DNA from: an uncultured Verrucomicrobiota bacterium
GTDB taxonomy: Bacteria > Verrucomicrobiota > Verrucomicrobiia > Limisphaerales > UBA9464
Direction of reading: 5' to 3'
Assembly (NCBI GenBank): GCA_903922605.1
Contig: CAIXUG010000086.1
Location: 3,384-67,383, forward strand
DNA: 64,000 nucleotides
The notes beneath the pieces were generated by a model. The model searched no databases. It saw only the letters and a list, made by a program, of their open reading frames with translations, and was not told the origin of the DNA. Below, in pieces: positions 1 through 64,000 of the stretch (positions are counted from its first letter, which is position 1; every line of letters begins with the position of its first letter). The position numbers were made by a program, and so were the translations under genes.

Positions 1-503
1 CTTACAATTTCCGCCGTCCGCAACGGGGTGAAATCATCGTTTTCCGCTCGGAGGACCATCCGGGCATGACGCCTAACACTCACTACATCAAGCGGTTGGT
101 TGGATTGGGTGGCGACCGTGTCCGCATCGGTGATGATCGGCACACCTACATCAACGGCGTGCAACTCACCACGAACGACTACGGCTTTGATCGCGTGTTC
201 GGCTTTGATCCGAAACAGCCGCCGCGTCCAGACCATTATTCCGGCCATGTGAATGGCACCATTTGGCATCAAACCACCGGCAGTTACGGACCCACGCCCA
301 ATTTCCCCAATGAGCAGACCGAAGTGACAGTCCGTCCCGGACACTACATCTGCTTTGGAGACAACACGATGAACAGCTCCGACTCACGTTGGTGGGGGCC
401 CGGTCCAGGAGGCGAACCGGACTTTGCCCAGGAGAAGGTCATCGGACGCTCACTCTTGGTCTTCTGGCCATTTACGAGCCGCGTCGGCTTGGCGCTCAAG
501 TAG
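1..503 (+). CDS. lepB: Signal peptidase I (S26 family), 3' part; 5' end lies outside the window
   Basis: Frame is open from the window edge (nt 3: YNFRRPQRGEIIVFRS...). Boxes YIKRLVGLGGDRV and FGDNTMNSSDSRWWG match conserved boxes of type I signal peptidases. Confidence 0.85.
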   Translation, partial: YNFRRPQRGEIIVFRSEDHPGMTPNTHYIKRLVGLGGDRVRIGDDRHTYINGVQLTTNDYGFDRVFGFDPKQPPRPDHYSGHVNGTIWHQTTGSYGPTPNFPNEQTEVTVRPGHYICFGDNTMNSSDSRWWGPGPGGEPDFAQEKVIGRSLLVFWPFTSRVGLALK

Positions 504-641
504 GAACAATCAACTCAACACCATCGTCCAGTGCCTGATGCAAAAATAGACGCACAATGTATGTTATATTCAATTAAATAATCAACCACGCAAGTCGGAG
601 CTGAGTGCGGTGGCCAGCTTTGAGTTGCCCTGCTCTGGCGC

Positions 642-2846
642 TTAATGGCCCAGGAGCCAGTCGGCGCGGTCGGAGTCGCGGCCGAGGCCGAAGCGCGGGA
701 ACGCTTTGAGCTGAAGGGTCAGTACAATGGCCCAGTCTTGTTGAGGCTGACGGTTATCGCGTATCCGCAGGGTCAAGGCGGCCGTCCAGCTGCGCAGGTC
801 ACGATAGAGCGTGTAGTATTGCTCTTCGAGGACGCCATCGCGGGCCTCGAAGAAATGGCTGAAGCGGAAGCCCCAGTTTTCGTTGATCCGGTAATACAGG
901 CTGCTCGAAATCAGGTTGTTACCGATCCCGTAGGTGGCCGGATCGTCCCTGAGGTAGCGATGGCCCAGGGTCCAGTTCCAAGTGTCGTTCGGCAGCAGTG
1001 TCAGGCGATGGTAGGCTTCCTCCCAGTCGCGCCCGTTGATGTCATAACGGACCTGGGAGTTGAGCACGATCCAGCGGCGCGGGTTGAAGTCGAAATCGGA
1101 GTACAGGTCGGGGAAGGTCGTCTGTCCGGCAGCGGGGTGGAGGCGCCAATCGGTGTAGAGCGACCAGTTCAGGAGGTTCTCCACCTGCCCTGCCCGCTTG
1201 GTCTGGAACTTGTTGCGCAGGCCGAAGCGCAACGTGTTCTGGCTGTCCACGGAATCGATCGAATTGTAGTCCGTGAAGTCCAACGGAAGCAGCCGGTAGG
1301 ACGGCAGTTCCGTGTCGAACTGCGGGAGCTCATAAGGCTGCTTGTCCGGCTTCGGGACGTAAGCGTAGTTGATGGACGGTTCGATGATGTGGCGCAGCCC
1401 ATCCATCTCCAGAAAATCGTTGCGCACGCCCGGCCAGACACGTGCGGCCTTGAAGCTCACCTCCGCACCCGTGTTGAAAACCCACCGGTCCTTGTCGCCG
1501 TTGATGTCCGGCAAACCATCCACGTCGCCATAGTGCGTGAAACGTCCACCGGCACGGGGTGTCACGTTCAGCCAGCCGAAAAATGTTTCGGGCATGACGA
1601 TCTGGTGGAACGAGTCCGCCCGGAAGGCGGAGAAATTCGTCGAGGTCACCCCGGCTGGCAGCAATCCTTCGCGATAGCGCAGATAGGCCAGCGAGCTTTC
1701 CGATTCGTAGTAGAACGGCGTCTCCCCGATCTGCTGGCGCAGGCCGGTCAGCTTCACATCCGGCAGGCGTTCGACGGTGCGGTAGAAGTCGTTGATCTGC
1801 GGCTGGGCCACCGCATCCAGGCTGAAGTTCCGCCAGAACTGGGTGGCCTCGAAAAACGATTTTGGCTGCGTATCCTTGCGGTATTCGCCCTCAAAGAAGT
1901 CGTGGGTCACCAGCGGATCGCTCTGCTCGCGGACGACCGCCTTGGCGCTGAAGTCTTCCCACGGCTCCATCTGGTGCGTGAAGGTGGTGAAATGCCGGTC
2001 GGTGGGCAGCTGCGCGCCAACCGAGTTGGTCCCGGACAGGTCGTCACGCGTGTAGTAGAACTCCGCCTTCCCCTGCCCCCATTTGCCCAGGTCGTAGTTG
2101 ATCTCCGGGCCGACACCGACGCCGCGCCGCTGCCGCCAGTCGAGGTTCAGCGCGGTCTCGACGTTGGTGCTCCAGAAGTAGTGGTAGCTGCTCAGCAGGA
2201 ACGGACCGTACAGGCTCCGATAGCCCGGTGTGGCCGTCCAGAAGTTCGGGTGCCGCTCCAGGTCGCGTGTGTAGCTGGGGAAATACATCACGGGCACGTC
2301 GCCGAGATACAGCGTGGCCTCCTTGGCCGTGAAACTCTTGCCCGGCACGAAAGTCAGGCTGCGGGCCTTGATCTTGTAGCCCGGGTCGGCGAGATCGTCC
2401 GTGGTAAGCACGGCATCCGTGGCGATCTGGACGGTATTGGTCTGGCCACTGGTCAAATGCCTGGCCGAAGCAAAATAGGGCGGCTGGCCGACCCGGAATT
2501 CCTCGGCCACCAGTGACTTCGTCACGTAGTCGTAGCGGGCCTTGTCACCCCGCCAGACTTCCGCCCGGCCTGTGGCGGTCGCGTGCCGGATGATCACGTC
2601 GCCTTCCGCCAGAACCGTGTGGGTGGCCTGGTCGATCTGCACCTGGTGGGCGGTGAGGGTGGTGCCCTGATACGTTACCACGACCCCGTTGAGGGCCTTG
2701 AAGCCGGTCGCGACGCTTCCTTCGATCACACCCGAGCCGTCCGCCGAGTCGATATGGATACCGTCGTCTGCGGCTGCCGGTTCGTCCGCGTGAGCAAGCG
2801 CTGCCATGGTAAACAGCAGGGCCAGGCCTAAGGGGGTGAACTTCAT
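642..2846 (-). CDS. lptD: LPS-assembly outer-membrane protein, LptD/OstA-like
   Basis: 752-aa ORF trimmed to the internal ATG at 2846, which gives signal peptide MKFTPLGLALLFTMAALAHA. OstA-like N-terminal segment (TLTAHQVQIDQATHTVLAEGDVII), then ~600 aa of aromatic/Gly-rich beta-barrel-type sequence. Confidence 0.65.
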   Translation of the reverse strand: MKFTPLGLALLFTMAALAHADEPAAADDGIHIDSADGSGVIEGSVATGFKALNGVVVTYQGTTLTAHQVQIDQATHTVLAEGDVIIRHATATGRAEVWRGDKARYDYVTKSLVAEEFRVGQPPYFASARHLTSGQTNTVQIATDAVLTTDDLADPGYKIKARSLTFVPGKSFTAKEATLYLGDVPVMYFPSYTRDLERHPNFWTATPGYRSLYGPFLLSSYHYFWSTNVETALNLDWRQRRGVGVGPEINYDLGKWGQGKAEFYYTRDDLSGTNSVGAQLPTDRHFTTFTHQMEPWEDFSAKAVVREQSDPLVTHDFFEGEYRKDTQPKSFFEATQFWRNFSLDAVAQPQINDFYRTVERLPDVKLTGLRQQIGETPFYYESESSLAYLRYREGLLPAGVTSTNFSAFRADSFHQIVMPETFFGWLNVTPRAGGRFTHYGDVDGLPDINGDKDRWVFNTGAEVSFKAARVWPGVRNDFLEMDGLRHIIEPSINYAYVPKPDKQPYELPQFDTELPSYRLLPLDFTDYNSIDSVDSQNTLRFGLRNKFQTKRAGQVENLLNWSLYTDWRLHPAAGQTTFPDLYSDFDFNPRRWIVLNSQVRYDINGRDWEEAYHRLTLLPNDTWNWTLGHRYLRDDPATYGIGNNLISSSLYYRINENWGFRFSHFFEARDGVLEEQYYTLYRDLRSWTAALTLRIRDNRQPQQDWAIVLTLQLKAFPRFGLGRDSDRADWLLGH

Positions 2847-2947
2847 CGGGCGGGCGCACGCTAGCGAACGCGGATGGAATCGGCCAAGCGGAACTTCCAA
2901 TCCGCCACGAAGCTTTTCTCCGGCGGCAGGTTCCCTACCCTCCCGGC

Positions 2948-4324
2948 GTGTCCGTCCTCTTTGAGCACTTCTGCGACTCCTGGCGTCGCCACGCGCCGGC
3001 CCGGCACAGCGGGCGGGTCGTGGTCGGTGTTTCGGGCGGACTGGATTCCGTGGTGCTGCTCCAGCTTTTGCAACGCCTCAGCAAAACCTCTCGGCTGGAA
3101 CTGATCGTCGCCCACGCCAATCACCAGCTCCGGGCGGAAGCCAATGCCGATGTGCTGTTCGTCCAGAGTTTGGCCACCAAGTTCGGTCTCCGCCATGTCA
3201 CGGACTGCCTGCCCGTGTGTGAGGAAATGGCCCGTACCCGTGAATCGGTCGAAATGACTGCGCGCCGTCTGCGGCATGGCTTTCTGGCGCGCGTCGCACT
3301 GGAAAGTGACGCCCGTCATATTGCGCTCGCGCATCACGCGGATGATCAGGCCGAGCTCTTTTTCCTGCGCCTGTTGCGGGGGGCAGGCGGTGAAGGTCTC
3401 GGCGGGATGAAGCATACGTCGCCATCTCCGGCCGATCCACGGCTGACGCTGATCCGTCCCCTGCTCGGCTTTACCAAGGCCGAGCTGGGCGCGTATGCCG
3501 AGGCGGAGCGGCTGGAGTTTCGTGAGGACGCCTCTAATCAGGACCGCAGCATCCTGCGCAACCGCATCCGGCACGAGCTGCTCCCGCTGCTGACGAACGA
3601 GTATTCCCCGGGCATCCGGGAGCATTTGCGACGCACCGGTGAACTGGTCGCCGATGAGGCGGATTTTACGCAGATGGCGGCGGATCGCTGGCTGAAGGCG
3701 CGTCGTCGGGCCGCCTTTGCACGGCTGCATATCGCCGTGCAGCGCGCGGTCATCCGCCGGCAGTTGTGGGAGCTGGGGCACGCCGGCGAATTTGAGCTGG
3801 TCGAACGGCTGCGCCTGGAAACTGCCGCCGTCACCGCCCCCTCGGCCGATCGGATCAGCCGAAACGAAGCGGGTCGGCTTGATCATGTGCCGCCCCCTGC
3901 CCCGACGCGATTTTCGGAAGCGAGTCAGGACGTTGTTCTGACAGGTAGACAGGGCCGGGTTGATTTCGACGGAGTCTGCCTCCAATGGCGGATTGAATCC
4001 GCGGCGCCACGGAAAGGCTGGGCGGGCAAAAAGCCGAACAAAGAAACGCTTGATGCGATCCCAGTTGGCCGACGGCTGCGCCTGCGTCACTGGCAGCCCG
4101 GAGACCGCTTTCAACCGCTGGGCCTGAGCCAGCCCAGCAAACTTCAAAACCTGTTTGTGAACCGCAAGATTCCGGCTGCCCGGCGTCGTTGGCTGCTCGT
4201 GGCCGAAGCGGAGAATGGCGAACTGTGCTGGGTGGAAGGGCTGCCGCCGGGTGAGTCTTTCAAGCTCACGCCGGCCACCAAGCAGACGCTCGTTCTGAGC
4301 TGGAAGCGCGCCCCGGGCCGCTAG
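2948..4324 (+). CDS. tilS: tRNA(Ile)-lysidine synthetase
   Basis: PP-loop motif VVVGVSGGLDSVVLL near the N-terminus. C-terminal TilS box WQPGDRFQPLG...KLQNLFVNRKIP. GTG start at 2948. Confidence 0.85.
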   Translation: MSVLFEHFCDSWRRHAPARHSGRVVVGVSGGLDSVVLLQLLQRLSKTSRLELIVAHANHQLRAEANADVLFVQSLATKFGLRHVTDCLPVCEEMARTRESVEMTARRLRHGFLARVALESDARHIALAHHADDQAELFFLRLLRGAGGEGLGGMKHTSPSPADPRLTLIRPLLGFTKAELGAYAEAERLEFREDASNQDRSILRNRIRHELLPLLTNEYSPGIREHLRRTGELVADEADFTQMAADRWLKARRRAAFARLHIAVQRAVIRRQLWELGHAGEFELVERLRLETAAVTAPSADRISRNEAGRLDHVPPPAPTRFSEASQDVVLTGRQGRVDFDGVCLQWRIESAAPRKGWAGKKPNKETLDAIPVGRRLRLRHWQPGDRFQPLGLSQPSKLQNLFVNRKIPAARRRWLLVAEAENGELCWVEGLPPGESFKLTPATKQTLVLSWKRAPGR

Positions 4325-4330
4325 CCATGG

Positions 4331-4960
4331 TCACTTCAGCGGGGCGACATGGCCGTCCGTAAAGACGCAGTTCTTGGCCCCGACCAGCGCCGCCACGCCT
4401 GTGGTTTCGAGGTCGTTCGTGTTGCCCTGCACCCGCGTGCTGCTGTTATGCCAGTTCTCGAAATCGTACATCATCGGCACGAGCTCGAGCAGGTACATCC
4501 GGGAGCTGACCTTGCCCAGCTTCTTCTTGTTGTACACGGGGTTCCACTCGTAGCTCGTGCCCTCGGCCTTGAAGTAGCCGAAAGCCTTGCCATTGCCGTT
4601 GCTGTCGTAGCGGTAATCCAAGGGGCACTTGAGCACGCTGTTGTTCGGCTGGTTGGTGCCGGCAGGATAGCCCAGCTGTGGGGCCAGCATGTCGGCAATG
4701 CGGGGAAGGCCGTTGCTGGGGTTCAATGAGGGCAGCGGCTCCGCGATCGGCAGGTAATCCTGATTGTCGTTGGCGTAGCTGGTCAGGGCGATGCCGAGCT
4801 GGCGCAGATTGCTGAGACAGGCCGCATCCTGGGCCTTCTTTTTGGCTTTGCCGAGGGCCGGTAAGAGCATTCCCGCCAGGATGGCGATGATCGCGATCAC
4901 CACCAGCAGCTCAATCAGGGTAAACGCCCGCCGGGAACGGTTTGTGAAAATGGAGTCCAT
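4331..4960 (-). CDS. Prepilin-type N-terminal cleavage/methylation domain protein (DUF1559 / H-X9-DG-like pseudopilin family)
   Basis: N-terminus [34 protein letters not shown] is the canonical type IV pilin-like leader plus hydrophobic helix. C-terminal FTDGHV box is typical of the PVC DUF1559 family. Confidence 0.85.
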
Positions 4961-4996
4961 GGTATAAAGAATAGGGATTGTCAGATGGTCTTTTGC

Positions 4997-5989
4997 TTAG
5001 CGCCCACCGCCGCCGCCACCACCCCGGCCACCGCCACCACCACCGCCGCCGCCGCCACCACCACCAAATCCGCCGCGACCACCCCGTTGCGCCCGCTGCT
5101 CCGGGGTCGTGTTCTTGATGCGGTCCAGCACCCGCTGCGTGGCACGCTGCTGCATGTCGGGAGTGGGCTGAAAGTTCTCCCGCATCTGCCGCATCTGCTG
5201 CGGGTCCGGACGGTTCTGGGCGAACTGATCGCGTTCCTGCTGGGTCGGACGGAAGCCGCCGCGTGGCTCGATCAGATAGAATTTGGCCCATTTGCGATTC
5301 TCATACTTGGCCAGCTTGCTCACCGCAGTGTCCATCGGGGCTTCATTCAGTGAGAGGGTCACCTTGCGCTCGGTCCCGTCTTCGGGAACCACCTTGACCG
5401 GGCCGAATTCACGCAGCGCAAAGGCGGTTTCCACCGGCGTCTGGCTGTCAAAATCCTTGGTCACCGGCTTGAGCTCCGGCGAGCCCCCGCCAAAAAACCC
5501 GCCGGGGCCACCGCCCATGCCACCCATGCCCCGGAAAGCGGCCGGCTGCGCATTGGTGTCGGATCCATTTGCGGCGGCGGCCATGCGGGCCGCCATCGCG
5601 GCGAAGTCCGGCCGCGCATTCCAGTTGGTCCAACCCTCCGGCGGGGTCTCGTATTCGCCGGCGGCGACCTTGCGGGCCAGCTGGAGTTTCGCCTTGGTAG
5701 TGTAAAGCGGGTAGGCCACCGACCAACGGGCCTCGCACTGGTCGGCGATCAGGGCCAGCACGCCGTTCAGGGGCTGACTTTCGACGACCAGCGAGACGCG
5801 GGCGTCCACGTTGTTGTTGACCACGATGCTTTCCCACGTCTGCCAGCGCAGTTTGCGGACCACGTCACGCACGGGCATGTTGTGGACGTCCAGGCTGACG
5901 ATATTTTTGTGAGCCCGCCAGGCCAGCCGGCCACCGTAGGCGAGTACCAGGCCGATGGCGACCAGGGTTGCAATTTGCGAGCGTTTCAT
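4997..5989 (-). CDS. Membrane-anchored hypothetical protein with C-terminal poly-glycine/RGG tail
   Basis: N-terminal TM helix (IATLVAIGLVLAYGG) and an internal GMGGMGGGPGGFFGGG tract. Tail is RGGRGGFGGGGGGGGGGGGGRGGGGGGGR. Same strand as, and 55 nt downstream of, the ABC permease. No family recognised. Confidence 0.6.
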   Translation of the reverse strand: MKRSQIATLVAIGLVLAYGGRLAWRAHKNIVSLDVHNMPVRDVVRKLRWQTWESIVVNNNVDARVSLVVESQPLNGVLALIADQCEARWSVAYPLYTTKAKLQLARKVAAGEYETPPEGWTNWNARPDFAAMAARMAAAANGSDTNAQPAAFRGMGGMGGGPGGFFGGGSPELKPVTKDFDSQTPVETAFALREFGPVKVVPEDGTERKVTLSLNEAPMDTAVSKLAKYENRKWAKFYLIEPRGGFRPTQQERDQFAQNRPDPQQMRQMRENFQPTPDMQQRATQRVLDRIKNTTPEQRAQRGGRGGFGGGGGGGGGGGGGRGGGGGGGR

Positions 5990-6044
5990 ATCAGTACGCT
6001 CTAGGTGACGGCTGGCGCGCCAACCGGTTACGCCGCCCCCGGAA

Positions 6045-7259
<1,215 letters not shown>

Positions 7260-7261
7260 GG

Positions 7262-8023
<762 letters not shown>

Positions 8024-8064
8024 ACGCGTGTAATGATGATCTGGAGGGCGACTTTGGATCCCGC

Positions 8065-9564
8065 TCAGCGGCGTCCGCCACCAAACGGTCCACCACCAAA
8101 CGGGCTGGCCGCCGGAGCCGCCGCAGCGGTTGCCGCCGTGGTAGCCCCGACGATGATGACATCGCCATCCTTCAAGCCGTCGCTCACCTCGGTATTCGTG
8201 CTGTCACTGATACCGGTCTTGACGGTCACCGCCTGCAACACAGGTTTGCCCGGGGCGGAACGCTCCTTGTCCAGGATATAAACGGTGCGAATCGCGGGCC
8301 CTTCATTGGCGGGAGCCTTGGCGGCGCCACCACCGCCCATGCCCCCTCCTCCTCCGCCTCCGCCTCCTTGGGCGAAACGGGCCCGCATCTCGGCCACGGC
8401 CTGCTGGTACTTGGCTTTCTGTTCCGACGTCAGTGAAGCCTCATAGTCGGCCCGTTCCTGCTCGGTGGGGCGACGACGTTCGCCGCCCGACATCCAAGGC
8501 ATGATGGGCAGGCCGGCGAACGGCCCGCTGGTGGCCAATTCGACCGTCTTTCCACCCTTGGGCGGAACGGCGCCACCGCCGGCTGCCTTGGCCACGGCAT
8601 TGTTGGTTGAACCGATGACCGTCCCTTCCGGCGGATGGAAACGCAGCGCCGCCGTGGGGACACGCAGCACATTGGTGCGGGCAGCGGTGATGATGCTCAC
8701 GTTGGCGGTCATGCCCGGCCGCAATTTCAAATCGCGGTTGTCCACCGCCACCACCGTGGTGTACGTCACCACGTTCTGGTTGGTGATGGCGGCGTAACGG
8801 ACCTGCGAGACCGTGCCGACAAACGGCCTGCCCGGAAAGGCATCCACCGTGAAATTGACCTTCTGCCCCTCTTCTACACCGCCGACATCCGCCTCGGACA
8901 CCGCCGCCTCGATCTGCATCTTGGCGAGGTCATTCGCGATGGTGAACATTTCGGGCGTGTTGAAGCTGGCCGCCACGGTTTGCCCGGCGTCCACCTTGCG
9001 GGAGATGACGACGCCGCCGATGGGGGCGGAAATGATCGTACGGTCCAGGTCGACCTGCGCGGAATCCACGGACGCCTGGTGGACCTTCACATTGGCGTCA
9101 GCCTGGTGCAGTCCCGCCAGGTTGCTCTGGTAATCCGATTCGGAGACGAGCTTGGCGTCGAACAGTTCCTTGCCGTGGTTGTAAGTGTACTGGGCGAGTT
9201 CCATTGCCGCCTGGGCGTTCGCGAGGTCGGCCTTGGCCCGGGCCAGCGCGCGCTCGTAGGTCGAGGCGTCTATTTTGGCGAGCACGTCCCCCTCCTTCAC
9301 CTTGGAATTAAAATCCACGTTCAATTCGGTGATGATGCCCGAGATCTGGCTGCCCACCGTGACGATGCGGACGGGATTCAGCGCACCGTTGGCCGTCACC
9401 GATTGCGTGATCTCGCCACGGGCCACGATGTTGGTGCGGAGCTCCGGTGCCGACGCCGCCAGACTGCGCCTGGCCTGCCAGTTCCAGGCGGCGTAACCGC
9501 CTCCGCCCAGCACCGCGAGTATTACCAGCCATTTGAGCCAGCCTGAATTGGATGAGTTCGCCAT
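8065..9564 (-). CDS. Periplasmic adaptor (HlyD/MacA membrane-fusion family) with ~115-aa Gly-rich insertion
   Basis: TM anchor, lipoyl/hairpin region (GSQISGIITELNVDFNSKVKEGDVLAKID ... coiled coil ... IISAPIGGVVISRKV), beta-barrel region, then an atypical insertion (aa ~311-425) and a Gly-rich C-terminus. Confidence 0.85.
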   Translation of the reverse strand: MANSSNSGWLKWLVILAVLGGGGYAAWNWQARRSLAASAPELRTNIVARGEITQSVTANGALNPVRIVTVGSQISGIITELNVDFNSKVKEGDVLAKIDASTYERALARAKADLANAQAAMELAQYTYNHGKELFDAKLVSESDYQSNLAGLHQADANVKVHQASVDSAQVDLDRTIISAPIGGVVISRKVDAGQTVAASFNTPEMFTIANDLAKMQIEAAVSEADVGGVEEGQKVNFTVDAFPGRPFVGTVSQVRYAAITNQNVVTYTTVVAVDNRDLKLRPGMTANVSIITAARTNVLRVPTAALRFHPPEGTVIGSTNNAVAKAAGGGAVPPKGGKTVELATSGPFAGLPIMPWMSGGERRRPTEQERADYEASLTSEQKAKYQQAVAEMRARFAQGGGGGGGGGMGGGGAAKAPANEGPAIRTVYILDKERSAPGKPVLQAVTVKTGISDSTNTEVSDGLKDGDVIIVGATTAATAAAAPAASPFGGGPFGGGRR

Positions 9565-9900
9565 ATCGGAAAAGGGACAGGTCAGCGGCGAGAATAGGTT
9601 GGAGCCCGAGAAGCTCCACCAGAATTTCCATCCGCGACCACTGCGTTCGGGTTTGAGTTGCGATCTACCGGAGTCACTTGGGGTCTAACTTTTGCCGCGC
9701 ATCAGGCGGCCAGGATGCTCGTCATGATGCGATTGCGCAGCAGCACCAGCCGCCACCCGCACTGAGGCGGCCTAGGGTCACAAATTTTGGGCACAGTCTG
9801 ACTGATCACGGCGATGGAGACTGCGCGACCGGGTGACGGTTACACGGTAATTGTCTGACCTCTGGCAGCACGCGAAATGCCCGTCTCCCAGCGCTACCCA

Positions 9901-11907
9901 TCAATTGCCGGCGCGGTTCAGACGATAGTAACGCTCGCCTGACGCGGCCGGCAGATTGAGCCGCAAAAAGCCATCCATCAGCACTGGGGTTTCGGTGACA
10001 GGTAGCCACGTCAGCGGCGGCCTCAAGGAGGCGGCGAATTCCACGCGATAACCGGTCGAAGCGGCGGGCCAGCTCAGAACCATCCGTCCATCCGTGGTGG
10101 GCACCGCAGTGGCGGCCAGCGGCTGCACGGGTACCGTCGCGGTGATCGCCTTGTTCTCAGTCAGTGTGAGCGAAGACCGGTTCGTGGAGCCGGATGACAC
10201 GACGGTGACGTCGTAATCCCCTTTGAAGCCCCGCACCGTGACTGCTCCGTTGGCATCCACGATCGCGTTCGTGGAGGTCCACCATTCTTTGAAGACCAGA
10301 TTGCTCCAGGCGATTCCATTCGGCTTGAGCGACCAGTCCTGCCGAAAGAGCGCCGCATTGGGACGCCAGTGCTGCCCAGCCCAGAAACCCCACATGACGA
10401 TGCCGTTGACCTGCGGTTGGCTGAAGAGCGCGGTCATGAAGTCGTGCAGATAGTCCCCCTGCGTCACCTCATCCGGCAGATCCACGTCGAACTCGGTCGC
10501 CTCCAACGCCAGCCCGAGCGCCCCGAAGCGGTCCAACTGCTCGATGATCTGGGGCGGGGATGGTAAGTAGCCTTGAAAATGGCTTTGAAACCCCGCTCCG
10601 CTGATGGGGGCACCATTGGTCTGAAGGTAGTTGAGCTTGTTGTAAAAATCGTCGGTTTGGGCCGCTCCGAGTCCGGCCAGTTCCAGATTGCCGTATTCAT
10701 TCAGGAACAGCGCTGCGGCCGGATCGAGGGCATGCGCCATCTGGTACCAGCGGACCATCTCTCCCTGCCCCAGCACATCCATCACGGCGTGATTCACGTA
10801 GGGCTCGTTGATGACATCCCATTCCACGCATTGGCCTTCGGTGGCCGTCAGGATGTTTGTGAAATGCCGGTCAATGCGCGACCGGAGCGCGACCCGGTCG
10901 CCAAACAGCCCAGGCACATCGGCAGGCAGAAAGTAGCTCTCATTGGTCCCGGGCCAGATGAGGTTGTGCCCGCGGACCGGGATGCCCCGGTCCAACAGCC
11001 ATTTCAGGGCATTGGTGGCCGTGCCGGGACCATTGGGTGGCCCGGCCTCCCAAACGGGCCACTTCAGGTCGTTTTCCAGCACCGCCTTGTTGAACCAGTT
11101 GGTGATGACGCCCTGATATTTCAAGCGGTCGCTGGTCGTGCCGGACTTGCCCAGCAGCCGCCCGCCATCGATGGCCGAGCCGAAGCCAAAGGCGTGCCGC
11201 TTCATCTGCACCGCGACCTGCGCGCCGGGCACCGGATAGCCTTCGGCATCATGCACCTGGACCGTGAGATCCGCCTTCCGGTACTGCTCGATGCGCGCTG
11301 CCGCCGGCGCCCGCCAGGCGGCATCCGGCGTTCGCCCCGGATAGGTGATATCGTTGGGCAGCGAAGCCAGGGTCCGGGTCTTGGCATAATTCGTCAGCGT
11401 AAAGCCGCCGATTTCAAGGGTCTGGGGCGCGTAGCCGAGACGGAAATTGATCTGCGCCGCCCCGGCGGCGTAGGTGGCGACCGATTGGAAAGCGACGTTG
11501 AACTTGATCCACTGCCCATCGCCTTCGATCTGGGTGCGGGTAACGGACTGCGTGTAGGGGTTGCTGGCCTGCTCAAAGACAAACTCCGTCAACGCCTCAC
11601 CATTGGTCGGGGCGATCCGATGCAGCCAGAAGATGCCATGCAGCACGTCGTCCTTGGCCACGGCTGCGGTGGTCGGCAGGTTGAGCTGGATGTTGTAGCT
11701 ATTCGCCGGCGTTTTCTTGGTCACGACCCGCACCGCCTGCGTAAAAGGCTGACCGCTGACCGTGACGACGGATCGGGTGGCGTAGGTGGAATCAGGCTGC
11801 TGCAAGGTCGTGGCCAGTATCCCATTGGCCGGCACCATGGAGGTCTGCCCCACCGCCATGACGGCGGCAACGACCGAAGCCACGAGCAGAACAATACGGC
11901 GAAGCAC
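9901..11907 (-). CDS. Glycoside hydrolase family 10 endo-beta-1,4-xylanase with N-terminal CBM-like and C-terminal beta-sandwich regions
   Basis: Signal peptide. GH10 boxes ENDLKWPVWE, WDVINEP (acid/base Glu) and EATEFDV (nucleophile Glu). Confidence 0.85.
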   Translation of the reverse strand: MLRRIVLLVASVVAAVMAVGQTSMVPANGILATTLQQPDSTYATRSVVTVSGQPFTQAVRVVTKKTPANSYNIQLNLPTTAAVAKDDVLHGIFWLHRIAPTNGEALTEFVFEQASNPYTQSVTRTQIEGDGQWIKFNVAFQSVATYAAGAAQINFRLGYAPQTLEIGGFTLTNYAKTRTLASLPNDITYPGRTPDAAWRAPAAARIEQYRKADLTVQVHDAEGYPVPGAQVAVQMKRHAFGFGSAIDGGRLLGKSGTTSDRLKYQGVITNWFNKAVLENDLKWPVWEAGPPNGPGTATNALKWLLDRGIPVRGHNLIWPGTNESYFLPADVPGLFGDRVALRSRIDRHFTNILTATEGQCVEWDVINEPYVNHAVMDVLGQGEMVRWYQMAHALDPAAALFLNEYGNLELAGLGAAQTDDFYNKLNYLQTNGAPISGAGFQSHFQGYLPSPPQIIEQLDRFGALGLALEATEFDVDLPDEVTQGDYLHDFMTALFSQPQVNGIVMWGFWAGQHWRPNAALFRQDWSLKPNGIAWSNLVFKEWWTSTNAIVDANGAVTVRGFKGDYDVTVVSSGSTNRSSLTLTENKAITATVPVQPLAATAVPTTDGRMVLSWPAASTGYRVEFAASLRPPLTWLPVTETPVLMDGFLRLNLPAASGERYYRLNRAGN

Positions 11908-12085
11908 GCTGCAAACTAATCAACCTCCCCCACGGTGGCAACCGAGGCGTGCAACTCTCCTGTCTCCTGAATCCTGACACCTATCTTCTATTTCCCCAGC
12001 AATTCGCCCCATGCGGAAAGCGGTTCACCCCAGCAGCCCTTGCGCGGCGTGCTGATCCTGTGATCAATGGGCAGGTCCACCACTC

Positions 12086-15007
12086 ATGAATCCGTCACCT
12101 GACAGTCCTGTGCCCGGGAAAAAACGCTATGTGCGCGCCGTCGGCCCGCGCCTGCGCGTGCTGCTGCTGGTGGTGTTCGGGCTGTTCGCGTTGCTGGGGG
12201 CGAATTCGGTCTATCTCAGCAGCATTACGTTTCTGACCTGGCTGGATCGCGAAAAGGGCGTTTCCTACGAGAATTACTTCTACCAGTTCCAGTTCCTTGC
12301 GCACCTCGTGCTCGGTCTGCTGATCGTGCTGCCGGTAATCATTTTCGGCCTGATCCATATCAAGAACTCCCATGACCGGCCAAACCGTCGCGCTGTGCGC
12401 GTGGGGTATGCCCTGTTTGTGGTGGCCTTGGTGCTGCTCTTCAGTGGGATCGCATTGATGCGGGTGGAAGGGTTTGAGCTCAAGAATCCGAACCTCCGCA
12501 GCGGGACGTACTGGGCGCACGTCATCACACCTTTTGCCTGTGTCTGGCTCTACATTCTGCACCGATTGGCCGGGCCGCGCATCAAGTGGCAGGTCGGCCT
12601 CTCGTGGGCGGCGGCGGTCGGTGTGGTGGTGCTCGGCATGGTGGCGCTCCACAAGCACGATCCCCGGAAATGGAACGCCAAGGCGCCCAAGGAGGGGGAA
12701 AAGTACTTTTTCCCGTCCAGCGCCCGCACGGCCAACGGGAACTTCATCCCGGCGGCCACGCTGATGAACAACGAGTACTGTCTCGAATGCCACAAAAACG
12801 CCTACGACTCGTGGTTCCACTCGGCCCACCATTTCAGCTCGTTCAACAACCCGCTCTATCTCTTCAGCGTGAACGAGACCCGCCAGGTCGGGTTGAAGCG
12901 GGATGGCAGCGTGCAGGCTTCGCGCTGGTGTGCCGGCTGCCATGATCCGGCGCCCTTCTTCAGCGGGGCCTTTGACGATCCCAAGTTCGACATGACGAAC
13001 CACCCGACGGCGCGGGCGGGTATCAGCTGCACCGTCTGCCACGCCATCACGAGCCTCGAAGGCGCGGACAAGGGCCTGCCGGGCAATGCCAACTACACCA
13101 TCGAGGAGCCGGTCCATTATCCGTTCGCCTTTGCGCCGACGAATTCGTTCGCGTTCTTCGTGAACAAGCAGCTCGTCAAGGCCAAGCCGGCCTTCCACAA
13201 GCAGACCTTCCTGAAGCCGCTGCACAAGAGCGCCGAATTCTGCTCCACCTGCCACAAGGTCGGCATCCCTTACGCGGTCAACCACTACAAGGAGTTCCTC
13301 CGGGGACAGAACCATTACGACAGCTACCTGCTCAGCGGCGTTTCCGGTGTGAATGCCCGCAGCTTCTATTACCCGGAGAAGGCCAAGGCGACCTGTGCCG
13401 AATGCCACATGCCGCTGAACCGCTCAGATGACTTCGGCGCGCGCTACAACGGCACGAACGATTTCCTGACTGTCCACGACCATCTTTTTCCCGGCGGCAA
13501 CACCGGGCTCGCGGCTCTGCGCGGCCAGGCCGAGGTCGTGAAGACGCAGCAGAACTTCCTGAAGGACTGCATCCGGGTGGATCTTTTCGGCGTGAAGGCG
13601 GGCGGCACGATCGATTCTCCCTTGGTGGCCCCGCTCCGCCCCCAGGTACCCAAACTGAAACCCGGGCAGACCTACCTCATCGAGGCCGTGGTACGAACGC
13701 TTAAGCTCGGGCATCCGCTCACCCAGGGAACAGTGGATTCAAACGAGCTTTGGGCCGAGACCAAGGTGACGGAACCGGATGGTGAGATTGTCGGCCAGAG
13801 CGGTGGCCTCGGGCCGCACAAGGAGGTCGATCCGTGGGCGCATTTCATCAACGTGTACATGCTGAACAAGGACGGCAACCGCATCGACCGCCGAAATGCG
13901 CAGGACATTTTCACGCCGCTTTATAACAACCAGATCCCTCCCGGCGCCGCCCACGTCCTGCACTACAAGCTGACCGTACCGCACGACCAGCGTGAGCCGC
14001 TGACGGTCGAGGTGAAGGTCCAGTATCGGAAGTTCGACACGATCTACATGAACTATGTGTACGGCCACGACTACACCAACGGCATGTCCTTCCAGATCAC
14101 GAACGACCTCCCCATCACGACCCTGGCAGCGGACAGGCTGACGTTTGAGATCGAAGGTGGCGACACGCTTGCGTCCCAATCCATGACGAACGCCCCGTCG
14201 GCCATCCCGCCGTGGCAGCGTTGGAATGACTACGGCATCGGCCTCTTCCTCAAGGGCGACAAGGGGAGTGAAAAGGGTGAGCTGATCCAGGCCGCCGATG
14301 CGTTTGACCACGTCGAGAAGCTGGGCCGCGCCGACGGACCGCTGAACCTCGCCCGCGTCTATTTCAAGGAGGGCCGGCTCAACGACGCCGTCGCCGCCCT
14401 CCAGCGCGCCAACGACTCGACCCGCTTCACCCCCGCCGGCAACCGCTGGACCATCGCCTGGCTGAACGGGCTGGTGGACAAACAGAACGGCTACCTCGAC
14501 AAGGCCATTGCCGAACTTACGAGCATCTTGGAAGACCGTTATCCCGAGCTGGAGAAGCGCGGCTTCAACTTCAGCCGCGACTACGAGGTCATCAACGAGC
14601 TGGGCCAGACCCTGTACGAACGGGCCAAGGCCGAGCGCGCAAACCCCGAGCGGCAGAAGGAATTCCTCCAGGCCGCGGTCAGGCGCTTTGAAGACACTCT
14701 GGCCATCGATTCCGAGAACGTCACCGCGCACCACAATCTGGCCCAGCTTTACACGCAGCTCGGGGACAACACGAAGGCCGCCGAACATCGTGCCCTGCAT
14801 GAGCGGTACCGTCCGGATGACAACGCCCGCGATCGGGCTGTGGCCGCCGCGCGGCTCCACGATCCTGCCGCCGATCACGCCGCGCAGGCTATCGTCATCT
14901 ATGACCTGCAGCGTAGGACGCGCGGGATGGAGGCGCGGGCCCAGTCAGCTCCGGCCAAAAACGAAGCCGTCCGGCCCGTCGCATCCGCCGGTGCGGGAGC
15001 GCCATGA
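12086..15007 (+). CDS. Membrane-anchored multihaem c-type cytochrome fused to TPR repeats
   Basis: About five N-terminal TM helices with conserved His. Five CXXCH motifs (CLECH, CAGCH, CTVCH, CSTCH, CAECH). C-terminal TPR-like repeats (e.g. NLARVYFKEGRLNDAVAALQRA, HHNLAQLYTQLGDNTKAAEH). Confidence 0.8.
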   Translation: MNPSPDSPVPGKKRYVRAVGPRLRVLLLVVFGLFALLGANSVYLSSITFLTWLDREKGVSYENYFYQFQFLAHLVLGLLIVLPVIIFGLIHIKNSHDRPNRRAVRVGYALFVVALVLLFSGIALMRVEGFELKNPNLRSGTYWAHVITPFACVWLYILHRLAGPRIKWQVGLSWAAAVGVVVLGMVALHKHDPRKWNAKAPKEGEKYFFPSSARTANGNFIPAATLMNNEYCLECHKNAYDSWFHSAHHFSSFNNPLYLFSVNETRQVGLKRDGSVQASRWCAGCHDPAPFFSGAFDDPKFDMTNHPTARAGISCTVCHAITSLEGADKGLPGNANYTIEEPVHYPFAFAPTNSFAFFVNKQLVKAKPAFHKQTFLKPLHKSAEFCSTCHKVGIPYAVNHYKEFLRGQNHYDSYLLSGVSGVNARSFYYPEKAKATCAECHMPLNRSDDFGARYNGTNDFLTVHDHLFPGGNTGLAALRGQAEVVKTQQNFLKDCIRVDLFGVKAGGTIDSPLVAPLRPQVPKLKPGQTYLIEAVVRTLKLGHPLTQGTVDSNELWAETKVTEPDGEIVGQSGGLGPHKEVDPWAHFINVYMLNKDGNRIDRRNAQDIFTPLYNNQIPPGAAHVLHYKLTVPHDQREPLTVEVKVQYRKFDTIYMNYVYGHDYTNGMSFQITNDLPITTLAADRLTFEIEGGDTLASQSMTNAPSAIPPWQRWNDYGIGLFLKGDKGSEKGELIQAADAFDHVEKLGRADGPLNLARVYFKEGRLNDAVAALQRANDSTRFTPAGNRWTIAWLNGLVDKQNGYLDKAIAELTSILEDRYPELEKRGFNFSRDYEVINELGQTLYERAKAERANPERQKEFLQAAVRRFEDTLAIDSENVTAHHNLAQLYTQLGDNTKAAEHRALHERYRPDDNARDRAVAAARLHDPAADHAAQAIVIYDLQRRTRGMEARAQSAPAKNEAVRPVASAGAGAP

Positions 15008-15110
15008 AGCCGCTCAGGGCAAATGGCCACGACCCGGTTCAATCGCGCCGCCCTGTTGGCCATCTGCCCGGCGCGTTCCCCTTCCCCTTGCAATTTAGAA
15101 ACCCGACCGA

Positions 15111-16973
15111 ATGAAGAATCCCGATCAGCGCCCTGAAGATCACGACGAATTAGTCCAGCAGGACGACGCCGCCGTAGGGCGCGGCTTTCGCTACTCACTC
15201 ATCGCGCTCGTTGTCGTCGGCACCCTGGGTGCGGGCGCATACCTCCTGCTCAAACCCAAACCGGTCGCACCCAAAACCCAGGTCACGAAGCTGGCCGCCC
15301 CAGTGGCCGCCGACCGGCCGGTAGCGCAGGTGCCGACCGCCAAGTTCACGGACATCACGGCCGCCTCGGGGATCACCTTCCGTCACGAAAACGGAGCCTA
15401 CGGCGACAAGCTGCTGCCGGAAACAATGGGTGGCGGCGTGGCCTTTCTGGATTACGACGGCGACGGAGCACCCGACCTGCTCTTCGTCAACTCGACCCAG
15501 TGGCCTGGCAAGCTTGCGGCAGGTGCCAAACCGGCCACGGCGGCGCTCTACCACAACGACGGCCACGGGAAGTTCACCGATGTCACCGGCGGCTCCGGCC
15601 TCGACGTGCCGCTCTACGGCATGGGTGTCGCCACCGGTGATTACGACAACGACGGGCGTCCCGACGTGCTCATCACCACGGTGGGCGGCGCGCGGCTCTT
15701 TCATAATGAGGGTGGCGGCAAATTCACCGACGTGACAGTGGCGGCCGGGGTTGGTGGCGATCCGAAGGATTGGAGCACTGCCGCCGTTTTCTTCGACCTC
15801 GACAACGACGGCGACCTCGACCTTTACGTGGCCAGCTACGTACGCTGGTCGCCGGAAATCGACGCGCAGGTCGGCTACAAGATCGACGGCACGCACCGGG
15901 CTTACGGCCCGCCGATGAACTTCCAGGGCGCCTTCCCGCACCTGTACCGGAACGACGGCAACGGCAAGTTCACCGAAATCTCGGCCACTTCGGGCGTGCA
16001 GGTGAAAAACTCCAGCACCGGCGTGCCCATCGCCAAGACGCTCGGCGTCGCGGTGATGGATGTGGACGGTGACGGCTGGCTGGATCTCGCAGTGGCCAAT
16101 GACACGGTGCAGAACCTGATGTTCCGCAACCGCCATGACGGCACCTTCGAGGAGATCGGCGCGCTGAGCGGCTTCGCTTTCGACAGCTACGGCAACACGC
16201 GCGGCGCGATGGGCATTGATGCCTGCCGCTTCACCAAGGACGGCAAGATCGGTTTCGCCATCGGCAACTTTGCCAACGAGATGACCGCGCTCTGTGTCGC
16301 CCAGCCCGGACCCGGAGGCAGCGCCCATCCGCTCTTTGCCGACGAAAGCCTTTCCTGGGGCATCGGTGGGCCCAGCCGAGATCCGCTGAAGTTCGGCATC
16401 TTCTTCTTCGATTACGATCTTGATGGGCGCGCCGATCTGCTGAGCGTGAACGGCTATCTGGAAGAGGAAATCTCCAAGATCCAGCACGGCCAGAAGTACC
16501 AGCAGCCGGCGCAGCTCTTCTGGAATGCGGGCGACGCCGGCTTCGCCATCGTCAACGCTGATCAGGCTGGCACCGACCTCTTCAAACCTATCGTCGGCCG
16601 CGGCAGCGCCTATGCGGACATTGACGGGGATGGCGACCTCGACGTGGTCTTCACTCAGATTGCCGGTCCTCCCATGCTGCTGCGCAACGACCAGTCGCTG
16701 GGCAACCACTTCGTGCGTCTGAAGCTAGTCGGAACCAAGGCCAATCGCGACGCCCTTGGCGCCTCGGTGAAACTCACGGTCAACGGCCAATCCCAATGGC
16801 GCGAAGTGATGACGTCGAAGAGCTACCTCAGCGCCAGCGAATTGCCGGTCACCTTCGGTATCGGCAAGAGTGACAAGGTGGACGCCGTCGAAATCACCTG
16901 GCCGGGCGGCGTGAAGCAGACGCTGGGCAGCGTACCCGTGGACAAGCTGACCGTGGTCGAACAGCCACGCTAA
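15111..16973 (+). CDS. CRTAC1-family protein (FG-GAP/VCBS repeats + ASPIC/UnbV C-terminal domain), membrane anchored
   Basis: TM helix LIALVVVGTLGAGAYLLL. Repeated FxDxDxDGxxDL motifs (FLDYDGDGAPDLLF, TGDYDNDGRPDVLI, FFDLDNDGDLDLYV, VMDVDGDGWLDLAV, YADIDGDGDLDVVF). UnbV-like tail VRLKLVGTKANRDALGASV...YLSASELPVTFGIG. Confidence 0.85.
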   Translation: MKNPDQRPEDHDELVQQDDAAVGRGFRYSLIALVVVGTLGAGAYLLLKPKPVAPKTQVTKLAAPVAADRPVAQVPTAKFTDITAASGITFRHENGAYGDKLLPETMGGGVAFLDYDGDGAPDLLFVNSTQWPGKLAAGAKPATAALYHNDGHGKFTDVTGGSGLDVPLYGMGVATGDYDNDGRPDVLITTVGGARLFHNEGGGKFTDVTVAAGVGGDPKDWSTAAVFFDLDNDGDLDLYVASYVRWSPEIDAQVGYKIDGTHRAYGPPMNFQGAFPHLYRNDGNGKFTEISATSGVQVKNSSTGVPIAKTLGVAVMDVDGDGWLDLAVANDTVQNLMFRNRHDGTFEEIGALSGFAFDSYGNTRGAMGIDACRFTKDGKIGFAIGNFANEMTALCVAQPGPGGSAHPLFADESLSWGIGGPSRDPLKFGIFFFDYDLDGRADLLSVNGYLEEEISKIQHGQKYQQPAQLFWNAGDAGFAIVNADQAGTDLFKPIVGRGSAYADIDGDGDLDVVFTQIAGPPMLLRNDQSLGNHFVRLKLVGTKANRDALGASVKLTVNGQSQWREVMTSKSYLSASELPVTFGIGKSDKVDAVEITWPGGVKQTLGSVPVDKLTVVEQPR

Positions 16974-17011
16974 AGCTTCCCGCGCACCCAACGCATAGTT
17001 ACGCTGGCCTT

Positions 17012-18169
17012 GTGAAGTCCCGCGACAATTCCTCTGCCCCGGCTCGCAAGCTGCGCGTCCTCATCGCCACCGTCACCGCCGGAGCCGGCCATTTGCAGGC
17101 CGCCGCCGCCCTGCAGGAAGCCTGGACCGCACTGCGGCCCGACGATGTTGTGGAAAAACAGGATGTGCTGGAGTTCACCCCGAAACTCTTCCGCAAGCTC
17201 TACAGCGAAGCCTACCTCAAACTCATCGAGCACTCGCCGGAGCTATGGGGCGCGCTGTTCCGCAAGAGCGACGACCAGGAAAAGCTCGAGCGGCTCGGCC
17301 GCGTGCGCCAGACGCTGGGACGCCTCAATGCCTCCAAGTTCGTCACGCACATGGCGGAGTTCCGGCCCGATGTCGTCCTCTGCACGCATTACCTTCCCGA
17401 GGAAATCTTGGGCGGGCTGAAGGCGAAGGGAAAACTCCAGCCCTGGCCGCTGGTGGTCAGCATCGTCACCGATTTCGAGGCGCATGCGCTGTGGCAGGAG
17501 CCGGTCGTCGATTTCTACTGCGTCGCCGCCGAACACACAAAGGCCCGGCTTGTCGCGCGCGGCGTCCCGGCGGACAACGTGGTCGTCACCGGCATCCCGG
17601 TTTCCGCCCGCTTCCAGAATGCTCCGGCGCGCAAGGCTGCCCGCAAGCAGCTCGGCCTGCGGGACGACCTGCCCGTGCTGCTCGTGCTCGGCGGCGGCTT
17701 TGGTGTCGGCCCGGTCGCCGAAATCCTGACCGCCCTGAACAAGTTCGCCGAACCGGTCCAGCTGGCCGTGGTCTGCGGGCGCAATCAGGAGCTTTTGCGC
17801 GATCTGGCCGTCGTCGAGCGCAAGCATCCCACGCAACTGCTCGGCTTCGTGCGCAACATGCAGGACTGGATGTCGGCCGCCGACCTCATCGTGACCAAGC
17901 CGGGCGGCCTCACCAGCTCCGAGGCGCTCGCGCTGGGAAGGCCCTTGGTCATCCTCAACCCCATCCCCGGCCAGGAAGAGGCCAACAGCGACTTCCTGTT
18001 GGAGCACGGTGCGGCGGTGAAGCTGAACCGCGTGGAAGATCTCCCCTTCAAACTCGGCCAGCTGCTCGGCGAAGCCAAGCTGACCGGTTTGGCCAAGGGC
18101 GCGAAAACATTGGGGAAACCGGAAGCGGCTGCGGCCGTCTGTCAGGCTGCGCTGGCGCGGCTGGGATGA
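17012..18169 (+). CDS. MGDG-synthase-like / UgtP-like diacylglycerol glycosyltransferase (GT28)
   Basis: N-terminal VLIATVTAGAGHLQAA motif of the MGDG_synth family. C-terminal GT28 box ADLIVTKPGGLTSSEALALGRPLVILNPIPGQEEANSDFL. Confidence 0.8.
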   Translation: MKSRDNSSAPARKLRVLIATVTAGAGHLQAAAALQEAWTALRPDDVVEKQDVLEFTPKLFRKLYSEAYLKLIEHSPELWGALFRKSDDQEKLERLGRVRQTLGRLNASKFVTHMAEFRPDVVLCTHYLPEEILGGLKAKGKLQPWPLVVSIVTDFEAHALWQEPVVDFYCVAAEHTKARLVARGVPADNVVVTGIPVSARFQNAPARKAARKQLGLRDDLPVLLVLGGGFGVGPVAEILTALNKFAEPVQLAVVCGRNQELLRDLAVVERKHPTQLLGFVRNMQDWMSAADLIVTKPGGLTSSEALALGRPLVILNPIPGQEEANSDFLLEHGAAVKLNRVEDLPFKLGQLLGEAKLTGLAKGAKTLGKPEAAAAVCQAALARLG

Positions 18170-18235
18170 TCCCGGTCTTCAAGCTGCGCGCTTGCGTGTT
18201 ACGTGACATCACGGTTGGCTCTCCGACATCCGCCT

Positions 18236-19549
18236 ATGACAAAACGTCTTCTCTCCGCCTGCGTGGTCGCCGCCGCGCTTTTTCCCGCCGCCTTCGCCGC
18301 CGAATTCCAAATCCATGACGGTGAACGGGTCGTCTTCCTGGGTGACAGCATCACTGAACAGCGGCTTTACACGACCTACATCGAGGCGTACGCGCTGACG
18401 CGGCATCCGGATTGGAAGCTCTCCTTCCGCAACGTGGGCTGGGGCGGTGATACGGCCTGGCTGCGTCAACGGGCGCACCCGGACGAAAAGGATCTCTTCG
18501 CCGCCGATGCGGCCGCCCAACAGAAGATGGTGGAGGACTCGGTGGGCCGCGGCTTGAGCCGCGATGTGCTGCCGCTGAAGCCCACGTTTGTGACCGTGAA
18601 GTTCGGCATGAACGACCATTCGTACCAGGCTTTCCGCCCGGACATTTTCGCCGCCTACACCCGCAGCCAGACTGAGATTGCCAAGGAACTGGCGGCTGCC
18701 GGCGCCCGGGTCACCTTTCTGACACCGCAGCCGATCGAGGATAAGCGTGCCGATCCCGACCAGGATATCCGCAACCAATCCCTGCGGAAATTCTCCGACG
18801 GCCTCAAGGAAGTTGCGGCCAAGAACGGTGCCGGCTTCGTGGATCAGTTCGATCCCTACATGGGATTGATGATGGCCGCGCGCGCGGCGGATCCCAAGGC
18901 CGTCATCGGCGCGGGCGACGCCGTTCATCCGGGGCCCACCGGGCACACGCTCATGGCGTGGGCGGTGTTGAAGGGCTTGGGTGCCACGCCTGAGGTTTCC
19001 AGTGTTGCCGTGGACTTCGGCAAGAAGTCTGTCACGACCACGGGCTGCAAGGTTGAAAAACTGACCGTGGCGGATGGCAAGGTCAGCTTCGACCGGCTGG
19101 ATAAGGCGCTGCCGATGCCCATTGACCAGCGTGCCGAGGCTGCCCTGAAACTGGCCCCTGTGCTCGCCGACCTGAGCCTTTATGACCTGCAGGTCACCGG
19201 CCTGCCCGAAGGCACCTACGAAATCACCATCGACGGCGAATCGGCGGCCAAGGCCAGCGCCGACGCCCTCGCCAAGGGCTGGAATCTGACGAACTCCGGC
19301 GGCCCGATCACCGCCCAGTCGCGCGAGGTGTTGAAGCAGGTCTTCGCCAAGAACAACCTGTATTTCGACCGCTGGCGGAATGTTCAGCTCTACTCCTTCC
19401 CCGCCTGGGCCAAGGGCGCAGAGGTGGAAGCCCGGCGCGACGCCGAAGTGAAACGCCTCGATGGTGAAATCGCCGCCGCCGAGGCTGCCATCGATGTCGC
19501 GCGCAAACCGAAGGTTCACCACTTTGAGGTGAAGCCGGCGACGCCCTGA
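18236..19549 (+). CDS. SGNH/GDSL-family hydrolase with C-terminal extension
   Basis: Signal peptide MTKRLLSACVVAAALFPAAFA from ATG 18236 (track ORF begins at GTG 18203). Block I VVFLGDSITEQ. Block V-like GDAVHPGPTGH. Confidence 0.75.
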   Translation: MTKRLLSACVVAAALFPAAFAAEFQIHDGERVVFLGDSITEQRLYTTYIEAYALTRHPDWKLSFRNVGWGGDTAWLRQRAHPDEKDLFAADAAAQQKMVEDSVGRGLSRDVLPLKPTFVTVKFGMNDHSYQAFRPDIFAAYTRSQTEIAKELAAAGARVTFLTPQPIEDKRADPDQDIRNQSLRKFSDGLKEVAAKNGAGFVDQFDPYMGLMMAARAADPKAVIGAGDAVHPGPTGHTLMAWAVLKGLGATPEVSSVAVDFGKKSVTTTGCKVEKLTVADGKVSFDRLDKALPMPIDQRAEAALKLAPVLADLSLYDLQVTGLPEGTYEITIDGESAAKASADALAKGWNLTNSGGPITAQSREVLKQVFAKNNLYFDRWRNVQLYSFPAWAKGAEVEARRDAEVKRLDGEIAAAEAAIDVARKPKVHHFEVKPATP

Positions 19550-19558
19550 GTGTGTCGC

Positions 19559-20392
19559 TTAGCGGTTCTCGCCGCGGAAAGGGTCGCATAGCAAGCCCGT
19601 CAGCTTTTGCTGACCGGGGGCATCCTTCCCGTCCAGCCCCAGTCGAATGTTTTCCAAGTCGGCGCGACAGCACCGGCTTCGGAAAAGCGTGTCCCACACT
19701 GAGGACAGCGAGGCATAGTTCGAGTCCGTCTCGGATCGTGTCCGCGAGTGGTGAACCTTGTGCATTCCCGGGGTGACCACCGCGAGCCGGAGCACTCGCT
19801 CCAGCGCCGCCGGCAGGCTGATGTTCGCGTGCTGCCACTGTACGACAATCTGGAGCAGCGTCTCGTAAAGCACCAGTTCGCCGAAATGAATCCCCAGGAG
19901 CGGGAGCAGTGGCAGGCGTAGCACCGATGACAGGATGATCTCGCCCAGGTGAAAGCGGTTTCCCGTCGTCACATCCATCTGTGCGTCGGAATGGTGCACG
20001 CGATGGAAGCGCCACAGCAGCGGTACGGCATGGCAAATCCGGTGCCACCAATAGGTCCAGAGATCCAGCAGCAGGAGCGCGAGCAAGGCATGCGCCCAGG
20101 CGGGCAGTTCCCCGAGGTTCAGCAGGCCGAAATGATGAACTGTTGCCGTGTCGGCAACCCACTTCCAGGCAACGACGAAGATCAGTACCGTGACCAGCCC
20201 ATTGGCCAGCCCCAGAGCGATGTTGCGCAGGGCATGCCGCCCGCGCTCGCGCCAGCTTTGGAACAGCGGGAAAAACGGCGCGACCGTTTCCCAAGCCAGC
20301 AGCACGACCAGCCAGCCCAAACTCGCGAAGCCGCGCCAGCGCGTCAGCTCCGCCGCTCCGGTCACTTCGCCTCCTCCCATTTTTCGGGCCAC
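19559..20392 (-). CDS. Fatty acid hydroxylase / sterol desaturase superfamily membrane protein
   Basis: Histidine boxes HRICHAV, HRVHHSD, HKVHHS. Multiple TM segments. Confidence 0.8.
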   Translation of the reverse strand: MARKMGGGEVTGAAELTRWRGFASLGWLVVLLAWETVAPFFPLFQSWRERGRHALRNIALGLANGLVTVLIFVVAWKWVADTATVHHFGLLNLGELPAWAHALLALLLLDLWTYWWHRICHAVPLLWRFHRVHHSDAQMDVTTGNRFHLGEIILSSVLRLPLLPLLGIHFGELVLYETLLQIVVQWQHANISLPAALERVLRLAVVTPGMHKVHHSRTRSETDSNYASLSSVWDTLFRSRCCRADLENIRLGLDGKDAPGQQKLTGLLCDPFRGENR

Positions 20393-20916
20393 AGCTCCGG
20401 CTTCAGCAGCTTGCCGAACGTATTATTGTACGGATGCACCAGTTTGGTCGGTTTGCCGCCCGCAAAGACCGGCCGTCCCTCGTTTGCCCACTGGAAGATC
20501 GAGCCCTCGAGATTCACCACGTTGGTAAAGCCCTCCTTCATCATTTTCGTGGCATACTCGCTCGAGCGGTAGCCGACCGAGCAATAAACGACCACGGGAC
20601 GATTCGTGGGGATCTTGTTCAGCATCGCCGTGACCGGTCCGTCCGTATCAACCTGCCACGCACCGCGCAGATGGCTGACCCTGAACTCCGGAACCGTGCG
20701 CACGTCCAGCAGCATGGGCTGGACACGGTTGGTATCGGCCAGCCATTGGCTGAGGTTGGTCGTGGAAAGCTGCGGTACTGTCGGAAAAACCGTGCGGACG
20801 AGCTGCTTCATGTGAACCAGCCCCTCCTCGGCGTTTTCCGCGGCGCGTGCGGTGAGCACGCTTTTCAGAACCATCAGGGCGCTGGTGGCCACAATCCAGT
20901 AACGTCGGAGTTTCAT
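20362..20916 (-). CDS. Exported rhodanese-domain protein
   Basis: Signal peptide. Rhodanese active-site loop VVVYCSVGYRSSE. Confidence 0.8.
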   Translation of the reverse strand: MKLRRYWIVATSALMVLKSVLTARAAENAEEGLVHMKQLVRTVFPTVPQLSTTNLSQWLADTNRVQPMLLDVRTVPEFRVSHLRGAWQVDTDGPVTAMLNKIPTNRPVVVYCSVGYRSSEYATKMMKEGFTNVVNLEGSIFQWANEGRPVFAGGKPTKLVHPYNNTFGKLLKPELWPEKWEEAK

Positions 20917-20999
20917 CGGTGAGGACAGAGTATCATGCCTTTGGCCGACGACAACCTCGCTCCTTGCCGCCCGGCCGGCCGGCCAACCACACTGGGCGT

Positions 21000-22160
21000 G
21001 TGAACTCCCTCCGCCTTGGGCTGATCGGCATGGGCAACATCGGACGCCATCACGCGGGCTACCTGCTGGAAGGCAAGGTCTCGCGCTGCGAACTGCGGGC
21101 CGTCTGCTCGACCTCGCCGGACAAGCTGGCCCTGTACCGTGATCGCGGTCTGGCCGTCTTCGGCGACGCGGGTGAGCTCATCCGCTCGGGGACGGTGGAT
21201 GCCGTGCTCATTGCCACGCCGCATTACCAGCACACCACGCAGGGCATAGCAGCGCTCGAGGCGGGCTTGCATGTGATGGTTGAGAAGCCGATTTCCGCCC
21301 ACAAGGCCGACGCGGAGCGGTTGCTGGCCTGCGCTGCCGCCCGGCCCAAACAGGTGCTGGCGGGAATGTTCCAGCTGCGCGTCGAGCCGCGTTACGCCCG
21401 CCTGCGGGAGCTGATCACCTCGGGGCAGCTGGGGCGGCTCCAGCGCGTCAGCTGGCTCATTACCGACTGGTTCCGCACCGATGCCTACTACGCGAGCGGC
21501 GGCTGGCGCGCGACGTGGCGCGGCGAAGGCGGTGGGGTGCTGCTCAATCAGTGCCTGCACAACCTCGACGTGCTCGCCTGGCTGCTGGGGATGCCGGCCA
21601 GAGTCCGTGGTTTCGCCCAGCTCGGCCGCTGGCACAACATCGAGGTCGAGGACCAGGTGACCGCCTACCTCGAATGGGCCGACGGGCTCAACGGCGTCTT
21701 CATCACCAGCACCGGCGAAGCGCCGGGCACCAACCGCCTCGAACTGGCCGGCAGCCGCGGCAAGGCCGTGCTGGAAAACAACCGCATCACCTTCACCCAA
21801 AACGAGGCCGACGCGCTGGAATGGAGCCGCACGGCGACGGTGGGTTTCAGCAAGCCCGCCACCACCGAACGTGACGTGCCGTTTGAGAATCATCCGGCGC
21901 CGCACGCCGCGATCATGGAGAATTTCACCGCCGCCATCCTCGACGGCGCCCCGCTCATCGCGCCCGGCGCGGAAGGGATGCATTCGGTCGAACTGGCCAA
22001 CTCCATGGTGTACTCGTCCCTGCTGGGGCTGCCCGTGGAACTGCCCCTCGATGGCGCCGCGTGGGAGCGGGAACTTCAGCGGCTCATCGGCGCGTCCAAA
22101 TTCCAGAAGGAAGTCCGCGAAATGACGACGGATGATTTTGCGCAGTCGTTTCGGCGGTGA
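21000..22160 (+). CDS. Gfo/Idh/MocA-family oxidoreductase
   Basis: Rossmann start LRLGLIGMGNIGRHHAGY and EKP box (HVMVEKPIS). GTG 21000 preferred over track start 20919, which would abut the divergent rhodanese start. Confidence 0.85.
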   Translation: MNSLRLGLIGMGNIGRHHAGYLLEGKVSRCELRAVCSTSPDKLALYRDRGLAVFGDAGELIRSGTVDAVLIATPHYQHTTQGIAALEAGLHVMVEKPISAHKADAERLLACAAARPKQVLAGMFQLRVEPRYARLRELITSGQLGRLQRVSWLITDWFRTDAYYASGGWRATWRGEGGGVLLNQCLHNLDVLAWLLGMPARVRGFAQLGRWHNIEVEDQVTAYLEWADGLNGVFITSTGEAPGTNRLELAGSRGKAVLENNRITFTQNEADALEWSRTATVGFSKPATTERDVPFENHPAPHAAIMENFTAAILDGAPLIAPGAEGMHSVELANSMVYSSLLGLPVELPLDGAAWERELQRLIGASKFQKEVREMTTDDFAQSFRR

Positions 22161-22184
22161 AGCACCGCCGCTGGCAAGCCTCCC

Positions 22185-22814
22185 TCATGCGGCCTTCGCG
22201 GTGCGGATAAACGCAATGATCTTTGACACGTCCTTGTTTCCGGGCGTGATCTCCACGCCGCTCGACACATCCACTGCATAGGGCCGCACCGTCCGCACCG
22301 CCTCGACGATGTTCACGGGCGTGAGGCCGCCCGCGAGAATGATCGGCCTGCCGCCGATCTTTGCCGAAACGGCATGTTCCCAGTCAAAGCGAGCCCCGGT
22401 CCCACCGGGCATTCCGGGTACGTAGGCGTCCAGCAGCAGGGCATCGGCTGCGTCGGCAAAGGCGGGCAATTGTGCCAGGGTTTCCGGGCCACGTACACGG
22501 AAGGCCTTGATGACCTTCACTGCCCCCAGGAACTGGCGGGCGAACTCCGGGGTCTCCTCGCCGTGCAACTGGATCGTATCCACGGCGGATCGGGCGATCG
22601 TCTCCGCAACCGTGCGGGTATCGGCATCCACAAAGAGGCCGACCTTCGCGACGAACGGCGGCAGTTCACGGATGATGGTAGCGGCCTGCTCCGGCGTGAC
22701 GTAACGGGGCGTGCCCGGCACGAAGACGAATCCCAGCGCATCCGCACCCGCCGCCAAGGCGGCCTGCGCGTCGGCGAGATTGGTGATACCGCAGATTTTG
22801 ACCCGGACAGACAT
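22185..22814 (-). CDS. trpF: Phosphoribosylanthranilate isomerase
   Basis: 209-aa product from ATG 22814 (MSVRVKICGITNLADAQAA...ILAGGLTP...DVSSGVE). The 572-aa track ORF is an unsupported upstream extension. Confidence 0.9.
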   Translation of the reverse strand: MSVRVKICGITNLADAQAALAAGADALGFVFVPGTPRYVTPEQAATIIRELPPFVAKVGLFVDADTRTVAETIARSAVDTIQLHGEETPEFARQFLGAVKVIKAFRVRGPETLAQLPAFADAADALLLDAYVPGMPGGTGARFDWEHAVSAKIGGRPIILAGGLTPVNIVEAVRTVRPYAVDVSSGVEITPGNKDVSKIIAFIRTAKAA

Positions 22815-22922
22815 CGCGGCGCCAGAGTCCGGCGAGTCGGCCCAGGGGGCAAATGTTTCCTCATCGACCACCACCGGCGTTGCAACGGGCGCGCCCGTTC
22901 CGGCAGTCTCGGGGCGTCCACC

Positions 22923-23876
22923 ATGAATGATCCCCTTTCCCGCCGCCGGCTGATTCTTGGCCTCGCCGCCTCGTTGTTCACCACAACGCTCTGCGCCGCC
23001 GACAAGCCCAAGGCCGTCATCGGTATTTCGGTGCTCACGCTGGCCAATCCCTTCTTCAAGGATCTGGCCGACTCCATGACCGCCGAGGCCAAGGCCCACG
23101 GCATGACCACCATTGTCACGAGCGGTGAGTTTGACGCCGCGAAACAGCAGAATCAGGTCGCCGACTTCATCGTGCGCAAGGTGGACGCCATTGTCCTCTG
23201 CCCCTGCGATTCCAAGGCCGTGGGCACCACGCTGGTCCAGGCAAACAAGGCGGGTATCCCGGTCTTCACCGCCGACATCGCCTCGCTTGCCAAGGAGGGC
23301 AAAGTGGTCGGCCACGTCGCCACGGACAATTTCGGCGGCGGCAAGCTCGCCGCCGTCGCGCTCATTGAGGCACTCGGGGGCAAGGGTAAGGTCGCCATCC
23401 TCGACCATCCGGAGGCGGAGTCGGTCATTCTCCGGACCAAGGGATTTAACGAGGAGCTGGCCCGCCAGAAGCGGGAAAAGGGCGTGAGCATCGAAGTCGT
23501 TGCCACTCTGCCCGGCGGCGCGGCCAAGGACCGGTCCATGAAGGCGACTGAGGACCTGTTGCAGGCCCATCCCGATCTGAATGGCATTTTCGCCATCAAT
23601 GATCCGAGCGCTCTCGGTGCCGTGGCTGCGTTGGAAAAGGCCGGCCGCTCGGGCCAGGTGAAGATCGTCGGCTTTGACGGAATGCCCGAGGGCAAGGCCG
23701 CCATCAAGGCGGGCAAGATTTATGCGGACCCGATCCAGTTTCCCGACCGCATTGGTCAAATCGCCATACAGAACATCGTGAAGTATCTGGCCGGCGACGA
23801 CGTCTCCAAAGAGACGCTGATTCCGACCCAGCTCTACCGGAAAGCCGACGCGGACAAGGATCCGACCCTCAAATAG
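22923..23876 (+). CDS. Sugar ABC transporter substrate-binding protein (RbsB/LacI-type periplasmic binding fold)
   Basis: From ATG 22923. Leader MNDPLSRRRLILGLAASLF. Body VIGISVLTLANPFFKDL...DAIVLCPCDSKA...GIPVFTADI...ATDNFGGG...GFDG is typical of the ribose/monosaccharide-binding family. Confidence 0.85.
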   Translation: MNDPLSRRRLILGLAASLFTTTLCAADKPKAVIGISVLTLANPFFKDLADSMTAEAKAHGMTTIVTSGEFDAAKQQNQVADFIVRKVDAIVLCPCDSKAVGTTLVQANKAGIPVFTADIASLAKEGKVVGHVATDNFGGGKLAAVALIEALGGKGKVAILDHPEAESVILRTKGFNEELARQKREKGVSIEVVATLPGGAAKDRSMKATEDLLQAHPDLNGIFAINDPSALGAVAALEKAGRSGQVKIVGFDGMPEGKAAIKAGKIYADPIQFPDRIGQIAIQNIVKYLAGDDVSKETLIPTQLYRKADADKDPTLK

Positions 23877-23912
23877 GCCAACCAACGCCGCAAAACCGCA
23901 CATTTAAGTCTG

Positions 23913-25904
23913 ATGAAATTTCCTCTCCTTTGCGCCTTTGCGTCTTTGTTGTTTCTCCCGACGGTCCTGGGCGGAGAACCGCAGATCATCGCGGACTTTG
24001 AAGGCACCGATTATGCCGGATGGACCACCACTGGCACGGCCTTCGGCGATGGGCCGGCGCATGGCAACCTGCCGGAGCAGTCACCGGTCGGCGGCTACCG
24101 GGGCAAGGGCTACGTCAATTCCTACCATGGCATGGACAAGGCCACCGGCACGCTCACTTCTCCCGAGTTCAAGCTGACGCAGCGCTACCTCAGCTTCCTC
24201 ATTGGCGGCGGCGAGGAGGTCGGCAAGACCTGCGTGAATGTGCTGGTGGACGACAAGGCCGTGCGTTCCGCGACCGGTCGCGAGGATGAGTTCCTCACCA
24301 CGGCGACCTTTGACCTCGCGGAGTTCGCCAGCAAATCGGCCCGTATCCAGATCGTGGATGCGGCCACCGGCGGTTGGGGCCACATCAATGCCGATCATTT
24401 CATCCTCACCGACACGGCACCGACGCCTCCCTACATCCAGAACCCGGTGCCTGCGCCGGAATACGAAGAGGCGCTGCGACCGCAGTTCCACTTCTCAGCG
24501 AAACAGGGCTGGCTCAACGACCCGAACGGCCTCGTTTTCTCGCAGGGTGAATTTCATCTGTTCTTTCAGCACAATCCCGAGGGGCGCGAGTGGGGCAACA
24601 TGACCTGGGGCCATGCCGTGAGCGACGATCTGCTTCACTGGCAACAGCTGGACCACGCGCTGTATCCCGACCGGCTGGGCACCATGTTCAGCGGCTCGGC
24701 GGTGGTGGATCACGAGAACACGTCCGGCTTCAAAACCGGCAGCGAGCCGCCGTTGGTCGCCATCTACACGGCAGCCGGCGGTACGAGCGAAGAATCCAAG
24801 GGACAGCTCTTCACCCAGTGCATCGCCTACTCGAACGACAAGGGCCGCACCTGGACCAAGTATTCCGGCAACCCGGTGCTGCACAACATTGGCGATGGCG
24901 ACCGTGACCCGAAAGTCTTCTGGTACGCGCCAACCAAGCACTGGGTAATGCCTCTTTATGTGGGCGAAAAGGACGCCAGCAAGCCGGGCAAGGATGGCAA
25001 GCCCTCGAACCGCAACGTCTGTCACTTTTACACATCTCCCGATCTGAAGAACTGGACGTTGGCCAGCAAGTTCTCCGAAGAGCTGTTTGAGTGCCCGGGC
25101 TTCGTGGAGCTGCCGGTGGACGGTGACCCCCAGAACACGCGCTGGGCCCTCTGGGGTGCGAGCGGCGAGTACTGGCTTGGCCGCTTTGACGGGCGTGAGT
25201 TCAAGGCGGAGACGTCGAAACTCCGTGGCGATTTTGGCGCCAATTCCTATGCCGCCCAGGTCTATGACGATCTGCCCGACAAGCGCGTCGTGTTCATCAC
25301 CTGGATGCAGGGCGGCAAATATCCCGGCATGCCCTTCAACCAGCAGATGGGCTTTCCCGTCGAACTGTCGTTGCAGACCACACCGGACGGCATCCGCCTC
25401 GTGAAATGGCCGGTGAAGGAAATCCACGACCTCTTCACCAGCTCGCTGCGTGAGGACCTTGCGCGTCCACTGCCGGCCGGCCGGCATGAGCTGAAGGCGG
25501 CCGCCGTCGAGCTGCTTGACCTGGAGCTGGAGTTCCTCCCCGGCACGGCCCAGACCGTCACGCTGGAACTGCGCGGCCAAAAACTCGTCTGGGACGCGAA
25601 GGCCGGAGAATTGACCGCCTTCGGCCGCAAGCTGCCGCTGAAGCCCGTGCCCAAGGCACTCGGACGCCACTCCGACTTCGGCAAGCCCTGGGGACCGGAC
25701 TTCGAGCTGTGGAACGACAGTGTGCGCCTGCGCGTGCTGCTGGATCGATCCTCCATCGAGGTGTTTGGCAATGGCGGCCTGGCGATGGCGTCCTTTTGCT
25801 TTATCCCGCGCGAAGCTCCTTTCGCCGCCCTCGTGGTCGAAGGCGGCGAACTGCCCAAGGCACGCTTCACTGCGCGTAGTCTCAAATCCGCCTGGCGTCC
25901 GTAA
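23913..25904 (+). CDS. Glycoside hydrolase family 32 (beta-fructofuranosidase/levanase-type) with ~170-aa N-terminal extra domain
   Basis: GH32 boxes QFHFSAKQGWLNDPNGLVF (nucleophile Asp), FSGSAVVD, RDPKVFW, FECPGF (acid/base Glu). Signal peptide. Confidence 0.9.
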   Translation: MKFPLLCAFASLLFLPTVLGGEPQIIADFEGTDYAGWTTTGTAFGDGPAHGNLPEQSPVGGYRGKGYVNSYHGMDKATGTLTSPEFKLTQRYLSFLIGGGEEVGKTCVNVLVDDKAVRSATGREDEFLTTATFDLAEFASKSARIQIVDAATGGWGHINADHFILTDTAPTPPYIQNPVPAPEYEEALRPQFHFSAKQGWLNDPNGLVFSQGEFHLFFQHNPEGREWGNMTWGHAVSDDLLHWQQLDHALYPDRLGTMFSGSAVVDHENTSGFKTGSEPPLVAIYTAAGGTSEESKGQLFTQCIAYSNDKGRTWTKYSGNPVLHNIGDGDRDPKVFWYAPTKHWVMPLYVGEKDASKPGKDGKPSNRNVCHFYTSPDLKNWTLASKFSEELFECPGFVELPVDGDPQNTRWALWGASGEYWLGRFDGREFKAETSKLRGDFGANSYAAQVYDDLPDKRVVFITWMQGGKYPGMPFNQQMGFPVELSLQTTPDGIRLVKWPVKEIHDLFTSSLREDLARPLPAGRHELKAAAVELLDLELEFLPGTAQTVTLELRGQKLVWDAKAGELTAFGRKLPLKPVPKALGRHSDFGKPWGPDFELWNDSVRLRVLLDRSSIEVFGNGGLAMASFCFIPREAPFAALVVEGGELPKARFTARSLKSAWRP

Positions 25905-25908
25905 CCAC

Positions 25909-27255
25909 ATGACCAACGCGCGGCAACGGCTGGCCACGGCGCTCCGCCACTATGGGATGGCCGGCGTGCTCGTGCTGTTGTGCGCGTTCTTCTCGGCGGT
26001 GACGGTGCGTGAGGAAATCCCCGGCGGCGAAGAGGCTGGCAAGCGTCTTGTCGAGACGGATCTCTCAACCCTGGACGGCCCTGCCCGTTTCTTGGTCTTT
26101 GCACCCGACTCTGACGATGGCAGGGCCTTCGCTGCCCCCATTGAACATGCGTTTCGCAAAAAGAACCAACCCACCATCATCTTTGTGACCACCCCGCGTG
26201 ACGTTCGCGTGGCTCTCAAAAAGTTGGCTGCAAACGGTGAGAAGTTCGATCAGGTGGTCGCGGCGCCGGAATGCGCCAACTGGACGGTCTTTGACAAGTT
26301 GACCGAGGATCTTCCCGGGCTGGCCTCAGCAAAGCTCGTCCAGAACCACGGTACGCGCTGGCCCATCTTTCTCACGCGGCAGAACCTGCTCAACGTCGCC
26401 AATCAGATCGTCGTGGTGGCCATCCTTTCGGCGGGACTCACCTTCGTCATCCTGACCGGAGGCATTGACCTGAGCGTCGGGAGCCTCATCGCCCTCGCTG
26501 CGGTGGTCTCGACACGATTGGTGCGGGATCGTCTTGGTGGCACAGAAGCAAGCAATGGGGCATTGTTGCTGGCAGCCTTGGCCGGGCTGGCCCTGTGTGC
26601 GCTTATCGGCCTGGCCTCGGGCGCGGCGGTGGTGCGATTTCAGCTGCCTTCCTTCATCGCCACCCTCGCGGTCATGCAGGCGGCGAGCGGGCTCGCGTTC
26701 ATCCTTTCCCAGGGCCAGTCCATCTACGAAGTGCCCGAAAGCTCGGCCTGGCTGGGACGCGGCACGGGGCTGTTCGGCCTCCCCCATGCGGTCGTGCTCA
26801 TGCTGTTGGTCTTCGCCGCCGCCCATATCCTGCTGACCCGTACCGTGCTGGGACGATATCTCTACGCGGTCGGCGGCAACGAGCAGGCGTCGCGGCTGTC
26901 CGGCGTGCCCGTCGGACGCGTGAAGCTTTTCGCCTACTCCGCGTGCGCCGCGCTGGCCGGTCTGGGTGGAATCGAGATGGCGTCGCAGCTCAAGAGCGGT
27001 GCCCCCACGTACGGCACCAGCTACGAGCTTTATGCCATCGCCGCCGTCGTCGTGGGCGGCACCAGCCTGACCGGTGGCCAGGGCAACGTGCTCGGCACGC
27101 TGGTCGGGGCGCTGATCATTGCCGTGATCAACAACGGCATGAACCTGACCGGCGTGGAAAGCTACACGCAGAAGGTCGTCCTCGGCTTGGTCATCCTGGC
27201 TGCGGTGCTGCTCGACCGTCTGAAGGGCCGCCTCGGTCCCAGCGCGAGACATTGA
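25909..27255 (+). CDS. Sugar ABC transporter permease (RbsC/AraH-type) with ~120-aa insertion after TM1
   Basis: From ATG 25909. Core ILTGGIDLSVGSLIAL...LGRYLYAVGGNEQASRLSGV...VVVGGTSLTGGQGNVLGTLVGALII matches the ribose-type permease family. Confidence 0.85.
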   Translation: MTNARQRLATALRHYGMAGVLVLLCAFFSAVTVREEIPGGEEAGKRLVETDLSTLDGPARFLVFAPDSDDGRAFAAPIEHAFRKKNQPTIIFVTTPRDVRVALKKLAANGEKFDQVVAAPECANWTVFDKLTEDLPGLASAKLVQNHGTRWPIFLTRQNLLNVANQIVVVAILSAGLTFVILTGGIDLSVGSLIALAAVVSTRLVRDRLGGTEASNGALLLAALAGLALCALIGLASGAAVVRFQLPSFIATLAVMQAASGLAFILSQGQSIYEVPESSAWLGRGTGLFGLPHAVVLMLLVFAAAHILLTRTVLGRYLYAVGGNEQASRLSGVPVGRVKLFAYSACAALAGLGGIEMASQLKSGAPTYGTSYELYAIAAVVVGGTSLTGGQGNVLGTLVGALIIAVINNGMNLTGVESYTQKVVLGLVILAAVLLDRLKGRLGPSARH

Positions 27256-27298
27256 ACTTTCGCGTGCCAACGGCGGCGCGTGCTCGCAAACTTCCCTC

Positions 27299-29242
27299 GT
27301 GAAACCTCCTGGAAGCCGCCCAAGCCGCCTTGTATGGCTGCTGCTATTGGCCGCCTGGTTTCCCCTGCCCGGTTTGTGGGCCGCGACCGTGACAACTGTC
27401 ACCACCAACCTTTGGTCGCTACAGCCACTCCAGCATCCGGCCATTCCGCCGGCGTCCGGTCCCAGCGAGTGGCGTAACAATCCGATTGATGCGTTTGTCG
27501 CCGACAAGCTCCGGCAACTCGGGCTGCAACCCGCTCCGCCCGCCGATCGCGGCACGCTCCTCCGACGGCTCAGCTTTGACCTGATTGGTCTGCCACCGTC
27601 GGCGGAAGAGACCGCCGCCTTCCTCCGCGACTCGCGCGGCGACGCTTACGAACGGGCCGTGGACCGCCTGTTGGCCTCCTCGCACCACGGCGAACGTTGG
27701 GCGCGCCATTGGCTGGACGTCGTGCGCTTCGGTGAATCCCAGGGTTTTGAGTACGACCGCATCCGCGAGCACGCCTGGCGGTACCGCGATTACGTGATCC
27801 AGGCCTTCAACGACGACAAGCCTTACGACCAATTCATCCGCGAACAGCTTGCTGGCGATGTGCTGCTGGAAGCAAACGCCGTGAGCGTCATCGCCACGGG
27901 TTTCCTCGTTGCCGGACCTTGGGATCAGGCCGGGCACAGTTCAGCCAGCGCGAGCGTGCGCGCGATGGTCCGCGAGGCGGAACTGGAGGACATTGTCGGC
28001 ACGGTGGCGCAGACGTTTCTGGGCGTTACGCTCAACTGCGCCCGCTGCCACAACCACAAGTTCGACCCCATCCCGCAGCGCGACTATTACCGAGTCAAAG
28101 CCGTGTTTCAGGGCGTGAACCACGGCGACCGCCATTTCCCCGGAGGCAGTACCAACGACTGGAGTTACGCGGCAAACGCCAGCCAGCCCGAGGCCACGTT
28201 CATCCTGAACCGCGGCGAGCCCGACAAACCGAAGGATCAGGTGACACCCGGGGCACTGGAGGCGCTCGCCGCCCATTCTGGCGAGCTTGGTTTGGCCGCA
28301 GATTCTCCCGAAGGCGAACGCCGCCGACGCTTCGCGGACTGGGTTGCGTCACCGGAAAACCCGCTCACCGCACGCGTCATCGTGAACCGCGTCTGGCAGC
28401 ACCATTTCGGGCGCGGGCTCGTAGCCACGCCGAACGATTTCGGGAAAATGGGCGAACCGCCTTCACATCCTGAACTGCTCGACTGGCTCTCCGCGTGGTT
28501 TGTCTCACCCGACGGCGCCAACTGGAGCCTGAAGCGGCTGCATAAGCTCATTGTCACGAGTGCCGCTTACCAGCAGTCATCAGTAATCAGTAAATCAGTG
28601 ATCAGTGAGTCGGTGACTGCCAAGCGCTCACCTGCTGGAGAACTGAATGCTGCTTCACCGATTACTGAATCACCGGCCCTCCAGCGCGATGCCGACAACC
28701 GCCTGCTTTGGCGCTTCACACCGCACCGGCTGGAAGCGGAGGAATTGCGTGACGCGCTGCTCGCACTGAGCGGCGAACTGAACCCGCAGATGGGCGGACC
28801 CGGTTTCCGTCCGTTCCGTCATGTCACCAACGGCGGCCAGAACGAATACTTCGCCTCCGATCCCGCCGGCGCGGAGTTCAACCGGCGCACCATTTACCGC
28901 ATCTCCGTACACTCCGCCCGTGATCCGCTGCTCGACTCGCTCGACTGCCCCGAATTCTCGACCCGCACACCGGTTCGTGCCAACACCACGACTCCCTTGC
29001 AGGCGTTGTCGCTGATGAACGATTCCTTTGTGCAACGGCAGGCGGCGAAGCTCGCTGAACGTGTGCAGCGCGAAGCCGGTCCAGATCTGAAATACCAGGT
29101 CGATCAGCTCTGGTTCCTCACCTTGGCCCGCGAACCGAAACCGGCGGAGCGACGCGATGCGTTGAAACTTGCCCGTGAACAGGGGATGGCGAGCGCCGCC
29201 TGGGTGCTGCTCAACTCCAACGAATTTGTCTTTGTGCGATGA
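27299..29242 (+). CDS. DUF1549/DUF1553 (PSCyt2-PSD1) protein, copy A (no large central module)
   Basis: Sec leader. Boxes [59 protein letters not shown]-terminal PSD1 boxes NRVWQHHFGRGLV...[10 protein letters not shown]...[10 protein letters not shown]. Confidence 0.9.
   Translation: MKPPGSRPSRLVWLLLLAAWFPLPGLWAATVTTVTTNLWSLQPLQHPAIPPASGPSEWRNNPIDAFVADKLRQLGLQPAPPADRGTLLRRLSFDLIGLPPSAEETAAFLRDSRGDAYERAVDRLLASSHHGERWARHWLDVVRFGESQGFEYDRIREHAWRYRDYVIQAFNDDKPYDQFIREQLAGDVLLEANAVSVIATGFLVAGPWDQAGHSSASASVRAMVREAELEDIVGTVAQTFLGVTLNCARCHNHKFDPIPQRDYYRVKAVFQGVNHGDRHFPGGSTNDWSYAANASQPEATFILNRGEPDKPKDQVTPGALEALAAHSGELGLAADSPEGERRRRFADWVASPENPLTARVIVNRVWQHHFGRGLVATPNDFGKMGEPPSHPELLDWLSAWFVSPDGANWSLKRLHKLIVTSAAYQQSSVISKSVISESVTAKRSPAGELNAASPITESPALQRDADNRLLWRFTPHRLEAEELRDALLALSGELNPQMGGPGFRPFRHVTNGGQNEYFASDPAGAEFNRRTIYRISVHSARDPLLDSLDCPEFSTRTPVRANTTTPLQALSLMNDSFVQRQAAKLAERVQREAGPDLKYQVDQLWFLTLAREPKPAERRDALKLAREQGMASAAWVLLNSNEFVFVR
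28575..28675. repeat. In-frame palindromic heptamer-lattice element, copy in DUF1553 gene A (degenerate)
   Basis: Left array tcagtaa tcagtaaa tcagtga tcagtga gtcggtga. Right arm tcaccgattactgaatcac (28655-28673) is complementary to gtgat...tcggtga (28598-28616). Encodes SSVISKSVISESV...SPITESP. Confidence 0.7.
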
Positions 29243-29739
29243 ACGTCCTGAACAACTTAGGTGAGGTCTATTCGCAAGCCCTGTTGCGGTTAAGGAACCA
29301 TTCCAACCTTCCCAACACAGGATTGCCCGAGTCCGAAAGCTGGTGCTTCACCCTTTATGCCATCGATCGTGACAAGCGCTCCATGCTACTGAACACCCTC
29401 TACAAGGCGCTAATAATGGATTTCCAAATAATCAACCTCTCGCTGAATGGCCCAACGCCTTCAGGTCCGGTCATCGATGAAAGGGCCAATCACGTCGATA
29501 GAGGTTTATCATACGCAGTCTCAGGCCTGCTGAACGGAGGCTGGCAATATCATGTGTTGTGGACTCGCCAGCAATCGTTGCCGGTGGAGTTCCTCAATGA
29601 ACTTTCTCGTTACCTGCTGCTGCTCGGCTCGGCGTGGGATTCAGTATTGGCTGGCGACATTGACAACGTCCGCGAAGAGGCGGAACGCGATTACGCTGGA
29701 AGGTTCGATGAGGATCTTCCCGAGGAGGCGCATGCTTAG
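29239..29739 (+). CDS. Orphan 166-aa hypothetical protein (low GC, no leader, acidic C-terminus)
   Basis: ATGA overlap with upstream stop and 8-nt overlap with the downstream start. First 100 nt ~50 % GC by hand count versus ~64 % in the flank. Uses tta/ata/aat/tat codons. No recognisable family. Confidence 0.5.
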   Translation: MNVLNNLGEVYSQALLRLRNHSNLPNTGLPESESWCFTLYAIDRDKRSMLLNTLYKALIMDFQIINLSLNGPTPSGPVIDERANHVDRGLSYAVSGLLNGGWQYHVLWTRQQSLPVEFLNELSRYLLLLGSAWDSVLAGDIDNVREEAERDYAGRFDEDLPEEAHA

Positions 29740-31159
29740 CCGATCTCTCAACCGCCGCCACTTCCTCTTCCGCTCCGCCTGCGGTTTCGGCGGCGTCGTG
29801 CTGGGCTGGCTGTGCGCGGAGGAGGCACGGGCGGCAGCCCTGGCTTCGCCCTATGCGCCCAAGCCGCCGATGTTTCCGGCGCGGGCCAAACGCGTCATCC
29901 ACATTTGCGCGCTCGGCGGTGTCAGCCATGTGGACACCTTTGACTACAAGCCGGAGTTGGAGCGTCGGCATGGCCAGGATTCCGGGCGCAAGTTCGACAC
30001 GTTCTTCAGCCAGCCGGGTCGACTGCTCAAAAGCCCGTTTGCCTTCCGCCAATACGGTGGCAGCGGACGCTGGGTTTCTGATTTGCTGCCCTATCTCGCG
30101 GGATGCGTGGATGACCTCACGTTCATCCACTCGATGCACAGCAAGAGTTCGAATCACACGCCGGCCACGTTCCTGATGAACTCCGGGTTCACGTTCAATG
30201 GCTTTCCCAGCGCCGGCGCCTGGGTGAGCTATGGTCTGGGCTCGGAAAACCAGAATTTGCCCGCTTACGTCGTGCTGCCCGACCCACGGCAGCTTCCGGC
30301 GGGCGGCTCCATCAATTGGACAAACGGATTCCTGCCGGCGGTGCATCAGGGCGTCGCCTTTCGCTCGGGGGAGCGGGATCCCATTCCCGATCTGGCCACA
30401 CCTTCCGACATCTCCCCTGCCCGCCGCGAAGCCAGCGTGCACCTGCTCGAGAAACTCAATGCCGCCGATGCTGCGGCCCACCCCGGTGACTCCGCCCTGG
30501 CCGCGCGCATCCGGGCCTACGAACTCGCCGCCCAGATGCAGCTCCGCGTGCCGGAATTGGTGGAACTTTCCCGCGAGACGGCCGCCACCAAATCGGCCTA
30601 CGGCCTCGACCATCCCAATGCGGCCACGGCGGGTTTTGCGCGCAACTGCTTGCTTGCGCGGCGGCTCAGCGAACGGGGGGTGCGTTTTGTGCAGATTTTC
30701 AACGGCGGCCAGTTCGGCTCCCCGCGCATCAACTGGGACGGCCACGAGGACATCGTGGAAAACCACCGCAAGCAGGCCCTGACCATGGACCAGCCGGTGG
30801 CCGCCCTGCTGCGCGACCTCAAGCAGCGCGGTCTGCTCGACGAGACCGTGGTGCTGTGGACGACCGAGTTTGGTCGCACGCCGATCACTCAGGGCATCGA
30901 TGGCAAAGGGCGCGATCACCACCAGCATGGCTTCACGATCTGGGCCGCCGGCGCGGGCCTGCAGCCTGGCCTGGCCTTCGGAGCAACGGATGAAATCGGC
31001 TACGACGCGGTCGAGAACCCGGTGGAATTCTACGACGTCCACGCCACCCTGCTCCGGTTGCTGGGCGTCGAGCACACGAAGCTCGTCTTCCGCCACAACG
31101 GCGTGGATCGCCGGCTCACCGACGTACACGGCGAAGTGGTCCAAGGAATTCTCGCATGA
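29732..31159 (+). CDS. DUF1501 protein (alkaline-phosphatase/sulfatase-superfamily-like), TAT leader, copy A
   Basis: From ATG 29732. Leader LNRRHFLFRSACGFGG. Boxes GGVSHVDTFDYKP, FIHSMHSKSSNHTPA, WTTEFGRTP, GRDHH. C-terminus [16 protein letters not shown]. Confidence 0.9.
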   Translation: MLSRSLNRRHFLFRSACGFGGVVLGWLCAEEARAAALASPYAPKPPMFPARAKRVIHICALGGVSHVDTFDYKPELERRHGQDSGRKFDTFFSQPGRLLKSPFAFRQYGGSGRWVSDLLPYLAGCVDDLTFIHSMHSKSSNHTPATFLMNSGFTFNGFPSAGAWVSYGLGSENQNLPAYVVLPDPRQLPAGGSINWTNGFLPAVHQGVAFRSGERDPIPDLATPSDISPARREASVHLLEKLNAADAAAHPGDSALAARIRAYELAAQMQLRVPELVELSRETAATKSAYGLDHPNAATAGFARNCLLARRLSERGVRFVQIFNGGQFGSPRINWDGHEDIVENHRKQALTMDQPVAALLRDLKQRGLLDETVVLWTTEFGRTPITQGIDGKGRDHHQHGFTIWAAGAGLQPGLAFGATDEIGYDAVENPVEFYDVHATLLRLLGVEHTKLVFRHNGVDRRLTDVHGEVVQGILA

Positions 31160-33849
31160 AGTGGAGTGCGCGCATGCTGGGAATGCTGTTGCTGGTGATC
31201 AGCGCGGTTTCAGCCTGCGCCGACGTCTCGACGAATGCTGACCACTGGGCCTATCGACCGCTCGCCGCCCCCCCGGTTCCAGACTTTCCGGCTGGTTCCC
31301 GGCCTTCGACGAATCCCGTCGATTCGTTCATCGCGGCGAAGCTCGCCGAACACGGTCTGACGCCGGCTCCCGAGGCCGACCGCCGCACGTTGTTGCGCCG
31401 GGTCAGCTTCGATCTCATCGGTCTGCCGCCGACACCGGAGGAACTTCGCGCCTTCCTGGCCGACACCTCCACCAATGCCTACGAGCGGGTCGTGGATCGC
31501 CTGCTCGCCTCGCCGCGTTATGGCGAGCGCTGGGCGAGGCATTGGATGGACGCCGCGCACTTCGCCGAGACTCACGGCCACGATCAGGACCGCATCCGCA
31601 CCAACGCATGGCCCTATCGCGACTACCTCATCGCCTCGTTCAACGACGACAAACCTTACACCCGCTTTGTGCGGGAACAGGTCGCTGGCGATGTGCTGTT
31701 TCCGGCCGATCCTCAAGCCACGGTAGCGCTCGGCTTCATTGCCGCCGGTCCGTGGGACGAAAGCTCCCTGCGCGACATCCGCGAAGACACCCTCGACCGC
31801 CAGGTCGCCCGCTATCTGGACCGTGACGACATGCTGACGACCGTCATGCAGACATTTGCCAGCACGACGGTCCAATGCGCACGCTGCCACGACCACAAGT
31901 TCGATCCGGTTTCCCAACGGGATTACTACGCGCTGCAGGCGGTGTTCGCCGGTGTGGACCGTGCCAACCGCGTGTTTGACGCCGACCCGCAGGTCCATGT
32001 CCGCCGGCAGGACCTCATGCGCAAGCGTCGCCGCGTGAAGCAAAACGACCGGGCGTTGCTGCTTTCGGCGGAAACCTCGCGTGCGGTCACGGAATGGGAG
32101 GAGCGCCGCGCCGCACACCCGGTCACCTGGTCAACGGTCGACGCTCAGACCTTCGTCTCGGTCGGCGGCGCGACGCTGACGAAACAGGCCGACGGTTCCC
32201 TGCTCGCCATCGGCACGCGGCCCGACCGTGATACGTACACAATCTCTGCGCGTTCCCCGCTGGCGGGGATTACCGGCATCCGCCTCGAAGTCCTGCCCGA
32301 TGCCAGCCTGCCGCACCAGGGACCGGGGCGTAACGAAAACGGCAACTTCCACCTCAGCGAGTTTCAGCTGCTCACGTTCGAGCCGGGTGCCAAAGCCGCG
32401 CGCGAAATTCCGCTGGCAAATCCCAGTGCCGATTTCGACCAGCAGGACTGGGGCATCGCCCGTGCGCTGGATGGCGACGAGAAGACGGCCTGGGGCATCC
32501 ACCCGCGCGAGGGGGAGGCCCATCAGGCGGTGTTCGAGCTGAAGGAACCGCTCGCCCTGCCTCCCGGCACGACGCTGGTGTTCGTGCTCAAGCAACTGCA
32601 CGGTGAAGGCCACCTGATTGGCCGCCCAAGACTGGCTGTCACCGATGCCCGCACTTCCCTGCGGGTGCTGCCAACGGAACTAACGGCGATTGTCGCCCTC
32701 CCCATTGCCCAGCGAACCGACGACCAGCGGGCGTTGCTCGCCGCAGACGTTCTCGGCGAACGCATCCGCCTTGACCTCGCCGCGTTACCACCGCCCTCGC
32801 TCGTCTATGCCGCTGCCAACGACTTCGAGCCCGATGCCAGCCTCAAGCCCTCGGGTGTTCCGCGCGTGGTGAATCTGTTGAAACGGGGCGAGATCACGAA
32901 GCCGATGGAGGTGATTTCTCCGGGCACCCTGTCGTGTGTGACAGCGCTCCCCGCACGCTTCGAACTCGCCGACCCGGCCGATGAAGGCGCTCGCCGGGCC
33001 GCCCTCGCAAGCTGGCTGACCGCCAAGGAGAATCCGCTGACCTGGCGCTCCATCGTGAACCGCGTCTGGCATCACCACTTTGGACGGGGGCTGGTGGACA
33101 CGCCGAACGACTTCGGCCGGATGGGCGGCACCCCGTCGCATCCTGAGCTGCTCGACTGGCTGGCCGTCTGGTTCCGCGACGATGCGAAAGGCTCCTTCAA
33201 GGAACTCCACCGCCTCCTCGTGACCAGCGCCACCTACCGTCAATCTGCCACCGTCGTAAATCGTAAATCCGAAATCGTAAATCCTCCCGACCCAGGGAAC
33301 CGCTTCCTTGCGCACATGAACCGCATCCGCCTCGACGCCGAGTGCGTCCACGATGCCGTGTTGCAGGTCAGCGGTCGGCTTGACCTGCACATGGGGGGGC
33401 CGAGCGACCGGCAGTTTGATTTGCAGCCCGGTATCCACGTCACTCCACGGGTGGACTACACCAAATTCGAGGTGGATGGCGATGCGGGTCGGCGTCGCAG
33501 TGTCTATCGCTTCCTCTTTCGTACCCTGCCCGACCCCTTCATGGAGGCGCTCGACTGTCCCGCCGGCGACCAGCTCACCCCCGCGCGCAACAACTCCGTG
33601 ACCGTCCAGCAGGCGCTCGCGCTGTGGAACAACGCGTTTGTCGCCCGCAACGCCGAACACTTCGCCGCCCGCCTGGAGCGCGAAGCGCAAACGCCTGAAG
33701 CACGGATTCGACGTGCTTTCGAACTCGTTTTTGGTCGCGAGGCCTCGGCGGAGGAACTGACCGAGTTCACCGGGCACACCCGGCAATACGGTTTGGCGAA
33801 CTGCTGCCGACTATTGTTCAATGCCAACGAGTTCGTCTTCGTCAACTGA
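31156..33849 (+). CDS. DUF1549/DUF1553 (PSCyt2-PSD1) protein, copy B, with central ~175-aa module
   Basis: Sec leader. [51 protein letters not shown]. Central GITGIRLEVLPDASLPHQGPGRNENGNFHLSEF module. C-terminal LFNANEFVFVN. Confidence 0.9.
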   Translation: MKWSARMLGMLLLVISAVSACADVSTNADHWAYRPLAAPPVPDFPAGSRPSTNPVDSFIAAKLAEHGLTPAPEADRRTLLRRVSFDLIGLPPTPEELRAFLADTSTNAYERVVDRLLASPRYGERWARHWMDAAHFAETHGHDQDRIRTNAWPYRDYLIASFNDDKPYTRFVREQVAGDVLFPADPQATVALGFIAAGPWDESSLRDIREDTLDRQVARYLDRDDMLTTVMQTFASTTVQCARCHDHKFDPVSQRDYYALQAVFAGVDRANRVFDADPQVHVRRQDLMRKRRRVKQNDRALLLSAETSRAVTEWEERRAAHPVTWSTVDAQTFVSVGGATLTKQADGSLLAIGTRPDRDTYTISARSPLAGITGIRLEVLPDASLPHQGPGRNENGNFHLSEFQLLTFEPGAKAAREIPLANPSADFDQQDWGIARALDGDEKTAWGIHPREGEAHQAVFELKEPLALPPGTTLVFVLKQLHGEGHLIGRPRLAVTDARTSLRVLPTELTAIVALPIAQRTDDQRALLAADVLGERIRLDLAALPPPSLVYAAANDFEPDASLKPSGVPRVVNLLKRGEITKPMEVISPGTLSCVTALPARFELADPADEGARRAALASWLTAKENPLTWRSIVNRVWHHHFGRGLVDTPNDFGRMGGTPSHPELLDWLAVWFRDDAKGSFKELHRLLVTSATYRQSATVVNRKSEIVNPPDPGNRFLAHMNRIRLDAECVHDAVLQVSGRLDLHMGGPSDRQFDLQPGIHVTPRVDYTKFEVDGDAGRRRSVYRFLFRTLPDPFMEALDCPAGDQLTPARNNSVTVQQALALWNNAFVARNAEHFAARLEREAQTPEARIRRAFELVFGREASAEELTEFTGHTRQYGLANCCRLLFNANEFVFVN
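33254..33284 (+). repeat. Direct heptamer array tcgtaaa/tcgtaaa/tccgaaa/tcgtaaa in DUF1553 gene B
   Basis: Four consecutive 7-nt units at 33254-33281, read in frame as VVNRKSEIVN. Same linker position (just after TSATYRQS) as the palindromes in A, C and D. Confidence 0.8.
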
Positions 33850-33863
33850 ACCTCCAGCCTGCC

Positions 33864-35318
33864 ATGCGCCCCTTTCACTCCGCCTTCCCTTCGCGCCGCG
33901 AATTCCTCTGGCGTTTCGGCGGTGGGCTGGGCGGTGCGGCACTCGCTCAGATGCTCGGGACGAACCGCCTATTGGCGTCGGACGCTGCGGTCCACTCGAC
34001 ACAAGGTATCCTGAGCGGAGGGCTACACCATGCCCCGCGGGCGAAGCGCGTCATCCAGCTCTTCATGAATGGCGGCGCGAGCCAGATGGACCTGTTCGAC
34101 TACAAGCCGGCGCTGTTTCGCCGCGCCGGCGAGGCCTTCAATCCCGGTGCGGGCGAACACGTCGAGGCTCCGACCAGTGAGCCCGGCAAGGTGCTCAAGC
34201 CGCCCTTCGAATTCCGCCAGCATGGGCAGTCCGGTCGCTGGGTGAGCAGTCTGCTGCCGCACCTCGCGGGCTGCGTGGACGACCTCGCCTTCCTCATGGC
34301 GATGCAGTCGCGGACGAACGTCCACGGTCCGGGCAGCTACCTGATGAACACGGGATTCCTGCTGCCGGGCTTCCCCTGCCTCGGGGCCTGGGTGAGCTAC
34401 GCGTTGGGCAGCGAGTGCGACAACCTGCCGACCTTCGTGGTGCTGCCGGACACCAAGGGACTGCCCTACAACCAAAAGGGCAACTTCAGCGCCGGTTTCC
34501 TGCCGGTCGCGAACCAGGGCACCATCATCCAGACCGCTTCAGCGACACCCATCGCCGACCTGCGTCCGCCTGCTTCCGCCGGCTACATCACACCCGAGGC
34601 GGACCGCGCAGGACTGGACCTGCTGCGCCAGCTGAACCGCCAGCATCTCGCCGCGAACGACGGCGATGCACGGCTCGAGGGGCGCATCCAGTCGTACGAG
34701 CTCGCTGCAAAGATGCAGCTCAGCGCGCCGGAGGTCTTCGCACTCGACGGCGAGACCGAGGCCACGCGTCAGCTCTACGGTCTCGGCGAAAAGACGACCG
34801 AGGATTTCGGCCGCCGCTGCCTGCTCGCACGGCGACTGGTTGAGCGCGGCGTGCGTTTTGTGCAGGTGTGGAGCGGTGCCGGCGGCCCGACCAACAACTG
34901 GGACAACCACGCCAACATCGAAAAGGAGCTTCCTCCGATGTGCGCCGCCACGGACCGGCCCATCGCCGCCTTGCTCAAGGATCTCAAGGCCCGGGGTCTG
35001 CTCGATGACACCCTTGTGCTGTGGACGACCGAGTTCGGCCGGATGCCCTTCTCGCAAAGCGGCAGCGGACGCGACCACAACGGGGGTACCTTTGTCGGCT
35101 GGATGGCGGGAGGCGGCGTGAAACCCGGCGTGGCCTACGGTGAAAGCGACGAATGGTCGTGGAAGGCCGCCCACAACCCGGCCACGAACTACGATTTCCA
35201 CGCCACGGTCCTGCACCTGTTGGGTCTCGACCATGCCCGGCTTACCTTTCGCCATGACGGATCCAACCGCCGTCTCACCGACGTGCATGGCGAAGTCATT
35301 CACGAAATTGTCACATGA
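33864..35318 (+). CDS. DUF1501 protein, TAT leader, copy B
   Basis: Leader SRREFLWRFGGGLGG. GGASQMDLFDYKP, WTTEFGRMP, GRDHN. C-terminus [16 protein letters not shown]. Confidence 0.9.
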   Translation: MRPFHSAFPSRREFLWRFGGGLGGAALAQMLGTNRLLASDAAVHSTQGILSGGLHHAPRAKRVIQLFMNGGASQMDLFDYKPALFRRAGEAFNPGAGEHVEAPTSEPGKVLKPPFEFRQHGQSGRWVSSLLPHLAGCVDDLAFLMAMQSRTNVHGPGSYLMNTGFLLPGFPCLGAWVSYALGSECDNLPTFVVLPDTKGLPYNQKGNFSAGFLPVANQGTIIQTASATPIADLRPPASAGYITPEADRAGLDLLRQLNRQHLAANDGDARLEGRIQSYELAAKMQLSAPEVFALDGETEATRQLYGLGEKTTEDFGRRCLLARRLVERGVRFVQVWSGAGGPTNNWDNHANIEKELPPMCAATDRPIAALLKDLKARGLLDDTLVLWTTEFGRMPFSQSGSGRDHNGGTFVGWMAGGGVKPGVAYGESDEWSWKAAHNPATNYDFHATVLHLLGLDHARLTFRHDGSNRRLTDVHGEVIHEIVT

Positions 35319-35767
35319 AAACTGTCCTCCCGCTCCTTGCCTGCGCCCTGCTGGCCGTCGGCTGCCGTCATCTGACACCGGCATGGCAGATCGATTCCGG
35401 GGCCGAGGTCCGCGCCGTGATCGACCAGCAGCTGGCAGACTGGAACGCCGGCGACATCAACGGCTTCATGCGCGGCTACTCAAAGTCCTCCTCGACGCGC
35501 TTTGCCTCGGGCGACGACGTGACGCGCGGCTGGCGGACTGTGTTTGACCGTTACGTGGCCCACTACGGCAATCGCGCCGCGATGGGCAAGCTGACGTTCT
35601 CGGAATTGGAAATCACCCCGCTCTCGGCGGAGAGCATCGAGGTCTTCGGCCACTGGCGGCTGGAACGCGAAAAGGATTCGCCGCACGGCCTCTTCACGCT
35701 GCTGTTTCGCAGGACGGCGAGTGGCTGGCGGATCGTCCACGATCACACGTCCGCGGCAACGCCATGA
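35315..35767 (+). CDS. Small lipoprotein, DUF4440/SnoaL-like (NTF2 fold) candidate
   Basis: Lipobox LLAVGC. AVIDQQLADWNAGDINGFMRGY...FGHWRLERE...FTLLFRRTASGWRIVHDHTS resembles the NTF2-like DUF4440 pattern. ATGA overlaps at both ends. Confidence 0.65.
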   Translation: MKTVLPLLACALLAVGCRHLTPAWQIDSGAEVRAVIDQQLADWNAGDINGFMRGYSKSSSTRFASGDDVTRGWRTVFDRYVAHYGNRAAMGKLTFSELEITPLSAESIEVFGHWRLEREKDSPHGLFTLLFRRTASGWRIVHDHTSAATP

Positions 35768-38343
35768 AGTGGCGGCTGAACATCATCCTGCTGACGGTCA
35801 CAACCGCCGCCCGGTTGCTCGCGGCTGATGCCACCAATCATTGGTCTTTCCAGCCGGTCGTCCGCCCTGCCCTGCCGATGGCGGTAGCTGGAACCATCAA
35901 TCCGATTGATCGGTTCATCCAGGCAAAGCTGGCCGAGCAGCATCTGACACCCGCGCCCGAAGCCGACCGGCGCACGCTGATCCGGCGCGTTTCGTTCGAC
36001 CTCATCGGCTTGCCGCCGACGCCGGAAGAGGCTGATGCCTTCGTCCGCGACCTACGACCGGACGCATACGAGCGGTTGGTGGACCGGTTGCTAGATTCGC
36101 CTCACTTTGGGGAACGCTGGGCGCGGCACTGGCTGGATGTGGTGCGTTTTGCGGAAACGCACGGGTTCGAGATGAACAATCCGCGGCCCAATGCGTGGCC
36201 CTATCGCGATTACGTTATCCGCGCCTTCAACGACGACAAACCTTACGACCAGTTCGTCCGCGAGCAGCTCGCTGGCGATGTTCTGGGGGCGGACGAGGCG
36301 ACGGGGTTTCTCGTCGCAGGCGCCTGGGATCAGGTGAAAAGCCCCGACGAAGTGCTGACCAAGAATCAACGGGCCGACGAACTGCACGACATGGTGAGCG
36401 TCACGGGCAGCGCCTTTCTCGGGCTGACCGTCGGGTGTGCGCGCTGCCACGATCACAAGTTCGACCCGATCCCGCAGCATGACTACTACGCGCTCAAGGC
36501 CGTCTTCGAGGGCGTGCAGCATGGGGAACGCGAGCGACGCGTGAATGAAAACGGAACCCGCGAGGACGAGCTGAAGCAGATCCGCTCGCGCCTCTCGGAA
36601 ATCGACTCGGCGCTCGTCCGCTTCGAGCCGCTGGCCCAGGTCGGAATGGTGGACACGAACCGCCTGCGCGCGCCCGTTCATCCTCGCCGCAACGTGGAAC
36701 GCTTTGCCCCGATTTTGGCGAAGCGACTGCGTTTCACCATTCTGGCCACGACCGGGGCGGAGCCCTGCGTCGACGAACTCGAGGCCTTCAGCGTCGGAGC
36801 CGGTGCCACGAATGTCGCGCTGGCAAGCTTCGGCACGAAAGCGACCGCTTCCGGCACCTATCCCAACTCCAACCTGCACCGGCTGGAACACCTCAATGAC
36901 GGGCGCTACGGCAACAGCCGAAGCTGGATTTCCAGCGAGAATGGCAAGGGCTGGGTCGAGCTGGAATTTCCGCAAAGTGTCCTTCTTGAACGTGTCGTCT
37001 GGGCCCGGGATCGCGAAGAGAAGTTCGGGGACCGGCTGGCCACGGAGTATCGCTTCGAAGTGGCTGACGAAGCGGGCGATTGGCGCACCGTTGCGTCCTC
37101 GGCGGACCGCCGGCCATTTCAACCAGGCCAGCCCTATGAGCCGGACCTTCGTTCACCCGATGCCACGATGGCCGAGGCGAGGCGGCTTCGCAGCCTGCTG
37201 GACGAGCAAAAGCAACTGACCGTGCGGATTCACGAATTGGCCGACCGGCCCATGGTTTATGCCGGAGATTTCCGGCAACCGGAAGTGACGCGCCGTTTCC
37301 AGCGCGGTGATCCCATGCAGCCGCGCGAAGAGGTGGCCCCGGGGGCGTTGACACGAATCGTGCGGTTAGGAGCTGCGGCCGATCAAAGCGTCCTGACTTC
37401 GACGGCCACGGAGGAGCAGCGGCGGCGATTGGCGCTCGCCGACTGGATCATCAGCCCGACCAACCCGCTGACGGCGCGCGTCATCGTGAACCGGCTGTGG
37501 CAGCATCATTTCGCGGAGGGGCTGGTCAGCACTCCCAGCGATTTCGGCGTGAACGGCGCCCGCCCGACGCATCCCGAGCTGCTCGACTGGCTGGCGGCGG
37601 AGCTGGTTTCCCACGGCTGGAGCCTCAAGCACATCCACCGCCTGATCGTGACCAGCGCCACGTACCGGCAGAGGTCGGTGATCAGTGAATCAGTAAACGG
37701 TGAATCAGTGATCAGTAAGACAGCCAACACGTCGCGCACCGCCAAACTGAAAACTGATTCACTGGTTACTGATTCACTGGCGCTACAGCGCGATGCAGGC
37801 AACCGACTCCTCTGGCGCTACCCCGCGCACCGGCTGGAGGCCGAACCAATTCGCGATGCGATGCTGGCAGTATCCGGCCGGCTCGATTTGCGCATGGGCG
37901 GACCCGGTTGGTCGCCCTTCGTGCCGAATGAGAACTATGTGCGCGTGTACGTGCCCAAGGACGACTATGGCCCCGATGATTTCCGCCGGATGATCTATGC
38001 CACCGTTGTGCGGCAGCGGCCCGATGGCGTGTTCGGCGCGTTCGACTGCCCCGATGGCGGACAGATCGCTCCCAAGCGTACCCGTAGCACCACGCCACTT
38101 CAGGCGCTCAACCTCCTGAACAGCGGTTTCATCCAGCAAGCTGCCAGCCTGTTTGCCGGACATCTATCTGCGAATGCCGGGGACGCTCCAGAGGCCCAGG
38201 CTCGGGAGGCGTTTCGGTTGGCCTTCCAGCGCGAACCGTCGGCCGATGAGCTGCAGGCCTCGGTCCGGTTCATCGGTGAAGAAAGCCTGTCGCTTTTCTG
38301 CCGCGCTTTGCTGAACAGCAACGAATTCGTCTTCGTCTTCTGA
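35764..38343 (+). CDS. DUF1549/DUF1553 (PSCyt2-PSD1) protein, copy C, with central discoidin (F5/8 type C)-like module
   Basis: Sec leader. [51 protein letters not shown]. Central [21 protein letters not shown]...[27 protein letters not shown]-terminal [11 protein letters not shown]. Confidence 0.9.
37675..37780. repeat. In-frame palindromic heptamer-lattice element, copy in DUF1553 gene C (best preserved)
   Basis: Arm 37683-37716 (cagtgaatcagtaaacggtgaatcagtgatcagt) versus the reverse complement of 37746-37779 (cagtgaatcagtaaccagtgaatcagttttcagt): 30/34 identical by hand alignment, 29-nt spacer. Confidence 0.85.
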
Positions 38344-38351
38344 CCGTCCTC

Positions 38352-39830
38352 ATGCCCGATCGCCCCCTTAGCAACGCCGGCCGCTGGCTTCTGAACCGCC
38401 GTGATTTTCTGCGTCATGGCGGCACCGGGCTGGGCGGCATTGCGCTGGCGACGCTGCTGGCCGAGCAGCGGTTGCTGGCAGCCAAGGAGCCGATCCGCCC
38501 CGACTGGTCACCTCAACAGCCAAACGCGCCCCGCCCGCCGCACTTCACGCCGAAAGCAAAGAACATCCTCGTGATCTTCTGTTCCGGGGCGCTGAGCCAT
38601 CTCGACACCTGGGATTACAAGCCCGAGCTGGTCCGTCGCCATGGCGAGCCGTTGCCGGGCAATGAGAAGCTCATCACTTTCCAGGGTGAACAGGGCGCGC
38701 TCACGCGGCCGCTCTGGGAGTTCCGTCCGCGTGGCCAGAGCGGCAAGATGATTTCCGATCTTCTGCCGAACCTCGCGGAACTGGCCGACGATCTGTGCTT
38801 CATCCATTCGATGACCGCCAAGTCCAACACACACGGCCCGGCGGAGAACCAGATGAGCACGGGCTTTACGCTCGACGGCTTTCCCAGCATGGGTGCTTGG
38901 GCGAGCTATGCGCTGGGCACCGAGAATCAGAATCTGCCAGCATTCGTGGCCATTCCTGATCCGCGGGGCGTGCCGCAGATGGGGCCGAACCACTGGAACT
39001 CCGCATTTCTGCCGGCGGTGTTTCAGGGGGTGGCTTTTAACGCAGACCAGCCCATCCCCAACCTCGCCACTCCCAAGGGCATCACGCCGCAGTCCGAACG
39101 CAGCACGCGCGACTTCCTACGGTTTCTCAACGACAAGCACCTGGAACAGCACCCCGGCGACACGGAGCTGAGCGCCCGCATCGCGAGCTATGAGCTGGCC
39201 GCCAGGATGCAACTGAGCGCGGCAGAGGTAGGCGATTTCACGAAGGAGTCGCCAGCCACGCTGGAGTCTTATGGCATGAGCGATGCGAATCCGCTGAAAT
39301 CGCGCTTTGCCAAGAATTGCGTGCTCGCACGGCGGTTGGTGGAACGTGGGGTGCGCTTCGTGCAGCTTTTCAACGGCAGTTACGCGATGGGAGAAGGTGT
39401 CGGCAACTGGGACGGGCACAAAACGCTCAAAGAGCAGTATAGTGTCCATGCGCCCATCCTCGACCAACCCGCTGCCGCCCTGCTGCGTGATCTGAAAGCG
39501 CGCGGCCTGATGGAGAGCACGCTGGTCGCCTTCGTGACCGAGTTTGGCCGGATGCCCACCTTCCAGAAAGGGGCTCAGGGTCGCGACCACAACCCGCACG
39601 GTTTCACCGTTTGGCTCACCGGTGCGGGCGTGAAGCAAGGCTTCAGTCACGGCGCCACGGATGACTTCGGCCACAAGGCAGTCACCGATGTCTGCACCAT
39701 CTATGACCTGCACGCGACCCTGTTGCACCTGCTCGGCCTGGATCATGAGCGGCTGACCTTTTATCACAACGGCACCGAGCGCCGCCTCACCGACGTGCAT
39801 GGTGAAGTAATTGACGATATCCTGGCGTAA
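38352..39830 (+). CDS. DUF1501 protein, TAT leader, copy C
   Basis: Leader [44 protein letters not shown]-terminus [16 protein letters not shown]. Confidence 0.9.
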
Positions 39831-39956
39831 GCGATGGGTCCGACGGCGTTTGTTCCTGCGCCCTCAGGGCAACCACGCCAAACTTGTGTAAGGTCGGCAG
39901 GCTTAAACCGACCCATTTCACGTTGCACCGCTTTCTTCACTGAGTTTGCGTCCGTC

Positions 39957-41201
39957 ATGCCCGCCATGCGCGCCATTCGCCGCCGGTTGTCCCTATGGCT
40001 CTTTGCTGGAGTCGTCCTTATCGCCGTTTCCGCCTGGCTGCGTCCTCGTCTGCGTCAGGCCACGACCGTCAACACCGCTCTGGCGGCGGACAGTGTGGAC
40101 GATATGGCGTTGCGCGAGGCGACCGAAGGCCGTCCGTTGCCTTCGGAATTGGTCGAACGTTTTTGGGGTACGCAAAGGCTGCCTCATCGGCGGGCCGCCA
40201 TGAGTGCGCTGGTCTCCCGGGGCCCGGATGACACGGGGCTGGCAGGGCTATGGGATCGGCTGCTGCCGTCGGCGGCGCTGGATCCGGATTACGAGATCCG
40301 CTCACGCGCGTTGGGCGGGCTGCAATCCCCAGTCCATCCCGACCAGTTGGCTCCGGTCGTCTGGCAATTGGCCGATGCGGATCCCGAACTGCGTCAACTG
40401 GGTCTCCAGCATCTGCGCCGGTTGGGTGGGCTGGCACAGTCGCCGCTCGTGCTGCCATTGCTGAACGATCCGGATACTTCGGTGGCCTTGTACGCCGATT
40501 CGGTGCTCCGGCAGTGGAGCGGGCGAGATTCTGGCCTGCGGATGTCCCTTGTCCTGCCGGCACGATCGAGTCTGGTGGCCGAACCGGTTGCGCAGGAGAA
40601 AATGCTCGCCATCAGGCAAGCGTCGGAACAGTGGCGGGAATGGTGGCGCACACAGGAGAAATCTGCGGGCGTAGAAGGGGCCGTGCCTTCACCGCTTCCG
40701 CCGGCGACCCAAAGCCTCCCCTGCCCGCAAATCAAACTGCCGGACCTGCACGGGAACGTGGTGAATGTGGCCAGCCTTAAGGGCAAACTCGTGCTGCTGA
40801 ATTTCTGGACTACCTGGTGCCCAGGCTGCCTGGTCGAACTGCCGTTGCTCGTGGAATTGCAGCGGCGGCATCCGGACGACCTGGTGATCCTCGGAATCAG
40901 CCTCGATTCGCCGGAGCAGGGAGTGCTGGCGGATGCCCCGACGAAGGCGACTGAATCTGCTCCGCCAGATGCCGGTCAGGTCCGAAAGATAGTCGGAGCG
41001 GTCGCCGGCCGGCAGCACCTGAACTATCGAGTGCTCCTGGACCCGGAGAATCGGATCGGACGGCAGTTCAATGGCGGAGAACTGCCCACGAATGTGCTGT
41101 TGGACCGCGACGGGCGCGTGCGGCGGAGGTTCGTTGGCGAACGATCGGTGGAAGTTTGGGAAGCCCTTCTGCGCGACGCAGACCGACCGGCAAGTCGTTG
41201 A
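39957..41201 (+). CDS. Membrane-anchored HEAT-repeat + TlpA/ResA-type thioredoxin (thiol:disulfide oxidoreductase)
   Basis: From ATG 39957 (MPAMRAIRRRLSLWLFAGVVLIAVSAWL). HEAT-like repeats (DPDYEIRSRALGGL, DADPELRQLGLQHL, NDPDTSVALYADSVL). Redoxin core GKLVLLNFWTTWCPGCLVELP. Confidence 0.8.
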   Translation: MPAMRAIRRRLSLWLFAGVVLIAVSAWLRPRLRQATTVNTALAADSVDDMALREATEGRPLPSELVERFWGTQRLPHRRAAMSALVSRGPDDTGLAGLWDRLLPSAALDPDYEIRSRALGGLQSPVHPDQLAPVVWQLADADPELRQLGLQHLRRLGGLAQSPLVLPLLNDPDTSVALYADSVLRQWSGRDSGLRMSLVLPARSSLVAEPVAQEKMLAIRQASEQWREWWRTQEKSAGVEGAVPSPLPPATQSLPCPQIKLPDLHGNVVNVASLKGKLVLLNFWTTWCPGCLVELPLLVELQRRHPDDLVILGISLDSPEQGVLADAPTKATESAPPDAGQVRKIVGAVAGRQHLNYRVLLDPENRIGRQFNGGELPTNVLLDRDGRVRRRFVGERSVEVWEALLRDADRPASR

Positions 41202-41331
41202 GGTTGAAAGCGCCCGTGGGTGTTTGCGCGTCACCTACAGCTGCAGGCGCGGATTTTTCGAACCTTCGCCCAGTCAGGGGATGACGGGAGGGTTTGAAGC
41301 CGTTTACTTTCGACGCGTCATAGCCCCGTTC

Positions 41332-44136
41332 ATGCATCCGCATTTTAGCTCCCCCGCCCTTCGCTGGCTCAGGCCGGTTTGGGTGGCCGCTTGCTTCTGG
41401 CTGTTGGGAGTCAGGTTGCAGGGGGGCGAGGCGAAGTCGCGCATGGATGACTTCGACTGGTGGTCGCTGAGGCCCGTCCTACGACCGTCATTGCCCCATC
41501 TGCAGAATCCCGCTCTGGCCGCGCGTGTGCGCAATCCGGTTGACCGCTTCATTTTTGCGCGACTGGAGCATGAAGGTCTCACCCCTTCACCCGAAGCGGA
41601 TCGGCGCACATTGATCCGACGGCTTTACTTCGATCTGATCGGCCTGCCTCCCGCGCCGGAAGTGGCGGATACCTTCGTGAACGATCCGGCCAACGATGCT
41701 TATGAGAGGCTGGTTGACCGACTGCTGGAATCCCCGCAGTACGGGGAACGTTGGGCGCGTCACTGGCTCGACGTGGTGCATTACGGAGAGACGCACGGCT
41801 ACGACAAGGACCAGCCCCGGCCCAATGCCTGGCCCTATCGCGATTACGTCATCCGCGCGTTTAACTCGGACAAACCGTACTGGCGCTTTGTGCAGGAGCA
41901 GGTCGCCGGCGACGCGCTCTGGCCGGACACCACGGATGGCGTCACAGCGCTGGGCTTTATTGCGGCCGGCCCATGGGACTTCATCGGGCACGTCGAGGTT
42001 CCGGAGACCAAGACGGATGGCAAGATTGCCCGCCTGCTGGACCGTGACGACATGGTGGGAAACGTGATGAACACGTTTTGCAGCACCACCATCCAGTGTG
42101 CGCGGTGTCACAATCACAAGTTCGACCCGATCACGTCGGAAGATTATTACCGGCTGACCGCCGTGTTTGCGGCGCTGGACCGGGCGGACAAGCGCTTTGA
42201 CAGCGACCCGGTGGTCGCCCGCAATCGGGCTTCGCTCGAAACCCAGCAGCAGGCGCTAAAATCCAAGGTGAAAGAGCTGGAAAACAAGCTAACCGGAATG
42301 GGCGGACGACACTTGGAGCTGATTGACCACCTGCTTACCGACCTGCGTGCCGGTTCCAACCCCACCGCGCGGCCTGAGTTCGGCTGGCACAGCCAGATCG
42401 AAGCGCGACAGGATGCCGTCAAATGGGTCCAGATCGACTTGGGTGCTCCGATTCCGTTGGAACGGATCGTTTGCGCGGCCTGCCACGACGACTTCAACGG
42501 CATCGGCGACGGTTTTGGTTTCCCATTGCGCTTCCGCGTTGAAGCGTCGGATGACTCGACGTTCGTAACCGGCGTTTCACTGCTGGAAGATCAGACGAGT
42601 GCCGATGTACCCAACCCCGGTGTCACCCCGCGCGAACTGCGGGCGGCAGGAGTGCGGGCGCGCTATGTGCGCATCACCGCGACGAAGCTCGCGCCCCGGC
42701 AGAATGACTTCATTTTCGCGCTTGCCGAGCTTCAGGTCCTGGACGCCGATGGTCGCAATCTGGCGTTGGGAGCGGACGTGACGGCGAGCGATAGCATCGA
42801 AGCCGAACCCCGCTGGGGTCGGCGCAATCTGACAGACGGATATTTCTTCGGCTTCACCAAGACGGCGGTTGCACCGTCTCCCTCCCTGCTGGAGGCACAG
42901 AGAAAGGATCTGCTCGCGCATCTCACGGATGACGGCACGCGAGAAGGTTTGGAAGACACCCGGGCCGAGCTGAATCGAGTGGAGGCCAGCTTGGCCAAGC
43001 TGCCGCCCACGCAGGTTGTCTATGCTGGCACCATCCACCATGGCAGCGGGTCGTTTCGCGGCACGGGGCCGGACGGCGGCAGACCGCGCCCCATCTTCGT
43101 GCTGAACCGCGGCGACGTGAACAAGCCGACTACAGAGGTCACCGCAGGCACGGTGCGCTTCCTGGGCGACGACGGGGTTTTCGGGGTGCCCAACGACGCG
43201 CCCGAAAGCGCACGGCGAATCGCCCTGGCCAAGTGGCTGACCGATCCACGCAACCCGCTGACCTGGCGATCCATCGTGAACCGGGTCTGGGAGTACCACT
43301 TTGGCCGCGCGTTGGCGGACTCACCGAACGACTTCGGGCGCATGGGCCAGAAGCCGTCGCATCCCGAACTGCTGGACTGGCTGGCGGTGGAGTTTCGCGA
43401 TGGCGGCCAGTCCCTGAAGACGCTGCATCGACTGCTGGTGACAAGCAGCACCTACCGGCAGGTTTCAGTAATCAGTGATTCAGTGAACAGTAAGTCAGTG
43501 AAAAGCGGACGCTTGCCTGCCGAAGGACTGATTACTGATTCACTGATTACTGAATCACTGAACCCGGCTCAGCAGCGCGACGCTGACAACCGGCTGCTTT
43601 GGCGCATGAACCGGCGCAAGCTGGAAGCGGAGGCCATCCGGGACAGCGTGCTCTGGGTGGCGGGCAAACTGGACCCGGCCATGGGCGGTCCCAGTTTTCA
43701 GGATTTTGTGGTCGAACGGCCCGAGCATTCGCCTCACTACGAGTATCGCCTGCACGATCCTGAGAACCCGAAATCGCAACGTCGCTCCATCTATCGTTTC
43801 ATCGTGCGTTCCCAGCCGCAGCCGTTCATGAGCACGCTGGATTGCGCCGACCCCTCCATGACGGTGGATCGCCGGAACGAGACGCTGAACGCACTTCAGG
43901 CACTGGCCCTGCTTAACAACCAGCTCACCGTCGCCATGTCCCGGCATTTCGCGGAACGCGTGGAGACCAAGGATGGCTCCGCCGAAGCCGCCGTAACGCG
44001 TGCATTCCGGCTAGCACTCGCCCGTTCCCCCAGTGCGACCGAGCTCAACTCCCTTTCCGATTTTGCCCGCCAGAATGGCCTCATCAACACCTGCCGGGTG
44101 ATCCTGAACCTCAACGAATTTGCCTTTGTGGACTGA
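41332..44136 (+). CDS. DUF1549/DUF1553 (PSCyt2-PSD1) protein, copy D, with central discoidin-like module
   Basis: Start at ATG 41332 (or 41281) gives a hydrophobic leader. [51 protein letters not shown]. Central VKWVQIDLGAPIPLERIV...RYVRITATKLAPRQNDFIFALAELQV. C-terminal ILNLNEFAFVD. Confidence 0.85.
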   Translation: MHPHFSSPALRWLRPVWVAACFWLLGVRLQGGEAKSRMDDFDWWSLRPVLRPSLPHLQNPALAARVRNPVDRFIFARLEHEGLTPSPEADRRTLIRRLYFDLIGLPPAPEVADTFVNDPANDAYERLVDRLLESPQYGERWARHWLDVVHYGETHGYDKDQPRPNAWPYRDYVIRAFNSDKPYWRFVQEQVAGDALWPDTTDGVTALGFIAAGPWDFIGHVEVPETKTDGKIARLLDRDDMVGNVMNTFCSTTIQCARCHNHKFDPITSEDYYRLTAVFAALDRADKRFDSDPVVARNRASLETQQQALKSKVKELENKLTGMGGRHLELIDHLLTDLRAGSNPTARPEFGWHSQIEARQDAVKWVQIDLGAPIPLERIVCAACHDDFNGIGDGFGFPLRFRVEASDDSTFVTGVSLLEDQTSADVPNPGVTPRELRAAGVRARYVRITATKLAPRQNDFIFALAELQVLDADGRNLALGADVTASDSIEAEPRWGRRNLTDGYFFGFTKTAVAPSPSLLEAQRKDLLAHLTDDGTREGLEDTRAELNRVEASLAKLPPTQVVYAGTIHHGSGSFRGTGPDGGRPRPIFVLNRGDVNKPTTEVTAGTVRFLGDDGVFGVPNDAPESARRIALAKWLTDPRNPLTWRSIVNRVWEYHFGRALADSPNDFGRMGQKPSHPELLDWLAVEFRDGGQSLKTLHRLLVTSSTYRQVSVISDSVNSKSVKSGRLPAEGLITDSLITESLNPAQQRDADNRLLWRMNRRKLEAEAIRDSVLWVAGKLDPAMGGPSFQDFVVERPEHSPHYEYRLHDPENPKSQRRSIYRFIVRSQPQPFMSTLDCADPSMTVDRRNETLNALQALALLNNQLTVAMSRHFAERVETKDGSAEAAVTRAFRLALARSPSATELNSLSDFARQNGLINTCRVILNLNEFAFVD
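43465..43562. repeat. In-frame palindromic heptamer-lattice element, copy in DUF1553 gene D
   Basis: Left 43465-43491 (tcagtaatcagtgattcagtgaacagt) versus the reverse complement of 43527-43553 (tcagtaatcagtgaatcagtaatcagt): 24/27 identical in the best register found. Confidence 0.85.
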
Positions 44137-44164
44137 GCCGCAGGCTCGGCAGGAACACAACTCC

Positions 44165-45679
44165 ATGAGCAACTCATCACCCTGGCACCGCCGGCAGCCC
44201 TCAGCGCTCACTTCGCGCCGCGAGTTTCTTTGGCGCTCCGGAGGCGGCCTGGGCGGCATCGCCCTCGCCTCGTTGCTCGGTGGTCAGGGATTGCTCGCTA
44301 GCGACACAGGATCACCGGTCACGCCGAGTTCCAAGCCACCGCCGTTCCGGCCGAGGGCAAAGCGCGTCGTCCAATTCTTCATGGCGGGGGCGGCCAGCCA
44401 TGTGGACATGTGGGACCACAAGCCGCTCCTTGAAAAGCGGAACGGCGAAAAGTGGGATGCGGGCGAAAAGGTGGAGCTGTTTCAGGACGGCCTCGGCGCG
44501 ACCTTCGCCTCGCCTTGGAAATTCCGCCCCTACGGCCAGTGCGGCAAGATGCTGAGCGACATCGTGGCGCCGCTGGGAGCGGTGGTCGACGAGCTGGCGT
44601 TCATCCACAATCTGGTCGGCAAAACCGGGGTTCATTCGCAGGCGACTTTGCTGCAGGCCACGGGCTTCAACACGCCGGGTTTTCCGGGCATGGGCTGCTG
44701 GGTCAGCTATGGGCTCGGCACGGAGAACGAGAACCTCCCCACGTTCGTGGTCATGCCGGATTTGCGCGGGTTCCCCTCGAACGGCGCGAAGAACTGGGAT
44801 GCCGCGTTTCTGCCTGGCCAGCATCAGGGAACCATCGTGCGCGTCGGTGCGGCCAACCCGATCGAGGATCTGTTCCCTCCCGCCAAGGCGGAGTTCATCC
44901 GGCCCGCGTCGGAGGCCGCCAGCCATGATGTGCTCACGCAGCTCAACCGGTTGCACGCCGCCGACCGTCCGGGTGACTCGCGGTTGGAGGCGCGCATTCG
45001 CAGCTACGAGCTGGCTGCGCGCATGCAGTTGGCCGCACCCGAGGCGCTCGACCTGTCCCGGGAAACGGAGCGCGTGCGTGTCTTCTATGGCATCGACGAC
45101 ACCACGAAAAAGTGGCCCGCCGAAATCAACGTGCCCGAGGAAACCGACATCATGGGCCGCAAATGCCTGACCGCCCGCAGGCTGTTGGAACGCGGCGTTC
45201 GGTTCGTGCAGATCTGGTCCGGCAATGACAACAGCTTCCCCCGGCGCAACTGGGATTCGCACGAGGACATCGCGCGCGATCATGGGCCGCTGTCCCTCGG
45301 CATGGCGAAGCCGATTGCGGCGTTCATTCAGGATCTGAAACAACGCGGCCTCTTGGATGACACTATCATTCTTTGGACGACCGAGTTTGGCCGGATGCCC
45401 TGCGCGCAGGGCGGCAAGGGTCGCGACCATAATCCATTTGTGTTCACCAACTGGCTGTGCGGCGGCGGCATCCGGGGTGGCATCAGCCACGGTCCCAGCG
45501 ACGAGTGGGGCTACAAACCGCTGGACCGGGCGAACCCCACTCAGGTGTACGACATCCATGCCACGATTCTGCGCCTGCTGGGCATTGAGCACACAAAGCT
45601 CACCTTCCGGCACAACGGGGTGGATCGGCGGTTGACCGATGTTCACGGCGAGGTTATCAGCGAGATCATCTCCAGCTAG
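44165..45679 (+). CDS. DUF1501 protein, TAT leader, copy D
   Basis: From ATG 44165. Leader LTSRREFLWRSGGGLGG. AGAASHVDMWDHKP, WTTEFGRMP, GRDHN. C-terminus [17 protein letters not shown]. Confidence 0.9.
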   Translation: MSNSSPWHRRQPSALTSRREFLWRSGGGLGGIALASLLGGQGLLASDTGSPVTPSSKPPPFRPRAKRVVQFFMAGAASHVDMWDHKPLLEKRNGEKWDAGEKVELFQDGLGATFASPWKFRPYGQCGKMLSDIVAPLGAVVDELAFIHNLVGKTGVHSQATLLQATGFNTPGFPGMGCWVSYGLGTENENLPTFVVMPDLRGFPSNGAKNWDAAFLPGQHQGTIVRVGAANPIEDLFPPAKAEFIRPASEAASHDVLTQLNRLHAADRPGDSRLEARIRSYELAARMQLAAPEALDLSRETERVRVFYGIDDTTKKWPAEINVPEETDIMGRKCLTARRLLERGVRFVQIWSGNDNSFPRRNWDSHEDIARDHGPLSLGMAKPIAAFIQDLKQRGLLDDTIILWTTEFGRMPCAQGGKGRDHNPFVFTNWLCGGGIRGGISHGPSDEWGYKPLDRANPTQVYDIHATILRLLGIEHTKLTFRHNGVDRRLTDVHGEVISEIISS

Positions 45680-45688
45680 AAGCGGCCC

Positions 45689-46474
<786 letters not shown>

Positions 46475-46507
46475 GCACTCGACGGCGGATCGCTCCTGCT
46501 CAAACTC

Positions 46508-47458
46508 TCAGACGCCGAAGATTTTCTGCACGTACTTCCGGCTGAGGGCGTGGTTTTCAACCACATCACGGGTGATCTTCGTGCCGCCTTCCAGCGCCAG
46601 TTCGACCGTGTAGAATTGCGGCAGACGGTTCTGCGCCGCGAACGCCGCGACGGCAGCGTAGTCGATGTCCCCGCTGTCCAGATCCTCCCACCAAATCTGT
46701 GACCGGCTCTGGCGCAAGTGCCAGGAGACCACGCGTTTCCCGTATTGGTGAAGACAGTCGGCGGGCTGGATGCCGCCCCGGAAAACCCAATGCACATCGT
46801 AGCAAAAGCCGACGGTGGCCTCGGGACACAGCGTGAAGTTGGAATGGAACTCCTTCGCCCCGTTCCGCAGTTCCGGTGTGTGGTGGTGGATGCCCAGCTT
46901 CACGCCGATGGCCTTCAGTTCGTCACCCAGTTCGTTCAAGGCATCCGCCTGAATGGCGAGTTCCTTGTCCGTCTTGTCACGGCCAATCGGATCGGGATTG
47001 AAGTTGATGATGCCAAAGCCGGCCTTGGCCGCCTCCTTCGCGGCGACGGTGATGCGCTCGGCGGTTTCGCTGGCCTTGCCCAGCACATGCAAGGCCCCGC
47101 CGGTGTAGAGGCTCACGGGTTTGAGTCCCTTCAGCTTCAGGCGTTCGGCCAGCTTGGCATTGTTCTCGGGCGTGCCGACGTCCAGGTTGCCCTCCGCATA
47201 GTCGTAACCGGCATCGCGCAGGGTCGAGAAGACCTCGTCCATGTGGTCCCCGAGTTTCTTCCCGGCGCGCTCGTAATACTGGCCCCAGACATAGAGCTGC
47301 GAGCCGACGAGCGGCGGAACCAGCTTGGGCGGCACGTAGGGCTTCTCCTTCGGGGTAGCCTTGGCTGTGGCGGTGCCGGTCGAATTGGTCGTGCTGGCTC
47401 CCAAGGCGGTGCCGGCGGCCAAAGCGGCGGAAGCAGCCAGAAAGTCGCGTCGGTTCAT
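46508..47458 (-). CDS. Xylose-isomerase-like TIM-barrel protein (sugar phosphate isomerase/epimerase family) with TAT leader
   Basis: Leader MNRRDFLAASAALAAG. Body with AGYDYAE...GIINFNPD...LGIHHH pattern typical of the AP-endonuclease-2/xylose-isomerase-like fold. Confidence 0.75.
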   Translation of the reverse strand: MNRRDFLAASAALAAGTALGASTTNSTGTATAKATPKEKPYVPPKLVPPLVGSQLYVWGQYYERAGKKLGDHMDEVFSTLRDAGYDYAEGNLDVGTPENNAKLAERLKLKGLKPVSLYTGGALHVLGKASETAERITVAAKEAAKAGFGIINFNPDPIGRDKTDKELAIQADALNELGDELKAIGVKLGIHHHTPELRNGAKEFHSNFTLCPEATVGFCYDVHWVFRGGIQPADCLHQYGKRVVSWHLRQSRSQIWWEDLDSGDIDYAAVAAFAAQNRLPQFYTVELALEGGTKITRDVVENHALSRKYVQKIFGV

Positions 47459-47504
47459 GCCTGAAGTTGTCGGTGAACCGTGGCGCGAGGCAAGCCTGCG
47501 GGCG

Positions 47505-48449
47505 TCACTTCAACGCGCGCAGCTTGGACAGGGTCCGGCGGAAATCTTCCGGCAGCGGGGCGTCGTAGTCGCGCCAGATGCCGGTCTTCGGATGCAGGAA
47601 GCCCAGCTTGCGCGCGTGCAGCAGCTGGCGCGGCGGCACGACGCCCGTTTCCTGGGTCAGCCGCGCGGTCTGCCTTGCGCCATAGGTTTCATCGCCAAAA
47701 AGCGGAAAGCCAAGATGCTGGAAATGAACGCGAATCTGATGCGTGCGCCCCGTGTGCAGCATGGCCTCAACAAAGGTTGCCCCCACGAAGCGCTCGATCA
47801 CGCGGAAGCTCGTCCAGGCTTCCCGTCCCTTCCCCGGCGTGGTCACGGCCATGCGCTTGCGATGCGAAGGATGCCGGGCGATGGCCATCCGGATGTCGCC
47901 CTGAGGCGGTTGCAAGTCACCGCAGACCACGCACTGGTAAGTCTTCTCGACCGTCCGGTTGGCAAACTGTTCCTGCAACGACCGGTGTGCCTCGTCATGT
48001 TTGGCCACCACCAGGCAGCCGCTGGTACCCAAGTCCAACCGATGCACGATTCCCGGCCGCTCGACCCCGCCAATGCCGCTCAGGCGTCCCCGGCAATGGT
48101 GCAGGAGGGCGTTCACCAGCGTGCCGTCTTCGTGCCCGTGAGCGGGATGCACGACCAGGTCCGCCGACTTGTTCAGCACGATCAGGTCATCGTCTTCGAA
48201 CAGGATGTCCAGCGGGATGTCCTGCGCGACCACCTCGGAAGGCTTGGCCTGCGGCCAAGTCACCTCAATGACATCGCCCAGTCGCGGCTGGGCGGAGGAC
48301 TTGGGCGGGCGGCCGTTGACCAGCACCAATCCCTCGGTCAGCAGCCGCTGGATTTCGCCGCGGGAAGTATCCGCATACCGCTCATGCAGGTAGCGGTCCA
48401 TGCGCTCGCCGGGATGCGATTCAGTAACCGTGAACGAGTCCTTTTCCAT
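47505..48449 (-). CDS. rluD: RluA-family 23S rRNA pseudouridine synthase (RluD-like)
   Basis: From ATG 48449. S4-like N-terminus (RMDRYLHERY...LVLVNGRP). Catalytic box HRLDLGTSGCLVVAK. C-terminal TGRTHQIRVH. Confidence 0.85.
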   Translation of the reverse strand: MEKDSFTVTESHPGERMDRYLHERYADTSRGEIQRLLTEGLVLVNGRPPKSSAQPRLGDVIEVTWPQAKPSEVVAQDIPLDILFEDDDLIVLNKSADLVVHPAHGHEDGTLVNALLHHCRGRLSGIGGVERPGIVHRLDLGTSGCLVVAKHDEAHRSLQEQFANRTVEKTYQCVVCGDLQPPQGDIRMAIARHPSHRKRMAVTTPGKGREAWTSFRVIERFVGATFVEAMLHTGRTHQIRVHFQHLGFPLFGDETYGARQTARLTQETGVVPPRQLLHARKLGFLHPKTGIWRDYDAPLPEDFRRTLSKLRALK

Positions 48450-48459
48450 GGTGCTCGCT

Positions 48460-48951
48460 TCAGGGCTTCCGCTTGGGACGCTTTTCCGGCGAAAGCTTTC
48501 CAGTGAGAGGCACCACGATGTTCGTGCCTTCCACCCAGGGAATTTCACGGCCATCGATGAAAAGCGTCCGGGGTACGGCCTCAATCAGGTGGCCGAAGAC
48601 ATCCACGGCGACGGTGCCGGGGAGGAAGGTCACATCGAGAAACTCAATCGGCCCGTACGGCAGGATGTTGGTGTTGGGGTTGTTGAACACCCGCATCAGC
48701 GGCGCGTTGGTGAAACGGGTCGGAGCCTGCTCTCCGGGGAATGTCAGCGTCACGCCGTGGGAGGGAAGCAGCTTGTGGTGTTCCAGCCGGACGACGGGGG
48801 TGCCGTCCGGGAGCTTGTCCTGAAACATCACCCACGGCCCGCCCCGCTGGCGCACAGCCATGCAGCCGCCGTAAAGCGTGATGTAGAGAAACAGCGTCGC
48901 AAAAAAGAGCGCGGCAAACGCCTTGGCCGCTTTGATTCCGTCTTCGTTCAA
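48460..48951 (-). CDS. Hypothetical single-pass membrane protein
   Basis: TM helix AFAALFFATLFLYITLYGG. Basic tail KRPKRKP. 10 nt upstream of the rluD-like start on the same strand. No family recognised. Confidence 0.5.
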   Translation of the reverse strand: MNEDGIKAAKAFAALFFATLFLYITLYGGCMAVRQRGGPWVMFQDKLPDGTPVVRLEHHKLLPSHGVTLTFPGEQAPTRFTNAPLMRVFNNPNTNILPYGPIEFLDVTFLPGTVAVDVFGHLIEAVPRTLFIDGREIPWVEGTNIVVPLTGKLSPEKRPKRKP

Positions 48952-49026
48952 AGGGCGGAGACATTAGCGACGCGGCCACGGAGCGCAACGGCTGTTGCAC
49001 TCCGTGTTCCGGCGACCCGGTGGCGA

Positions 49027-50358
49027 TCAGTTCCGCGGGAGTTCGCGGAGATAGACGTTTTTGAACCAGAGATTGTTCCCGTGGTTCTGGAGTTCGATCT
49101 GGCCCGTGGGGAAGATCGGCAGGTTGCGGTCCCAGTAGTTTTCCAGCGTGACGTTATGGGTCACCAGCTCGTCATTCAGGAACACCGTGACCTTTTCGCC
49201 CTGCATGAGGATGTGGAAGTGATTCCATTGCCCGATGGGCTTGTCGGCGACCTTGGTGGGCTTGTCGGGATTCGCCTTGTTGTTATAGAGCCCGCCGGAA
49301 CCGACCTCGCTGCCGAACTTGGTGGGCTGCGTGAACGGATCCCAGATCTGCACCTGCGGGCTGCCCCGCAAATAGATGCCGCTGTCGCCGTGCTCCTTGA
49401 TCTTGAAGTCTACGAACATCTCGAAGTCGCCGTAGTCGTCACGCAGCGTGGCGAGGCTGTCGCCCTTGCCATCGAAGGCAAGTTCGCCGTTCAGCGACTG
49501 CCAGCTGGAGCGCATCCGCGCGTCGGCCTTGGCCTGTTCCTCCGCACGTTTTTCCGCCGACAGGGTCGCCCGCTTGGCGGGGTTGTCATTGGGCGAGGCG
49601 AGCAGGCCCTTCCAGCCGGTCAGATCCTTGCCGTTGTAAACGGCGGTAAATCCCGGATAGGGCGCGGTGTTGTCTTTGGCGAAGCTGGAGGGCAGCGCCT
49701 TGACCCGGATGTTCCGGAACTCGACGTGATCGCTATGGCCGAGGAAACCGATATGGCCGCGCTCACGCAGCAGGCCCGGATGCTTCGCCAGCTTGTGGGC
49801 ATCGGTCACGGTGTTGAGGTCCACATCGGTGATGACCTGGCCGTTGAGCGTGACCTTGATGTTCCGGCCATTGGCGACGATTTCCTCGGTGTTCCACTGG
49901 CCGACGGCCTTCATCGCGCCGTGCTTGGCGGCGAAGACGTCGTAAACCGAGCCGTGAAACTGCTCCGGACGCAGCTTGCCGTACTTGGCCTCGGCTCCGG
50001 ATTCCTCCAGCACCTGGATTTCCATGCCGACATAGGCGGCATCCCCCTCGAACGGCGCCCGGATGCCCACGCCATTGTTGGCGCCGGGGTCGGCACAGAC
50101 GAAGTCGAAGCGCAGCACGAAGTTCTCAAATTCGTTCTCCGTGAAGAGGTTTCCCCCGATGCCCTGCTCGCAGACGATCTTGCCGTCGCGGACTTTGTAT
50201 TCCTCGCCCGGCTTGCCCATGAAGCGCCACCCCTTGAGCGAGGTGCCGTCAAAAAGAGTGGTGAAGCCGGATTCAGAGGAAGCGGAAGCCCCCTGATCGT
50301 AGGCACAACTGACAAAAAGAGGGGCCGCCAGGAGGCAGGCGAAAAATGATTTCTTCAT
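49027..50358 (-). CDS. Tandem DUF1080 (3-keto-disaccharide hydrolase family) protein, probable lipoprotein
   Basis: From ATG 50358 (MKKSFFACLLAAPLFVSC). Two copies of the pattern GW...G.W.V.DG.I......G.L.T...F.NF.L..DF......NNGV/SGIYLRG...E.Q. Second copy ends HGNNLWFKNVYLREL. Confidence 0.8.
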   Translation of the reverse strand: MKKSFFACLLAAPLFVSCAYDQGASASSESGFTTLFDGTSLKGWRFMGKPGEEYKVRDGKIVCEQGIGGNLFTENEFENFVLRFDFVCADPGANNGVGIRAPFEGDAAYVGMEIQVLEESGAEAKYGKLRPEQFHGSVYDVFAAKHGAMKAVGQWNTEEIVANGRNIKVTLNGQVITDVDLNTVTDAHKLAKHPGLLRERGHIGFLGHSDHVEFRNIRVKALPSSFAKDNTAPYPGFTAVYNGKDLTGWKGLLASPNDNPAKRATLSAEKRAEEQAKADARMRSSWQSLNGELAFDGKGDSLATLRDDYGDFEMFVDFKIKEHGDSGIYLRGSPQVQIWDPFTQPTKFGSEVGSGGLYNNKANPDKPTKVADKPIGQWNHFHILMQGEKVTVFLNDELVTHNVTLENYWDRNLPIFPTGQIELQNHGNNLWFKNVYLRELPRN

Positions 50359-50870
50359 AGGCAGATTGAACGCGCGAAGGCTCCGCCGCGCAGCCGCTGC
50401 CGACAAGGAAAACCTCCTTGGACCATCAAAAATCGGCATCGCGGCACGCCTGGACAAAGTTTGAACGCCGAACGGCTTGCGACCTCCAACGGCGGGTATG
50501 CGTTCTCCTTTAAGGCAGCTTCGACCTTCCGCCGAAGGCGTTGGCCACGCACTTCTGGGCCTGGCCACCACCGTGGCGGTGGTGATTTTTCTGACGTCCG
50601 TCTTTCGCACCGGGCAACAGGCACCAGCGATTGCCAGCAGCATCAGCACCCACCCAGTCCGTGCCGCGGCAGTGCTGATTGGCCATGGCATGCCCGGTGC
50701 CTGGGTGGCGGCCGCACCGACAAATCCACCGGCGGGAACCAATCAGCTCACCCATCGTAGTTGAGCTGTCCGCAATTCGTCCCGGGTCGGCAAAAACTTT
50801 TGAACGGTTTCATTCGGGCCCGGTCGGACCTCGCAGCAGACAATTTCCACCGCCAAGGAGACTGGTGGTA

Positions 50871-51851
50871 TCAGCTTGGCCCGCGCCGTTCGGCAAGACC
50901 GGTCAGTACGCGACAAACAGCCTCCAGTCGCGGCACCGGAACACCGGCGGCGCGGGCTTGGCGCAGCGGCTCCAGAATCAGGCTCTCCACCTCCAGCACC
51001 GATCCCCGTTCAAAATCAATCAGGGTGGAGGCCAGGTAGCGCCCCATGGTCTGGGTGCGTTCAATTTCGGCCTCGGCGTAGCCCGGCTCGATATTGTGCC
51101 CCAACGCGTTGGCGGCGGCGATCACCTCCTGCATCAGCTCCCGAACCAGCGCGGCCCAGCGGGTGTCGCTTAGAAGCGCGTCCGTGGCTAGAACCGGGGC
51201 GGGGAATTGCGAATTCCGAATTTCAAATTTCGAATCGGTCAGCGCTTCGTAGCCGACCACTCCCGCCACCCCCAATCCGTTGAAGGGGATGTTCCAAACG
51301 AGTTTGAGCCAGTGGGCGCGAGCCAGATTGTCGGCCACCTGACAAGGAATCCCCGCGTGCCGGAACAATGTGGCTAGGTCGTGTGTCCTTGGCTCCGGCC
51401 AGCGCTGAAATTCACCAAACAGGATGCGTCCGCCATCGATGTGGCGCACCACGCCGGGAGCGATCCGGTTAAGGGAGACGAAACACAGGCCGCCCAGGAT
51501 CTGTTCCACGGGGAACAATTTGGCCAGCGCCTCCTCGTTGCCGAGGCCGTTTTGCAGCGTGAGGATGGCTGTTGTCGGCCCGACGAGCGCAGGCAGCAAT
51601 CTTGGAAACTCGGCATTCGCCGTCGTCTTCAACCCGATGAGCACCAGGTCGCAAGGCCCGATCTCGTCGGCGGTGCGGGCGCAGCGGGGACGCACGCGAA
51701 ATGCCTCCGTGTCGCCGCAGACCTCGATCCCCTGCCGGCGCACCTGCTCGTAATCCGAACGCAGCAGAAAATGGGTTGCGTGGCCATCCCGGCAGAGCTT
51801 TGCCCCGTAATAGCTGCCCAGCGCACCAGTGCCGACAATGGCGATTTTCAT
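50871..51851 (-). CDS. panE: 2-dehydropantoate 2-reductase (ketopantoate reductase)
   Basis: MKIAIVGTGALGSYYGAKL Rossmann start. LQNGLGNEE and KLVWNIPFNGL boxes of the ApbA/PanE family. C-terminal ExD-type box (TLIDFERG). Confidence 0.8.
   Translation of the reverse strand: MKIAIVGTGALGSYYGAKLCRDGHATHFLLRSDYEQVRRQGIEVCGDTEAFRVRPRCARTADEIGPCDLVLIGLKTTANAEFPRLLPALVGPTTAILTLQNGLGNEEALAKLFPVEQILGGLCFVSLNRIAPGVVRHIDGGRILFGEFQRWPEPRTHDLATLFRHAGIPCQVADNLARAHWLKLVWNIPFNGLGVAGVVGYEALTDSKFEIRNSQFPAPVLATDALLSDTRWAALVRELMQEVIAAANALGHNIEPGYAEAEIERTQTMGRYLASTLIDFERGSVLEVESLILEPLRQARAAGVPVPRLEAVCRVLTGLAERRGPS
51204..51238 (-). repeat. Five-unit heptamer array (gaattgc gaattcc gaatttc aaatttc gaatcgg) inside panE
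   Basis: AT-rich 35-nt block in a GC-rich gene, read in frame on the minus strand as TDSKFEIRNSQF. Confidence 0.75.
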
Positions 51852-51872
51852 GCAAGAGGTCTGGGTGGGTGT

Positions 51873-51912
51873 GAAAAAACAAAACGGCCTCCTGCAGGCA
51901 GGAGGCCGTTTT
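51873..51912 (-). terminator. Rho-independent terminator downstream of the HU gene
   Basis: Perfect 15-nt inverted repeat aaaacggcctcctgc (51881-51895) / gcaggaggccgtttt (51898-51912). On the minus strand it is followed by a T-run (complement of gaaaaaac, 51873-51880). Lies 18 nt after the HU stop. Confidence 0.8.
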
Positions 51913-51929
51913 GATGAACCTGGGCGGAA

Positions 51930-52217
51930 TTACTTCGCGCCGAGGATGGCGTCCTTCGCGGCCTTGGCCACGCGGAACTTCACGACCTTCTTGGCCGGGA
52001 TCTTGATCTCCGCGCCAGTGGCCGGGTTGCGGCCGATACGGGCCTTGCGGTTCACGAGGACCAGCTTGCCGACGCCGGGGAACGTGAAGGTGTTCTTCGC
52101 ATTCTTGTAGGCGAGCTCGGCGAGCGTCTCGAGAACGGCGACGGCCTGTTTCTTGGAGATTTCCGCCTTTTCGGCGAGGGACGTGGCGATTTGGGACTTA
52201 GTGAGGGCTTTTGCCAT
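51930..52217 (-). CDS. hup: HU-family nucleoid DNA-binding protein
   Basis: 95 aa. LTKSQIATSLAEKAEISKKQA...GFGKL-like GVGKLVLVNRKARIGRNPATGAEIKIPAKKVVKF is the canonical HU/IHF arm. Confidence 0.9.
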   Translation of the reverse strand: MAKALTKSQIATSLAEKAEISKKQAVAVLETLAELAYKNAKNTFTFPGVGKLVLVNRKARIGRNPATGAEIKIPAKKVVKFRVAKAAKDAILGAK

Positions 52218-52323
52218 GGCTAGAGGTGTGTTTAATGTTGCTGTTGATCGGTCTTACGAGGGCCGAAATGCGGGCGCATTTAAGCAACCGACAAAGTGAC
52301 GGCAAGGGAAAACCCCAGCAAAT

Positions 52324-53460
52324 ATGCAATTTTGTCCCGGCGGGTTTCCGGCGGATGCCGCCCGGCTTGACCCGACCGGCCATCGTTCGCACTCTGGGGA
52401 CGTGCCTGAGCTGTCCACCATTTTGAGCGACCTCCGCTACGAGATCGTCCGCGAGATCTACGAAGGCGGCATGGGTATCGTTTACGAGGCTAAACAGCAC
52501 GGAACCCGCGGTTTTGCGAAGCGGGTCGCGATCAAGGTCATCCGCGAGCGCTTCGCCAGCAACCCCGAGTTCATTGAGAATTTCGTCGGCGAGGCCAAGC
52601 TGGTGGCGGACCTCATCCACACCAACATCGTCCAGACCTACCATCTCGGCGAGTCACGCGGCGTGTGCTTCATCTGCATGGAGCTCATCCGCGGCGTGAA
52701 CCTCGAGCAGTTCCTGCAGCGGCTCACCCAGTGCGGCCGCAAGCTGCCGGTGGAGCTCGCCGTCTTCATGGTCAGCCGCATCGCGCGCGGTCTGGCCTAC
52801 GCGCATTCCAAGAACCATCCCGACGGCACCCCGCTGTTTCTCGTCCATCGCGACATCAGCCCGAAGAACATCATGATCGCCTTCGAGGGCGACGTGAAGG
52901 TGACCGACTTCGGCATCGCGAAGGCCAAGGGGCTGCTCAAGGACAAGGAAGGCGAGGAAGTCGCGGGCAAGCCGGAATACATGAGTCCCGAGCAGGCTGA
53001 CTTCATGATCACGGACAAGCGCTCGGACATTTTTTCCTCCGGCATCGTGCTCGCCCAGCTTCTCACGGGGCAGAACATCTTCAAGGGCGCCACGGCGGAA
53101 GATTCGCGCCAGCGCGTGATGCACACGCCGATTCCCGATTTCTCCCGGCTGAACCCGGAGATCGAGCCGAAGCTGAACCAGATTCTCCAGCGCTCGCTCA
53201 GCCGGGATCTGGCCTTGCGCTACCAGACCGCCGACGAGTTTCTCTACGAGCTCGAATACTTCATCTACCATCGCGGTTACGGCCCCACGAATGAAACGAT
53301 GGGCAAGTTCATCCGCGACCTCTTCAAGGAGGAGTCCACCCCGCCGGCGCCCGTCGCTGCGGCCGGGGCCGGCGGCACGATGCGGATGAGCGGCACGATC
53401 AAGGTGCCGAAGCGCAAAAGCACCAGCCTGTTTGACCGCATCAAATCGAAGATCAAATGA
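52324..53460 (+). CDS. Ser/Thr protein kinase (Hanks type), start codon uncertain
   Basis: Gly loop GGMGIVYEA, VAIK, catalytic loop VHRDISPKNIMI, DFGIAK, SPEQ. A true start may lie downstream of 52324 (e.g. GTG near 52401). Confidence 0.85.
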   Translation: MQFCPGGFPADAARLDPTGHRSHSGDVPELSTILSDLRYEIVREIYEGGMGIVYEAKQHGTRGFAKRVAIKVIRERFASNPEFIENFVGEAKLVADLIHTNIVQTYHLGESRGVCFICMELIRGVNLEQFLQRLTQCGRKLPVELAVFMVSRIARGLAYAHSKNHPDGTPLFLVHRDISPKNIMIAFEGDVKVTDFGIAKAKGLLKDKEGEEVAGKPEYMSPEQADFMITDKRSDIFSSGIVLAQLLTGQNIFKGATAEDSRQRVMHTPIPDFSRLNPEIEPKLNQILQRSLSRDLALRYQTADEFLYELEYFIYHRGYGPTNETMGKFIRDLFKEESTPPAPVAAAGAGGTMRMSGTIKVPKRKSTSLFDRIKSKIK

Positions 53461-54368
53461 GCCGCCGTTCCGCGCCCAAGGGCCGCACCGTCACGCTGGG
53501 CCTGCTCCAGCATGCCTGTTCCGCCGATCCCGAGGAGAATCTCGCGACCACGCTCGCCGCCGCCGAACGCGCGGCGAAAGATGGCGCGCAAATCATCTGC
53601 ACCCAGGAGCTCTTCCGTTCGCAGTACTTCTGCCAGAGCGAGGATCACAAATACTTTGCGCTCGCCGAGCCAATCCCCGGTCCGAGCACGAAGGCCTTCC
53701 AGAAGCTGGCGAAGAAACATGGCGTGGTCATCGTCGCCTCGCTCTTCGAGAAACGCGCCGAGGGGCTCTACCACAACACCGCGGTCATCATCGACGCCGA
53801 CGGCTCGCTGCTGGGCATCTACCGGAAGATGCACATCCCGGATGACCCGCTCTTCTACGAGAAGTTCTACTTCACGCCCGGCGACTTGGGCTTCCGCGCC
53901 TGGGACACCAAGTTCGGGCGCATCGGCGTGCTGATCTGCTGGGACCAGTGGTATCCCGAGGCCGCCCGTCTCACCGCGATGAACGGCGCGGAGATCCTTT
54001 TCTATCCGACGGCCATCGGCTGGCATCCCGGTGAGAAGCAGGAGTACGGTGTGAACCAGCATATGGCGTGGGAGACTATCCAGCGCTCCCATGCGGTGGC
54101 CAACGGCTGCTACGTCGCCTCAGTGAACCGGATCGGCCTCGAACAGCCCATCGGCGGTGCTGGCCTCGAGTTCTGGGGCCAGAGCTTCGTCGCGGGCACT
54201 TCCGGCCAGATCTTGGCCAAGGCTTCCGAAGGCGCTGCCGAAAACCTCATCGTGCCCGTGGACCTCGCGAAGGTGGATGTCACGCGCACGCACTGGCCTT
54301 TCCTCCGCGACCGCCGCATTGACGCCTACGGTGATCTCACCCGGCGGTTTGTCGATCAGGTGAAATAA
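53457..54368 (+). CDS. aguB: N-carbamoylputrescine amidase (carbon-nitrogen hydrolase family)
   Basis: ELFRSQYFCQSED, catalytic Cys box GVLICWDQWYPEAAR, YPTAIGW. ATGA overlap with the kinase stop. Confidence 0.8.
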   Translation: MSRRSAPKGRTVTLGLLQHACSADPEENLATTLAAAERAAKDGAQIICTQELFRSQYFCQSEDHKYFALAEPIPGPSTKAFQKLAKKHGVVIVASLFEKRAEGLYHNTAVIIDADGSLLGIYRKMHIPDDPLFYEKFYFTPGDLGFRAWDTKFGRIGVLICWDQWYPEAARLTAMNGAEILFYPTAIGWHPGEKQEYGVNQHMAWETIQRSHAVANGCYVASVNRIGLEQPIGGAGLEFWGQSFVAGTSGQILAKASEGAAENLIVPVDLAKVDVTRTHWPFLRDRRIDAYGDLTRRFVDQVK

Positions 54369-54405
54369 AGCGGAACCCGATCCTCTCGGGATTTCGAACA
54401 GCAAC

Positions 54406-55611
54406 TTACACTGCCTCCGCCAACGTTGCGGCCAGCCGGCGTATCCCTTCCCCAATCCGTTCGTCGGAGTTGCCGGTAAAATTCAGCCGCAGTGTGTTGT
54501 GCCCGCCACCAGTGGCGTGGAAATCCTCGCCGGGCACGAAGGCGACTCCATGCGTCAAAGCTGCCGTCAGCAGCGTCGTGGCATTGATGCTCTCCGGCAG
54601 CCGGAGGAACAGAAACATCCCGCCCTCAGGCCGGTTCCAAGTGACGCCGCTTGGCATGTGTTCCTTCAGGGCCCGCAACATCACATCCCGCCGGCCGCCG
54701 CACACCGCGCGAAGCCGGGGCAGATGCCGCTCCAGCACGCCATCCCGCGCCAGTTCGAGGGCGACATGCTGGCAGAGCGTGCTTGTGTGCAGGTCCATGC
54801 TCTGCTTGGCCAGGGTCAGCTTGTCGATGACCGGGCGTGGCGCGACCACCCAGCCGACGCGCAAGCCGGGCGCCAGCGTTTTGGAGAAGGTCCCCAGGTG
54901 GATCACCTGCCCGGCCTCTTCGCCGATCCCGGGCCCTTCGCGGTCCAGGTCCAACAGGTGCGGTAGTGCCTCTCCCTCATAACGCAGCTCACCGTACGGA
55001 TTGTCCTCCACCAACGGAATGCCCGTCGCCCGTGACCACGCGACCAGTTGCCTTCGTCGCCCGGCCTGAAGCGTGACCCCGGTGGGATTTTGAAAGTTGG
55101 GCACGCTGTAGAGCAGCTTCGCCGGCGGCGCGTCTGCGCGGTCCAATTCCCCGATCAGCAGCCCGCCTTCATCCATCGCCAGGGGTGCGAATTCGACGCC
55201 ACACGGCCGCCACGCCGTCAGGGCCGCGAGATACGTCGGATTCTCCACCAGCACCACGTCACCCGGATCGAGAAAGACCCGGCCGACCAGGTCGAGCGCC
55301 TGCTGCGAACCGGTGGTGATCAGCACATTTTCCCGGCGCATCGGCCGATCAGGCTGCGAGGCGCGTTCGGCGATCCAGTCCCGTAGCTCCGCCTCACCTC
55401 CGGTTTCTCCATATTGCAGGGCCCGCTCCGGACGGCTGCGCAGCACGGCCTCCGTTGCCGCCCGAAATTCCTCCACGGGGAAAAACTCGGCCGGTGGCAG
55501 CCCGGCGGCAAAGGAGATGATGCCCGGTTGGGCGGCCAGTTTCAGCAGCTCACGGATGGTCGAGCGCCGCATCAGCGCGGTGCGTTGGGCGAATCGCGGA
55601 TTCCAGTTCAT
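54406..55611 (-). CDS. PLP-dependent aminotransferase, class I/II (LysN/2-aminoadipate-type)
   Basis: STIRELLKL, ENPTY, PNFQNPTG, PLP-lysine box GTFSKTLAPGLRVGW. ATG 55611 preferred (track start 55638). Confidence 0.8.
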   Translation of the reverse strand: MNWNPRFAQRTALMRRSTIRELLKLAAQPGIISFAAGLPPAEFFPVEEFRAATEAVLRSRPERALQYGETGGEAELRDWIAERASQPDRPMRRENVLITTGSQQALDLVGRVFLDPGDVVLVENPTYLAALTAWRPCGVEFAPLAMDEGGLLIGELDRADAPPAKLLYSVPNFQNPTGVTLQAGRRRQLVAWSRATGIPLVEDNPYGELRYEGEALPHLLDLDREGPGIGEEAGQVIHLGTFSKTLAPGLRVGWVVAPRPVIDKLTLAKQSMDLHTSTLCQHVALELARDGVLERHLPRLRAVCGGRRDVMLRALKEHMPSGVTWNRPEGGMFLFLRLPESINATTLLTAALTHGVAFVPGEDFHATGGGHNTLRLNFTGNSDERIGEGIRRLAATLAEAV

Positions 55612-55692
55612 GCCGCAGCGTCCCCTGCCCCGACTCATTCCGGGTAAGACTTCTTTTGTCGCGCCGCCATGCGGTTTCGGTATGACTCACGC

Positions 55693-56577
55693 ATGGAATT
55701 GCGCCAGCTGCGCTACTTTGTCGGCGTGGCCCACGAACACAGCGTGACCCGGGCGGCAGCCCGTCTTCACGTCGCCCAGCCCGCCCTCAGCCGGCAAATT
55801 CACCAGCTCGAGGCCGAGGTCGGCGTGAAGCTGCTGGCGCGGAGTTCAAAAGGGGTGGAACTCACCCCGGCTGGCGAGGCCTTCCTGAGCGAGGCCGAAG
55901 CCATCCTGCGCCAGAGCGAGCAGGCGGTCCGCTCCGCCCAGCGGCATGAGCTGGTCCAGCGCGGCCAGCTCAACGTCGGCTATGTCTGGGGCCTCTTTCA
56001 CACGCTGGTGCCGCAATGGGTGGCGTGTTTCCGGCAGCAGCATCCCGAAGTGGCGATCAACCTGTTCGACCTCACCGCAACCGGCCTGGCAGAAGCGTTG
56101 CAGGCCGGGAAACTGGATCTGGGCTTCATCGGCTTTGCCTATGAGGCCGATTCCGTCGGGCTGGAGAAGCGCAAGGTGGCCGCCTGTGATTTCCTCGCCG
56201 CGTTGCCGGCCAAGCATGCCGCGGCACGCCAGCGCCGGGTGAAACTGGCATCGCTGAAGGACGAATTCTTCATCGCGATTTCTGCACTTACCTATCCCGG
56301 AGCCGCACAGGTGTTGAACGATGCCTGCCACGCGGCCGGCTTCCGGCCCAAGATTCTACAAACTGCCGAGCGCGGCTTTACCCTGCTGGGATTGGTGGCG
56401 GCGGAGTGTGGCGTGACCCTGCTGCCCTCCGCGTTGCAGGCGCTCCCGCATCCGGGAGTGGTGTTTCGCCCGCTGTCGCCGGTACCCGTGGCCGACCTGT
56501 TTGTGGCGTGGAACCGGCAGCCGCTTTCGCCCCTGGCAAGGCAGTTCGTGGACGCCCTGCCGGCGCCTCGGAAATAG
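55693..56577 (+). CDS. LysR-family transcriptional regulator, divergent from the aminotransferase
   Basis: MELRQLRYFVGVAHEHSVTRAAARLHVAQPALSRQIHQLE wHTH. LysR substrate-binding C-terminal half. Confidence 0.9.
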   Translation: MELRQLRYFVGVAHEHSVTRAAARLHVAQPALSRQIHQLEAEVGVKLLARSSKGVELTPAGEAFLSEAEAILRQSEQAVRSAQRHELVQRGQLNVGYVWGLFHTLVPQWVACFRQQHPEVAINLFDLTATGLAEALQAGKLDLGFIGFAYEADSVGLEKRKVAACDFLAALPAKHAAARQRRVKLASLKDEFFIAISALTYPGAAQVLNDACHAAGFRPKILQTAERGFTLLGLVAAECGVTLLPSALQALPHPGVVFRPLSPVPVADLFVAWNRQPLSPLARQFVDALPAPRK

Positions 56578-56635
56578 CGCCCGCGTTTTGTCGGTCGGAT
56601 ATTGCCGGCGGCGGGTGTTACCTCGTGAAGCTGCG

Positions 56636-58069
56636 ATGAAAAACACCCCCGATCATGAACTGCTACGCCGCTATGCCGAACACGGCACCGAGACGGCGTT
56701 CACCGAACTGGTCGGGCGGCACTGCAATCTCGTCTGGGCCGCCGCGCGCCGGGTCAGCGGCAATGGGGAAACCGCCCGCGACGTTGCCCAGTCCGTCTTC
56801 GCCGACCTGGCGCGCAAGGCCGACAAACTGCCGCCGGGAACGGTGCTGGCCGGCTGGCTTTATCGGGCGGCCTGTCACGCGGCGGCCAACCATATTCGCG
56901 GCGAAGCACGCCGTGCCCAGCGGGAGCAAGCGGCCATGCAACAACACGAATTATCGCACGCCGACGCCACCGAAAAACGCCTTGCGGAAGAGCTACAACC
57001 GCTGGTGGACGCCGCCCTCAACGAACTCAGCGTGGCCGACCGGGACGCGGTCGTGTTGCGGTTCCTGGCCGGCCGCAGCCTGGCGGAGGTGGGAGCCACT
57101 CTCGGGCTCAGCGAGGACACCGCGCAAAAGCGTGTCAGCCGTGCCTTGGAAAAGCTGCGCGAGGCGTTCCGCCAGCGCGGCGTGAGCATCAGCGGCGGAG
57201 CGGCGGCGGCCGCCCTCAGCGTGGCCGGCGCTCAGGCGGCCCCGGCGGGCTTGGCGCTCATCGTCGCCACCGGCGCGCTGGCCGGTGCCGGGGCCACGAC
57301 CGGAACATTCTCCCTATTCGTACTTATGAAATCCAAACTCGTACTCGGGATCATTGGCGGCGCGACCGTAGCCTCCGCCCTGGTCTGGCAACAGCACTCC
57401 AACAAACAGCTGGCCGAAGAAAACGTGGCCCTGCGACAGCAGGTGGCGGCGTTGACGACGGTGGCATCCCCGCCGGCGTCATCGACTGCAACGGACGGGC
57501 GTTCAGCTGGCACGGCAGCCGAAGAACATGCCGAACTGCTCCGCTTGCGTGGCGAAGTCGCTCGCCTGCTGAAAAGTCAGCAACCATCCGCAGGCGGTGA
57601 CGTCACCAGGCGCCTGCAAGCCGCCGAAGCCCGCGCGACCCAGGCGGAAGCGACAGCCGCCCAGCTCAAGGCTGAGGAAGACACCAAGCAACATTCCATC
57701 CGGATCGTCAACGCCTTGAAGAATCTCGGCCTCGCCGCCCGCATATTTTCCACCGACCATCAGGATCGCCTCCCCACGACCTTTGATGAGATGCGCAACG
57801 AAATGGGGCTGTCGGCCGAAGGAACCTTCCCGGGCGGCATTTCGCCCAACCTGTTTGAGTTCTTTCCGCACGAACGCATCATTAGCGAAACGGAACCACA
57901 GATGATCATGTTCCGCGAAAAGGCGGCGCGTCAGTTGCCCAATGGCGATTGGGAACGCAGCTACGCCCTTGTCGACGGCTCGGTCCAGACCCTGCACTCC
58001 CCCAACGGGGATTTCAGCCAGTTTGAGCGTGAAGGCACGGGCACGCTCGCCAATGCGCCCAAAAAGTAG
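56636..58069 (+). CDS. ECF sigma-70 factor fused to TM segments, coiled coil and a C-terminal domain
   Basis: From ATG 56636. Region 2 (FTELVGRHCNLVWAAARRV...DVAQSVF) and region 4 (LSVADRDAVVLRFLAGRSLAEVGATLGLSEDTAQKRVSRALEKLR). Then hydrophobic stretches, heptad-rich segment and ~130-aa tail. Confidence 0.8.
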   Translation: MKNTPDHELLRRYAEHGTETAFTELVGRHCNLVWAAARRVSGNGETARDVAQSVFADLARKADKLPPGTVLAGWLYRAACHAAANHIRGEARRAQREQAAMQQHELSHADATEKRLAEELQPLVDAALNELSVADRDAVVLRFLAGRSLAEVGATLGLSEDTAQKRVSRALEKLREAFRQRGVSISGGAAAAALSVAGAQAAPAGLALIVATGALAGAGATTGTFSLFVLMKSKLVLGIIGGATVASALVWQQHSNKQLAEENVALRQQVAALTTVASPPASSTATDGRSAGTAAEEHAELLRLRGEVARLLKSQQPSAGGDVTRRLQAAEARATQAEATAAQLKAEEDTKQHSIRIVNALKNLGLAARIFSTDHQDRLPTTFDEMRNEMGLSAEGTFPGGISPNLFEFFPHERIISETEPQMIMFREKAARQLPNGDWERSYALVDGSVQTLHSPNGDFSQFEREGTGTLANAPKK

Positions 58070-58088
58070 CCGCGGCAAAGCCAAACGG

Positions 58089-58114
58089 CCGGCCCCGAAT
58101 TCTTTCGGGGCCGG
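58089..58114 (+). terminator. GC-rich hairpin downstream of the sigma-fusion gene (weak U-tract)
   Basis: ccggccccgaa (58089-58099) / ttcggggccgg (58104-58114) with ttct loop, 20 nt after the stop at 58069. Only tt follows, so intrinsic-terminator function is uncertain. Confidence 0.45.
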
Positions 58115-58169
58115 TTCCGCTTCCTGAAGCTTGTCGCCGTCCGTACGGAAATGCTTACGCTGGGCCAGG

Positions 58170-58436
58170 ATGACGCCCGATTATTGTCCGAGCTGCGGTT
58201 CAGCGGTGCCTGAGAACGCGCGAGCGTGCCCCGACTGCGGAGCCGATGAGACGACGGGCTGGTCGGATGAGGCGCACGCGGAACGGTTGGGCATCCCCTC
58301 GGAAGACTTTGACCACGATGCCTTCGTCGAAGAGGAGTTCGGCGATCCGGGCCGCCGCAAACGTCCCCTGCATTGGCTCTGGTACGCCACCGCCATCGGA
58401 CTGCTCGGTGTGACTCTGTGGTGGTGGTTTCGGTAA
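58170..58436 (+). CDS. Zinc-ribbon protein with C-terminal TM helix
   Basis: MTPDYCPSCGSAVPENARACPDCG (CxxC...CxxC). C-terminal LHWLWYATAIGLLGVTLWWWF. Confidence 0.6.
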   Translation: MTPDYCPSCGSAVPENARACPDCGADETTGWSDEAHAERLGIPSEDFDHDAFVEEEFGDPGRRKRPLHWLWYATAIGLLGVTLWWWFR

Positions 58437-58497
58437 ATTCGGCCGGCATCCCATTGCTTTGCCTCTCGGCTTCGCCTATATCACGCCGCGAATCGTC

Positions 58498-59049
58498 ATG
58501 CGCCCGCTGCCCCGTTCCTTTTACGACCGAGACACCGTCGTGGTTGCCCGGGAACTCTTGGGGAAAAACCTGGTCTTCACGCCCGACGGAGGTCCCCGTA
58601 TCGGGCGTATCGTGGAAACGGAGGCGTACCTCGGCCCCCACGATCTTGCGGCGCATTCCTCCAAGGGCCTGACGGATCGCACTCGCATCATGTTTGGCCC
58701 GCCCGGGCATGCGTACGTCTATCTGATCTACGGGATGCACTATTGTCTCAATGTGGTGACGGAGCGGGAAGGCCACGCCTCCGCCGTGCTGCTGCGTGCG
58801 CTCGAACCGGTTCAGAACCTCAGCGGGCGTACGTGCGGCCCTGGACTGCTCTGCAAGGCGATGGGCATCGACAAACGGCTCAACGGCCATGACCTGCTGA
58901 GTGACGACCTCTTCGTCGCTGAACCGTCTTCGCCGGAATGCTTTCGCATCGTCGCGCGACCGCGCATCGGGGTGGATTACGCAGGCGCGTGGGCGAAGCG
59001 GAGGCTGCGCTTCTACATCCGGGGAAATGCCTTCGTTTCCCGGCCCTGA
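58498..59049 (+). CDS. mpg: DNA-3-methyladenine glycosylase (Mpg/AAG family)
   Basis: From ATG 58498. FYDRDTVVVARELLGKNLV, IVETEAYLGPHDLAAHS, GHAYVYLIYGMHYCLNVV, RIGVDYAG. Confidence 0.85.
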   Translation: MRPLPRSFYDRDTVVVARELLGKNLVFTPDGGPRIGRIVETEAYLGPHDLAAHSSKGLTDRTRIMFGPPGHAYVYLIYGMHYCLNVVTEREGHASAVLLRALEPVQNLSGRTCGPGLLCKAMGIDKRLNGHDLLSDDLFVAEPSSPECFRIVARPRIGVDYAGAWAKRRLRFYIRGNAFVSRP

Positions 59050-59067
59050 GCTGCGCTTTCCGTGGGA

Positions 59068-59850
59068 TTAGCGCCGAGCGATCAGCGTCAGCATCGGCCA
59101 CCACCAGACGGTTTTGCCCTCTTCTTCACCCAGCGACAGCAGGCGGCGCACGCCGGTGGGCGCATCGGCTACCAACTCCCGTACCCGCAGCCGGTTTTCC
59201 GCCGACGTTGCGGCGGTCTCAAAATACCACTCCAAATCCGGCTGCTTCTTGAGGTGTATGCCCCGGCTTTGCACGTGGAGAGCAGCCGCCGTGCAAAGCT
59301 CGCCCCAAGTGCGCGGTGACAGCAGACGGTGATGACTGGGATCACGAAGCTTTTCCACCTCGTGCAGCCAGGCCTCCGTTTCCGGTTCGTCGTCCTGAAC
59401 GGTACCATCGATGAGCAGGAAATATCCTCCAGGAACCAGCACACGGGCGACCTCCAACACGAACCGGTCGGGCGCGCTGAAGTGGTGTGGTGCCACCCGG
59501 CAGGTCACGAGGTCAAAGCTGGCATCGGCATACGGCATGGCCTCAGCGGGATGCTGACTAAACTGCACGGACAGCTTCCGCTCGGTCGCCGCCTCGCGGG
59601 CACGTTGCAGCATTGGCTCGGTGAGATCGGAGAGCGTGACCTCGTGCCCAAGACTGGCCAGGAGCAGGCCGGTGTGCCCCGCTCCTGTGGCGACATCCAG
59701 CACCCGGGCCTTGGTCGGCAGGGAGATCGTGCCGAGCGCGGCCCGCACGTCCGCGACATCTTCCAAAATGTGCCCCTTGCCGTAGCGATGACTTTGCCGG
59801 CCAAACTGTTCGCTCGCCGCCTGCTGGACGGAATTGAGTTCGCCGTTCAT
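59068..59850 (-). CDS. Class I SAM-dependent methyltransferase
   Basis: Motif I VLDVATGAGHTGLLLA and post-I DLTEPML. Methyltransf_11-type spacing. Confidence 0.8.
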   Translation of the reverse strand: MNGELNSVQQAASEQFGRQSHRYGKGHILEDVADVRAALGTISLPTKARVLDVATGAGHTGLLLASLGHEVTLSDLTEPMLQRAREAATERKLSVQFSQHPAEAMPYADASFDLVTCRVAPHHFSAPDRFVLEVARVLVPGGYFLLIDGTVQDDEPETEAWLHEVEKLRDPSHHRLLSPRTWGELCTAAALHVQSRGIHLKKQPDLEWYFETAATSAENRLRVRELVADAPTGVRRLLSLGEEEGKTVWWWPMLTLIARR

Positions 59851-59904
59851 GCCGGACAGCCTAAGGCTGCCGGCACGGCAGGAAAATCAAACTTCTTCGG
59901 CAGG

Positions 59905-61185
59905 TCAGCGCGCAGCCGACTTGCTGCTCACGTCGAGGCACACGGCTTCCTTGGTGCTGCGCGCGTAGATGCGACCGTTGCTCACGATCGGTGTGGTCCA
60001 GCACTTGCCATCCAGCACCTTGGCGCGAGCGATCTCCTGGTAGCTGTCCGCCGCCGCCTTCACGAGGATCAGTTCACCCGTATCGCTCAGCACGAGCACG
60101 TTGTTGCCGACGAGGATGACCTGGCCGGGGCCAAAACCGGCCTTTTCCCACTTCACTTCGCCGGTGGCCACATCGACGCATTTCAGCGGGCCGCTGCCAT
60201 ATTCCTTGAACTGGAAGAGGCCGTAGAGATTGCCGTCTTTGAGGACGGGCGTGCTCCAGTGGTTGGCGAGCGGCTTGTCGCCGGGCTTCCGATAAATCTC
60301 GGCGGCAGTGAACTTGTCGCCCTCCTTGGTGACTTTGCACGCGCCCGCGCCCACCCCATAGCCCGCGGAACAATAGACGATATCCCCGGCCACGACTGGC
60401 GAGGAGGCGGTCGAAACACGGAACGGGAAGGCATAGCGCCACAGTTCCTTGCCAGTTTGCGGCTCGACGGCCAGCAAACCGGACTTCAGGAAGAATATGA
60501 TCTGCCGCTGGCCCAGAATCGTCGCCGGCGTCGGCGTCGACTGGGTCATGGTCTCATCAAACGCCTTCCACGCGACCTCGCCGGTTCCCTTGTCAAAGGC
60601 CAGCAACGACTGCCCTGCGCCACCGCCGGCCACCAGAACCAAGTTACCTTCCACCACCGGTGCGGCGGCGTTCTGCCACTGGATATTACGGCCGGCGAAT
60701 TCCTTCAGGAGATCATGCTGCCAGGCCACCGTTCCGGTTTTGGCGTCGAACGCGGTGACGACCAGCTTGGCGGATGTGACGTACACCTTGCCCTGATCGT
60801 AGGTCGGCGTGGAACGCGGTCCATCGCCGCCCTTGTTGCTGTCCGTGCCGCTGTCGCCCCCGCCGTCGTATTTCGCAATGCCCAGGGTCTTGGTCCAAAG
60901 CTCCTTGCCCGTGTCGGCATCGCGCGCCACGCAGACCTCCTGTTTGGCCCCATCGGTGTCGCGCAATTCCAGAGTGAAAACCCCGTTGCCGCCGGCAACG
61001 AAGGAGCTGAAGCCGCTGTCACTCGGCACCTTCCACAACTGCTTCGGGCCCGCTTCTGGCCACTTCTGGGAAATCTTCTCGGTGGAAATCCGGTCGCCCT
61101 TGGGGCCACCAATGAAGGCCCAGTCGGCAGCTTGGGCGAGGGTTGCCGTGATCAGGCTCAGGGTTAGCAGCGGGAGGCGGTTCAT
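59905..61185 (-). CDS. PQQ-like (BamB-type) beta-propeller repeat protein, exported
   Basis: From ATG 61185 (MNRLPLLTLSLITATLAQA). Repeated ...G.V.A.D..TGKELW/..TG.V.W.. blades. Confidence 0.75.
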   Translation of the reverse strand: MNRLPLLTLSLITATLAQAADWAFIGGPKGDRISTEKISQKWPEAGPKQLWKVPSDSGFSSFVAGGNGVFTLELRDTDGAKQEVCVARDADTGKELWTKTLGIAKYDGGGDSGTDSNKGGDGPRSTPTYDQGKVYVTSAKLVVTAFDAKTGTVAWQHDLLKEFAGRNIQWQNAAAPVVEGNLVLVAGGGAGQSLLAFDKGTGEVAWKAFDETMTQSTPTPATILGQRQIIFFLKSGLLAVEPQTGKELWRYAFPFRVSTASSPVVAGDIVYCSAGYGVGAGACKVTKEGDKFTAAEIYRKPGDKPLANHWSTPVLKDGNLYGLFQFKEYGSGPLKCVDVATGEVKWEKAGFGPGQVILVGNNVLVLSDTGELILVKAAADSYQEIARAKVLDGKCWTTPIVSNGRIYARSTKEAVCLDVSSKSAAR

Positions 61186-61240
61186 ACGCAGGCGTATTTG
61201 TCCGTATCCGCCCAGTAGGTCAACGGATTTCTCAGACGTG

Positions 61241-62017
61241 CTACCAGCCCAGCCGCTGGGACACCTCGCCGGCGAACACCTCGTAGGCGGCCGCGCCGGC
61301 GCTATAGGGGTCGTACACGGTGATGGGTTTGCCAAAACTGGGTGCCTCAGCCAGCCGCGTGGTACGCGGGATGACCGTGTCAAAGACCTTTGCGGCAAAA
61401 TGCTGCCGTACCTCGGCGACGACGTTTTGGGCCAGTTTCGTGCGGCCGTCATACATCGTCATCAGCACCCCGAGCAGGTCAAGTTTCGGGTTGATGCCCG
61501 TTTCCCGGACCTGATTGAGCACGCGCGAGATCATGGCGACGCCTTCCAGGGCGTAATACTCGCACTGCAATGGCACGATCAGCCAGTCGGCGGCGGCGAA
61601 GGCGTTGAGCGTAAGAATGCCGAGCGCCGGAGCGCAGTCGAAAAGGATCAGGTCAAACTGGCCGGAATCACGCACCGGCTGGAGGGCGACCCGGAGGCGG
61701 TTCAGATAGTCATCGGTGCGGGCCAGTTCCACCTCGATGCCACAGAGGTCGAATTCGCTCGGAAGCACCGACAGGTTGGCAAAGGCCGTCGGCTTGATGC
61801 GCTCCTGCAACCCGCCCTCGCCCAGGAGGGCCTGATAGACGCTGCCGCCCTCGGTCTTTTCCAGACCGAGACCGCTCGTGGCGTTGCCCTGGGCATCCAG
61901 ATCCACCAGCAGCATGCGCCGTCCCTGCACGGCGAGGCAGGCGGCCAGGCTGATGGCGGTGGTGGTTTTTCCGACGCCACCCTTCTGGTTGGCGATCGCG
62001 AGGACTTGTGTAGGCAC
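61241..62017 (-). CDS. parA: ParA/Soj-type partition ATPase
   Basis: Deviant Walker A LAIANQKGGVGKTTT, LLVDLDAQGNAT, ILFDCAP. GTG 62017 preferred; the ATG 62122 alternative adds 35 aa with no ParA similarity. Confidence 0.85.
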   Translation of the reverse strand: MPTQVLAIANQKGGVGKTTTAISLAACLAVQGRRMLLVDLDAQGNATSGLGLEKTEGGSVYQALLGEGGLQERIKPTAFANLSVLPSEFDLCGIEVELARTDDYLNRLRVALQPVRDSGQFDLILFDCAPALGILTLNAFAAADWLIVPLQCEYYALEGVAMISRVLNQVRETGINPKLDLLGVLMTMYDGRTKLAQNVVAEVRQHFAAKVFDTVIPRTTRLAEAPSFGKPITVYDPYSAGAAAYEVFAGEVSQRLGW

Positions 62018-62033
62018 GCCCGGCAAACTTCGA

Positions 62034-62068
62034 ACTCCGAAGTCCGAAGTCCAAGGGGAATTTTGCGG
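62034..62068 (-). repeat. Heptamer array (caaactt cgaactc cgaagtc cgaagtc caagggg) in the parA leader
   Basis: Three good CGAANTC units at 62041-62061 with degenerate flanking units. Lies 17-51 nt upstream of the preferred parA GTG start, in the parA / pyrophosphatase divergent region. Confidence 0.6.
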
Positions 62069-62143
62069 CCCGCAGTGAAAACGCGATTTTTTCCGCTCCG
62101 CGATTGAACCGCCGCACGCCATCCCCTATCCCAAGAAGGCTTC

Positions 62144-63814
62144 ATGAGCGAAATCATCGTCATTGGCCACCGCAACCCCGACACCGACGCCATCTGCTCC
62201 GCCATCGGCTATGCCGAGTTCAAGCGCCGCACCGGCGCCCGTGACGTCGTGGCGGCCCGCTGCGGCGACACGAACGAGCGGATTGATTTCGTGCTTCGCA
62301 CTTTCGGGGTGCCGGCACCGAGGTTCATCGCCGACGTCTCCCCGAAGGTCAGCGACGTGATGCAGTCCAACGTCATTTCGGTGCCGCCCCGCATGAGCGT
62401 GGTCGAGGCGCTGGCGGTGATGGACCAGAAGAACATCCGCGTGCTGCCCGTGCTCGACAGCGAACGGCGCTGCCGTGGCCTGATGTCGGTCTTCAAGGCC
62501 AGCAAGTTCTTCTTCCCCTCCCCCAACCGCATCTACGATTCCCGGCGCATTCTGGCCTCCGTGCGCAGTCTCTCGCGGGTGCTGGGGGCCAAGATGATCT
62601 GCGCCTTCAACCCCGACCAGGAGGAGGATCTCACCCTCATGGTCGGTGCGATGAAGCCGGTTTCCTTCGCCGCCCGGCTCAACAACTACGCACCCGAAAA
62701 GCTCGTCGTGGTGGTCGGCGACCGTGAGGACATCCAGAAGCTTGCCATCGAGGGGCGTGTGCGCACGGTCGTCGTCACGGGCGGCCTCGACATCTCGGAG
62801 GACATCCGGAATCTCGCGCGTCGCAACGAGGTCACCCTGCTGCTCACGCCGCATGATTCGGCCACGACGGCGATGCTCTGCCGCTCCGCCATCGCCGTGG
62901 AACACCTGCTGCGGGAGGACTTTCTCACCTTCGGACCGGATGAATCCCTGGCGGGCATCTCCCGCGTCGCCGCCGAGTCGCAATTCCAAGCCTTTCCGGT
63001 GGTGGACGAGGACCAGCGCGTCGTCGGCATCCTCTCCAAGTCCGACTTCCTCAAGAAGGTGGATCGCCAGCTGATCCTGGTGGACCACAATGAGCTGACC
63101 CAGGCGGTCTTGGGGGCGGATCAGGTCGAAATCATCGAGGTGATCGACCACCACCGCATCGGCGCCTTCAGCACACCGCAGCCGATTCTTTTCCGCAACG
63201 AACCTGTCGGTTCTACCAGTACGATCGTGGCCGACTGCTTCTTCCGCTACGGGATCGAAATGCCTCCTAGCATCGCCGGCCTGCTGCTGGCCGGGCTGGT
63301 GAGCGACACCCTCAACCTCACCTCGCCCACCACCACCCAGCGGGATGTTGAAATCCTTACGGAATTGGAAAAGCGGGCCAAGGTCGATGCGGCCGAGTTC
63401 ACCGAGAAACTGTTCAGCTCCGGCTCCGTGCTCGTCACCAAGCCCGTCGAGCAGGCCATCACCACCGACTGCAAGGAATACATCGAGGCCGGCCACAAAT
63501 TCAGCGTTGCCCAGATCGAGGAGATTGGATTCGACAATTTCCACAAGCGCCAGACCGAGATCCAGCGCTCACTCGAAACCTACCGCACCAGCAACGGCTA
63601 CCTCTTTTCCGCCCTGCTGGTCACCGACGTGGTGCTGCAAACCTCGCTGCTGCTGGTCTCCGGACCGCGCAAGTTTGTGGACAGCATGCCCCACACGGAG
63701 GTTTCTCCCGGCATTTTCGAGATGCCCGGCGTCGTGTCCCGGAAGAAGCAGCTGCTACCGTTCCTCACCCACCATCTGGCGCGGGTTGCGCCCATGCTGA
63801 ACGGTGGGGATTAG
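62144..63814 (+). CDS. CBS-domain family II inorganic pyrophosphatase (DHH-CBS/DRTGG-DHHA2)
   Basis: IVIGHRNPDTDAICSAIGYA (DHH motif I), CBS pair, DRTGG-like LVVVVGDREDIQ...VVVTGG, second CBS pair, LVDHNE, DHHRIG, C-terminal DHHA2 region. Confidence 0.8.
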   Translation: MSEIIVIGHRNPDTDAICSAIGYAEFKRRTGARDVVAARCGDTNERIDFVLRTFGVPAPRFIADVSPKVSDVMQSNVISVPPRMSVVEALAVMDQKNIRVLPVLDSERRCRGLMSVFKASKFFFPSPNRIYDSRRILASVRSLSRVLGAKMICAFNPDQEEDLTLMVGAMKPVSFAARLNNYAPEKLVVVVGDREDIQKLAIEGRVRTVVVTGGLDISEDIRNLARRNEVTLLLTPHDSATTAMLCRSAIAVEHLLREDFLTFGPDESLAGISRVAAESQFQAFPVVDEDQRVVGILSKSDFLKKVDRQLILVDHNELTQAVLGADQVEIIEVIDHHRIGAFSTPQPILFRNEPVGSTSTIVADCFFRYGIEMPPSIAGLLLAGLVSDTLNLTSPTTTQRDVEILTELEKRAKVDAAEFTEKLFSSGSVLVTKPVEQAITTDCKEYIEAGHKFSVAQIEEIGFDNFHKRQTEIQRSLETYRTSNGYLFSALLVTDVVLQTSLLLVSGPRKFVDSMPHTEVSPGIFEMPGVVSRKKQLLPFLTHHLARVAPMLNGGD

Positions 63815-64000
63815 GTCCCGACCGCCAGCGCCTTTACTAGGGTGTCGGCCAGCCGCTCCGCCGCGAAGCTGACGCGCTTCTGAAAGCGCATGAGTTCCGG
63901 AATCTTTCCGGGTGAACGTACCAACTGTCCGGCCAGCTTCAGGAAGTCCATGCGGTAGTCCGCAGTCATCAGTTTGTTGAAATCGAGCGGCAGGTCTTCG
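63811..64000 (-). CDS. 3' end of an unidentified gene (5' end outside the window)
   Basis: Minus-strand frame is open from the window edge to TAA (complement of 63811-63813): ...EDLPLDFNKLMTADYRMDFLKLAGQLVRSPGKIPELMRFQKRVSFAAERLADTLVKALAVGT. No family recognised. Confidence 0.4.
   Translation of the reverse strand, partial: EDLPLDFNKLMTADYRMDFLKLAGQLVRSPGKIPELMRFQKRVSFAAERLADTLVKALAVGT

Follow-up and report, generated by a model that had tools for sequence, protein, structure and literature searches.

The window analysed here is a stretch of 64,000 nucleotides (64 kb) from an uncultured Verrucomicrobiota bacterium. Gene C within it encodes a protein that matches PF07583 with 298 bits and PF07587 with 294 bits, both above the gathering score. 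Three paralogues, genes A, B and D, likewise match both families, and each is followed by a DUF1501 gene. A 105-bp hairpin-forming sequence, element C, lies in the PSD1 linker of gene C between the motifs TSATYRQ and DAGNRLLWR. The second motif belongs to a box, D-A-x-N-R-L-L-W-R, that is shared across the family. The original prediction had included LQR in this conserved box, which does not hold: all three of A, C and D have QR before the D-box, but 0 of 222 homologues do.

Table 1. Elements, heptamer arrays and host gene C in the window
Feature	Position	Strand	Description
Element A	28574..28676	+	homologous linker of paralogue A (gene 27299-29242)
(TCGTAAA)x4 heptamers	33254..33283	+	in frame (VVNRKSEIVN), same PSD1 linker, paralogue B (gene 31156-33849)
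Gene C	35764..38343	+	PSCyt2 (DUF1549) + PSD1 (DUF1553), 859 aa
Element C, left unit array	37675..37719	+	three 15-nt units, 7+8 nt each, encoding 15 residues
Element C, loop/spacer	37720..37745	+	GC-rich, encodes TANTSRTAK
Element C, right unit array	37746..37780	+	ACTGAAAACTGATTC ACTGGTTACTGATTC ACTGG, encodes (K)+11 residues
Element D	43461..43562	+	homologous linker of paralogue D (gene 41071-44136)
(GAATTYC)x5 heptamers	51204..51235	-	in frame (SKFEIRNSQF), ketopantoate reductase gene 50871-51851 (minus)

Structure of element C and related sequences in the window

The left array of element C consists of the units TCGGTGA TCAGTGAA, TCAGTAA ACGGTGAA and TCAGTGA TCAGTAAG, spaced by 15 and 15 nt. 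As had been predicted, the two arrays contain an inverted repeat, with arms of 34 nt each (37683-37716 and 37746-37779) that are complementary at 30 of 34 positions (88%) and stand 29 nt apart. The arms are AT-rich (41% and 38% GC) compared to the 29-nt spacer at 37717-37745 (62%) and to gene C as a whole (63-64%). RNA spanning 37670-37790 folds with a predicted energy of -55.3 kcal/mol, against -28.9 +/- 3.2 kcal/mol for 200 dinucleotide shuffles (z = -8.3). None of the 200 shuffles was as stable. An intrinsic terminator within gene C was ruled out, since the AT-rich stem is followed by GGCGCTACAGCGCG and there is no T run that would give a U tract. An Rfam scan of positions 27000-45000 by E-value returned a sole, sub-threshold, miRNA-like match on element D and no known RNA family.

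Element C is not the only copy. The 12-mer CAGTGAATCAGT, allowing at most one mismatch, occurs 8 times in the 64-kb window where 0.13 occurrences are expected, and two further elements occupy the homologous linkers of paralogues A and D, which are only 47-49% identical to C. Element D has 28-nt arms that are 86-89% complementary and folds with -47.4 kcal/mol (z = -7.0). Element A has a decayed right arm (78% complementary, z = -2.0). The loops of elements A and D are homologous, and an SVN second unit is common to elements C and D. The same linker in paralogue B holds a heptamer array that has neither an inverted arm nor a stable fold. Elsewhere in the window, the heptamers of the ketopantoate reductase gene occupy an inter-domain linker, a related phenomenon, and AASTCCG tandem heptamers are found at 62026.

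Reading frame, unit architecture and census in public genomes

Only one frame tolerates element C, as originally proposed. In each of the two other forward frames, TGA comes within 2-4 codons of entry into the left arm and recurs in the right arm, and on the minus strand, too, exactly one frame is open. The proposed tandem 7-nt construction stands in part: the units are of the TCAGTRA type, but they do not form a plain 7-nt array. Because units of 7 and 8 nt alternate, the sequence truly repeats every 15 nt (5 codons). The canonical 15-mer of the coding variant in Verrucomicrobiota, TCAGTAATCAGTGAA, is translated as SVISE and its complement as SLITD. No arrangement other than this 7+8 alternation avoids TGA, and the alternation is what makes the coding copies compatible with translation; since the 7+8-nt variant is open in exactly one frame per strand, it can survive inside genes. 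Alternation accounts for 167 of 208 adjacent spacings (80%) in coding arrays, with 8-8 spacings at 6%, whereas non-coding arrays are mostly pure 8-mers (8-8 in 153 of 256 adjacent spacings, 60%). In-frame copies always use the single open frame. In the host genes, the share of TCA, AGT, ACT and GTA within their respective codon families is 4-7% each; that these codons predominate in the element counts in favour of a nucleotide-level origin.

We searched public genomes with a degenerate two-arm pattern and examined 8-kb stretches around the matches. The pattern found 78 loci against about 4 expected by a uniform-composition estimate, and about 5 of the loci look like chance; at least 12 came from a single MAG. 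Taxonomic labels of the MAGs are unreliable, and some matches are clearly misbinned. About 40 copies, from several phyla, have no open frame, and among non-coding copies approximately 26 of 42 begin no more than about 35 nt after a stop codon. A further 30 or so lie in frame within long ORFs of Verrucomicrobiota. Their hosts include the PSD1 linker, the PSCyt2 N-terminus, the editing domain of leucyl-tRNA synthetase, a Ser/Thr kinase, DUF7133, CysJ-like proteins of two MAGs (at the flavodoxin/FAD linker) and a molybdopterin oxidoreductase, where Pfam coordinates place the copy in an inter-domain linker. By our tally, roughly two thirds of the in-frame copies sit at just two sites of the PSCyt2-PSD1 family. 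This concentration exceeds what tolerance alone would predict, so targeting or a family-specific benefit is possible.

Across unrelated genes and genomes, copies share the 15-mer consensus CAGTAATCAGTGAAT and the termini GAGTAATCAGT...ACTGATTACTC. No direct repeats indicative of target-site duplication were found at the junctions of 31 in-frame copies. Array expansion was uneven at three loci (L066, L072 and L002). Judged by their units, the coding and intergenic copies form one class of hairpins in which CAGTRA-type tandem units on one arm face their complement on the other. The PSD1 linker also receives hairpins of unrelated sequence, built of GCGGAAT units at L077:4638-4721 and plain and GC-rich at L080 and L081, which counts for its being a permissive site.

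Probable gain, divergence and possible origins of the insert

Gene C is live: purifying selection acts upstream (dN/dS 0.08) as well as downstream (0.07) of the insert, and the insert peptide is nearly unconstrained (dN/dS 0.61). We infer that the insert is translated as part of the gene C protein. In an AlphaFold2 model, the insert (residues 97-129) is coil with pLDDT below 50, between flanking helices at 92-94; it is thus predicted to be a disordered loop, rich in Ser, Val, Ile, Thr and Asp, between two PSD1 helices. Linker lengths taken from the alignment show 11 residues in 112 of the 124 closest homologues of C (61-88% identity). The hairpin peptide is missing from the syntenic orthologue P0121 (88% identity), and 83-90% of close homologues lack any insert. 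A metagenome scan aimed at closer orthologues of gene C gave none above 67% identity, and its matches also served as an unbiased sample of linkers. The 11-residue linkers of the closest homologues, the lack of the hairpin peptide in P0121 and the low identity of A and D to C count for the insert in gene C being a gain, not an ancestral feature. An orthologous region was available from a Verrucomicrobia MAG (L005). Between element C and its orthologue there is a 15-nt indel on both arms, with the frame kept, and the loop is the part of the element that diverges fastest. The peptide of element D differs between orthologues at 10 of 39 residues where the DNA is 93% identical, and in the orthologues of C and D the fold falls to z = -3.2. 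Since independent assemblies carry diverged in-frame copies at orthologous sites, an assembly artefact was ruled out.

Taken together, these results suggest that element C probably belongs to a dispersed DNA repeat that forms hairpins and resembles the Rickettsia palindromic elements (RPEs), and that it is tolerated in a permissive loop. The selfish, RPE-like character suggested at the outset is borne out by the many copies in unrelated genes and intergenic regions, by the single open frame, by close homologues without the insert and by a host gene under purifying selection around a loop predicted to be disordered. Of the patterns that the original prediction had named as speaking against it, namely a conserved peptide whose synonymous changes destroy complementarity, no other copies in the genome, and a hairpin no more stable than shuffled sequence, we see none.

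One alternative is a selected mRNA structure, such as a ribosome pause at a domain boundary, a site for RNase III or for transcript stability, or a block to 3'-exonucleases, maintained in PSD1 genes. The stem is indeed very stable (z = -8.3) and lies at a domain-internal linker where unrelated hairpins recur in other lineages. The symmetric 15-nt indels in the orthologue preserve pairing and so could reflect selection on the stem. Synonymous divergence is also lower in the insert (0.19) than in its flanks (0.41-0.79), a difference that rests on only 9 substitutions. However, pairing is lost while the gene is kept, both in element A and in the orthologues of C and D, and most close homologues manage without the insert. 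Stem mismatches on the sense strand of 31 coding copies show no significant excess of G:U over A:C (39 vs 31, p = 0.40), even though the scoring favoured G:U. Moreover, proteins with no relation to one another carry the element, and its strand relative to the loop varies. We therefore consider a functional mRNA hairpin, one of the roles initially put forward, unlikely.

A second possibility is that the insert arose in situ and never transposed: heptamers would have slipped at a native seed (CGG-CAG-TCN, encoding YRQS), and template switching at a quasi-palindrome would then have turned the array into an inverted arm, each copy having a local origin of its own. Varied tandem heptamers (TCGTAAA, GAATTYC, AASTCCG) abound in this genome and in related ones, arrays expand unevenly, target-site duplications are absent and CAGTC is present within the native codons after YRQ. 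What makes such a history improbable is the recurrence of one 15-mer consensus in unrelated genes and genomes, which indicates copying from existing elements, together with the shared termini and the loop and flank features common to A, C and D.

A function of the peptide itself, with the S-V-I-S-E and S-L-I-T-D pentapeptides as a selected PSD1 linker or interaction arm and palindromy as a by-product, is very unlikely. Both arms do encode similar pentapeptides in the same register, and the insert stays in frame in orthologues. Nevertheless, the peptide outpaces its flanks several-fold in evolution (dN/dS 0.61 against 0.07-0.08; 10 of 39 residues in D), uses the rarest codons, is predicted to be disordered and is missing from most homologues, and the same DNA lies untranslated in intergenic regions. 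A slippage-prone frameshift switch of the contingency-locus (phase-variation) type, as also once suggested, would fit tandem 7-nt-type units inside an ORF and the quick TGA in alternative frames, but is extremely unlikely given imperfect units in 7/8 alternation with a 15-nt repeating unit, a sole orthologue length difference of 15 nt per arm in frame, and three window copies and about 30 others that are all in frame.

For the dispersed repeat, we propose the following course. The class typically adjoins upstream stop codons, in several phyla, as pure 8-nt arrays, and the 7+8-nt variant would persist in genes at surface loops and inter-domain linkers able to take up 25-40 additional residues. 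Slippage would alter the unit number in 15-nt steps, and ordinary substitution would erode arm complementarity, as in the older copies. The hairpin would then belong to the element as such and not be an mRNA structure under selection, and the copy in gene C would bring no demonstrable benefit to its host. Mobility of the repeat is deduced from its distribution only. The shared site in A, C and D most probably reflects gene conversion between PSD1 paralogues, in which an insert-plus-flank segment would be copied with the YRQ and DAxNRLLWR boxes as anchors. A single ancestral insertion was ruled out because the nearest homologues of C lack the insert. Three independent site-specific transpositions were judged less likely than conversion, given the shared QR flank and the loop homology.

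We also offer a broader and rather doubtful proposal: that CAGT-unit hairpins are undescribed, horizontally spreading miniature elements linking TAACTGA/STRR simple-sequence repeats with RPEs, which have been handled as separate phenomena until now, and that their 7+8-nt variant is gene-adapted in Verrucomicrobiota, preferring two loops of the greatly expanded PSCyt2-PSD1 family through targeting or through recombination anchors that shuffle modules among paralogues.

Frequent in-frame insertion of palindromes has so far been deemed a speciality of Rickettsia. The Verrucomicrobiota copies would make a second, independent system in free-living bacteria with large genomes, with dozens of examples including an aminoacyl-tRNA synthetase, and one in which the rule of coding compatibility is visible as 7/8-nt alternation giving a 15-nt period. 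Alignments of the DUF1553/DUF1549 families are inflated and broken up by inserts of this kind, which also yield low-complexity 'SVIS...LITD' peptides in protein databases and may seed recombination between paralogues.

Comparison with known repeat families

A literature search covering Verrucomicrobia tandem-heptamer hairpins, in-frame palindromes and DUF1553 turned up no account of this element. RPEs are about 100-150 bp long, have family-specific sequences and are described only in Rickettsia (Ogata et al. 2000, 2002, summarised in PMC10969869); the same 2024 review of MITEs treats an RPE-type mechanism in other prokaryotes as merely conceivable (PMC10969869). Like them, the element is a dispersed palindromic repeat found in frame in many unrelated genes, housekeeping genes included, and presumably translated along with the host proteins, which remain functional. 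It forms a stable hairpin (30/34; -55.3 kcal/mol, z = -8.3) and occupies fold-compatible positions, namely a coil with pLDDT below 50 between confident helices and, in other hosts, inter-domain linkers. In contrast to RPEs, its arms are tandem 7/8-nt units with a 15-nt periodic coding architecture, its host is a free-living member of the Verrucomicrobiota, and the same class also forms intergenic hairpins at gene 3' ends in several phyla. We call the element RPE-like by behaviour and do not class it as an RPE.

The published repeat closest to the element is TAACTGA, a heptamer of Beggiatoaceae, Cyanobacteria and Bacteroidetes. It occurs in exact direct arrays for which no secondary structure is predicted and which mostly lie a few nucleotides ahead of start codons (MacGregor 2015, PMC4679880). 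The likeness to cyanobacterial STRR heptamers noted at the start is apt. The unit is nearly identical (TAACTGA against TTACTGA/TCACTGA here), stops limit the coding frame and orientation, with translated peptides of the LITD.. and ..SVIS.. kind, and the distribution is patchy across phyla; the element thus connects to a cross-phylum heptamer family whose spread has no known vector. Our units, TCAGTRA/TYACTGA, are one base off and recur with a 7+8 or 8-nt period. They stand in inverted paired arrays with strong predicted hairpins, not in exact direct arrays, and the non-coding copies adjoin upstream stop codons while many others are ORF-internal.

REPs and REPINs are short multicopy hairpins, mobilised by RAYT, with GTAG or CGTC heads (PMC3116915, PMC3733652). 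Shared features are multicopy short hairpins just after gene 3' ends and the lack of target-site duplications. However, REPs are extragenic by definition and have no tandem units, whereas the window copies are ORF-internal and only non-coding members of the CAGT-unit class adjoin stop codons. The class is built of CAGT[GA]A units; some of its Chloroflexota variants contain GTAG (CAGTAGAT), though it does not form a defined head at the terminus. Bacterial MITEs (Correia/NEMIS, ERIC, BOX and Nezha; PMC10969869) resemble the element as small non-autonomous inverted repeats with occasional in-frame ORF fusions; they differ in that its arms are unit arrays of variable number, not fixed terminal inverted repeats, and that no target-site duplication is seen at its junctions. 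Contingency loci change length by frame-shifting units, whereas here the effective period is 15 nt and the orthologue stays in frame.

The inverted repeat of gene C and its counterparts in the window

The inverted repeat reported in gene C is real. Its two 34-nt arms are complementary at 30 of 34 positions and 29 nt apart, as the original prediction had stated. The RNA of positions 37670-37790 folds at -55.3 kcal/mol, compared to -28.9 +/- 3.2 kcal/mol for 200 dinucleotide shuffles (z -8.3), none of which reached this stability. GC content is 41% and 38% in the arms, 62% in the spacer and 63-64% in gene C. The element is read in frame inside the 859-residue ORF, and only this plus-strand frame is tolerated, the other two meeting TGA almost immediately; on the minus strand exactly one frame is open and encodes a similar type of peptide. 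The arms had been described as tandem 7-nt units. They are indeed tandem arrays, but not of plain heptamers: the units alternate between 7 and 8 nt, giving a period of 15 nt, or five codons. The unit TCAGTGA differs little from its reverse complement, TCACTGA, which puts the two arms in one codon register: the left reads TCA GTG ATC AGT GAA (SVISE) and the right TCA CTG ATT ACT GAT (SLITD).

Four genes of the window encode PSCyt2 (DUF1549) + PSD1 (DUF1553) proteins, and a DUF1501 gene comes after each of them; these four successive pairs lie on one strand at 27299-45679, where the family has expanded locally in tandem. The paralogues are old, sharing 44-53% amino-acid identity overall (a range also given for the PSD1 paralogues). 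Elements A, C and D are of one kind, lie at one and the same position between the TSxxYxQ and DAxNRLLWR boxes (the PSD1 linker) in the identical frame, and account for the four longest short-range inverted repeats of the 64 kb. The right arm of element A has decayed. In gene B, the same linker carries a heptamer array read in frame as VVNRKSEIVN, with no inverted partner and no stable fold. Two further heptamer arrays of the window lie in other genes; the GAATTYC array is of a different unit type and is read in frame as SKFEIRNSQF.

Features of the window and of hairpin loci (L-numbers) in other genomes and contigs
Feature	Coordinates	Host gene or contig	Position and character	Fold z
Element A	28574-28676	gene A, 27299-29242	PSD1 linker	-2.0
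(TCGTAAA)x4	33254-33283	gene B, 31156-33849	PSD1 linker; no inverted arm	+0.8
Element C	37675-37780 (arms 37683-37716, 37746-37779)	gene C, 35764-38343	PSD1 linker	-8.3
HEAT + AhpC/redoxin gene	39834-41201		between the DUF1501 gene of C and gene D
Element D	43461-43562	gene D, 41071-44136	PSD1 linker	-7.0
(GAATTYC)x5	51204-51235	ketopantoate reductase (ApbA), 50871-51851, minus strand	linker between ApbA N- and C-terminal Pfam domains; no inverted arm
(AASTCCG)x4	62026-62052	ParA/MinD-like ATPase, 61241-62122, minus strand	5' end/N-terminal extension, upstream of AAA_31 domain
L077	4638-4721		PSD1 linker, in frame; GCGGAAT-unit arms, NAELGMRNAE..IPHSALRAPHS
L080	1053-1169		PSD1 linker, in frame; plain GC-rich hairpin (AADVSRL..SLLTSAAT)
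L081	1786-1902		as L080; (CCGAAAT)x4 nested within loop
L066	1265-1383	PSCyt2 gene	5 SLITD units right, 2-3 left
L072	6745-6915		15-17 consecutive 8-mers on one arm
L002	2283-2417		15-17 consecutive 8-mers on one arm
L161	5614-5681	IMG/VR contig IMGVR_UViG_3300037067_023461	8-mer-type (GTGATTCA) hairpin

Gain of the insert and the PSD1 linker as a shared site

Gene C is alive and has gained its insert. Of the 124 closest relatives of its PSD1 domain (identity 61-88%, linker excluded), 112 have a linker of exactly 11 residues, as do 44 of 53 C-like genes in an unbiased metagenome sample. The nearest homologue, P0121 (88% identical), has a 15-residue linker without the hairpin peptide; its neighbours (PSD1, a 492-aa DUF1501, then HEAT/AhpC) follow the gene order of the window, and it is therefore a syntenic orthologue. 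L005, a contig from a Verrucomicrobia MAG, is orthologous to the window (87-89% identical in nucleotides) and has both the C and the D element at matching sites. Between the two, dN/dS of gene C is 0.08 in the part upstream of the insert and 0.07 in the part downstream. Translation must therefore pass through the insert, within which dN/dS is 0.61. The element D peptide differs from its orthologue at 10 of 39 residues by our count, the regional DNA being 93% identical. The element's Ser/Thr/Val codons TCA, AGT, ACT and GTA each make up 4-7% of their codon family in host genes. In an AlphaFold2 model of the domain (mean pLDDT 75), the insert (residues 97-129) is coil with pLDDT below 50, between helices at 92-94. 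The HEAT + AhpC/redoxin gene is missing from the orthologous region of L005 and adjoins P0121; the annotated ORF of gene D overlaps it by ~130 nt, so the real start of gene D is probably further downstream than 41071.

One ancestral insertion in A, C and D is ruled out, as the closest homologues of gene C, including P0121, lack the insert. All three genes have QR directly ahead of the DAxNRLLWR box, a feature of 0/222 homologues; the loops of elements A and D are homologous (KRSPAGEL and GRLPAEGL, with RRSPTGEL in the D orthologue), and elements C and D have an SVN second unit in common. These features indicate that the three inserts have a common origin as a segment embedded in PSD1; gene conversion between paralogues, with the conserved boxes as anchors, would be the simplest reading of these sequences. 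Independently of this shared origin the linker is permissive, since other lineages have unrelated hairpins there (L077, L080, L081). No target-site duplications were visible at the 31 junctions inspected. About 25 residues upstream of the linker, between LLDWLAxEF and WSLKxLHRL, some homologue fragments (P0017, P0099, P0001, P0061, P0094) contain low-complexity peptides resembling translated palindromes, e.g. IEDRGSNIE..RFSIFDPRSS and GVEVWRCGGVEV..NLHTSTPPHLQT, and PSD1 may have a second hot spot for insertion here.

The wider class and its coding architecture

Other copies were sought with a degenerate two-arm pattern independent of the PSD1 flanks, CAGTRAWTCAGTRA-N35-65-ACTGAWTYAC. In 596 Gb of species-representative genomes it matched 78 loci, with ~4 expected by chance on our uniform-composition estimate; about 5 of the 78, e.g. 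two Pseudomonas loci, look like chance. About 40 copies are non-coding, with no frame open through the element, and occupy short intergenic gaps in Verrucomicrobiota, Chloroflexota (Caldilineales), Acidobacteriota, Planctomycetota, Betaproteobacteria and Bacteroidota. In ~26/42 of these the element overlaps the upstream gene's stop codon or begins no more than ~35 nt from it, a position classic for REP-like or terminator-like hairpins.

Another ~30 copies, nearly all from Verrucomicrobiota, are in-frame parts of long ORFs and invariably read ..VISxSVIS...LITDSLITD... In the PSCyt2-PSD1 family they occupy the PSD1 linker and the PSCyt2 N-terminus, the latter site lying between HWAF..P and NPIDAF. 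The other hosts are leucyl-tRNA synthetase, where the editing domain begins; CysJ-like flavoproteins from two MAGs, precisely at the junction of the flavodoxin and FAD-binding domains; a molybdopterin oxidoreductase, again between two domains; and a Ser/Thr kinase and DUF7133 proteins. In some PSCyt2-PSD1 genes both hot spots are occupied, giving two copies per gene. Four loci labelled Bifidobacteriaceae/Bifidobacterium (L044, L050, L077) or Acidoferrum (L009) hold PSCyt2/PSD1/DUF7133 genes at 58-63% GC and are probably misbinned Verrucomicrobiota DNA, which makes the range of in-frame copies narrower than the labels imply. The sole viral-contig match (L161) is a genuine member of the class and might point to a vector by which it spreads horizontally.

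Coding and non-coding arrays are built differently. In ORFs of at least 250 aa, 7/8 alternation accounts for 167/208 adjacent spacings (80%), 8-8 for 13 (6%) and 7-7 for 28 (13%); the corresponding figures for non-coding arrays are 83/256 (32%), 153 (60%) and 20 (8%). A pure 7- or 8-nt array cycles through every frame and thus runs into its own TGA; coding arrays alternate because only the 15-nt period holds TGA out of frame throughout. Unbalanced or very long arrays (L066, L072, L002) indicate that the arms expand independently by slippage.

Readings of the element and relation to known repeats

A selfish intragenic palindrome resembling the Rickettsia palindromic elements (RPEs), as first suggested, is the best-supported explanation and a probable one: the element is multicopy, in frame in unrelated genes and absent from close homologues, and the host gene remains alive. 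The original prediction also considered an mRNA hairpin, whose pairing would be kept by selection. Consistent with this, element C and its orthologue differ by exactly one 15-nt unit per arm with pairing kept, and synonymous divergence in the insert is below that of the flanks, a figure with only 9 substitutions behind it. However, evidence for selected pairing is mostly negative. Pairing in element A has decayed, the element D orthologue has three pair-breaking changes, and fold z falls to about -3.2 in the orthologues of both C and D. Selection on sense RNA should raise G:U, yet the non-Watson-Crick stem positions in the sense strand of 31 coding copies comprise 39 G:U and 31 A:C (p = 0.40), despite scoring tilted slightly toward G:U. 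The symmetric 15-nt change could stem from two independent slippage events, plausible because L066 and L072 show that arms slip separately. One template-switch correction at a quasi-palindrome could also be its source. The mRNA hairpin is thus not supported, and neither is a frameshift switch; with a 15-nt period and length changes in frame only, the element is not a contingency locus.

The class offers a second example, on a phylum scale, of protein-coding palindromes, with the 7+8 rule as the condition for coding compatibility and copies strikingly concentrated at two loops of the PSCyt2-PSD1 family. Rfam holds no known family for the element, and literature searches found no description of it. 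We rejected a REP element (the copies of the window lie inside genes, and no clearly defined head was seen), a classical MITE (no target-site duplication) and an intrinsic terminator (no U tract). RPEs, as summarized in PMC10969869 (citing Ogata 2000, 2002), are dispersed palindromes lying in frame in unrelated genes and translated while the host protein stays intact. The present class matches them in behaviour but is not filed as an RPE because host phylum, unit-array architecture and intergenic relatives set it apart. Its nearest published relative by sequence is the TAACTGA heptamer repeat of Beggiatoaceae, Cyanobacteria and Bacteroidetes, a direct, unstructured array found mainly upstream of start codons (PMC4679880), and the class thereby connects with heptamer repeats.

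Follow-up and report, generated by a model that had tools for sequence, protein, structure and literature searches.

A translated-frame repeat hairpin in the PSD1 loop of a verrucomicrobial DUF1553 gene, with sister copies in its paralogues

Few protein families in Planctomycetota and Verrucomicrobiota are as expanded, or as little understood, as DUF1553/DUF1549 and DUF1501. One member, gene D, lies on the forward strand at 41071..44136 of the 64,000-nucleotide stretch of DNA analysed here (the window), and its ORF runs without a break through an imperfect palindrome of about 100 bases (43464-43562) that is built of 7/8-nt TCAGTRA units. This raises the question of how such an element came to lie in frame within a conserved protein domain, and whether it is best regarded as a piece of protein, a nucleic acid structure or a passenger.

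The left arm of the element (43464..43502, + strand) reads TCAGTAA TCAGTGAT TCAGTGAA CAGTAAG TCAGTGAA, in units of 7-8-8-7-8 nt, and its frame translation is SVISDSVNSKSVK. A hairpin loop with a small internal stem (43503..43526, + strand; frame translation SGRLPAEG) separates it from the right arm (43527..43562, + strand), ACTGATT ACTGATTC ACTGATT ACTGAATC ACTGA, which is the reverse complement of the left arm in units of 7-8-7-8 nt and is translated in frame as LITDSLITESL. The conceptual translation across the element is thus TSSTYRQ-VSVISDSVNSKSVKSGRLPAEGLITDSLITESLNPAQQR-DADNRLLWR, the frame and flanks being those given by the first-pass annotation of this DNA. That annotation had also aligned 43465-43491 with 43527-43553 in reverse complement, counting 24 matches in 27 positions, and both the count and the sequences and coordinates quoted with it were reproduced here; an inverted-repeat search returned arms of 28 nt with 89% complementarity (43464-43491 / 43527-43554). 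The alternative pairing registers that it anticipated are present at offsets +8 and -7, with a second register at 86%. When 43455-43575 was folded as RNA, an energy of -52.3 kcal/mol was obtained, compared with -29.1 +/- 3.4 for 200 dinucleotide shuffles (z -6.9), none of which folded as well; with DNA parameters the same hairpin gave -26.3 kcal/mol (z -5.3). The sole Rfam match at the element was a chance, miRNA-like one (24.8 bits, where the gathering score is 72.9), and no terminator-like or promoter-like site was found there.

The units had been described as heptamers. Tandem short units are indeed present, and the element contains the three or more tandem 7-nt units that define a heptanucleotide simple-sequence repeat, but these units are imperfect and vary in length, rather than being uniformly 7 nt long. 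TRF reports a period of 7/8 with 3.7-5 copies per arm, together with a period-15 super-unit, giving an effective period of 15 nt, or five codons. Read directly, TCAGTGA(W) arrays made purely of 7-mers or purely of 8-mers run into a stop in every frame, and the mixture of 7 and 8 nt is therefore the expected residue of a translation filter. In the element itself the gene's own frame alone is open, with 5-6 stops in each of the other sense frames.

Gene D is predicted, from the ORF list and Pfam, to encode a PSCyt2 (DUF1549) + F5/8 type C + PSD1 (DUF1553) protein of 1021 aa, with matches to PSCyt2 at residues 156-369, F5_F8_type_C at 432-539 and PSD1 at 715-998. The PSD1 match covers profile positions 1-243 of 244 around the insert. 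The element occupies an expanded spacer of 39 aa (43462..43578, + strand), which is the variable stretch between the TYRQ and DxxNRLL motifs and is bordered by TSSTYRQ on its N-side (43441-43461, + strand) and DADNRLLWR on its C-side (43579-43605, + strand). The site had been termed a homologous linker; it is homologous between the paralogues, but it is a loop inside the PSD1 domain and not a linker. In an AlphaFold2 model the gene D spacer is a low-confidence coil following a helix (pLDDT 52-60). The PSD1 spacer is one hypervariable surface loop, permissive for inserts. The insert spacer also has the lowest CAI among windows of its size in gene D (0.435 versus 0.647), and the inserts of genes A, C and D alike form the lowest-CAI window of their size.

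The first-pass annotation had regarded the element as a second copy, after one in gene C. These two are related, but the window contains more. The gene C copy (37672..37791, + strand; host gene 35764-38343) lies at the same protein site, with arms at 37683-37716 / 37746-37779 and an RNA fold of -57 kcal/mol (z -6.5). At the same site in gene A (27299-29242) there is a decayed third copy at about 28574..28687 (+ strand), with a left array that begins at the conserved Q codon (CAG TCA TCA GTA...), an eroded right arm and a z of just -1.9 for the fold. Gene B (31156-33849) carries at this protein site an unrelated TCGTAAA/TCCGAAA heptamer array (33254..33284, + strand) that forms no palindrome. 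Within the 64 kb, CAGTRA clusters are confined to the three DUF1553 sites of genes A, C and D.

Comparison of arms and loops supports the earlier proposal that the paralogues have the arms, rather than the loop peptide, in common: pairwise identities among genes D, C and A are 71-84% in the arms, 30-57% in the loops and 57-74% in the flanking coding DNA. As had been stated, the gene D loop is unrelated to that of gene C (7/23 identical); it is, however, related to that of gene A (13/23). Third codon positions of the arms are conserved no less than first and second positions, which indicates a nucleotide-level and not a peptide-level constraint. The inference that had been drawn, of a nucleic-acid-level element or independent insertions into one permissive site, is supported, with the qualification that the copies in genes D, C and A are collinear, with a common unit-length architecture and a common right edge (PALQR/LALQR/PAQQR), and give the appearance of a single cassette that has moved between paralogues rather than of three independent insertions. 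A long gene-conversion tract that simply copied a low-complexity linker, the outcome that the first-pass annotation had set against its own reading, was not found: the D/C/A comparisons contain no long stretch of raised identity beside the element, the flanks (57-74%) have no local peak, and the cassette-free pair D-B is as similar as D-A over the same flanking stretch.

Homologues of these genes present empty, filled and decaying versions of the spacer. The modal spacer is 11 aa, in 46/108 homologues of gene D, 112/120 homologues of gene C and 32/60 metagenome loci. Long inserts occur in about 6-23% of homologues, belonging to Planctomycetota and Verrucomicrobiota, and 77-94% have no insert. 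All repeat-bearing long inserts for which DNA was recovered are heptamer arrays or hairpins, and their units vary (TCAGTNA, AATCCGC, TTTTGGA, GAAAGCG, GTCGAGA). Spacer inserts built of TTTTGGA/TCCAAAA (L151), GAAAGCG/GCTTTCA (L135), TGCGGAG/TCCGCAA (L202) and GTCGAGA/CCTCGAC (L203) were recovered, and TCAGTNA-like inserts lie at the same protein site in L123, L175, L201 and L204. The latter four keep the arms, and hairpins also lie between genes in Planctomycetota/Verrucomicrobiota, so that copies elsewhere do not lack arm conservation, a result that would have told against the earlier proposal. Decay can be followed from gene A (z -1.9) to L201, with an eroded right arm, and L132, which has the right arm alone. 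Among the sampled loci 74 sites are in frame and none is out of frame. A peptide search with the cassette sequence found no candidate.

The distribution of inserts does not follow the genes that carry them. The gene D domain lies at a distance of 0.10-0.25 from more than 100 foreign homologues, mostly with short spacers, and at 0.55-0.57 from its paralogues C and A; indeed, genes C and D are each far closer to insert-free foreign homologues than to each other. The genes closest to D and C, P0001 and P0121 respectively, were obtained from a single sample in which gene order is conserved; neither has the hairpin, and their spacers are 21 and 15 aa long. These distances and the spacer states per subfamily contradict vertical inheritance from the ancestor of the paralogues.

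We consider it somewhat better than an even chance that the element is an in-frame, translation-filtered hairpin repeat that is tolerated in a permissive loop and has been passed among paralogues by ectopic recombination. The data point to a repeat element tolerated inside genes rather than a designed protein linker. An array would arise in the DNA by strand slippage or array capture, possibly nucleated by the conserved Q-S-S-V codons, since CAG TCA TCA GT amounts to a proto-heptamer of 1.6 units, and fold-back or template-switch copying could then supply the complementary arm. The survivors are those arrays that keep frame and avoid the TGA/TAA stops hidden in the unit; retention of frame and avoidance of stops together force the alternation of 7 + 8 = 15 nt. 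The product would be translated as a low-complexity, poorly codon-adapted and probably disordered loop, and the domain tolerates such an insert. Short-patch ectopic recombination, with the conserved flanking codons of TSxTYRQ and DxxNRLLWR as probable homology, may carry the cassette to the same position in paralogues, and copies are seen to decay thereafter. As no tract of raised identity survives, the mode of spread is one that we infer solely from the discordance between cassette and gene tree. The hairpin would be a property of the DNA element, and if a -52 kcal/mol stem together with rare codons locally slowed ribosomes, or acted on the mRNA in some other way, this would be a by-product.

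Tolerance alone is, however, insufficient to explain how often arrays are found in this loop. In 738 kb of DNA, 12 of the 38 period-7/8 array clusters fall in the PSD1 spacer, which makes up 0.5% of that DNA (binomial p 5e-19). By a rough count in which the intergenic fraction is assumed to be about 10%, PSD1 spacer arrays are ∼ 17 times denser per base than those in intergenic DNA, and either a putative spread between paralogues or a putative frame-locking against 7-nt slippage has to be invoked to account for this excess. Moreover, clear hairpins are formed by 8/12 arrays in the spacer compared with 3/26 elsewhere (Fisher p 0.001, with a partly manual classification; an automatic palindrome test with ungapped probes, which missed gapped hairpins and counted self-complementary units, gave p 0.14). 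This hints that hairpin formation itself matters at the site.

The hairpin excess is what would be expected if an RNA or DNA structure were selected at the PSD1 spacer, having been acquired convergently with different sequences in different lineages. Such a structure might make translation pause between protein sub-structures, control the DUF1553-DUF1501 operon as an RNase III or stability site, or diversify paralogues as a hotspot of recombination. Many lineages do have independent hairpins with unrelated arms at this one codon position; arm conservation extends to every codon position, in contrast to the drifting loops; and the gene's poorest codon usage falls where the very stable stem lies. 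On the other hand, a hairpin conserved throughout the family is ruled out, since the 11-13 aa spacers of 44 loci carry no structure signal (mean fold z 0.0, equal to control segments), and the large majority of family members do without any insert, including those most closely related to genes C and D. The decay visible in gene A, L201 and L132 likewise speaks against selection, as does the near absence of compensatory substitutions among the window copies: when gene C and A copies are placed on the gene D structure, compensatory double changes number 2 in C and 0 in A against 9-12 broken pairs, a count limited by register ambiguity, and compensatory evolution is therefore unsupported. Selection for structure is regarded as an unlikely alternative to a tolerated repeat. 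The broader proposal, that the PSD1 loop is a family-wide hotspot in which unrelated heptamer palindromes have been acquired convergently and kept for a hairpin function in many Planctomycetota/Verrucomicrobiota lineages, is held to be similarly doubtful. If it were true, the hairpin might pause translation or direct mRNA processing in the DUF1553-DUF1501 operon, or be a hotspot of recombination by which the many paralogues are shuffled, and a selected hairpin would be an unusual nucleic-acid signal embedded in, and translated within, a protein domain.

A miniature mobile element of MITE, REPIN or homing type, specific for the DNA that encodes TYRQ...DxxN, would account for one site being filled in three deeply diverged paralogues of a single genome and empty in close relatives. 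REPINs, which are REP doublets for which a long hairpin is predicted in ssDNA or RNA, resemble the gene D element in having two inverted conserved repeats around a less conserved spacer (PMC3116915). Yet REPINs are extragenic, consist of invariant 16-mers and are linked to RAYTs, whereas the gene D element is intragenic with arms that are tandem arrays; membership of the REPIN or REP-RAYT systems was therefore rejected, there being no transposase-like or RAYT Pfam match among the 37 ORFs of the 64-kb window. Nor is there a clear target-site duplication, just flanking similarities of 3-5 nt (CAG, CCAGC), and the original spacer has been wholly replaced, not interrupted, with inverted-repeat arms making up the entire element. 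The presence of at least five unrelated arm families at one site would require several elements with one target. In keeping with mobility to a specific site, the ∼ 91 kb of loci carrying TCAGTNA-type inserts contain no CAGTRA cluster outside the PSD1 spacer; against it, the same repeat types occupy many non-homologous intergenic places. Intergenic TCAGTGAW arrays and hairpins occur in Planctomycetota, in Verrucomicrobiota and across numerous further phyla, and TCCGCAA is also present elsewhere in L202. A scan of genome contigs, with a pattern that forced 8+8-nt spacing, returned at least 120 octamer arrays, mostly intergenic and from many phyla, with none at the PSD1 site among the matches listed. 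A mobile element is considered improbable, and more so than a selected structure.

Least probable of all is that selection on length or flexibility has shaped a low-complexity protein linker and that the DNA palindrome is incidental. Loop length does vary across the family, and tandem repeats are a known means by which new disordered segments evolve quickly (PMC9879509). Between lineages the peptides are entirely different, however, while the repeat and inverted-repeat architecture of the DNA recurs; arm conservation does not spare third codon positions; and codon usage in the insert is poorer than anywhere else in the gene. A 28-nt arm with 89% complementarity and a z of -6.9 is also not incidental. 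The weaker variant of this explanation, a phase-variable contingency repeat, was rejected in view of the in-frame count (74 to 0 in the sampled loci) and the imperfect tracts of mixed-length units.

One PSD1 loop repeatedly hosts hairpins that are predicted to be translated, which marks this loop as a dispensable surface and explains the odd low-complexity peptides (SVISDS, LITDSL, NPQSAIRNPQ) of these proteomes. Sites that are empty, filled or decaying, and that differ in their units, form a natural series, a tractable system for the origins of heptamer repeats and palindromes that is equally suited to the study of reading-frame filtering and movement between paralogues. We know of no reported system in which repeats have a single-loop hotspot in one domain family, and a literature search of the searchable library found no description of repeat hairpins in the DUF1553 loop.

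Several known systems do resemble the element in part. In Nostoc ORFs, Elhai et al. are said to have described in 2008 very small repeat-associated insertions, often within tandem heptamers, that preserve the frame of conserved genes, and their presence or absence reportedly varies between related Nostoc genomes. These small dispersed repeats differ from the DUF1553 element in phylum and in sequence. Close known systems are the short tandemly repeated heptamers (STRR) of cyanobacteria, grouped with the TAACTGA heptamer repeats of Beggiatoaceae, Cyanobacteria and Bacteroidetes (MacGregor 2015, PMC4679880). The complement of TAACTGA, TCAGTTA, is nearly identical to the TCAGTAA/TCAGTGA of gene D, where the unit TTACTGA/TCACTGA is one base from TAACTGA and lies 2.4 kb inside the ORF. 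Forward-strand TAACTGA arrays have stops in all frames, and reverse arrays are read as LSVISYQ-like peptides in some ORFs (PMC4679880); a sporadic phylogenetic distribution is common to these repeats and the DUF1553 arrays. TAACTGA repeats are, however, for the most part direct arrays that immediately precede start codons, with one indirect repeat reported in 170 sets, and those within ORFs sit at protein termini (PMC4679880). In contrast, the gene D arrays are paired in a hairpin, lie deep in a conserved domain and alternate 7 and 8 nt in a way that keeps frame.

Rickettsia palindromic elements (RPEs) are hairpin-capable palindromes of ∼ 100-150 bp that are inserted in frame in coding genes and translated as an additional peptide compatible with the protein fold (PMC10969869). 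The gene D element is likewise palindromic, hairpin-capable and in frame in a coding gene, and it shares two RPE-like features, a hairpin palindrome of ∼ 100 bp and an in-frame insertion that is absent from homologues. RPEs are scattered over many unrelated genes and fall into defined sequence families that are not arrays of 7/8-nt units, whereas the DUF1553 copies within the 64 kb lie in one homologous loop of one domain family and have arms of tandem short repeats; the carriers here, unlike RPE hosts, are free-living Planctomycetota/Verrucomicrobiota. PARCELs, compared by eye, are similar to the gene D element in being translated coding DNA with dyad symmetry, and they show evidence of shuffling within genomes. 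They consist of a defined 25-residue amphipathic motif in tandem that forms most of the ORF, whereas the gene D element is one hairpin of 5-residue sub-repeats set in a domain that is ordinary in all other respects.

As a side observation on gene order, a DUF1501 gene (44120..45679, + strand) lies directly downstream of gene D, and all four of the window's DUF1553 genes are followed by a DUF1501 gene.

The element in gene D (41071-44136), which encodes a PSCyt2 + F5/8C + PSD1 protein, lies in the spacer at 43462-43578, and the sequences quoted for it in the first-pass annotation have the correct coordinates. The arm pairing claimed there is borne out: 24 of the 27 bases in 43465-43491 agree with the reverse complement of 43527-43553. 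Moreover, a repeat finder returned 28-nt arms (43464-43491 and 43527-43554) that are 89% complementary, and an alternative register with 86%, as had been anticipated. The segment 43455-43575 has a predicted RNA fold of -52.3 kcal/mol vs -29.1 ± 3.4 kcal/mol for dinucleotide shuffles (z -6.9), and z is -5.3 with DNA parameters. The arms consist of mixed 7- and 8-nt TCAGTRA units, ordered 7-8-8-7-8 on the left and 7-8-7-8 on the right, and this mix generates a super-period of 15 nt, or five codons. Direct reading of the unit shows that TCAGTGA(W) arrays of pure heptamers or pure octamers meet a TGA in every frame; a TCAGTRA array is translatable because the 7 + 8 alternation avoids these stops. 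Across the element the gene's own frame is the one open sense frame; the other two contain 5-6 stops.

The site had been described as a linker. The element in fact occupies residues ~798-836, within the Pfam PSD1/DUF1553 match (residues 715-998, profile positions 1-243 of 244), and is therefore in an intra-domain loop rather than an inter-domain linker, where it replaces the short spacer between the strongly conserved TSxTYRQ and DxxNRLLWR motifs. In an AlphaFold2 model of the gene D domain (63-sequence alignment, mean pLDDT 72) the insert follows a helix as low-confidence coil (pLDDT 52-60). Its codon adaptation index is 0.435 vs 0.647, the worst codon-adapted window of that size in the whole gene, and the inserts of genes C and A are likewise the worst in theirs.

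The window contains four tandem DUF1553 genes, and a DUF1501 gene comes after each. All four have a short-period array at this position of the protein. The copies previously noted in genes D and C (37672-37791, RNA fold z -6.5) are both present; beyond these, gene A contains a decayed third copy of the same element with an eroded right arm (28574-28687, z -1.9), and gene B contains an unrelated TCGTAAA/TCCGAAA heptamer array without a palindrome (33254-33284, z +0.6). The copies in genes A, C and D are collinear when aligned, with gap-free arms and a common pattern of unit lengths, and have in common a right edge, P/L-A-L/Q-Q-R, that is absent from foreign homologues. From their sequences they look like one cassette. 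No CAGTRA clusters were found in the 64 kb outside these three sites.

Pairwise DNA identity among the three copies is 71-78% in the left arm and 81-84% in the right arm vs 30-57% in the loop, which upholds the proposal that the arms, rather than the loop peptide, are common to the paralogues, although part of the arm similarity arises because any two arrays of one unit align well. Gene conversion had been raised as an explanation for the common position; the flanks (57-74% identity) contain no tract of raised identity, so any transfer was old or short. Within the arms, conservation at third codon positions matches that at the first and second, which places the constraint on nucleotides, not peptide. 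A protein-level linker or phase-variable tract is highly improbable.

When the spacer is left out, over 100 foreign homologues, most of them with short spacers, lie at distances of 0.10-0.25 from the gene D domain, and paralogues C and A lie at 0.55-0.57. JGI sample 3300045391 supplied the closest relatives of both D (protein P0001, 83%) and C (protein P0121, 78%); their spacers, of 21 and 15 aa respectively, lack the hairpin. The P0121 contig has the gene order of the window (DUF1553, DUF1501, redoxin, next DUF1553), and the source looks like a related organism with orthologues of D and C. The gene tree and the distribution of the element are thus discordant: the domain distances and the short spacers in each subfamily argue against vertical inheritance from the paralogues' ancestor, and entry of the cassette into three deep paralogues of this lineage is more economical than many losses. 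A site-specific mobile element would be another route of entry, but we consider it improbable.

The modal spacer of 11 aa was found in 46 of the 108 best homologues of gene D, in 112 of 120 for gene C, whose subfamily is almost uniform, and at 32 of 60 sites in 80 metagenome loci. Short spacers gave no structure signal (mean fold z 0.0, the same as control segments). Long inserts are a minority (~23%, 6% and 11%, respectively), and those with DNA recovered, in small samples of filled sites, are mostly heptamer arrays or palindromes of differing units. The units (RNA fold in brackets where available) are TCAGTNA-like in L123, L175, L201 and L204 (up to -53 kcal/mol, in L175), TTTTGGA/TCCAAAA in L151 (-41 kcal/mol), GAAAGCG/GCTTTCA in L135, TGCGGAG/TCCGCAA in L202 (-51 kcal/mol), GTCGAGA/CCTCGAC in L203 (-41 kcal/mol) and AATCCGC, right arm only, in L132; L125 has a GC-rich non-periodic palindrome (-49 kcal/mol), and the long spacers of L127 and L133 show no clear periodic array. 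These loci were picked by protein similarity, and frameshifted copies could thereby stay hidden.

The spacer accounts for 0.5% of the DNA in 738 kb of such loci plus the window, yet it holds 12 of the 38 period-7/8 array clusters there (binomial p = 5e-19). Clear hairpins, by a partly manual classification, account for 8 of these 12 vs 3 of 26 elsewhere (Fisher p = 0.001); a purely automatic ungapped palindrome test gave p = 0.14, because it misses gapped hairpins and counts self-complementary units. The strength of this enrichment and palindromy at one site is unexplained by our preferred reading, given below, and keeps alive the idea of an RNA or DNA hairpin selected at the spacer. However, the window copies show few compensatory changes and the gene A copy is in decay, with no evident sign that pairing has been under selection in the long term; we judge a selected hairpin unlikely.

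Two further observations concern filled sites. L200 carries, at 6197-6296, three short-period arrays in series (GGAGAGCG, GGGGACAA and AATCCGC), in frame and ~25 residues before TYRQ; this is another PSD1 loop, and the spacer is therefore not the sole array-accepting loop of the domain. Of 11 evaluable hairpin-bearing DUF1553 genes, 3 are interrupted before PSD1 by a premature stop or a frameshift (L201; L202, stop near 6300; L204, frame change near 8360-8430), compared with 2 of ~45 empty-site genes. Decaying paralogues may be enriched for hairpin-bearing copies, with the numbers small and assembly errors possible.

The gene A array starts at the conserved glutamine codon (CAG TCA TCA GTA..., i.e. 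CAGTCAT.CAGT), many empty sites have CAGTCATC after YR, and the L203 right arm (CCTCGAC) continues into the conserved CTC GAC (Leu-Asp) codons. This suggests that arrays may be seeded by slippage from the codons flanking the spacer, the opposite arm then being made by fold-back copying. The reading that we favour, by a modest margin over its negation, is of a hairpin repeat arising at the DNA level and filtered for translatability, which the permissive PSD1 loop would tolerate and which would have passed between paralogues by ectopic recombination between conserved flanking codons, leaving copies now at different stages of decay. The palindrome, its in-frame filtering, its place in a loop, its recurrence with other units, the mismatch with the gene tree, the nucleotide-level conservation and the decay are observed, whereas the origin of the arms, the movement of the cassette and its translation are proposed.

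TCAGTRA repeats are not confined to DUF1553. A genome pattern scan (one genome per species), which favoured octamer arrays, gave at least 120 loci with TCAGTRAW octamer arrays, mostly intergenic and from many phyla. Hairpins with TCAGTGA-type arms occur among the matches listed from Planctomycetota and Verrucomicrobiota (L056, L067, L071 and L038), and also in L205, a viral-collection contig. In L202 the DUF1553-site unit TCCGCAA is found again elsewhere in the locus, and L150 and L172 contain intergenic heptamer hairpins through which no ORF runs. The octamer arrays TCAGTGAA/TCAGTGAT in L001-L120, whose true number is larger than the matches listed, lie mostly outside ORFs and, on direct reading, have stop codons in all six frames; the listed matches include Bacteroidota, Chloroflexota, Acidobacteriota, Burkholderiales, Patescibacteria, Streptomyces and a haloarchaeon. 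AT-rich-armed intergenic hairpins lie just downstream of DUF1553 or DUF1501 genes in the metagenome loci L150 (6900-7003), L172 (2926-3050), L146 (8401-8472) and L147 (2702-2785), with heptamer periodicity in the arms of the first two and not of the others.

Rickettsia palindromic elements lie in frame within genes for conserved proteins and are translated along with them (PMC10969869), and the DUF1553 element, which would likewise be translated, works alike. Its building blocks are similar to the heptamer repeats of cyanobacteria and Beggiatoa (PMC4679880); the published TAACTGA repeats, whose complement TCAGTTA is read as LSVISYQ (PMC4679880), are one base apart from the window unit. In having conserved arms around a variable spacer, the element is reminiscent of REPINs (PMC3116915). 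It belongs to none of these families, however: its unit differs, it lies within a gene, the 64 kb window has no RAYT, and in the DNA examined it is not scattered over unrelated genes. A single-loop hotspot in one domain family and two phyla, with a frame-keeping 7/8 alternation, appears undescribed in the searchable literature.

The window holds other repeats. A GAATTTC-type heptamer array (51202-51236, minus strand) lies in ORF 50871-51851, a ketopantoate reductase (PanE/ApbA), between the ApbA and ApbA_C domain matches, in a frame reading DSKFEIRNSQF; this adds a second in-frame heptamer array to the genome, here within a conserved enzyme unrelated to DUF1553. A CGAAGTC-type heptamer array (62023-62057, minus strand) lies at the 5' end of ORF 61241-62122, a ParA/MinD-like ATPase whose domain begins at residue 39; it is just upstream of the gene or in an N-terminal extension, a placement that recalls the published TAACTGA repeats just upstream of start codons. 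Finally, a CCACCG/CCA triplet-hexamer tract (5004-5085), unrelated to the DUF1553 element, lies at the 3' end of minus-strand ORF 4997-5989 (no Pfam match) and is read as a Gly/Trp-rich low-complexity tail.
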